Virus record (IMG/VR): IMGVR_UViG_3300034103_000145
Location: 1-28,090 of that record
From: a virus
Lineage: Duplodnaviria > Caudoviricetes
Strand: one strand, 5' to 3'
DNA length: 28,090 bases
Positions 1-28,090 of this stretch are shown here, in pieces; the first letter of the stretch is position 1, and each line of letters starts with the position of its first letter. A program made the translations under genes and the position numbers. Under the pieces are notes generated by a model. It was given only the letters and a program-made list of their open reading frames with translations, did not search any database and was not told the DNA's origin.

Positions 1-86
1 TCCTCGCTCGCACTACTCCTTGCAGTCGTAGCGCAAGGGCCGCTCGCTGATTCGTAAGCCTACGGGTAAGCAATGATGCGAACGGG

Positions 87-115
87 TTGACAGATCGGAC
101 GCCATGTGTTAGGCT
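87..115 (+). promoter_or_regulatory. Host sigma70 early promoter P1
   Basis: TTGACA (87-92), 17-bp spacer, TG-n-TAGGCT (extended -10, 110-115). Confidence 0.8.
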
Positions 116-233
116 TCTGGGAAGTCAAGAGACAAAGCTACTGAGCAAGCGGGAGGGAAGCCTACGGGCCGACGACAAGGGCATCCCGCCTGTAGCGATC
201 AAGTTAGGATGCGATGAGCTACTAACAAGACTC

Positions 234-262
234 TTGACAAGCTGGACGCAATACGCTAGGCT
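234..262 (+). promoter_or_regulatory. Host sigma70 early promoter P2
   Basis: TTGACA (234-239), 17-bp spacer, TAGGCT (257-262). Confidence 0.8.
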
Positions 263-311
263 TGCAACACGTGAAACCTGCTTACCGCAGGAAGGCGGAC
301 TACCTGCGCAA

Positions 312-320
312 TGGTAGGAT
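312..320 (+). promoter_or_regulatory. Possible extended -10 promoter
   Basis: TG-g-TAGGAT, same -10 as P3, but no recognisable -35. Confidence 0.3.
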
Positions 321-373
321 GGTGGCGACAGGACGCCCAAGGGAGCTAGAGGCTTCCGGTGTTAGGCAAGGGC

Positions 374-402
374 TTGACACTGCGGCAGGAAGGTGATAGG
401 AT
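374..402 (+). promoter_or_regulatory. Host sigma70 early promoter P3
   Basis: TTGACA (374-379), 17-bp spacer, TG-a-TAGGAT (397-402); the tandem arrangement is analogous to T7 A1-A3. Confidence 0.8.
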
Positions 403-409
403 GGCTACA

Positions 410-1150
410 CAGTGAATAAACGTCGTGACGACCGGACGCTAAACGGTGCGGGCCTAATAAGCCTTGTGGGAAGCCCGATGGCGGGCTAGTGTTGATCGGA
501 TAGCAGGCATCCGGCGCAAGCCGGGAGAGTCACCCGAGATGCGACCTACGCCATACAACCTCCACACGTGACGCCCGTTGGTGGGCCGAGAGTATAGCGG
601 AGGGTGCGAGCCTAGAAACTCGCCTTGTGCAATCTGCGGTGCAATTCCGCCAACGCACAAGATGCCCGGGTAATAGCGGGCAGGCGCGGCCCAAGATGAG
701 GATTCCGACAGGGTTGGCTTTACGCCATAATCAGGCACAAGGATTGTGCGTCCCAAAGAGAACCCGCAGCAGCTTTTGCGCGGATCGGATGAACCCTCAC
801 GCTGTCGGGAATATCCCGGGAGTTAGTGAAAGCGCAAATGCGACACTGGTGATTATGGCACTGCATACCGGAGTAGGGTTGACAACCCGAAAGGTATGCA
901 GATATAGGTGCCCTTGGTTGGGTATCCGATGCTGGACGGTCTTGAAACCGGGCAATCTGGGATATTCGATTCCGATGTATTGGGCAGTAGGGCGCAGCGT
1001 CTCCCAATGACGACTGCGCTAGGGCACCTATATCTGTATATTTCGCTTCGGCGTGCATCGTGGATAGACCGAAGTCTGGACGCAGCTTGTAAAGGGCCGG
1101 GATAGTTGACGCCGCCGCAAGTAAGGGTGTGAACGCGGACCCAGTTCACG
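410..1150 (+). ncRNA. Candidate large structured ncRNA / early leader RNA
   Basis: No ORF with a clear RBS; more than 12 helices, e.g. 472-487, 511-524 (GCAA tetraloop), 606-623, 624-661, 663-682, 724-733/850-859, 775-781/832-838, 862-869/893-900, 901-914/1021-1034, 992-1019, 1044-1053 (cUUCGg), 1128-1148. Confidence 0.55.
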
Positions 1151-1195
1151 ATGCACGCCACCAATTTCCCACCAGTGCCAATGGAGGCACCCACG

Positions 1196-1384
1196 ATGCA
1201 CGCAAACTCCAACCTCGTTCGTTCGCAGACCAAGCGCCGCTTCTGCCAGTTCAGCCGCACCGTGTCCGTTCTGGACATGCGCCCGGATGCCGAGAGGAAG
1301 CGCGCCAAGCGTCTGCGTGATGCGGAGCGTTACGAAGCCCGCCACGGGACGAACGGCAAGCGGTCGGTCTTTTTTGTGAGCTGA
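1196..1384 (+). CDS. Small early hypothetical protein (62 aa, basic)
   Basis: GGAGG RBS before ATG 1196; in-frame ATG at 1151 lacks an RBS. Confidence 0.7.
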   Translation: MHANSNLVRSQTKRRFCQFSRTVSVLDMRPDAERKRAKRLRDAERYEARHGTNGKRSVFFVS

Positions 1385-1640
1385 CTGTATTCGAGAAGGG
1401 CGAGTCCGTGGTCTGTCAGTTGCAGGCGGCTACGCTTTCCCCTCGGGAAAGAATACACGGTCCTCGAATACGACCCTCCCGACCACACATCGCTGCCCAC
1501 GTACAGCTTTCCGGCTTACGTCGCGGTAGTGGATGACTTCGGGAAGCGCGCGGAGTGTCACGCCTACCGCTTTCGGAAGAAGTAAGACGCAAGCTAAAGC
1601 CCATTCCTTCGCGGGAGTGGGCTTTGTCGTGCGACTGGCA
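1385..1640 (+). other. Structured intergenic region (putative RNA processing / regulatory stems)
   Basis: Helices 1387-1395/1463-1471, 1435-1451, 1523-1529/1564-1570, 1596-1607/1614-1625. Confidence 0.5.
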
Positions 1641-1645
1641 CGGAC

Positions 1646-1711
1646 CCAACGGAAGTCAGACCATGAATATCGAAACCAACGGAAGTCAGACCATGAATAT
1701 CGAAACCAACG
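1646..1711 (+). repeat. Exact 30-bp tandem duplication spanning RBS and start codon
   Basis: CCAACGGAAGTCAGACCATGAATATCGAAA twice plus CCAACG; ATGs at 1663 and 1693. Confidence 0.95.
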
Positions 1712-2235
1712 CGGTTGCCATCCGCAAGAACATCAAGGCCATCGGAACTGCGCGAATCAAGCTGGTGGACATGATCCAGCTCTGCGCCCTGTCCGTGATC
1801 CAGCATGCACACGTCCACGGCGATGTTACCCTCGCCTCCGATCTGTGTCTCGCGGTCGGCAACGGCATGAAACACGAAGCGCTGCGCGTGTATCTGTCCA
1901 AGTACGGCCCGATGGCTCCGAACGACGACAAGGACAGCAAGACCAAAGCTCCGATGAAGTACGCAAAGTCCAAGCGGCTGGAAGGCGAAGCGCTCGAAGA
2001 CCAGATGGTGCGCGCCGAGGCCGAGATGTGGTACTCCGCGCCCACCGAAAAGTCCGCCGAGGAATTCAGCTTCGCCGCCGACCTGCACAAGCTCCTCGCC
2101 AAGCTCGAAAAGGCTTCGCAGTCCGGCTATACGCCGTCGCCCGAGGAACAGGCCGTCATCGAAGCCGCGCGCAAGGTGCCGAAGCCCGCGAAGAAGGCCG
2201 CCGCACCGGCTGCCGAGTACGAACCCACCTTCTGA
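1663..2235 (+). CDS. Early phage protein, likely conserved (190 aa, or 180 aa from 1693)
   Basis: Strong GC3 codon bias; HGDVTLA motif recalled from early proteins of related podophages. Confidence 0.85.
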   Translation: MNIETNGSQTMNIETNAVAIRKNIKAIGTARIKLVDMIQLCALSVIQHAHVHGDVTLASDLCLAVGNGMKHEALRVYLSKYGPMAPNDDKDSKTKAPMKYAKSKRLEGEALEDQMVRAEAEMWYSAPTEKSAEEFSFAADLHKLLAKLEKASQSGYTPSPEEQAVIEAARKVPKPAKKAAAPAAEYEPTF

Positions 2236-2277
2236 TCCACGGGAAACTCGATCAAGAGCTACCTGACTTCGCATGCC

Positions 2278-2320
2278 ACTGCACACACTCCCGAGTGTGC
2301 AGTTTCGTGCGTGTCGCACG
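2278..2320 (+). other. Intergenic double hairpin (possible processing site)
   Basis: ACTGCACAC/GTGTGCAGT (2278-2303) and CGTGCG/CGCACG (2306-2320). Confidence 0.45.
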
Positions 2321-2382
2321 TCAACGGAGACAGACATGAGCAAATACAATTCAACGGAGACAGACATGAGCAAATACAATTC
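2321..2382 (+). repeat. Exact 30-bp tandem duplication spanning RBS and start codon
   Basis: TCAACGGAGACAGACATGAGCAAATACAAT twice plus TC; ATGs at 2336 and 2366. Confidence 0.95.
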
Positions 2383-2476
2383 TCCCTCCGATGCGCACAA
2401 GCCTGCGCATGGCGGGTATCCGGGCCAGACGCCCGCGCCGAAGGCCGACGACAAGGCCAAGGGAGATAAGGCATGA
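2336..2476 (+). CDS. Small early hypothetical protein (46 aa, or 36 aa from 2366)
   Basis: GGAG RBS; stop overlaps the next ATG (ATGA). Confidence 0.65.
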   Translation: MSKYNSTETDMSKYNSPSDAHKPAHGGYPGQTPAPKADDKAKGDKA

Positions 2477-3015
2477 GCCAGATCATCGAAGGTAAGGATG
2501 CCGTCGTGCTGGTGATGAGCCGCGAAGAGGCCAAACTGCTTGGCTCGTTCCGGTTCCACCATGTCGGCGGCGACTGCGCGCTTTACAAGGTGCTGCGCGG
2601 TCTTCCGTTCAAGGAGGGCGGGAGCTTCGACACCGAGGAGAGCTGCGCCGACGGCAAGACCATCTTCCACGACTGGATTCCAGGACGTGCGGGCGGTGCT
2701 CCGAAGCCGAGCCGTTCCGGTTCGGTGGTCGGCAGACCGAAGCCCTTCGTGACGGGCGACTTCGCCGAGCCGAAGACCAAGAGTCCCGATCACTGGATCG
2801 TGGAGTGCAATGTCGGCGTGGGCTGGGAGGAACAGTGGCGTCCGAGCGGTAGCCGGGGCATCGCAGGTACGAAGTACACATCGGCGGACGAAGCGATGAA
2901 GGCCGTGCGCAGTGCGCCGTGGTTCAACCTGCGTGCCCACGAGGGACGCTATCGTGCGGCTCCGGTGTACTCTGCGGCCGAGGCTCCTGCTCCGCAACCC
3001 AAGCCCGAACCCTAG
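2473..3015 (+). CDS. Early hypothetical protein, N-terminal part of an amber-interrupted repeat protein
   Basis: GGAG RBS and coding bias; ends in TAG in frame with 3016-3396. Confidence 0.8.
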   Translation: MSQIIEGKDAVVLVMSREEAKLLGSFRFHHVGGDCALYKVLRGLPFKEGGSFDTEESCADGKTIFHDWIPGRAGGAPKPSRSGSVVGRPKPFVTGDFAEPKTKSPDHWIVECNVGVGWEEQWRPSGSRGIAGTKYTSADEAMKAVRSAPWFNLRAHEGRYRAAPVYSAAEAPAPQPKPEP

Positions 3016-3021
3016 AAGTGG

Positions 3022-3396
3022 GTGGTGCAGTACAACCACCAATCCGGCACGGGTGCCGGGAACTGGGAAACCCTCACCCGGCCGACGTGGCTGCCGGGTC
3101 GCATGCCCGCCGAGGGAGTCTACACATCCCGCAACGAGGCATACCGCCAGATCAAGCTGCGCGCCAAGAAAGTCGGCGCTCTCGAAAGCTCGTACCGTGT
3201 GGTTCCGGAAGGCACGAAGGGTGGTGCGGAGATGGATCGCGGCTACTATCGCGGCCAGTTCTGGAACACGACGACCAAGGCATGGCAGGGCACCGCCGAT
3301 GTGGTAGGTTATCGCACTGCCGAGGAATGCCGCCGCTCGATCAGCTCGAAGATCGGCCTGACCTACCGCGTGAAGTGGTATTCCAACGTCGCGTGA
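3022..3396 (+). CDS. Early hypothetical protein, probable in-frame continuation of 2473-3015
   Basis: Same frame as the upstream ORF, no convincing RBS, carries two more copies of the W..YT/S..EA..YRV repeat. Confidence 0.65.
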   Translation: MVQYNHQSGTGAGNWETLTRPTWLPGRMPAEGVYTSRNEAYRQIKLRAKKVGALESSYRVVPEGTKGGAEMDRGYYRGQFWNTTTKAWQGTADVVGYRTAEECRRSISSKIGLTYRVKWYSNVA

Positions 3397-3402
3397 TCTG
3401 CC

Positions 3403-3430
3403 GCTGCGCCTTCCAACGAGGGCGCAGCTT
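3403..3430 (+). other. Intergenic hairpin (weak terminator or processing site)
   Basis: GCTGCGCCTTC-caac-GAGGGCGCAGC followed by only TT. Confidence 0.4.
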
Positions 3431-3456
3431 CGGAACAACGCCAAACAGGAGAGGAC

Positions 3457-3642
3457 ATGAAGAACATCCCGGTCACCGTGATCGGCCGCCCGCTTGCGGC
3501 TCGCGCCTTCGTCGGTTGCGATCTGATGCCGGGCATGGAACCCATCGACCTCCGTGCCGTGAAGCGGTACGAGGATGCACGGCCCGCAGTCGAGGGCAAG
3601 GACTACCTGCCCGGCACCTACGTGGAGAGGTGGTATGCGTAA
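3457..3642 (+). CDS. Early hypothetical protein (61 aa)
   Basis: AGGAGAGG RBS, ATG start, coding bias. Confidence 0.8.
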   Translation: MKNIPVTVIGRPLAARAFVGCDLMPGMEPIDLRAVKRYEDARPAVEGKDYLPGTYVERWYA

Positions 3643-3829
3643 GGTCATGCTTTCATACCGGGTCCACGTCACCGACCTGAAAACCGCGAGGCAGTATTAC
3701 TTCGGATACCACCGCACGAAAGGTAACGAAGGCTATCAGTTTGGTAGCCGAGAAGAAGCCGACCGCGCCGCCGATGTGGTGAACGCGAATCCCACATACC
3801 TCGCGGATGTCGAGGAGTACGAAGTCTAA
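3635..3829 (+). CDS. Early hypothetical protein (64 aa)
   Basis: GGAGAGG RBS before ATG 3635, overlaps the upstream stop; FGSREEA motif. Confidence 0.75.
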   Translation: MRKVMLSYRVHVTDLKTARQYYFGYHRTKGNEGYQFGSREEADRAADVVNANPTYLADVEEYEV

Positions 3830-3852
3830 CCAACCAACGAGGAGAACCAACC

Positions 3853-4371
3853 GTGAACAAGCTCTACTTCGGCATCACCCGTGCCATCGGCACCGCCCAG
3901 ATCGTCGGCGTCGTCGCCAACCTCGGCCTCATCGGCAGCCGCGCGCCGACGGCGGAGGAGACGGCACTCATCCTGTCCAAGATCAAGGACAAGGCGACGG
4001 AAAGCCTCGCCGATGCCCTGCGCGACGGCACCTACCCGAACATCATCTCGGTGTGGGACAAGCGTGCCGACGCCCGCAATGCCATCGCCACGCTCAACAG
4101 CTACGACAGCCCGCAATTCACCTACAACGTCGGCGAAGTCGGCGACCGGGAACGCAGCTCGCCCCGCCCGCTGGGCTGGAGGCTGATGTTCTGCGGCGGC
4201 GTCATCAGCGGCTACAACCACCCGTCCGATGGCACGACCGTGTTCATCGACGGTGACAGCTCGAACAAGAACGAAGTGAACTGCCTGTTCGATACCCGGG
4301 CCACCGCCCGGAAGGTAATCAAGCAGAACGGACTGAACGAGGACTACAAGGTGGTCCGCGTCGATGCGTAA
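3853..4371 (+). CDS. Early hypothetical protein (172 aa)
   Basis: GAGGAG RBS, GTG start, strong codon bias. Confidence 0.85.
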   Translation: MNKLYFGITRAIGTAQIVGVVANLGLIGSRAPTAEETALILSKIKDKATESLADALRDGTYPNIISVWDKRADARNAIATLNSYDSPQFTYNVGEVGDRERSSPRPLGWRLMFCGGVISGYNHPSDGTTVFIDGDSSNKNEVNCLFDTRATARKVIKQNGLNEDYKVVRVDA

Positions 4372-4651
4372 GCTCGGTCTGCGTCTGCTGATCCTGCTCT
4401 ATTGGGTCATCGGGCGCGGGCCGTGGCTCGTTGTCGGTCATTACACTGACGACGAAGGGAGGGCTTGCCGGTTTCGTACCGGCGGGTCCACTCCCGATGG
4501 CCGCTACGTCCGCACGTTCGATGACCTCGACGAAGCCAAGGACTACGCATACGAACGCAACGAGCAGGCGTTCACCGATCCACTCGGCACCTTGTACTAC
4601 GTGTGGCACGAGCTGGAGTTCAACTACTTTTACTCCAAGGAGAAACGCTGA
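4364..4651 (+). CDS. Early hypothetical protein (95 aa) with hydrophobic N-terminus
   Basis: Overlap-coupled to both neighbours; LRLLILLYWVIG segment; FDDLDEA motif. Confidence 0.75.
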   Translation: MRKLGLRLLILLYWVIGRGPWLVVGHYTDDEGRACRFRTGGSTPDGRYVRTFDDLDEAKDYAYERNEQAFTDPLGTLYYVWHELEFNYFYSKEKR

Positions 4652-5106
4652 TGGGCCTCATCGACAGCATGAATAGAGCCGTGAAGGGCACGGCGAACTG
4701 GCTTCGCGGTAAGCGCGGCGAGAGCGACATCCCCAAGGAAGAACCGCTGCCCCAGCCCGAGCCTTACCTCGGTGTCGAAGTGGCGACCGCCACGCCTCCC
4801 GAGCCGGACACCTTACGCTATCGCCACGTTTCGGTGCCGCTGTATCCCATCGAGAACCCGATGCTGCGCAAGCTGCTGGGCGTGGGCTACACGATGGGCC
4901 GTGGTCAGACGCACAACATCGGCAATAACGCAATGAAGCGTGAGGCCGACCGCATCGCCGAGTTCCACGGTTTCAACAACAAGATGCGCCGCCGACTGCG
5001 CACCAAGATCAAGCGCCGTGCCGAGGAGCTGCGGTCGGGTCAGGCCACGCTGTCTCCGGTCGTGCGTGAGGGAATGCGCCGCGGCGCAGCGGAGGCGATG
5101 TCGTGA
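4651..5106 (+). CDS. Early hypothetical protein (151 aa, Arg-rich C-terminus)
   Basis: AAGGAG RBS; TGATG overlap at 4649-4653. Confidence 0.8.
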   Translation: MGLIDSMNRAVKGTANWLRGKRGESDIPKEEPLPQPEPYLGVEVATATPPEPDTLRYRHVSVPLYPIENPMLRKLLGVGYTMGRGQTHNIGNNAMKREADRIAEFHGFNNKMRRRLRTKIKRRAEELRSGQATLSPVVREGMRRGAAEAMS

Positions 5107-5435
5107 GCAAGCTGCTGGGTAACTTCATCGAAGTCGTCATCCCTAGCACACGGATGCAAGAGATCCGAGTTCGTGAAGCCCTCGACAACAGCGTTACCGA
5201 CCTCGGCGGATGTACCCTGACCGAAGGTCGCGGCTTCTACGTTCGGCAAGACAACGGCAAGATCGACGCCGAGCATGTCATCACCGCACGGTGGGAGTAC
5301 GCCGAAGAAGACGGCGAGACGGCATCGCTTGCCACCGGCAAGATCGTCGATGCTCTGCTGGAGGCCGGAGAAGAATCCGTTCTGGTCCGAGGTTACTCGC
5401 ACGGCAACTACAATTCCGAACTGATGTTCGCCTGA
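5103..5435 (+). CDS. Putative SAM lyase-like (T3 gp0.3 / DUF3574 PII-like) protein
   Basis: GGCTLTEGRGFY...AE...GEESVLV pattern resembles GxY...E...QxxVLV of phage SAMases; GGAGG RBS, GTG start. Confidence 0.5.
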   Translation: MSKLLGNFIEVVIPSTRMQEIRVREALDNSVTDLGGCTLTEGRGFYVRQDNGKIDAEHVITARWEYAEEDGETASLATGKIVDALLEAGEESVLVRGYSHGNYNSELMFA

Positions 5436-5574
5436 CAGGGAGAGCGCATGCGTATTCATGACGGCCCGTAACCGCACAACACATAGACCACAGAGAAGAC
5501 GACGCTGCGCATCGCCCGGCCTGCGATAAATGACCGGGCATCCTACATCCACCGTCAACGGAGAATCAATTCAC

Positions 5575-6003
5575 ATGACCGATACCAACGATCAGAGCCA
5601 GTTCACCCACTACAAAGTCAAGCGTGCCGAGCTGGTCGAAGACCGCGCCGCCGCGCAGGCCAAGGTGGAAAAGATCGACGCCGCCATCGCCAAGCTCGAC
5701 GCGCAGCAGGCCAACGTCGATGCCATCGAAGCCCTGAAGTCGGGCGACAACGTGGCTTACGTCTACGGTCGGGCCGCCAACAAGCGCATCCTGTCCGGCA
5801 CCGTCGCCGCCACCAAGAAGAACGATAAGGGTGCGGTGCAGCTCAAGGTCGAGCATGGCACCGGCTTCGACGCGGAGTTCCACCTGATCGACAGCTCGGC
5901 CCTGCTGTTCACGGCCGAAGAAATCGAAGCCGCGCAGACCGACATCGACGCCACCGTGGCCGCCGCCAAGGCCGCCGAAGCCGCCAAGCAGGCCGCGACG
6001 TGA
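5575..6003 (+). CDS. Hypothetical protein (142 aa; N-terminal coiled coil plus beta-rich domain)
   Basis: GGAG RBS before ATG 5575; very strong codon bias. Confidence 0.85.
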   Translation: MTDTNDQSQFTHYKVKRAELVEDRAAAQAKVEKIDAAIAKLDAQQANVDAIEALKSGDNVAYVYGRAANKRILSGTVAATKKNDKGAVQLKVEHGTGFDAEFHLIDSSALLFTAEEIEAAQTDIDATVAAAKAAEAAKQAAT

Positions 6004-6221
6004 GCGCCCGCACCAAGAGCAACCGTCCGGAGTACGTGGCCGGGCGTGACCTGAAGGTCGGCCAGAAGTACCGCGTCATCGCCAACGGCAAGGGCGAGGT
6101 GTTGGACAGCAGCACCTACCTGCTCGCCACGAACATGGTGGACAAGAAGGGCAACCGGCAGATGGTCAACGTGACCACGGGCGAGGTTTTCCTCGCGACG
6201 CCGGGTTCGATCTGGACCTAA
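6000..6221 (+). CDS. Hypothetical protein (73 aa)
   Basis: GTGA overlap with the upstream stop; coding bias. Confidence 0.8.
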   Translation: MSARTKSNRPEYVAGRDLKVGQKYRVIANGKGEVLDSSTYLLATNMVDKKGNRQMVNVTTGEVFLATPGSIWT

Positions 6222-6234
6222 TTGCGAGGACAAG

Positions 6235-7056
6235 ATGAGCAACGAACTTCCCGACAGCGACTGGCTGCCGCATGCGGAACGACTGAAGGTCGGAACCCGC
6301 ATACGCATCAGCCATGATTGCGGTGAAGGGAACTCGTTGCTCATCACTCGCATGCACGACAAGTCCGCCGCATACTGCTTCAGGTGCGGTGGCAAAGGAT
6401 TCAAGCGCGAGCACGAGAGCTTAGAAGCCAAGCTGGTAAGGACACATGCCGAGCAAACATGCGAGCGCCGAGCGCGCTCAACCGTGAAACTCCCCGAGTC
6501 GAGAGTTTACGACACGACGGAGTGGCCGCTAGTGGACAAGGTGTGGTTCTTCAAGATGGGACTCTCGCTTCGTATGATAGGGGAACTCGGACTGTACTGG
6601 TGCCCGGACATCGGGCGCGTGGTACTACCCATCATCGAAGGCGACCAACCGATTTACTGGACAGCCCGGTCATCCTCTCGGATGCCTAAGTGGCTGACGC
6701 CCGACGTTCCAAAGGACGGACTTGTCGCACGCTACGGCGTGGGCACGGGTGACTCCATCGTTCTGTGCGAAGACCCGCTCTCCGCATACAAGGTGGGACT
6801 GGTGACAGAGGCGTGGTCGCTGCTCGGCACCAAGCTGCACAACCGCGTGTTGATGCAGCTCATAGAGCGAGGCCAACGTGTAGTGACGTGGCTCGACGAC
6901 GACAGAGGTAGAAGCAACGGTAGGAATCCCGGCCAAGAAGCAGCGACGGAAATCGCTGCGCGCCTTCGTGCGTTTGGGGTGGACTACCGCAACGTCACGA
7001 GTGATCGTGACCCCAAGTATTACAACGCGGACTACATCAAGGAGGCACTGCAATGA
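6235..7056 (+). CDS. DNA primase (Zn ribbon plus TOPRIM)
   Basis: HDC...YCFRC zinc motif; VLCED...S and WLDDD TOPRIM motifs. Confidence 0.92.
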   Translation: MSNELPDSDWLPHAERLKVGTRIRISHDCGEGNSLLITRMHDKSAAYCFRCGGKGFKREHESLEAKLVRTHAEQTCERRARSTVKLPESRVYDTTEWPLVDKVWFFKMGLSLRMIGELGLYWCPDIGRVVLPIIEGDQPIYWTARSSSRMPKWLTPDVPKDGLVARYGVGTGDSIVLCEDPLSAYKVGLVTEAWSLLGTKLHNRVLMQLIERGQRVVTWLDDDRGRSNGRNPGQEAATEIAARLRAFGVDYRNVTSDRDPKYYNADYIKEALQ

Positions 7057-7097
7057 CAGACCCTTACCCGAGAGAGGAAGACCCGTATGAGTCTTGA
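7053..7097 (+). CDS. Possible 14-aa mini-ORF MTDPYPREEDPYES
   Basis: AAGGAGG RBS at 7039-7045; ATGA overlap with the primase stop; overlaps the helicase start. Confidence 0.3.
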   Translation: MTDPYPREEDPYES

Positions 7098-8373
7098 CCT
7101 GACACTGCTGCGCCTGTGCAGTGACAAGGGAAAGTTCGACCGCCTCGTTCCCAACGCCCCGCGCGAAGGTCTCGACGAGCTGACAGTCATCATGCTCGAC
7201 GCCTTGCGCGCCTACTACAAGGAGTTTCCCGAGACCAAGGCGCTTCCCTTCGACGTGTTCGATGGTTGGGCGTTGGAGTTCAAGTGGAAGACTCTGCCCG
7301 ACGACAAAAAGTCTCTGCTCAAGCTGCACCTGAAAGCCATGCGTCAGCCCGTGCCCGCCGAAGCGGAACAGGGGATGATCGAGAAGCTGCTGGAGCTGGA
7401 GCTTGCCACCACTGCGGTCAGCAAGATCGTGCAGTGGAATGGCGGTGCGGAGTTCTCGCTGCGGGACGAGTTGTCCACGTTGACGGAAGGAGTCACCGAC
7501 CGCATGGACCGCAAGGCTCGGCTTCCGCTCGTCACAGAAAGTCCGGAAGAACTGATGAAGATGGACGAGCACAACATCGGCATCCACTTCAGGCTGCCGT
7601 GTCTCGCGCGCAATCTCCGGGCCATGCGCGGTGGCGACTTCGGTATCTACGCCATGCGTCCTGATGCGGGCAAGACGACTTTCCTGACCAGCGAGTCCAG
7701 CCACTGGATCACGCAGCTCGACAGCGTGTGGCCCGGCCAGAATCGCACGGGCATCTGGCTCAACAACGAAGGACCGGGCAAGAGGATCAAGCAACGCTGG
7801 TATCAATCCTTGCTCAACGCCACGATACCCGAGATGGTGGAGTGGGCGAAGGACGGCAGCCTGCGCAAGCGAATCGAAGAAGCGACGGGCGGGGACATCA
7901 ACCGCATGCAGTTCTACGACATTCACGGATTCAACTCCGGGGAAGTCGAAGCGATCATCAAGCAGACGAACCCCGGATTCATCATATTCGACATGATCGA
8001 CAACATCACGTTCACCGGCGGCATGACCAATGGCGGACAGCGTACCGATCAGATGCTCGAAGCCATGTACCAAGCCGCGCGCAACTGGTGCGTGAAATAC
8101 GATACCGTTGGTGTCGCGACTTCGCAGATCAGCGCCGAGGGCGAGGGCGTCCAGTACCCGCCACAGTCCGCACTGAAGGACAGCAAGACGGGCAAGCAGG
8201 GAGCGTGCGACTTCATCATCATGGGCGGCAAGCTCAACGATCCAGCGATGGAGCGATTCCGGTACGTCGGCACACCGAAGAACAAGCTGAACCGAGCGGG
8301 TGGTAAACGTGACGTGAGGCAAGAGGTTATGTTCGATGCCGAGCGCGCCCGCTTCTACGAGGAGGCAGCATGA
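7087..8373 (+). CDS. DnaB-like replicative DNA helicase
   Basis: Walker A AMRPDAGKTT, Walker B IIFDMID, SQ motif, KTGKQGACD. Confidence 0.95.
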   Translation: MSLDLTLLRLCSDKGKFDRLVPNAPREGLDELTVIMLDALRAYYKEFPETKALPFDVFDGWALEFKWKTLPDDKKSLLKLHLKAMRQPVPAEAEQGMIEKLLELELATTAVSKIVQWNGGAEFSLRDELSTLTEGVTDRMDRKARLPLVTESPEELMKMDEHNIGIHFRLPCLARNLRAMRGGDFGIYAMRPDAGKTTFLTSESSHWITQLDSVWPGQNRTGIWLNNEGPGKRIKQRWYQSLLNATIPEMVEWAKDGSLRKRIEEATGGDINRMQFYDIHGFNSGEVEAIIKQTNPGFIIFDMIDNITFTGGMTNGGQRTDQMLEAMYQAARNWCVKYDTVGVATSQISAEGEGVQYPPQSALKDSKTGKQGACDFIIMGGKLNDPAMERFRYVGTPKNKLNRAGGKRDVRQEVMFDAERARFYEEAA

Positions 8374-8504
8374 AATACATCTCGGCTCAAGTAGCAAACA
8401 GGACGACGATGCGGAGTATCCCCTGCGCATCGCAAAGGCGTCCCGGTATGATCGCGTTTCTCGCGTTCAATCGTCTGTACCTGCGGCTCGGGAGATACGA
8501 ATGA
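8370..8504 (+). CDS. Small hypothetical protein (44 aa, MKYISAQ...)
   Basis: GAGGAGG RBS; ATGA overlaps with both helicase and polymerase; below the ORF-track cutoff. Confidence 0.6.
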   Translation: MKYISAQVANRTTMRSIPCASQRRPGMIAFLAFNRLYLRLGRYE

Positions 8505-10951
8505 GCTTCGCATCCTTCGACCTCGAAACCACGATCCGCGAGACGCTGAAGCGCAAAGCGAATCCGTTCTACAACCTCAACCGCATCGTCGCCATCGGGT
8601 ACAAGCGCAAGGGCGATGCGAAGAACACCGGACTTTACTTCGCCACGGGTAAAGACTTCGATGGTGAGTACATCGGCGGCGCACCTGACGGGTGGCTGCG
8701 CGATCTGTGCGAAGGGACGCAGTACCTCGTCGGCTTCAACATCAAGTTCGACATCCTGCACGCCATCTGCCAAGGCCCGCTCAATCGTCAGGCATGGATC
8801 GAGTTCATCGACCGTGGCGGCCTCGTGTGGGATTCGCAGCTAGGCGAATACCTGCTCTACGGTATGTCGCAAGAGTACCACATGTGCAGCATGGACGAGG
8901 TGTCCCCGAGATACGGCGGCAACCTGAAGGACGATGCAGTCAAGTCCCTGTGGCAAGCAGGCGTGGATACTTGCGACATCGACAAGACCCTGCTGATGGA
9001 CTACCTCGTCGGAACCAACGACACGGACGACGTGGGCGACATCGGCAACACCGAGAAGATGTTCCTCGGGCAGCTCGAAGCATTTCGTGCCCGAGGGGGT
9101 CTGCGCTCGGCTCTCCTCAACATGGGCGCGCTGTGCTTCACCATCGAAGCCGAATACAACGGCATGTTCGTGGACAAGGTGTGGGCGCTGGAGCATGCGA
9201 AGAAGTTGGAGGCGGACCTCGCCGAAGCTACCGCAGAACTCCAGTCCTACATCCCCGAACTTCCCGAAGGGCTGACCTTCAACTGGAACAGCCGCTTCCA
9301 CAAGAGCGCGCTGATCTTCGGCGGCGACGTTAAGTACGTGGCAAAGGTTCCGGTCCTTGTCGCCGAGACAGGCAAGCAGCAGTACGTGCAGAAGGATGAG
9401 CTGCACTACGTCCTGAACGACGGCACCACGACTGCGACCGCCCCGGTGGACAATTTCGACAACCTCCATCTCTACTCAACCTTCGCCGGTGGGAAGAACA
9501 AGGGCGAGTACAAGACGAAGAAGGTCAAGGTCGATGACCTGACCAAGCCCAAGTTACGTAACGAAGACATGCTGTTCCGCTTCGCCGGTTACACCGAAGG
9601 CAGTGAGCGGTGGGAAAGCAAGTCCGACAAGGGCGTGTATTCCACCGCTGCCGAAGTCATCGAAGAACTCGGCGTACGGGACATCCCCTTCCTGAAGGCT
9701 CTCGCAAAGCGCGCCGACATCCACAAGGACTTGTCCACGTACTTCATCACGACGGACGAGAAGACCGGAGAGCAGAAGGGAATGCTGACGCTCGTGGGTC
9801 CGGATGGCATCATCCACCACAAGCTCAACATGGTCAACACCGTGACCGGCCGTTTGTCGTCTAGCGACCCGAACTTGCAGAACGTGAGCAAGGGCGAGTT
9901 TGACATGGAGACCGGCAAGGAGAAGGGCAGCCAGATCAAGCGCGCTTTCATCAGCCGGTACAAGCGTGGCAAAATCATCCAGTCGGACTTTACGTCGCTG
10001 GAGATTTACGTGCAGGCGATCCTCACTCAATGCCGTCAGCTCATCGACGATCTGAAAGCTGGCCTCGACATGCACTGCCTCCGCGCAGAGCAGGCGTGGG
10101 GCGTGGCGGAAGGTCGGGACTACGCTTACATCCTCGCAGCGGCGAAGGACGAGAAGCACCCCGAGCACAGCAAGTGGAAGAAGCTTCGAGGTAACGCGAA
10201 GGTGTTCTCCTTTCAGCGTGCATACGGTGCTGGCGTCGCGAAGATCGCACTCACCACCGGCATGACCGAAGAAGAGGTCGAGAAGCTGGTGCGCGCCGAG
10301 GCCGAGCGTTATCCGGAACTGGGAGAATACATCGAGCACATGACCAAGGTGATAGCACAGAATCGGGTCAGCACTTCCCGCTTCGTGCCGCACCCGGAAG
10401 TGCCCGGATTGACATGCCATCTCGGTCGCTCGCACTTCACCACGCCGGACGGTAAGATGTATTCCTTCAGCGAGTCTCCTTCGCCGAAGTTCATCGCAAC
10501 CCGACCCACCGCCCGAGGTGGTACTGCGCAGTCCTTCTCACCCACGGAAATCAAGAACTATCCGGTGCAGGGTACGGGTGGTGAATGGGCGAAGGCGAGC
10601 ATGTACCTGTCGTTGCGTGCGTTCTACCGCATGTACGTGACGCAGCCCGAGCGTTGGCTGGGCCAAGCCCAGATCGTGAATCAGGTCCACGATGCGGTAT
10701 ACGTGGACGCAGCAGAATCCATCGCCACGGAGGCGGCGGCCCTCCTGCATGCAAGCATGCTCGAAGCCTCCGTCTACATGGAGTGGTGGTTCAAATGGCC
10801 TCTGCCTCTTGGCGTGCCATGCGAAACCAAGATGGGCGACAACATGATGGAGGAACACAATCCTCCGGCAGAGTTCGTCAGCCTGTTCCCCGGCTACCGC
10901 ACGATGATCCGCAAGGAATTCGTCGGAGGCCACAACCCGTCGTTTGAATAA
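8501..10951 (+). CDS. Family A DNA polymerase with 3'-5' exonuclease domain
   Basis: ExoI FDLET, GFNIKFD; TGRLSSSDPNLQN; motif A SDFTSLE; motif B KVFSFQRAYG; motif C VHD; GGAG RBS before ATG 8501. Confidence 0.97.
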   Translation: MSFASFDLETTIRETLKRKANPFYNLNRIVAIGYKRKGDAKNTGLYFATGKDFDGEYIGGAPDGWLRDLCEGTQYLVGFNIKFDILHAICQGPLNRQAWIEFIDRGGLVWDSQLGEYLLYGMSQEYHMCSMDEVSPRYGGNLKDDAVKSLWQAGVDTCDIDKTLLMDYLVGTNDTDDVGDIGNTEKMFLGQLEAFRARGGLRSALLNMGALCFTIEAEYNGMFVDKVWALEHAKKLEADLAEATAELQSYIPELPEGLTFNWNSRFHKSALIFGGDVKYVAKVPVLVAETGKQQYVQKDELHYVLNDGTTTATAPVDNFDNLHLYSTFAGGKNKGEYKTKKVKVDDLTKPKLRNEDMLFRFAGYTEGSERWESKSDKGVYSTAAEVIEELGVRDIPFLKALAKRADIHKDLSTYFITTDEKTGEQKGMLTLVGPDGIIHHKLNMVNTVTGRLSSSDPNLQNVSKGEFDMETGKEKGSQIKRAFISRYKRGKIIQSDFTSLEIYVQAILTQCRQLIDDLKAGLDMHCLRAEQAWGVAEGRDYAYILAAAKDEKHPEHSKWKKLRGNAKVFSFQRAYGAGVAKIALTTGMTEEEVEKLVRAEAERYPELGEYIEHMTKVIAQNRVSTSRFVPHPEVPGLTCHLGRSHFTTPDGKMYSFSESPSPKFIATRPTARGGTAQSFSPTEIKNYPVQGTGGEWAKASMYLSLRAFYRMYVTQPERWLGQAQIVNQVHDAVYVDAAESIATEAAALLHASMLEASVYMEWWFKWPLPLGVPCETKMGDNMMEEHNPPAEFVSLFPGYRTMIRKEFVGGHNPSFE

Positions 10952-10966
10952 GGAGTACAGAACAGC

Positions 10967-11821
10967 ATGAGTCTCGACGCACTGTTGAACAAGGTGGCAA
11001 CGCAGGGCAAGGACCAGTCGGTGGCAACGTCCGGCGGTGGCGACTACACGCCGCCCGAGGCGGGCCAGACCGGCGCACGCATCGTGGCCTACTACGAAGT
11101 GGGCCAGCACGAGGGCGAGTACAAGGGCGAGAAGAAGATCAACAACGAAGTCATCATCATCTTCGAGCTGATCGGCAAGAAGCATCCCCCGAAGGAACTC
11201 GAAGACGGCACCAAGGTTCCCGTCCGCCTCTCGCTCCTCATGAACCTGAGCACGAACGAGAAGGCCGGTTACTTCAAGATGTTCAGCCGACTGCGCACGG
11301 AGGAGAGGCACTTCGTCCAGCTCCTCGGCAGCGCGGTCCTGCTCAACGTCGTCCACCGCGATGCCGGCGAAGGCGACAAGAAGCGCGTCTACGCGAACAT
11401 CGACAAGGAGAGCGTGCGCAAGCCGATCATCCAAGTTCCCGACATGGAAGACGGCGCGGTGGTTGGCGTGAAGGACCAGCCGTTCCCGGTCGGCGCTGCC
11501 CTGACGCCGCTGAAGGCGTTCGTCTGGGAGTTCGCCGATGCCGAGATGTGGGACAGCATCTTTATCGAAGGCGAATACCCCGAGCGCAAGGACGAGAAGA
11601 CCCGCAAGGTCATCGCGGCGGCCAAGAGCAAGAACTCCATCCAGCTCAAGATCGCATCGGCTCTGAACTTCAAGGGTCTTCCGTGCTACGACTACGCTGC
11701 ATCCAAGCTGGTCGGCGGCACCGTCACCCGGGAGGGCGTCGATGCGCTGGACGAGGTGGTCGGTGACGTGACGCCGAGCGGCCCGCGTGATGCGGACGAT
11801 CCGCTGGACGGAATCGCCTGA
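10967..11821 (+). CDS. Conserved replication-module protein (possible ssDNA-binding protein)
   Basis: AAGGAG RBS; phiKMV-type position between polymerase and exonuclease; acidic C-terminal tail. Confidence 0.7.
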   Translation: MSLDALLNKVATQGKDQSVATSGGGDYTPPEAGQTGARIVAYYEVGQHEGEYKGEKKINNEVIIIFELIGKKHPPKELEDGTKVPVRLSLLMNLSTNEKAGYFKMFSRLRTEERHFVQLLGSAVLLNVVHRDAGEGDKKRVYANIDKESVRKPIIQVPDMEDGAVVGVKDQPFPVGAALTPLKAFVWEFADAEMWDSIFIEGEYPERKDEKTRKVIAAAKSKNSIQLKIASALNFKGLPCYDYAASKLVGGTVTREGVDALDEVVGDVTPSGPRDADDPLDGIA

Positions 11822-12750
11822 TGGACCTGAACGCTCTGATGGCTCTGGCTGCGGAGCGTTCCCCGATGCCCAGTGTGGAGGTTCGACAGCATAACCCCGG
11901 CGTGGTTGCTCACGTCGATGGGGACTACGCTGCGTACTTCTGCGCTGGGCGCGAGACGTGTTCTGCGGGGGACGCACGACGCAACGTGCTCTCCCGCATC
12001 TCGCACCTGAAACATATCAGCGGAGCGGATCGTGTCATCATGCACCTGACTCATGGTGCATCGACGAAGGGCGATCGGTTCCTTGCTGCTACGAGTCAGC
12101 CGTATCAGGGGCAGCGCACGCACTCCAGCAAGCCGCTCAACTGGGCCTTCCTCCGAGATTGGATGGAGAACTACGACGGTCCCCACTTCAAGCCCAAGGT
12201 GTGGACAACGCGCGAAGCAGACGACGGCATGGCCTACGTCAGCACCGGCGCTGCGCAGCATTCGGGCACGATGCACGTGATCCACACGGCAGACAAGGAC
12301 ATGCGAATGTTCTGCGGAACCCACGTCTCGTGGGCAGACTACGCTATCACCGAGGTTCCTCTCGGAGCATACGATGTGGTCGGCGCGGACGGGTTGCAGT
12401 ACGGGCACAAGTGGTTCTGGATGCAGATGCTCATGGGTGACACGGCGGATCACATCCCCGGGCTTCCCAAGGTGGGCGAGGTAACGGCAGAGAAGCTGCT
12501 GTTCGGCACCAAGAGCAACAGCGACGCGGCAGGCATGGTGTACGGATTCTACCGAGCGAAGATGGGCGAGCGTTGGCAAGACTACTTCGCCGAGCAAGCC
12601 GTGCTTCTCTGGATGCGAACCGACCGTGATGCGAAGCTGCTCGACGTGCTCCAGCTCGGAGTCTTCGGCGAGAACCTGATCGCTGCCTTCCACAAGCTCG
12701 AAGCCGAAGTGGCCCACAAGCGCGCAGCACTTGAGGAACTTGCACGATGA
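11821..12750 (+). CDS. 5'-3' exonuclease (T7 gp6-like)
   Basis: HVDGD, YQGQR, READD, DKDM and MGDTADHIPGL motifs. Confidence 0.92.
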   Translation: MDLNALMALAAERSPMPSVEVRQHNPGVVAHVDGDYAAYFCAGRETCSAGDARRNVLSRISHLKHISGADRVIMHLTHGASTKGDRFLAATSQPYQGQRTHSSKPLNWAFLRDWMENYDGPHFKPKVWTTREADDGMAYVSTGAAQHSGTMHVIHTADKDMRMFCGTHVSWADYAITEVPLGAYDVVGADGLQYGHKWFWMQMLMGDTADHIPGLPKVGEVTAEKLLFGTKSNSDAAGMVYGFYRAKMGERWQDYFAEQAVLLWMRTDRDAKLLDVLQLGVFGENLIAAFHKLEAEVAHKRAALEELAR

Positions 12751-13133
12751 AGAGACTAACCGCAACACAGGTAAAGCTGATTCGCGTGAAGCTCGCAGCG
12801 GAGCAAGGGAACCGATGCGCGCTGTGCGGAGGACAGTTGGGTTTGAAGGCACCACTCGATCCCGTTCTCGACCACGACCACAAGACGGGAGCGGTGCGCG
12901 GTGTACTCCATCGCGGCTGCAACTCGTTGCTCGGCAAAGTCGAGAACAACGGACCGCGCTACGGTGTGCGGGACATACTCGCATTCTGCGGCGGACTGTC
13001 CAACTACCTGCGCAAGCACATGACTAACATCACGGGGTACTTGCATCCCACCCACAAGACCGAAGACGAGAAGCGCCTGCTGAGGAATCTGCGAGCGCGT
13101 AAGTCCCGGGCCAAGAAGAAGGAGAATCCGTGA
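12747..13133 (+). CDS. Recombination endonuclease VII
   Basis: QGNRCALC...LDHDHKTGAVRGVLHRGCNSLLG. Confidence 0.93.
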   Translation: MKRLTATQVKLIRVKLAAEQGNRCALCGGQLGLKAPLDPVLDHDHKTGAVRGVLHRGCNSLLGKVENNGPRYGVRDILAFCGGLSNYLRKHMTNITGYLHPTHKTEDEKRLLRNLRARKSRAKKKENP

Positions 13134-13960
13134 ACCTGACCAAGTTTCTGAGGCGTGCCCCCAAGAAGGGTCCGAAGATTCTGTGCCTCGACATCGAGAC
13201 ATTCCCCATCGAGTTCTGGGGATGGCAGATGTTCAACAACAACTTCAGCCCGAAGCAGATCAAGCGAGACTGGTCGCTGATGTCGTTCGCATGCGAATGG
13301 CTCGACGATGACGAGGCTACGTTCTACCTCGACCAGCGCAAGGCCGCCGACGTGTTCGACGACAGGGCGCAGGCCGAGGCGCTGCACAAGCTGCTCGACG
13401 CGGCGGACTTCGTGCTCGCACGCAACGGCAAGAAGTTCGATCTTCGCAAGGTCAAGGCCCGGCTCGCGATCCTCGGGCTTCCTCCGCTGTCTCCCGTGGG
13501 CGTCATCGACCCCATGCTGCTGAATCGTGTGGAGTTCGCCTTCACGTCGCAGAAGCTGGAGTACACCACGGGCGTGATCGTTCCCGAGCTGCGCAAGTAC
13601 GACCATGCAAAGTTCCCCGGTTTCGACCTGTGGGTGGCCTGCATGCAGTCCTTACCCGGCGCGTGGAACGAGTGCAAGGAATACAACATCATCGACGTGA
13701 AGTCCATGAAGGCGGAGTACCGAAAGCTGCGAGGCTGGTACACGCAGCACCCGAACATCGCCGTGTACTACAAGGCGGACGGGAGCGAGCACCGCTGCAA
13801 CAAGTGTGGGCACAACGAGATGATCCCGCAGGACACCCCGGCGCGAACTCAGGTCGGCACCTACCTCCTGCTCCAATGCACGCAATGCGGAGGACACAGC
13901 CGTGGGCGCAAGCTCACTACCACCATCGAACAGCGCAAGCACATCACCGTTCCCGCGTAA
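13130..13960 (+). CDS. RNase H-like (DEDD) 3'-5' exonuclease with C-terminal Zn finger
   Basis: LDIET, NGKKFD, YNIIDV; CxxC...CxxC. Confidence 0.85.
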   Translation: MNLTKFLRRAPKKGPKILCLDIETFPIEFWGWQMFNNNFSPKQIKRDWSLMSFACEWLDDDEATFYLDQRKAADVFDDRAQAEALHKLLDAADFVLARNGKKFDLRKVKARLAILGLPPLSPVGVIDPMLLNRVEFAFTSQKLEYTTGVIVPELRKYDHAKFPGFDLWVACMQSLPGAWNECKEYNIIDVKSMKAEYRKLRGWYTQHPNIAVYYKADGSEHRCNKCGHNEMIPQDTPARTQVGTYLLLQCTQCGGHSRGRKLTTTIEQRKHITVPA

Positions 13961-13969
13961 GGAGGCAAC

Positions 13970-14305
13970 ATGACAGACAACGAACGTGGCGTCGGGCTGA
14001 AGTTCGACGCCGGGAAGAATCAAGCGCGTCTACTTCGTGAGGGCGTGCCGCGCGCACTCGAAGAACTCGACAAGGTGCTGACATTCGGTGCCAAGAAATA
14101 CGCCGCGAATTCGTGGCAACATGTCCAGAACGCAGACGAGCGGTATCAGGATGCCAGTTACCGGCATGACAGCGCCCGCAACAAGGGCGAGGTGTTCGAT
14201 CGGGAGACAGGCTTGATGCACCGGGCGCATCACATCATCAACGAGTTGTTTCTGTTGGAGCTGGAGCTGCGTCGGGAGGGACTCGATGCAATCAAGGCGC
14301 CGTAG
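13970..14305 (+). CDS. dATP/dGTP diphosphohydrolase-like protein (DUF5664)
   Basis: GLKFDAGK...VLTFGAKKYAANSW...RH...DRETGLMHRAH signature. Confidence 0.8.
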   Translation: MTDNERGVGLKFDAGKNQARLLREGVPRALEELDKVLTFGAKKYAANSWQHVQNADERYQDASYRHDSARNKGEVFDRETGLMHRAHHIINELFLLELELRREGLDAIKAP

Positions 14306-14495
14306 TATCAAAGAGGCGTGGGTCAATATCGCCATCGGCTACAGCATCAACTACTGCGCGAACCTCGCGCTGCTCCCCATCCTATGGCACCCGGAGCATC
14401 CGATGATGTCGGCACACGCAATCGGCGTGGCCTTCACGGGGATCAGCTTCATACGCCAGTACATCATCCGTCGCTGGTTCAGCAAGAAAGATTAA
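14286..14495 (+). CDS. Small two-TM phage membrane protein (69 aa)
   Basis: SIKEAWVNIAIGY...FTGISFIRQYIIRRWF pattern; GGAGG RBS. Confidence 0.75.
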   Translation: MQSRRRSIKEAWVNIAIGYSINYCANLALLPILWHPEHPMMSAHAIGVAFTGISFIRQYIIRRWFSKKD

Positions 14496-14504
14496 GGAGG
14501 TACG

Positions 14505-14888
14505 ATGAACTACCAGAACAACACCAAGCGCCTGATCCAATCCTACGAAAGCGCCGTCGCTTGGGGCAACGGCGATCACGAAGAAGCTCTGCAAGAAGCG
14601 ATCAGGGCCGCGTTCCCCGGCATCGGCGACGACGGTCAAGCCGAGCTGTACGCTAAGATCGCAGAAGCGTGGGAAGGCTACCGTACTGCCCTCGTCCCGC
14701 GCAAGCTGTGGATCGGTCAGATCGTAACGTCCTTCATGTCGGGCCGTGCATCGGCAGCGTCGGGCGGCCTCATCGTCCACAACAACCTGCCGAAGAAGTT
14801 CGTGCCGTGCTCCAAATGCGACCTACCGGAGTGCGAGAAACGGCAGTCGTGCGGACTCAAGGCAGCCGCTGAGAGGGTGCCAGCATGA
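14505..14888 (+). CDS. Hypothetical protein with Cys-rich C-terminus
   Basis: AAGGAGG RBS; CSKC...C...C. Confidence 0.8.
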   Translation: MNYQNNTKRLIQSYESAVAWGNGDHEEALQEAIRAAFPGIGDDGQAELYAKIAEAWEGYRTALVPRKLWIGQIVTSFMSGRASAASGGLIVHNNLPKKFVPCSKCDLPECEKRQSCGLKAAAERVPA

Positions 14889-15787
14889 GCAAGTCCTACA
14901 TCGTCCACAAGGCGGTCGAGCTGGACAAGGTGCAGAAGAAGCACCTGCCCACGACTTCGCAGCTCATCAGCGAGTACCTTGCGCAGCCCAAGTACGACGG
15001 AGTGAACTGCGTCGTACTGAAGTACGCGAACTCCACGGAGCACATCACCATCCTCAGCCGTACCGGCGAGGAGTGCGTCTCCGCAAACCACATCAAGGAA
15101 GCTCTGGCCGCTGCGCCCTTCGCGCCAATAGGCGTATACCTCGGCGAATACTGGCATCCGGAAATCGACCAGCCCACCGTCTCGGGCATGTTCCGCAAGA
15201 AGGATGGCACCCAGTACACCGAACCTTACTTCGTCGTATTCGACTTCATCAGTATCGGCGAGTGGGAGCAAGGGCACAGCCCACTCGGCTACGAGGAGCG
15301 AGTGCGTCGCCTCCCCGCCACACTCAGCAAGATCGCCGAGTTCGCCGCACCGTTCTTCCTCGCCGAGTCGCAAGGGTTCCTGATCGACCAAGATATGGAG
15401 CCGATGGAGGCAGCCAAGCTGCTGTGCGAGAGTGGTGCATACGACGGCCTAATCCTGCGCAAGCCCAGTGGAACGTGGATGAAGGGTGCTAGCGGAACGA
15501 AGGGTGAGACTATCAAGATCAAGCCAACGATCACGCTGGACCTGCGCGTACTGAAGATAAACATGGCGACGGGTGAAAAAACTGGACGCGATGTGTGGAC
15601 GGTGGTGGTCGATCTTGGTGACGGCAAGCAGCAGGAGGTCGGAAGCGGCGTTCCGCACGATGTCGCCTCCCTTCCGTGCGAAGGACAAATCGTGGAAATC
15701 GAAGCGATGTCCTTCAGCAAGTACGGCCTGCTGCGCGAGCCGCGCTACAAAGGCATCAGATACGACAAGACGGAGGCGGACAGATGA
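14885..15787 (+). CDS. ATP-dependent DNA ligase
   Basis: Motif I KYDG; GEY, FVVFD, DGLILR, KIKP, VGSG, LREPRY. Confidence 0.95.
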   Translation: MSKSYIVHKAVELDKVQKKHLPTTSQLISEYLAQPKYDGVNCVVLKYANSTEHITILSRTGEECVSANHIKEALAAAPFAPIGVYLGEYWHPEIDQPTVSGMFRKKDGTQYTEPYFVVFDFISIGEWEQGHSPLGYEERVRRLPATLSKIAEFAAPFFLAESQGFLIDQDMEPMEAAKLLCESGAYDGLILRKPSGTWMKGASGTKGETIKIKPTITLDLRVLKINMATGEKTGRDVWTVVVDLGDGKQQEVGSGVPHDVASLPCEGQIVEIEAMSFSKYGLLREPRYKGIRYDKTEADR

Positions 15788-16209
15788 GCCTAGTTATCTA
15801 CCACGACGGTATCATGTACGCAGACACCAAAGCGTGGGGAGGCCCAGGCGTTTCTCCTCCCGGGAACAAGGACAAAGTGTTGGTCGCGGACAGCGGAGAC
15901 TTGGTGGGAATCACGAGCGGAGCACTCGGCATGCCCACCAAGGTGATCGAGTCTTACAACTCTGGAGAAAAGTTCGTCGAAGCGGGTGACCACCAAACAC
16001 TCGTTCTCCGCCGAGACGGTAGCGTCTGGTACTGGGCCGATGACGCCTGTATAGTCGGCCCGCTCACCTGCAAGTTCTCCGCAGTCGGCACCGGATCGAA
16101 GTATGCGCTTGGCGTGCTTCGTCACGGAGGCACCGTAAAGGAAGCATTCAAGATCGCATCAGAGCTGGACTACTTCACCGACAAGGTGTTCCGCACATTC
16201 CGCATATAG
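15784..16209 (+). CDS. HslV/proteasome-beta-like Ntn-fold protein
   Basis: MSLVIYHDGIMYADT...DKV...AVGTGSKYALG...EAFKIA..LD; GGAGG RBS, ATGA overlap. Confidence 0.7.
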   Translation: MSLVIYHDGIMYADTKAWGGPGVSPPGNKDKVLVADSGDLVGITSGALGMPTKVIESYNSGEKFVEAGDHQTLVLRRDGSVWYWADDACIVGPLTCKFSAVGTGSKYALGVLRHGGTVKEAFKIASELDYFTDKVFRTFRI

Positions 16210-16218
16210 GAGACATAG

Positions 16219-18735
16219 ATGCTAACGCAGTCGGAACTCGAACTGGAGACTTACGCCTTCGGCCAAGAGCGCATGCGCAAGGCCATCGAGCGCAACGAGG
16301 AGAACGGCGGCGCACCGAACAATCCTTACGCTCAGGCTGTGTACCGCCGGTTCGTGCTCCCTCTTGCGGAACGCATCCGAGTGGACATAGACAAGCCGCG
16401 CATCGGTAGAGCACAGGCGCATGTGCCTTTGCTACGAGCGAAGTTCGACCCCGAGCGTAAGGACAAGCGCGGCAGGGTGGTGTCCGCCGAGGATCAGGCA
16501 ACCGAGTGGTACGAGGCAGTCGCGTTCGTCGCAGTGCGTGGTGCTCTAGCCTCCTGCATTGCGGAGCAAGGAAAGCGCGAGCGCGCGGCGGGCAGGGAAA
16601 CCGTAAAGCAAGTCGGGACCAACGTGTACCACGAGTATCTGCTGACGCAGTTTGCTGATGCAGAGCCTACTCTGTTCTACCACCTCATGAACGACATGGA
16701 TCGAAAGCTCAGCGTCAACGAGACGCACCGCATGACCGTGATGAAAATGCAGGGCAGGAAGAACGGGGTGGAGTTCCACGAATGGGGCCAAGCGCAGCGG
16801 GATCAGGTCGGCGGGTATCTCGTCGATCAGCTTGCCCAGCTCGGCATGCTCGATATCGCACTGGTGAATGAGGTTGCCGTGAGCGGCGGCCGTCGTTCGA
16901 TGAAGACGAATCTGCACATCACCTTGACCGAGGAAGTGCGGGCGCTGATTAACCAGATCAGCGAGTTCGTGATCGAGAGCACTCCGTACTTCCTGCCCTG
17001 CGTCGAGCCGCCGAAGGACTGGACAGACGTGGGCAACGGGGGCTTTCACACCAACGAGATGCGCAGGCTGCATCCGTGGATGGTGAAGACCTACGCCCAG
17101 ACTCGCGACGACTACCGCAGCGCCGATATGCGCAACGAAATGCAGGCCGTCAACAGCTTGCAGCAGGTTAAGTGGCGCATCAACAAGCGCCTGCTCGAAG
17201 CGGTGTCCAGCGTCGCTCGGGTACACGACATGGACGAAATCATCTCGCAGGCCGAGATGCCCAAGCCCCGCAAGCCGGAGTGGCTGGAGAAGGGCATGAC
17301 GAAGGAGGACATGACCGAAGGTCAGCAGCGGGAGTTCAAGAAGTGGAAGCGCGAGGTTGCAGACTGGCACACGGACGAGCGCCTGCGCGCCGGTAAGAGC
17401 AACAGGTTCTACAACGCAATGCGAGTGGCGCGCAAGTTCGCTGACTACCCGGCAATATACTTCGTCTACTTCGTGGACTTCCGAGGCCGAAAGTACGTCC
17501 AGACCAGCGGCGTCTCACCGCAGGGTTCGGACTTGCAGAAGGCACTGCTGGAGTTCGGAGAAGGCAAGCCACTGCACACACAGTCTGCGAAGGACTGGTT
17601 CTGCATCACAGGAGCAAACCGATGGGGATACGACAAGGCGACTCTGCCCGATCGTGTGAAGTGGGTGGCGGATCATCACGACTCGATAATGTCGTTCGCT
17701 GCGGACCCGGTGAACAACGACGAGTGGAAGACCGCAGACAAGCCGCTGCAATTTCTCGCTTGGTGTTTGGAGTACGAGCAGTGGCAAGTATTCGGGGATC
17801 GCTTCCTGAGCCGATGCGCAGTTCCGATGGATGGTTCGTGCAATGGTCTTCAGAACTTCTCCGCGATGCTGCGCGATGCAGTAGGCGGGGTGGCAACTAA
17901 CCTGCTGCCACCAAAGAATCCTTACGATGTCCCGAACGATCTCTACGGGCTAGTAGCGCAACTCGTAACCGCTATTCTGGAGTTCGAGGAAGACGACGCC
18001 GAGGGCTTTCGCAGGTTGTGGCTGGATCATGGCCTGACTCGAGACCTCGTGAAGCGGTCAGTAATGACGCTGCCCTACGGCAGCAAGCAATCAAGCTGGG
18101 CGGACTTCATCGTATCGGACTATCTGCGCGAGGGCAAGTTCCCCGCGCTGGACAAGAAGCTCTACGAGCAGGCCGCACGCTTCCTCAGCAAGCGCCTCGG
18201 CGTCGCCATCGCTGACACCGTGGTGGCCGCAGCCGACGCGATGACTTGGCTCCAGCGCAGCAGCACGGCGATCTTGCGAGAAGGCTACGACCGCATCCGC
18301 TGGATCACACCCTCCGGCTTCCCGGTCACTCAGGTGTACTGGGAGACCGAAGAGCACAGGATCAACACCAAGCTCTGCGGCAACGCCAAGCTGTCCATTC
18401 GCCGCAGCACGGACGCGGTGAAGAAGTCCCGGCACCGCAACGGCATCGCGCCGAACTTCGTCCACAGCCTTGATGCCAGCCATCTGACGCTCGTGGTGAA
18501 CCAGGCCAAGGCCGAGGGCATCGACGCCTTCGCCGTGATCCACGACGATTACGGCACACACGCAGCCCACACGGCCCGCCTGTACGAAATCATCAGGGAG
18601 GTGTTCGTGGAGATGTACGAGCGCCATGACGTTCTGGAGGAGTTCAGGGCGGCATACGGGTTTCTGCCCGACCCGCCGGCGATGGGAGACCTCGACCTCC
18701 GGCAAGTGCTGGACTCGCCCTACTTCTTCAGTTGA
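16219..18735 (+). CDS. Single-subunit T7-type RNA polymerase
   Basis: DFRGRKY, PQGSD, DGSCNGLQ, KRSVMTLPYG, PNFVHSLDA, IHDDYG. Confidence 0.98.
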   Translation: MLTQSELELETYAFGQERMRKAIERNEENGGAPNNPYAQAVYRRFVLPLAERIRVDIDKPRIGRAQAHVPLLRAKFDPERKDKRGRVVSAEDQATEWYEAVAFVAVRGALASCIAEQGKRERAAGRETVKQVGTNVYHEYLLTQFADAEPTLFYHLMNDMDRKLSVNETHRMTVMKMQGRKNGVEFHEWGQAQRDQVGGYLVDQLAQLGMLDIALVNEVAVSGGRRSMKTNLHITLTEEVRALINQISEFVIESTPYFLPCVEPPKDWTDVGNGGFHTNEMRRLHPWMVKTYAQTRDDYRSADMRNEMQAVNSLQQVKWRINKRLLEAVSSVARVHDMDEIISQAEMPKPRKPEWLEKGMTKEDMTEGQQREFKKWKREVADWHTDERLRAGKSNRFYNAMRVARKFADYPAIYFVYFVDFRGRKYVQTSGVSPQGSDLQKALLEFGEGKPLHTQSAKDWFCITGANRWGYDKATLPDRVKWVADHHDSIMSFAADPVNNDEWKTADKPLQFLAWCLEYEQWQVFGDRFLSRCAVPMDGSCNGLQNFSAMLRDAVGGVATNLLPPKNPYDVPNDLYGLVAQLVTAILEFEEDDAEGFRRLWLDHGLTRDLVKRSVMTLPYGSKQSSWADFIVSDYLREGKFPALDKKLYEQAARFLSKRLGVAIADTVVAAADAMTWLQRSSTAILREGYDRIRWITPSGFPVTQVYWETEEHRINTKLCGNAKLSIRRSTDAVKKSRHRNGIAPNFVHSLDASHLTLVVNQAKAEGIDAFAVIHDDYGTHAAHTARLYEIIREVFVEMYERHDVLEEFRAAYGFLPDPPAMGDLDLRQVLDSPYFFS

Positions 18736-18736
18736 C

Positions 18737-18756
18737 TTTCGGTACACATACGACAG
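18737..18756 (+). promoter_or_regulatory. Putative phage RNAP late promoter, copy 1
   Basis: TTTCGGTACACATACGACAG, exact 20-bp direct repeat just after the RNAP gene. Confidence 0.65.
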
Positions 18757-18814
18757 ACCGAGACGGCCCTCGCCGCATCCCGCCAACGCGAAAGCGTGGG
18801 TTACCGGGAGGGCG

Positions 18815-18834
18815 TTTCGGTACACATACGACAG
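18815..18834 (+). promoter_or_regulatory. Putative phage RNAP late promoter, copy 2
   Basis: Identical 20-mer 78 bp downstream, running into the AGGAGG RBS. Confidence 0.65.
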
Positions 18835-18842
18835 GAGGCTCA

Positions 18843-19046
18843 ATGACCCAGCAAGTGAAAACCGTCATGAGGCTGCACCCCGACGCCTTGGCCGCCGTGC
18901 GGAAACAAGCGGGGATGGCACTCTCCATCAACGGGAATACCACGCCGCAAGAGGCAGGTTTCCATCTCGGCATGGCCCGAGTCCTAGACATACTTCGGGA
19001 GGGATTCACCATTGAACCCAACCACCAGAACACCAACGACGGGTGA
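18843..19046 (+). CDS. Small late hypothetical protein (67 aa)
   Basis: AGGAGG RBS before ATG 18843; first gene of the late block. Confidence 0.8.
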   Translation: MTQQVKTVMRLHPDALAAVRKQAGMALSINGNTTPQEAGFHLGMARVLDILREGFTIEPNHQNTNDG

Positions 19047-19479
19047 TGCAAGGTCGATCAGGGCGGCGCTAGACGCCGCTCTGTATCGGTCTTTAGCCCC
19101 AAGCGGGACGGAGTATAGCAACTCCTCCGTGGACTTCTTCTGCGACGACAGAGAGTATGCCGTACAGGTAATAGTCCAGAACATGGTAGATGCTGTAGTG
19201 ATTAACGAAAGCTACCTACTGGTGTTCTCCGTAGTGAGACCTTGGTACTCCAAGAACAAGACCGTTCTCTGTGAGGACTTGGTACTGCGGATCGGAAAAG
19301 GAAGCTCCTTCAGCGACGTGATCGCCACGATGGAAGACCTCGCTGAAGTTAACGAATGCGACGCCATAATCACCGGCGGCGCGCTTGCCCGCTCCTCTAG
19401 GGCAATCACCCGGCTCTACCAAAGATTCGGCTTCGTGCTGGAGGATGGTTCGCCGCAACTCACCAAACGAAGGAGATAG
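19012..19479 (+). CDS. Hypothetical protein, possibly GNAT-like fold
   Basis: TTG start with GGAGG RBS (start uncertain); C-terminal RLYQRFGF resembles the GNAT LYxxxGF motif. Confidence 0.6.
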   Translation: MNPTTRTPTTGDARSIRAALDAALYRSLAPSGTEYSNSSVDFFCDDREYAVQVIVQNMVDAVVINESYLLVFSVVRPWYSKNKTVLCEDLVLRIGKGSSFSDVIATMEDLAEVNECDAIITGGALARSSRAITRLYQRFGFVLEDGSPQLTKRRR

Positions 19480-19482
19480 CCT

Positions 19483-19830
19483 ATGGGTTCCTCGATTGGC
19501 GGTGGCTCGTCAAAGACGGCAGCGAAGAAGCAAGCTGCTGCCATCGACCGTCAGACCAACCTCCAGACCAAGCAGACCAACTACCAGATTCAGGCGATGG
19601 CCGACCAGATGGCAACCGCTGCCGCGCAGCAGGCTGCTTCCGAGTACGCAGAGAAGCTGCTCAGCGCACCACCCGAGACGGTGGACATCACGCTCGGAAG
19701 TTCTGACCTCGACCTCATGACCAACGACCTCATCGGACGCCGCCGCACCAATCGGCAGATGTACCAGAGGATCGTCCCCACAGCCCAATCTCGCGTGACC
19801 GGAATCTCCGGCGGCGATCTGCTCCTGTGA
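19483..19830 (+). CDS. Small virion protein upstream of portal (T7 gp7.3-like position)
   Basis: AAGGAG RBS; Gly/Ala/Gln-rich; synteny. Confidence 0.65.
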   Translation: MGSSIGGGSSKTAAKKQAAAIDRQTNLQTKQTNYQIQAMADQMATAAAQQAASEYAEKLLSAPPETVDITLGSSDLDLMTNDLIGRRRTNRQMYQRIVPTAQSRVTGISGGDLLL

Positions 19831-19837
19831 GGCGCGC

Positions 19838-21364
19838 ATGGAAAATCCGATGAATCCAACCACGGCGCATCAGCGATTCGAGAAGCTGGACGGGAAGCGT
19901 AACGGTATCCTGCACCGACTCGAACGCTACGCCTCATGGACAATCCCCAAGCTGTTCCCGAGGAAGAACCGAGATCAGGACACCGAACCCCTGACGCACG
20001 GCTTCCAGTCCCTCGGCGCGCAGGCCGTCAACCATCTCGCCAATAAGCTCATGATGTCCTTGTTCGCGCCATCCCGTCCATTCTTTCGGCTGGAGGCAAA
20101 TCGCAAGGGACGGGCAGCGATGCAGGAACAAGGTGTGGACTTGAAGAAGGTCCAGACCGAACTCGCAAAGCTGGAGCAAGAGGCGTCGTTGGAACTCGAC
20201 AAGAGGGCGATTCGTTCCCGGCTCTACGACCTGCTGAAAATGCTGATCGTGCTGGGCAACGCGCTGATGGTCTTCGACAAGGAGACCGTGCGAGTTCTAA
20301 ACCTCCGCAACTACGTGGTCAAGCGCGACCGGCAAGGCTCGGTCTGCGAACTGATCGTGCGGGAGCGAATCCACAAGTCCGCCATCAAAGCCCCCGCTTT
20401 GGCCGCAGTCATTTCCAATCCGGAGTTCAAGCCGGACGACGACGGCAACTGTTGGGAATACAAGTGGGTGAAATGGAATGGCACGAAGTTCGAGGAGACG
20501 ACTTGGCTGGACGACGCTAAGCTCCCCGCCAACTTCTCGTCCACTTACACCAAGGATAGTCTGCCCTACAGGGCGGTGACTTGGGACTTGGCATCTGGCG
20601 ACGACTACGGCACCGGCCTCGTGGAAGATTACGAAGGCGACTACCAAGCCCTGTCGCTCCTGAGCGAAGCAACCATCCACGCCGCGATCCTCGCATCCGA
20701 GTTCAGGTGGCTGGTGAACCCCGCAGGCCAGACCTCGGTGGAAGACTTCACTGCATCCCCCAACGGCGCGGCGATCCCGGGCCAGAAGGGCGACATCGAA
20801 CTCATCAACTCGGGCCTCGAAGGCACGCTGCAAACGAACCTCAGCATCCAGCAGCTTTACATCAACCGCATCGGCGCGGGCTTCCTCTTGCAAACCGCAG
20901 TCACGCGGCAGGCAGAGCGGGTCACCGCAGAAGAAATCAGGATGGTGGCAGAAGAACTGGAGGGCGGACTCGGCGGCGGATACAGCCGCATCGCCGTAGA
21001 CGTGCAGGTTCCCGTGGCCTACTGGGTCATGAAGCTCATCGACAAAAGCATTGCCGGTTCCGACATCGAACCCGTAATCATCACTGGCCTCGCTGCGCTC
21101 TCCCGAACGGGCGACCGCGACAGGCTGCTGGGATTCGGGCAAGACCTCAGCGGCGTGCTCAGCCTTCCTCCGCAGATTCTCGAACGCCTGAAGTTGGGCG
21201 CATGGATTGCCGACCTCGCCGCCGCGCGTGGTCTGGACCCGGCTACCTACGTACTGACGGATGAGGAGTACGGACAGATGATGCAGATGCGTCAGCAGCA
21301 GCAGCTCGCGATGCAGAACGCTTCCCAACAGATCGACAATTCCAACAACATGGAGACACGATGA
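19838..21364 (+). CDS. Portal (head-tail connector) protein
   Basis: FQSLGAQAVNHLANKL...PFFRL, YGTGLVE, AERVTAEEIR...LGG motifs. Confidence 0.96.
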   Translation: MENPMNPTTAHQRFEKLDGKRNGILHRLERYASWTIPKLFPRKNRDQDTEPLTHGFQSLGAQAVNHLANKLMMSLFAPSRPFFRLEANRKGRAAMQEQGVDLKKVQTELAKLEQEASLELDKRAIRSRLYDLLKMLIVLGNALMVFDKETVRVLNLRNYVVKRDRQGSVCELIVRERIHKSAIKAPALAAVISNPEFKPDDDGNCWEYKWVKWNGTKFEETTWLDDAKLPANFSSTYTKDSLPYRAVTWDLASGDDYGTGLVEDYEGDYQALSLLSEATIHAAILASEFRWLVNPAGQTSVEDFTASPNGAAIPGQKGDIELINSGLEGTLQTNLSIQQLYINRIGAGFLLQTAVTRQAERVTAEEIRMVAEELEGGLGGGYSRIAVDVQVPVAYWVMKLIDKSIAGSDIEPVIITGLAALSRTGDRDRLLGFGQDLSGVLSLPPQILERLKLGAWIADLAAARGLDPATYVLTDEEYGQMMQMRQQQQLAMQNASQQIDNSNNMETR

Positions 21365-22200
21365 GCAACAACGCACCCCCGGGCGGCGGCCCCAACGGTA
21401 CGGTGATCGCCTCGACCGCGCAACTGCATCAGCAGCCTCCGGTCACGGTGGATGATCCCACCAAGGTCCAGACGCAGCAGGCGCAGCCCAATCAGAAGCC
21501 CAACCAGCAGACGCCCCCGGTCACCGACCCGAACGCTCTGAATCTCGAAGCGGCCCCGGTACAGCAGGCACCTGCGGCCAACGCCCCTGCCTCGACGGAC
21601 ATCCCCGACTACGGCGACAACGGCCTGAACATCGCGGCGGATTACTTCGTCAACACGGTGGGTCTCGCGCTCGACAGTCGTGAGCTGACGGAAGCCACGA
21701 ATGGCAACTTCGCGCTGCTCGAAGCGAAGCTCGAAGTCCTCGGCGACAAGGCCAAGGGTTCGGGTCCGATCCTCGCACTGGCGAAGGAAAGCGTGCAGCG
21801 TCTCGCTGCGGCTGCCACCGCGCAGCATCAGCAGACGGTCACCAAGGTCCACGAGGCGGTGGGCGGCGAAGCCAACTGGAAAGCGATCCAGCAGTTCGCG
21901 CGCACCAACCTCCCGGCGGACGAGCTCAAAGAGGCGAGCAACGCCCTGTCCTCGGGCGGCCTCGCAGCCGTCGCGATGGCACGGCACCTGCTGAGTCTCG
22001 CAACCACGAACCCCGGCGTATCCACGCAGGGCCAGTCCGCGACGGACCCGGCCGCTGTGACGGAATCGCTGCAAGGTGTCGCACCCGTCAACCGGGACCA
22101 GTATCGCGCCGAGTACAAGAAGATCGTCGCGAAGTACGGCATCCAAGGCGCGGCGAAGTCCGACGAACTGCGGGCACTCAACGCCCGATTCACCCCGTAA
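21361..22200 (+). CDS. Capsid scaffolding protein
   Basis: Between portal and capsid; low-complexity N-terminus; VGGEANWKAI motif. Confidence 0.85.
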   Translation: MSNNAPPGGGPNGTVIASTAQLHQQPPVTVDDPTKVQTQQAQPNQKPNQQTPPVTDPNALNLEAAPVQQAPAANAPASTDIPDYGDNGLNIAADYFVNTVGLALDSRELTEATNGNFALLEAKLEVLGDKAKGSGPILALAKESVQRLAAAATAQHQQTVTKVHEAVGGEANWKAIQQFARTNLPADELKEASNALSSGGLAAVAMARHLLSLATTNPGVSTQGQSATDPAAVTESLQGVAPVNRDQYRAEYKKIVAKYGIQGAAKSDELRALNARFTP

Positions 22201-22221
22201 CCACAGGAGCAACACTAACAC

Positions 22222-23244
22222 ATGAGCACCATCTTCCCGACCGTTCCGGTTCTGCCGAACCAGATCAACCAGACGGGCAACGCGAACGCCCTGATTCTGG
22301 AGCAGTTCACCGGCGACGTGGAGCACACGTTCGTCTCGACCTCCGTGCTGGAGAAGTTCTTCCCGCGCAAGACCGTGAAGGGCACCAACACGCTGACCCG
22401 CAAGGCCATCGGCCGCACGAAGCTCCAGAAGCTGAAGCGTGGCGACTCGCCCGACGGCACGCAGGTGGACTTCAGCAAGGCGTCGGTGACCGTCGATACC
22501 CTGCTGCTTTCGCGGCACAGCATCTGGGTGCTGGACGAAATCTTCACCGACATCGACACCCGCAAGGAAATCGCCGTCGAGCAGGGGCAGGAAATCGCCG
22601 AGTTCGTCGATGCGACCATCTCCATCGCTGCTGCCAAGGCTGCCGCGCAGACGCAGAGCACCTTCACCAAGAACGGCCGCGCGCCCGAGGGCCACTTCGG
22701 TGCCACGCAGATCGGACTGGCTGCGGCCGGTGACGAGCTGGACCCGGCCAAGCTGTACGCTGCCATCGGCAAGCTGTTCTCCCAGATGGAGGAGACCAAG
22801 AAGGTCAAGCCGCAGCGTGACGGCATCGTGCTCATCGTCCGCCCGACCGTGTTCTACACGCTCCAGCAGGCCGAGCAGATCGTCAACGGCGAGTACCTGA
22901 CCAGCGACGGCAACCGTCTCACCGGCATCCCGATGTTCAAGGCGTGGGGCGTCCCCGTGCTGTCGAGCGAGAACCTGCCGAACGGCCAAGTCGTCGGCCA
23001 TCTCCTGTCCAACGAAGACAACAACCAGTGGTACGACGGCAACTTCACCGGCCTCGTGGCCGTCGCGGTTTCCCCGCGTGCGCTGCTGATCGCCGAGGCG
23101 CTGCCGCTCCAGTCGAGCGTCTGGTGGTCCGATTCGTCAAAGTGCTACTTCGTGGACTCGTGGATGTCGTTCGCCGTGGGCTTCAACCGCGTCGATTTGG
23201 CGGGCCTGATCCGCGCTGCGGGCACCAACCCGGGCGCTTCGTAA
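22222..23244 (+). CDS. Major capsid protein
   Basis: LEQFTGDVE, VTVDTLL, GVPVLSSENLP as in T7-like capsids; AGGAG RBS; strong codon bias. Confidence 0.95.
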   Translation: MSTIFPTVPVLPNQINQTGNANALILEQFTGDVEHTFVSTSVLEKFFPRKTVKGTNTLTRKAIGRTKLQKLKRGDSPDGTQVDFSKASVTVDTLLLSRHSIWVLDEIFTDIDTRKEIAVEQGQEIAEFVDATISIAAAKAAAQTQSTFTKNGRAPEGHFGATQIGLAAAGDELDPAKLYAAIGKLFSQMEETKKVKPQRDGIVLIVRPTVFYTLQQAEQIVNGEYLTSDGNRLTGIPMFKAWGVPVLSSENLPNGQVVGHLLSNEDNNQWYDGNFTGLVAVAVSPRALLIAEALPLQSSVWWSDSSKCYFVDSWMSFAVGFNRVDLAGLIRAAGTNPGAS

Positions 23245-23251
23245 TCCACTA

Positions 23252-23293
23252 GGGCGCAGTCCCTGAATCCTTCGGGTAACTCAAACTGCGCCC
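23252..23293 (+). other. Stem-loop after the capsid gene
   Basis: GGGCGCAGT/ACTGCGCCC stem with inner cc-TTCG-gg; no U-tract. Confidence 0.5.
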
Positions 23294-23312
23294 AACCACT
23301 CAGGAGAAACAC

Positions 23313-23525
23313 ATGGTCTACAACCGACCCTTCGAGATTTCCAACCGCGTCAAAATCACCGCCGCCATCGCGCCCCTCGGCATCCTCGCCGCTACGCCCG
23401 GCACCATCGTCAGCGTCTTCGGCCGCGACAATGCGTGGCGCGTCGTGGTCCGCGTGAAGGACGACGAGAACGGCTCGCAGGACTTCGATCTGGCCGCGAC
23501 CGCCGTGACCCTCGCGACGGTCTGA
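23313..23525 (+). CDS. Small virion-region protein (70 aa; possible capsid decoration protein)
   Basis: CAGGAG RBS; capsid-like codon bias; lies before the putative terminator. Confidence 0.75.
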   Translation: MVYNRPFEISNRVKITAAIAPLGILAATPGTIVSVFGRDNAWRVVVRVKDDENGSQDFDLAATAVTLATV

Positions 23526-23531
23526 TCCACC

Positions 23532-23565
23532 GGGCAGGGAGAGCAACAGCTCTCTCTGCCTTGTT
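23532..23565 (+). terminator. Putative intrinsic terminator after the capsid block
   Basis: GGGCAGGGAGAGC-aaca-GCTCTCTCTGCCT followed by a short TGTT; position analogous to T7 T-phi. Confidence 0.55.
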
Positions 23566-23578
23566 CCAAGGAGGCTAC

Positions 23579-24196
23579 ATGTTCATCACAGAATTGGACG
23601 TTGTGAACGCTTGCCTGAAGACGATGGGCGAAACCAAGCTCAACACTTTGGAAGACGATCACCCGTACAAGGACGACGCGCGCGACCTCGTGTCTCGCGT
23701 TCTCCGCGATACCTCCTCGCTGTCCCTCTGGTTCAACACCGAATGGCTGGAGCTGCTTCCGCAGGCCACCAGCAAGTACATCATGGTTCCTACCGATGTG
23801 CTGAAGGTAGACCCGATGCCGCAGTGCCGTAGCCGCCGAGTCGCCCAACGCGGGCGCAGGCTTTACGACATCGGCAGGAACAAGTACGAGTTCGATGGCC
23901 CGGTCACCGTAAAGGTGGCAAGGCTGCTCGACTTCGACGACTGCCCTTACGAAGTGCAGATGTTCGTGCGCGATGATGCGGTGCTCCGTTTCCAGTCGGA
24001 CTTCGACGGCGACAACACCAAGTACCAGAAGATTCTCCAGCAGCGCAACGATAGCTGGATCAACCTGCGCTCGGAGCATATCCGCCAGTTGAAGGCAAAC
24101 CCGCTGTACGCCCGCGCAAGCGTGGACGTTCTGCGCGGCAGGTTCCACAACTACAGCGGTCACCCGTGGCACAGCCACACCACATTCCCCGGTTAA
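23579..24196 (+). CDS. Tail tubular protein A
   Basis: TELDVVNACLKTMGE...WFNTE...RGRRLYD; AAGGAGG RBS before ATG 23579. Confidence 0.93.
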   Translation: MFITELDVVNACLKTMGETKLNTLEDDHPYKDDARDLVSRVLRDTSSLSLWFNTEWLELLPQATSKYIMVPTDVLKVDPMPQCRSRRVAQRGRRLYDIGRNKYEFDGPVTVKVARLLDFDDCPYEVQMFVRDDAVLRFQSDFDGDNTKYQKILQQRNDSWINLRSEHIRQLKANPLYARASVDVLRGRFHNYSGHPWHSHTTFPG

Positions 24197-24205
24197 GGAG
24201 GCATC

Positions 24206-26722
24206 ATGGCAAAGGCAGGCGGAACCTACCCGGACATCGTGCAGGGTGTCAGCGGCAAGCCGCAGCACCGTCGCCGCCCCGGACAGACGAGCGAACAGAT
24301 CAACATCCTGTCCGATCCGGTCGATGGTCTGGTGCGCAGGCGCGGCACACGCTTCGCAGCTCGCCTGCCTCTGACCATCTCCGGGGCTGCGAGGGCAGAG
24401 CTACAGAACATGGACGTGTTCGACTTCACGCAGGAAGGCCGCGAGTACGCACTGCTGTACCGTCGCGAGGCATCTCTGCTCGGGACCAACACGTTCGCGT
24501 TCCTGTACGACAAGACGGGAGAGACCTTCATCCCGATCACCTACGAGAACTCCGAGTGGGTGAACACTCTGGTAGCAGGGGGCGCTTCGTCCCTCGCCGC
24601 ACTCGGCAGCTACGTCTACATCGCAGGCAACACAACCGTGCCGGAAGCCACGAGCGAGAATCTGTGGCAGACGGACGACAACATCCACAAGCTCGCGGCA
24701 TGGATTCGCGTCGGTAAGTTCAACACGACGTACACCGTGACGCTGAAGCGGGAAGTCGGCCCATCGGTGGTGGTCACCTTTAAGACCGTGACGGCGGGCT
24801 ACCCGGGAATCCTCAGCACCGAAAACATCTCGTTCTACAAGCCGGACGGTACGACTCCCGACGAGGAGTACCAGAAGAAGGTCAACGACCGAGTGAACGA
24901 CTATAACTCCGCAGTCAATGCGTGGATCAGGACGAGCGCGGAGCAGACGCGGCCCGAGTACATCGCCGAGCAACTGTCGGACCTACTCGTGGACGAAGGA
25001 GTGAACGCCACGTACCTGAAGGGTGCCATCCTAATCGAAGACGAGGACTTCATCGACATCACGGTGGACGACGAGGGCGACGGGACCACGTTCTTTGCAG
25101 CGGGGCAGGAAATCACTGATGCCACCTACGCAACGAAGTACCACTTCCACGGCAAGATCATCCGTGTGCGTCCGAGTGGTGCTGGTGCCGACGAGGCATA
25201 CTACCTGCGGGCGGAACTGGAGACCGGGCAGCTCGGAGGCTTCGGCTCGGTGGACTGGTTCGAGACGGCAGGTGTTAGCTGCACCATCGACAACATGGTC
25301 TCGCAGCTTTACATCTACAACGGTCAGGCGTGCATCGCGCGCAACGGTGCGGGCATCACGGCCATCTTTCCCGGAAGCGGAGAGCACGTGGCCTACGCAG
25401 AACGCCGCGTGGGTGACGGTCTGACTTCGCCGATCCCGTGGTTCATCGGCAAGACGATCACGATGCTCTCGGTGTTCCAAGACCGGCTCATCGTCGGAAG
25501 CCAGAACTACGTCAGCGCCTCCAAGAGCAGCGACTACCTGAACTTCTGGCGCGGGAGCGTGGTGACCATCACCGACGACGACCCCGTGGAGATGTTCGCC
25601 TTTGGTTCCGAGGGGGACGTGCTGCGGCATGCTGTGCTATACAACGGCAACCTCGTGATCTTCGGTGACCGGCAGCAGTACGGTGTGAGCGGCGATGCAC
25701 TGCTGACTCCCAAGTCTCCCTTGATCCGGGCAGTGTCCGCGAACAAGGACGGGACCGACGCCAAGGCCCAGACGAGCGGAAACTTCATCTTCTACTCGCA
25801 GTTCGGCAGCGAGGGTGTAAGCTTCCACCAAATGCGGGTAGGCGCGTTGAACGGGCAGCAGACGGTCACCGACGAACTCAGCGATGAGCTGGACAAGTGG
25901 CTACTCGGTGCGCCGCTCCAGATCGCGGCAGTGACCGCGCCGAATCTAGTGATGTTCCGGACTCGCAACAACAAGAGCCTGTTCTACATCTACCGCTACG
26001 AGGACAACAAGAACAACGGGCAGCGCACGCTGGAAGCATGGACCAAGTTCATGTACCACGACTCCCTTGGAAACATCGTCGGCGTTAGCAGCTTCAAGAA
26101 GTCCGGCCTCGTGTTCACTGCACGCCCCGGCGGTATCGTGGCCGACGTTCTGGACTTCAAGTCGGGACTCGACGCCCACGGGTACATCGACTCCCGCATC
26201 CGCTACGCGGATCGGGCCGACAACGGCGTGCCTGACGGCGCGGTGGTGGTGAATGCGACGAGCGTGTACTTCCTGCTCGGCACACCGCTCTCCCGCATCG
26301 ACGAGTTCCTGTCGCAGTTCGATGATCTCAATCCGGCGGCGCTGGAGTTCGGTGTCGTGAGCGAGGCTCGGGTGACACCGAGTAATCCGTTCCCACGCGA
26401 CCAGAACGGGCAAGCGGTTCTGGATGGGCGCATGTCGCTCAACCGAGTAACCGCAGACGTGGCAGACACGGCAGGCATGATGTCTGAGGTTCGGACACGC
26501 AACAGCTTGCAGTCCTCGCTGGACTTCGAGGGACGCATACTCGGTTACAGTGACAACCTCGTGGCACGGCAGCCCATCTACTCGGGTCAGCTCTCGATCC
26601 CGGTGGGCCGTGAAGTGCGTGAGTGCAGCTACACGATCATCTCCAAAGACTGGCTCCCGCTTCGGGTGACCGGACTCTCGTGGGTTGGTCAAACTTTCAA
26701 CAACGTGAGGAGGGTTAGCTAA
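24206..26722 (+). CDS. Tail tubular protein B
   Basis: IVQGVSGKP...DPVDGLVRRRG, FQDRL, FW..S....DDDP motifs. Confidence 0.94.
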   Translation: MAKAGGTYPDIVQGVSGKPQHRRRPGQTSEQINILSDPVDGLVRRRGTRFAARLPLTISGAARAELQNMDVFDFTQEGREYALLYRREASLLGTNTFAFLYDKTGETFIPITYENSEWVNTLVAGGASSLAALGSYVYIAGNTTVPEATSENLWQTDDNIHKLAAWIRVGKFNTTYTVTLKREVGPSVVVTFKTVTAGYPGILSTENISFYKPDGTTPDEEYQKKVNDRVNDYNSAVNAWIRTSAEQTRPEYIAEQLSDLLVDEGVNATYLKGAILIEDEDFIDITVDDEGDGTTFFAAGQEITDATYATKYHFHGKIIRVRPSGAGADEAYYLRAELETGQLGGFGSVDWFETAGVSCTIDNMVSQLYIYNGQACIARNGAGITAIFPGSGEHVAYAERRVGDGLTSPIPWFIGKTITMLSVFQDRLIVGSQNYVSASKSSDYLNFWRGSVVTITDDDPVEMFAFGSEGDVLRHAVLYNGNLVIFGDRQQYGVSGDALLTPKSPLIRAVSANKDGTDAKAQTSGNFIFYSQFGSEGVSFHQMRVGALNGQQTVTDELSDELDKWLLGAPLQIAAVTAPNLVMFRTRNNKSLFYIYRYEDNKNNGQRTLEAWTKFMYHDSLGNIVGVSSFKKSGLVFTARPGGIVADVLDFKSGLDAHGYIDSRIRYADRADNGVPDGAVVVNATSVYFLLGTPLSRIDEFLSQFDDLNPAALEFGVVSEARVTPSNPFPRDQNGQAVLDGRMSLNRVTADVADTAGMMSEVRTRNSLQSSLDFEGRILGYSDNLVARQPIYSGQLSIPVGREVRECSYTIISKDWLPLRVTGLSWVGQTFNNVRRVS

Positions 26723-27585
26723 TGGGCGGCGTAAGTACCATCGTCCAATCCAACAACATCACCCGAATCGCCCGTGCCAACTACCGTGCTGCGGTTGCTC
26801 AGACCAAGAACACCAACAAGCTTGAAGTCGCAAAGGGCAACCTGTCCGAGTTTATGCGTTCCCTCAACAACCGGGAGCGCGTGAACGCTGCGTCGAAGGA
26901 ATACAACTTCCAGATGGAGCAGCTTTCGGAGGAGCTTCGCGCCAAGCAAGGTGCAAGCCTAAACACGCAGGCTCAGCTTGCTGCGGCGCGCGGGGCGCTT
27001 ACTGCGCAGGCAGGTTACGTGGGTGTCGGTGGCTCGTCTGCCGACCTCATGGATACGATGGTGCGGCTGCAATCCGAGATGGATCAGGAGATGCAGAACA
27101 ACGCACTCAACCTGATGGCAAGTCGCGGTGCCAAGCAGACGGCACAGATCATGGTGGGCGCGTACAAGGGAATGGACATCGGCCGAACCTTCGGCCAGTT
27201 CGACTTCAGCCAGCATATCGCGCCAAAGGCCATGAACAACCGATTCCTGAAGCTCGTCGGTGTGGCGGCTGCTACCTACTTCGGTGGCCCGCAGGCAGGC
27301 GAAGCGGCAGCAAACGCGGCTGTGGCAGAGTGGCAGGGACAGAACGGCGACTTCCAAGGTATGGGTGTCAGCATGGCGAAAGCCGGGCAAGGCGCAGCGG
27401 CTGCGTGGCAGCAGGCTTCGCAGCGCGGCGGTAAGTCGTGGGCTTCGGCCACGTTCGGTTACAACGACGGCACCGGACCTTCCTCACCGGCAGCTGCCGG
27501 TAGCGCGGGCACGGGCGCGAAGATCACCAAGGTGGGTGGCGAGGACAACTTCAACACCAAGACCAAGGGTCTCGGCTGGTTCTAA
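26722..27585 (+). CDS. Internal virion (ejection) protein
   Basis: Synteny after tubular B; Ala/Gly/Gln-rich; GVGGSS motif. Confidence 0.75.
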   Translation: MGGVSTIVQSNNITRIARANYRAAVAQTKNTNKLEVAKGNLSEFMRSLNNRERVNAASKEYNFQMEQLSEELRAKQGASLNTQAQLAAARGALTAQAGYVGVGGSSADLMDTMVRLQSEMDQEMQNNALNLMASRGAKQTAQIMVGAYKGMDIGRTFGQFDFSQHIAPKAMNNRFLKLVGVAAATYFGGPQAGEAAANAAVAEWQGQNGDFQGMGVSMAKAGQGAAAAWQQASQRGGKSWASATFGYNDGTGPSSPAAAGSAGTGAKITKVGGEDNFNTKTKGLGWF

Positions 27586-27600
27586 CAACAGGAGAACGCA

Positions 27601-28090
27601 ATGGCAACTGGTGATCCGGGTACGATCACCTTCAGCACCGAGACGGTCGGTGGCGGCGCGCTTGGCGTGTCCGCCACTGGCATCAATGCCGGTGTGCAAG
27701 GTGGAGGCGTAGCCCCGCTCCAAACGGTGCGGAGTGGTAGCGACTGGTTCGATAGCACCGGCGGCATGCGAATGCCCGACAACAACCTCCCTGAGTTCTT
27801 GGAGGAAATCACTGCCCCGAACCGAAAGGCTCTGGAGCAGCAGCAAATGTGGGACGGCTTTGTTGCCGCCCGCAGCGGCAAGACGATGGACGAGATTGCG
27901 GATGAGCAGCCGTGGTACAGCAAGCTGTTCGGTCCTACCAACTACGAGATTGGCGCACAGAACTACAACGTGCTGGAATCCGTATCCGTGATGGAGCAAG
28001 ACCTCATCACTCGGATGCCCGACCTTCGCAAGCTGCCGCCGGAAGCACTGGCGCAGGAGTTCAACCGTCTCGCGCAGGGCCAGATGACTG
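27601..28090 (+). CDS. Internal virion protein, N-terminal part (truncated by window end)
   Basis: CAGGAG RBS, ATG 27601, open to the end of the window; synteny. Confidence 0.8.
   Translation, partial: MATGDPGTITFSTETVGGGALGVSATGINAGVQGGGVAPLQTVRSGSDWFDSTGGMRMPDNNLPEFLEEITAPNRKALEQQQMWDGFVAARSGKTMDEIADEQPWYSKLFGPTNYEIGAQNYNVLESVSVMEQDLITRMPDLRKLPPEALAQEFNRLAQGQMT

Follow-up and report, generated by a model that had tools for sequence, protein, structure and literature searches.

The gene-free left end of T7-like phage genomes is usually taken to hold promoters and a processing hairpin, and the locus analysed here raises the question of whether the stretch between the last host-type promoter and the first gene encodes an RNA that is itself under selection. 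The window—the whole analysed stretch of 28,090 nucleotides—represents the left 28 kb of a phiKMV-type, Pradovirus-like genome of the Autographiviridae, the closest named relatives being the Pradoviruses infecting Xanthomonas and Xylella. Covariation indicates that its leader very probably has a selected secondary structure with a pseudoknot and with T-loop-like and loop-E-like modules, and the covarying, pseudoknotted family to which it belongs is absent from Rfam. The RNA is a new family, within the known kind of large structured phage RNAs and RNase III-processed early leaders.

Genomic setting and early promoters

The genes of the window are arranged in the order small early genes, primase, helicase, DNA polymerase, ligase, single-subunit RNA polymerase (16219–18735) and head and tail genes. 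The three sigma-70-like promoters preceding the leader are given in Table 1, together with the remaining features; two further TTGACA boxes are located upstream of the window on the identical contig L007. P3 is the sole plus-strand consensus promoter detected within positions 1–19900, and its transcript would start near 409. Given the promoter consensus and the mapping available for LUZ19, it is in all likelihood the host polymerase that would make the leader from P1–P3. A structured RNA was found 3' of the last promoter in every leader examined.

The stretches between the promoters (window 101–400) are more stable than shuffles, with z −3.6 and −4.0, a signal confined to the plus strand, and have motifs in common with Pradoviruses; transcripts from P1 and P2, being longer, may bring additional 5' domains. 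It should be noted that TTGACA at 879 was also considered as a promoter and rejected, as no −10 box follows it and as f20 and f30 have the TTGACA altered, yet the hairpin kept.

Table 1 Features of the left end of the window (positions as in the window)
Feature	Position	Strand	Remarks
P1, sigma-70-like early promoter	87..116	+	repeat family with P2 and P3; under promoter-scan threshold
P2, sigma-70-like early promoter	234..263	+	repeat family with P1 and P3
P3, last host-type promoter	374..402	+	10/12 consensus, extended −10
Conserved structured RNA core, ~495 nt	409..903	+	90–99% identical pieces over 418–916 in Logan contigs of close relatives
5' hairpins 431–447, 450–464, 472–487, 510–525	431..525	+	loop/linker changes in X10 and X11
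Closing helix Pa, 559–563/599–603	559..603	+	sequence replaced in every lineage, pairing always kept
Predicted pseudoknot 583–588/687–692	583..692	+	6/6 pairs in window, chance ~3%
Three abutting hairpins	606..682	+	R1 match; 15/19 pairs changed on both sides
3' multibranch domain	724..859	+	closed by 724–733/850–859; hairpins 735–749, 764–783, 801–823; subdomain 825–847
Terminal hairpin X:Y	861..901	+	AGUA/GAA bulged-G (loop-E-like) internal loop; stem covaries, 4 sequence classes
23-bp uninterrupted stem Y:Z, 892–914/1021–1043	892..1043	+	hypervariable apex; predicted RNase III site
Strain-specific insert, 13–16-bp inverted repeat	1044..1164	+	missing in X10 and X11; outside RNA family
Conserved hairpin over part of gene 1 ribosome-binding site	1173..1190	+	5' side complementary to 856–863
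Gene 1, 62-aa basic protein, 16 Arg+Lys	1196..1384	+	phrog_15315

Extent, coding potential and folding of the leader

Close relatives were obtained as contigs from 8 of 24 listed sequencing runs and aligned to positions 340–1260. They match 418–916 in pieces, mostly at 90–99% identity, and then diverge: X10 has 917–1164 swapped for 168 unrelated letters, and X11 continues past 904 and re-enters before 1165, its two loose ends being mutually complementary, so that the long stem appears to be fully rewritten there. The run X19, labelled RNA-Seq, was discarded as transcript evidence, having been judged probably DNA.

The original prediction described the leader as a single structured, untranslated RNA unit of ~740 nt. 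Concerning its coding potential, this agrees with the present results, since the four longest leader ORFs are without a PHROG match, and a conserved open frame over the leader was not found, frameshifting indels being present in close relatives (a 1-nt deletion at 755 in X7 and X8, and +1/−1/+2 in X10). The structured RNA was also retained, but not its extent: because the hairpins of 1044–1148 are missing in X10 and X11, i.e. strain-specific, and the apex of the long stem is freely replaced, the leader consists of three parts rather than one unit. The nested architecture likewise stands as a conserved multi-domain fold, part of the nesting being wrong and the 3' third representing a processing-type stem and a variable insert.

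When compared with shuffles, the whole of 410–1150 folds better, as had been anticipated (z −3.4, 0/20 shuffles as good), but the signal is uneven, the core 409–903 giving z −2.5 (0/30 as good) and the sub-regions 409–723, 724–903 and 893–1045 giving z +0.16, −7.2 and −6.9, respectively. Single-sequence folding is in any case weak evidence alone, because coding windows of the same genome (mean z −1.1) reach −7.4 in one case and a 10-bp Watson–Crick helix arose by chance in 55/300 shuffles; a Watson–Crick run of at least 14, or of at least 20 with G-U pairs, was seen in 0/300.

All five long-range helices proposed originally are complementary and all nine hairpins fold alone. The relatives support 472–487, 559–563/599–603, 606–623, 624–661, 663–682, 724–733/850–859, 806–818 and 901–914/1021–1034. 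Two helices had to be given up: 462–472/703–713, which contains a G-U pair and a mismatch, is disrupted by uncompensated changes in X7 (466, 470), X8 (471) and X11, and 775–781/832–838 is better replaced by 825–828/844–847 plus the hairpins 764–783 and 833–842. The minimum-energy fold is unsupported by the close variants, because 10 of the 13 variable sites (out of 26) that fall in its pairs break them (p 0.3). Homology-guided helices, covering 208 of 486 positions, hold only three of the 26 sites (p 0.0008, a value that is partly circular, as the helices were picked once the variants were known); two of these keep the pair, and the change at 628 breaks one in the outer stem of the T-loop hairpin.

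The conserved core and its family

At the sequence level, the window leader overlaps with the Pradoviruses in 840–903 only, and since blastn of 405–850 against 50,697 phage records yielded two chance matches only, the homology of that part is visible from structure alone. The Pradoviruses carry their own conserved leader, with the promoter 384–471 nt ahead of the equivalent 3' end of the core. Among 13 Pradovirus-type leaders, 24 of 79 pairs are changed on both sides, with 97.5% of cells paired; this is far above slid controls and was equalled by 0/500 shuffles, although related sequences may beat shuffles without structure. The covarying pairs belong mostly to peripheral hairpins, the core helices being invariant within the genus.

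The core recurs outside the genus, so that the family comprises Pradovirus as well as Ponderosa-, Paz- and phi31-type phages, the latter three with the core alone, covering cultured phages of Xanthomonas, Xylella and Stenotrophomonas. It is a mosaic family, the 3' domain of the window being shared only with the Pradoviruses and the Ponderosa and Paz types being without the 3' platform. Two covariance sub-models were prepared, R1 for the three-hairpin core (11 sequences, the window excluded) and R2 for the Pradovirus 3' domain (the window likewise not in the model). The top R1 match in the 28 kb is window 597–693 (27.3 bits, E 1.5e-5, next 7.7, the E-values being rough), and R2 matches window 777–905 (58.4 bits, E 1.4e-15). 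The alignment including the window, in which 15/19 core pairs are changed on both sides, was fitted to the model and leans towards it; few invariant nucleotides are left after the window is added to the family. Covariation and the window-free model searches together support the main expectation, namely a conserved multi-domain structure at the RNA level, belonging to no catalogued family and lying directly behind the host-polymerase promoters.

The closing helix Pa has 5/5 Watson–Crick pairs in 11/11 loci, in four sequence versions (p 0.72 in the window). The pseudoknot connects the Pa-enclosed segment with the strand behind the third hairpin, forms 5/6 or 6/6 pairs in all 11 loci and covaries across lineages; in four lineages, pairing is retained in both Pa and the pseudoknot. 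For the window the pseudoknot is a prediction, its 3' strand occupying the same alignment columns as the Ponderosa/Paz/Prado pseudoknot strand and its 5' strand being shifted 19 nt further in relative to the relatives. One strand of the Prado-type leaders is able to pair within either the pseudoknot or the 3' domain. The middle hairpin (624–661) has a conserved asymmetric internal loop, a 4-bp stem (636–639/647–650 in the window), present in three versions across the relatives, and a 7-nt loop starting with UG, which resembles a T-loop, just as the internal loop of the terminal hairpin resembles a loop E/bulged-G motif. Upstream of these elements, 409–558 resembles the Prado-type 5' hairpins by eye only, and the sequence profile A5 of this 5' part gave no match to window 409–600.

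These features bear on the view that the leader is an inert, nuclease- and Rho-resistant spacer over gene-free DNA needed for injection, replication or packaging, followed by an ordinary processing stem in which ATCTGT would pause or halt the phage polymerase as it transcribes through the concatemer junction. Untranslated leaders do need structure to escape Rho. A spacer would, however, hardly account for the unpaired bases kept across genera, including a 22-nt identity between the Pradovirus and Ponderosa types, nor for a pseudoknot, internal-loop and T-loop geometry that persists though the helices are rewritten. The median identity of the core (0.80) also exceeds that of the promoter region (0.60) and nearly equals that of gene 1 (0.86), the stem apex having 0.48; the spacer is therefore regarded as quite improbable. 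Tertiary-type features under selection argue, instead, that the RNA binds something.

The terminal hairpin and the long stem

Sequence conservation ends within the 5' arm of the long stem. The stem is uninterrupted over 23–27 bp, with an apex of 71–140 nt, in 17/17 Pradovirus-type loci, a set including the window and some near-duplicates. The base of its 5' arm (Y) pairs with either the upstream X or the downstream Z, the two alternatives being mutually exclusive, and the three strands covary in four sequence classes. In folding of the 17 loci, the X:Y hairpin has p 0.81–1.0 in truncated transcripts and 0.0 in full ones, while Y:Z is formed in 17/17 full-length folds (p 1.0). From folding and the three-way covariation, the hairpin 861–901 is predicted to form first and to be displaced once the 3' arm of the long stem is made.

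Processing stems of RNase III present a duplex of about two helical turns ahead of the first early gene, and this is what the covarying 23–27 bp amount to in all 17 loci. RNase III would probably cut the long stem, leaving a discrete RNA with its end near 900–910; X:Y would then re-form, giving a loop-E hairpin at the freed 3' end of a released RNA of ~495 nt. The folds of the full and truncated transcripts are those expected of a processing stem, should the released RNA require protection at its 3' end.

The exclusive pairings that covary together could also belong to a cis switch, by which the leader as a whole would control gene 1 and the early operon upon sensing a ligand or a protein, possibly the basic protein of gene 1 in analogy to the lambda N leader. 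Such a switch would set which of X:Y and Y:Z forms, attenuate transcription at the stem's U-rich end, or govern how accessible the ribosome-binding site is. The strand shared between the pseudoknot and the 3' domain in the Prado-type leaders would suit such a switch, as would the complementarity of 856–863 to 1173–1180, beside the ribosome-binding-site hairpin; this complementarity is 8/8 in 15/17 loci and 7/8 in the other two. There is, however, no compensatory change in the latter pairing, and folding assigns it p <0.3 in 16/17 loci; the U tracts are only 3–5 long, and the Ponderosa and Paz types have the core without the 3' platform. Since Y:Z wins every full-length fold, the X/Y/Z switch appears temporal, not balanced, and the control in cis is considered improbable. 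Release of the RNA by RNase III is the reading followed below.

The 3' arm Z holds ATCTGT and a short U-rich run, the base behind ATCTGT covarying with its stem partner. The variants are ATCTGTT in the Xc10-type stems, ATCTGTA in the window, Prado and XAJ24, and ATCTATA in the Ponderosa-type ones. The T7 class II signals are described as ATCTGTT, occurring also at the concatemer junction and being strictly sequence-specific (10.1101/2021.01.11.426313). The Xc10-type stems, ending with ATCTGTT and a U run, are similar to these terminators, whereas the window has ATCTGTA and the polymerase of its phage is not that of T7. The ATCT(G/A)T motif with its U-rich run occurs twice, close to the left end and at the leader end (L007:1703 and window 1032–1043), the same pair being present in L001, L004, L005, L023, L024, L025, L150, L152, L154 and L157; in SB4 the motif follows directly behind the annotated terminal repeat, like the concatemer-junction signal of T7. 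Because most of the phages checked have the motif close to their left end as well, a phage-polymerase stop may overlap the long stem; this recurrence and the T7 signal at the junction also speak for the inert spacer.

Concerning the region behind the stem, the 13-nt arm 1050–1063 of the insert is complementary to the copy 1147–1159 and likewise to the gene 1 start-codon region (1191–1203), the copy yielding an in-frame upstream ATG at 1151. The gene 1 protein, to which no Pfam or Atlas family was assigned, might be an RNA-binding partner of the leader; the gene sits behind all three Xanthomonadales leader types.

Searches for known RNAs

No known family had been recognised in the leader originally, and Rfam 15, which includes GOLLD, ROOL, OLE, ribozymes, introns and riboswitches, gave the same answer, with 0 matches in the window at the gathering threshold, a best E of 0.58 in 1–2400 and chance matches only in eight related loci. 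Ribozymes, introns, GOLLD and ROOL had no Rfam match even at E up to 5–10, ARAGORN found 0 tRNA or tmRNA genes in 6/6 left-end loci, and with both tools the RNA resembled neither tRNA or tmRNA nor CRISPR repeats or antitoxin RNAs. The cores of group II domain V, RNase P P4, group I P7 and the hammerhead, compared by eye with the leader, were rejected due to unfit geometry or order and the lack of an Rfam match. A single exact pattern of the 3' motif had 0 matches in 185,579 prokaryote genomes; the pattern used for scanning metagenomes was too loose, 1/119 loci being a true homologue (L038), and the viral-scan loci L010, L011, L163 and L168 were dropped as chance matches. The literature search found no description of the RNA, although an unpublished or supplementary listing may exist, and a term search of 10.64898/2026.10.21.760802 returned 0 matches.

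Like GOLLD, ROOL and OLE, the leader RNA is large, multi-domain and pseudoknotted, with variable inserted hairpins (PMC12286853); unlike them, it is smaller, without an Rfam match and fixed in position at the start of the early operon of lytic T7-like phages, and while GOLLD and ROOL are often found beside tRNA islands, the six left-end loci have no tRNA genes. GOLLD and ROOL are described as phage RNAs forming cages (PMC12286853). An RNA-only multimer of this sort, or a self-cleaving or ligating ribozyme maturing the early transcript, would be in keeping with the pseudoknotted multi-helix core and its tertiary-type modules. With few invariant nucleotides in the family, and with the Rfam and tRNA results just given, it is nevertheless the least likely of the functions considered and very improbable.

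Leaders of related phages

Gene-free leaders without a model match occupy the same slot in SB4, BUCT700, BUCT598, SB1, BUCT609 and phiKMV-like phages. R1 and R2 gave no match in BUCT609, SB4, BUCT700, BUCT598, LKD16, phi-2 and J8-65, nor did R1 in the SB1 leader, or R2 and the profiles in that of LUZ19. In folding, SB4 (z −5.2), BUCT700 (z −2.7) and LUZ19 (z −2.6) stand out from shuffles, LKD16 only weakly. The leaders of SB4, BUCT700, BUCT598 and SB1 (L024:826-1240, L151:574-955, L152, L153) are mutually conserved and make up a third leader type having a similar hairpin with an 8-nt loop, i.e. a candidate sister RNA family. Among the Phikmvvirus leaders, those of LUZ19 (L170:685-1105) and LKD16 (L164:1296-1600) show several short Prado-type motifs by eye, and the former, with its long stem and large apex, is a candidate unannotated ncRNA in a model phage.

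LUZ19 is reported to have five strong promoters at the left end, the next mapped plus-strand promoters lying behind the polymerase gene, and a gene-free 420-nt unit, TU010, from the last host promoter at 1284 to 1704 (PMC10914365). Its authors take the TU010 end and P006 as transcription end and start sites, and their table of ncRNAs, limited to <250 nt, gives two other RNAs (PMC10914365). A long hairpin has the 1704 end within its 5' arm, and P006 at 1561, a motif-less and inactive 'promoter', falls in the 5' arm of a long stem; both ends could represent cuts. TU010 shares with the window leader its genomic position, a similar length and the end at a long hairpin, but because it does not match the models or profiles, it is an analogy and not a demonstrated homologue.

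Both the lambda N leader and the early pre-mRNA of T7 are cut by RNase III (PMC9032294); in them, as here, a long duplex separates the last early promoter from the first gene. The duplex of the present family differs from both in its 23–27 uninterrupted bp and its replaceable apex of 70–140 nt. The piece upstream of it is a conserved pseudoknotted RNA of 400–500 nt, unlike the leader fragments of T7, which are not known to be conserved pseudoknotted RNAs.

Proposed function of the released RNA

The most specific proposal—that the leader is a conserved ncRNA, released by RNase III and acting on the host RNA polymerase in the way of put—is tentative, with the balance of probability against it. 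The put RNA of HK022 suppresses termination by binding the beta-prime zinc-binding domain. It lies behind early promoters and acts untethered over 10 kb (PMC9378689). The similarity consists in an RNA that directly follows early host-polymerase promoters, in a phage needing long early transcripts, and it is because of this position, the host polymerase having to cover ~17 kb from P1–P3, that put-like action is the first choice. A put-like RNA would carry early transcription through 16–18 kb to the phage polymerase gene; that its target would be the host transcription complex, as the position hints, is doubtful. The put RNA has ~70 nt and two stems, whereas the core of the present family has 384–495 nt and more than ten helices, is 5–7 times larger and tolerates inserted hairpins; there is no sequence or model match between the two, and polymerase binding by the window RNA is putative. 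Moreover, none of the 15 terminator-like sites within 1–19900 is on the plus strand, so that intrinsic antitermination is perhaps little needed. The finding that the 5' half (409–723) is no more stable than shuffles also counts against this explanation.

Alternatively, during the first minutes of infection the released RNA could act in trans as a decoy or scaffold for a host protein of defence or RNA handling. All early promoters being upstream, the leader RNA would be the first and most abundant product, its 3' hairpin would be protected after the cut, and related phages such as SB4 and BUCT700 hold different structured modules in the same slot, a turnover that would be typical of counter-defence cargo. 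No target is indicated, however, Rfam and ARAGORN show no resemblance to tRNA, tmRNA, CRISPR repeats and antitoxin RNAs, and the decoy appears unlikely; put-like action, itself doubtful, is placed just ahead of it. The broader statement, namely that a pseudoknotted RNA of 400–500 nt is the first infection effector in phiKMV-type phages, released by refolding and cutting and docking on either the host RNA polymerase or a defence protein, has a somewhat better prospect, if still short of an even chance.

The presence of family members in the cultured phages Prado, Paz, phi Xc10 and Ponderosa, which have laboratory hosts, makes these proposals directly testable. They bear on how phiKMV-type phages push the host polymerase over ~17 kb before their own polymerase is made, and the leader should not be cut away as junk when biocontrol phages are engineered. 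If the proposals are true, an RNA does a job thought to be left to early proteins in T7-like phages, and the phiKMV group as a whole, phages for therapy and biocontrol among them, may have diverged versions in this slot.

Further observations in the window

A 200-nt stretch in the early gene cluster (4300–4499) has a folding z of −7.4 (25 shuffles), a search for a long inverted repeat in it finding none, and the RNA polymerase gene contains a 22-nt inverted repeat (16749–16770/16980–17001, 91% complementary). Two 30-nt tandem duplications, at 1641–1700 and 2321–2380, each repeat a ribosome-binding site and a start codon and are either real or assembly artefacts. Finally, intergenic hairpins at 1585–1642 and 2270–2324, each followed by a common motif ahead of early genes, are possible further processing sites, the former being kept in the Pradoviruses.
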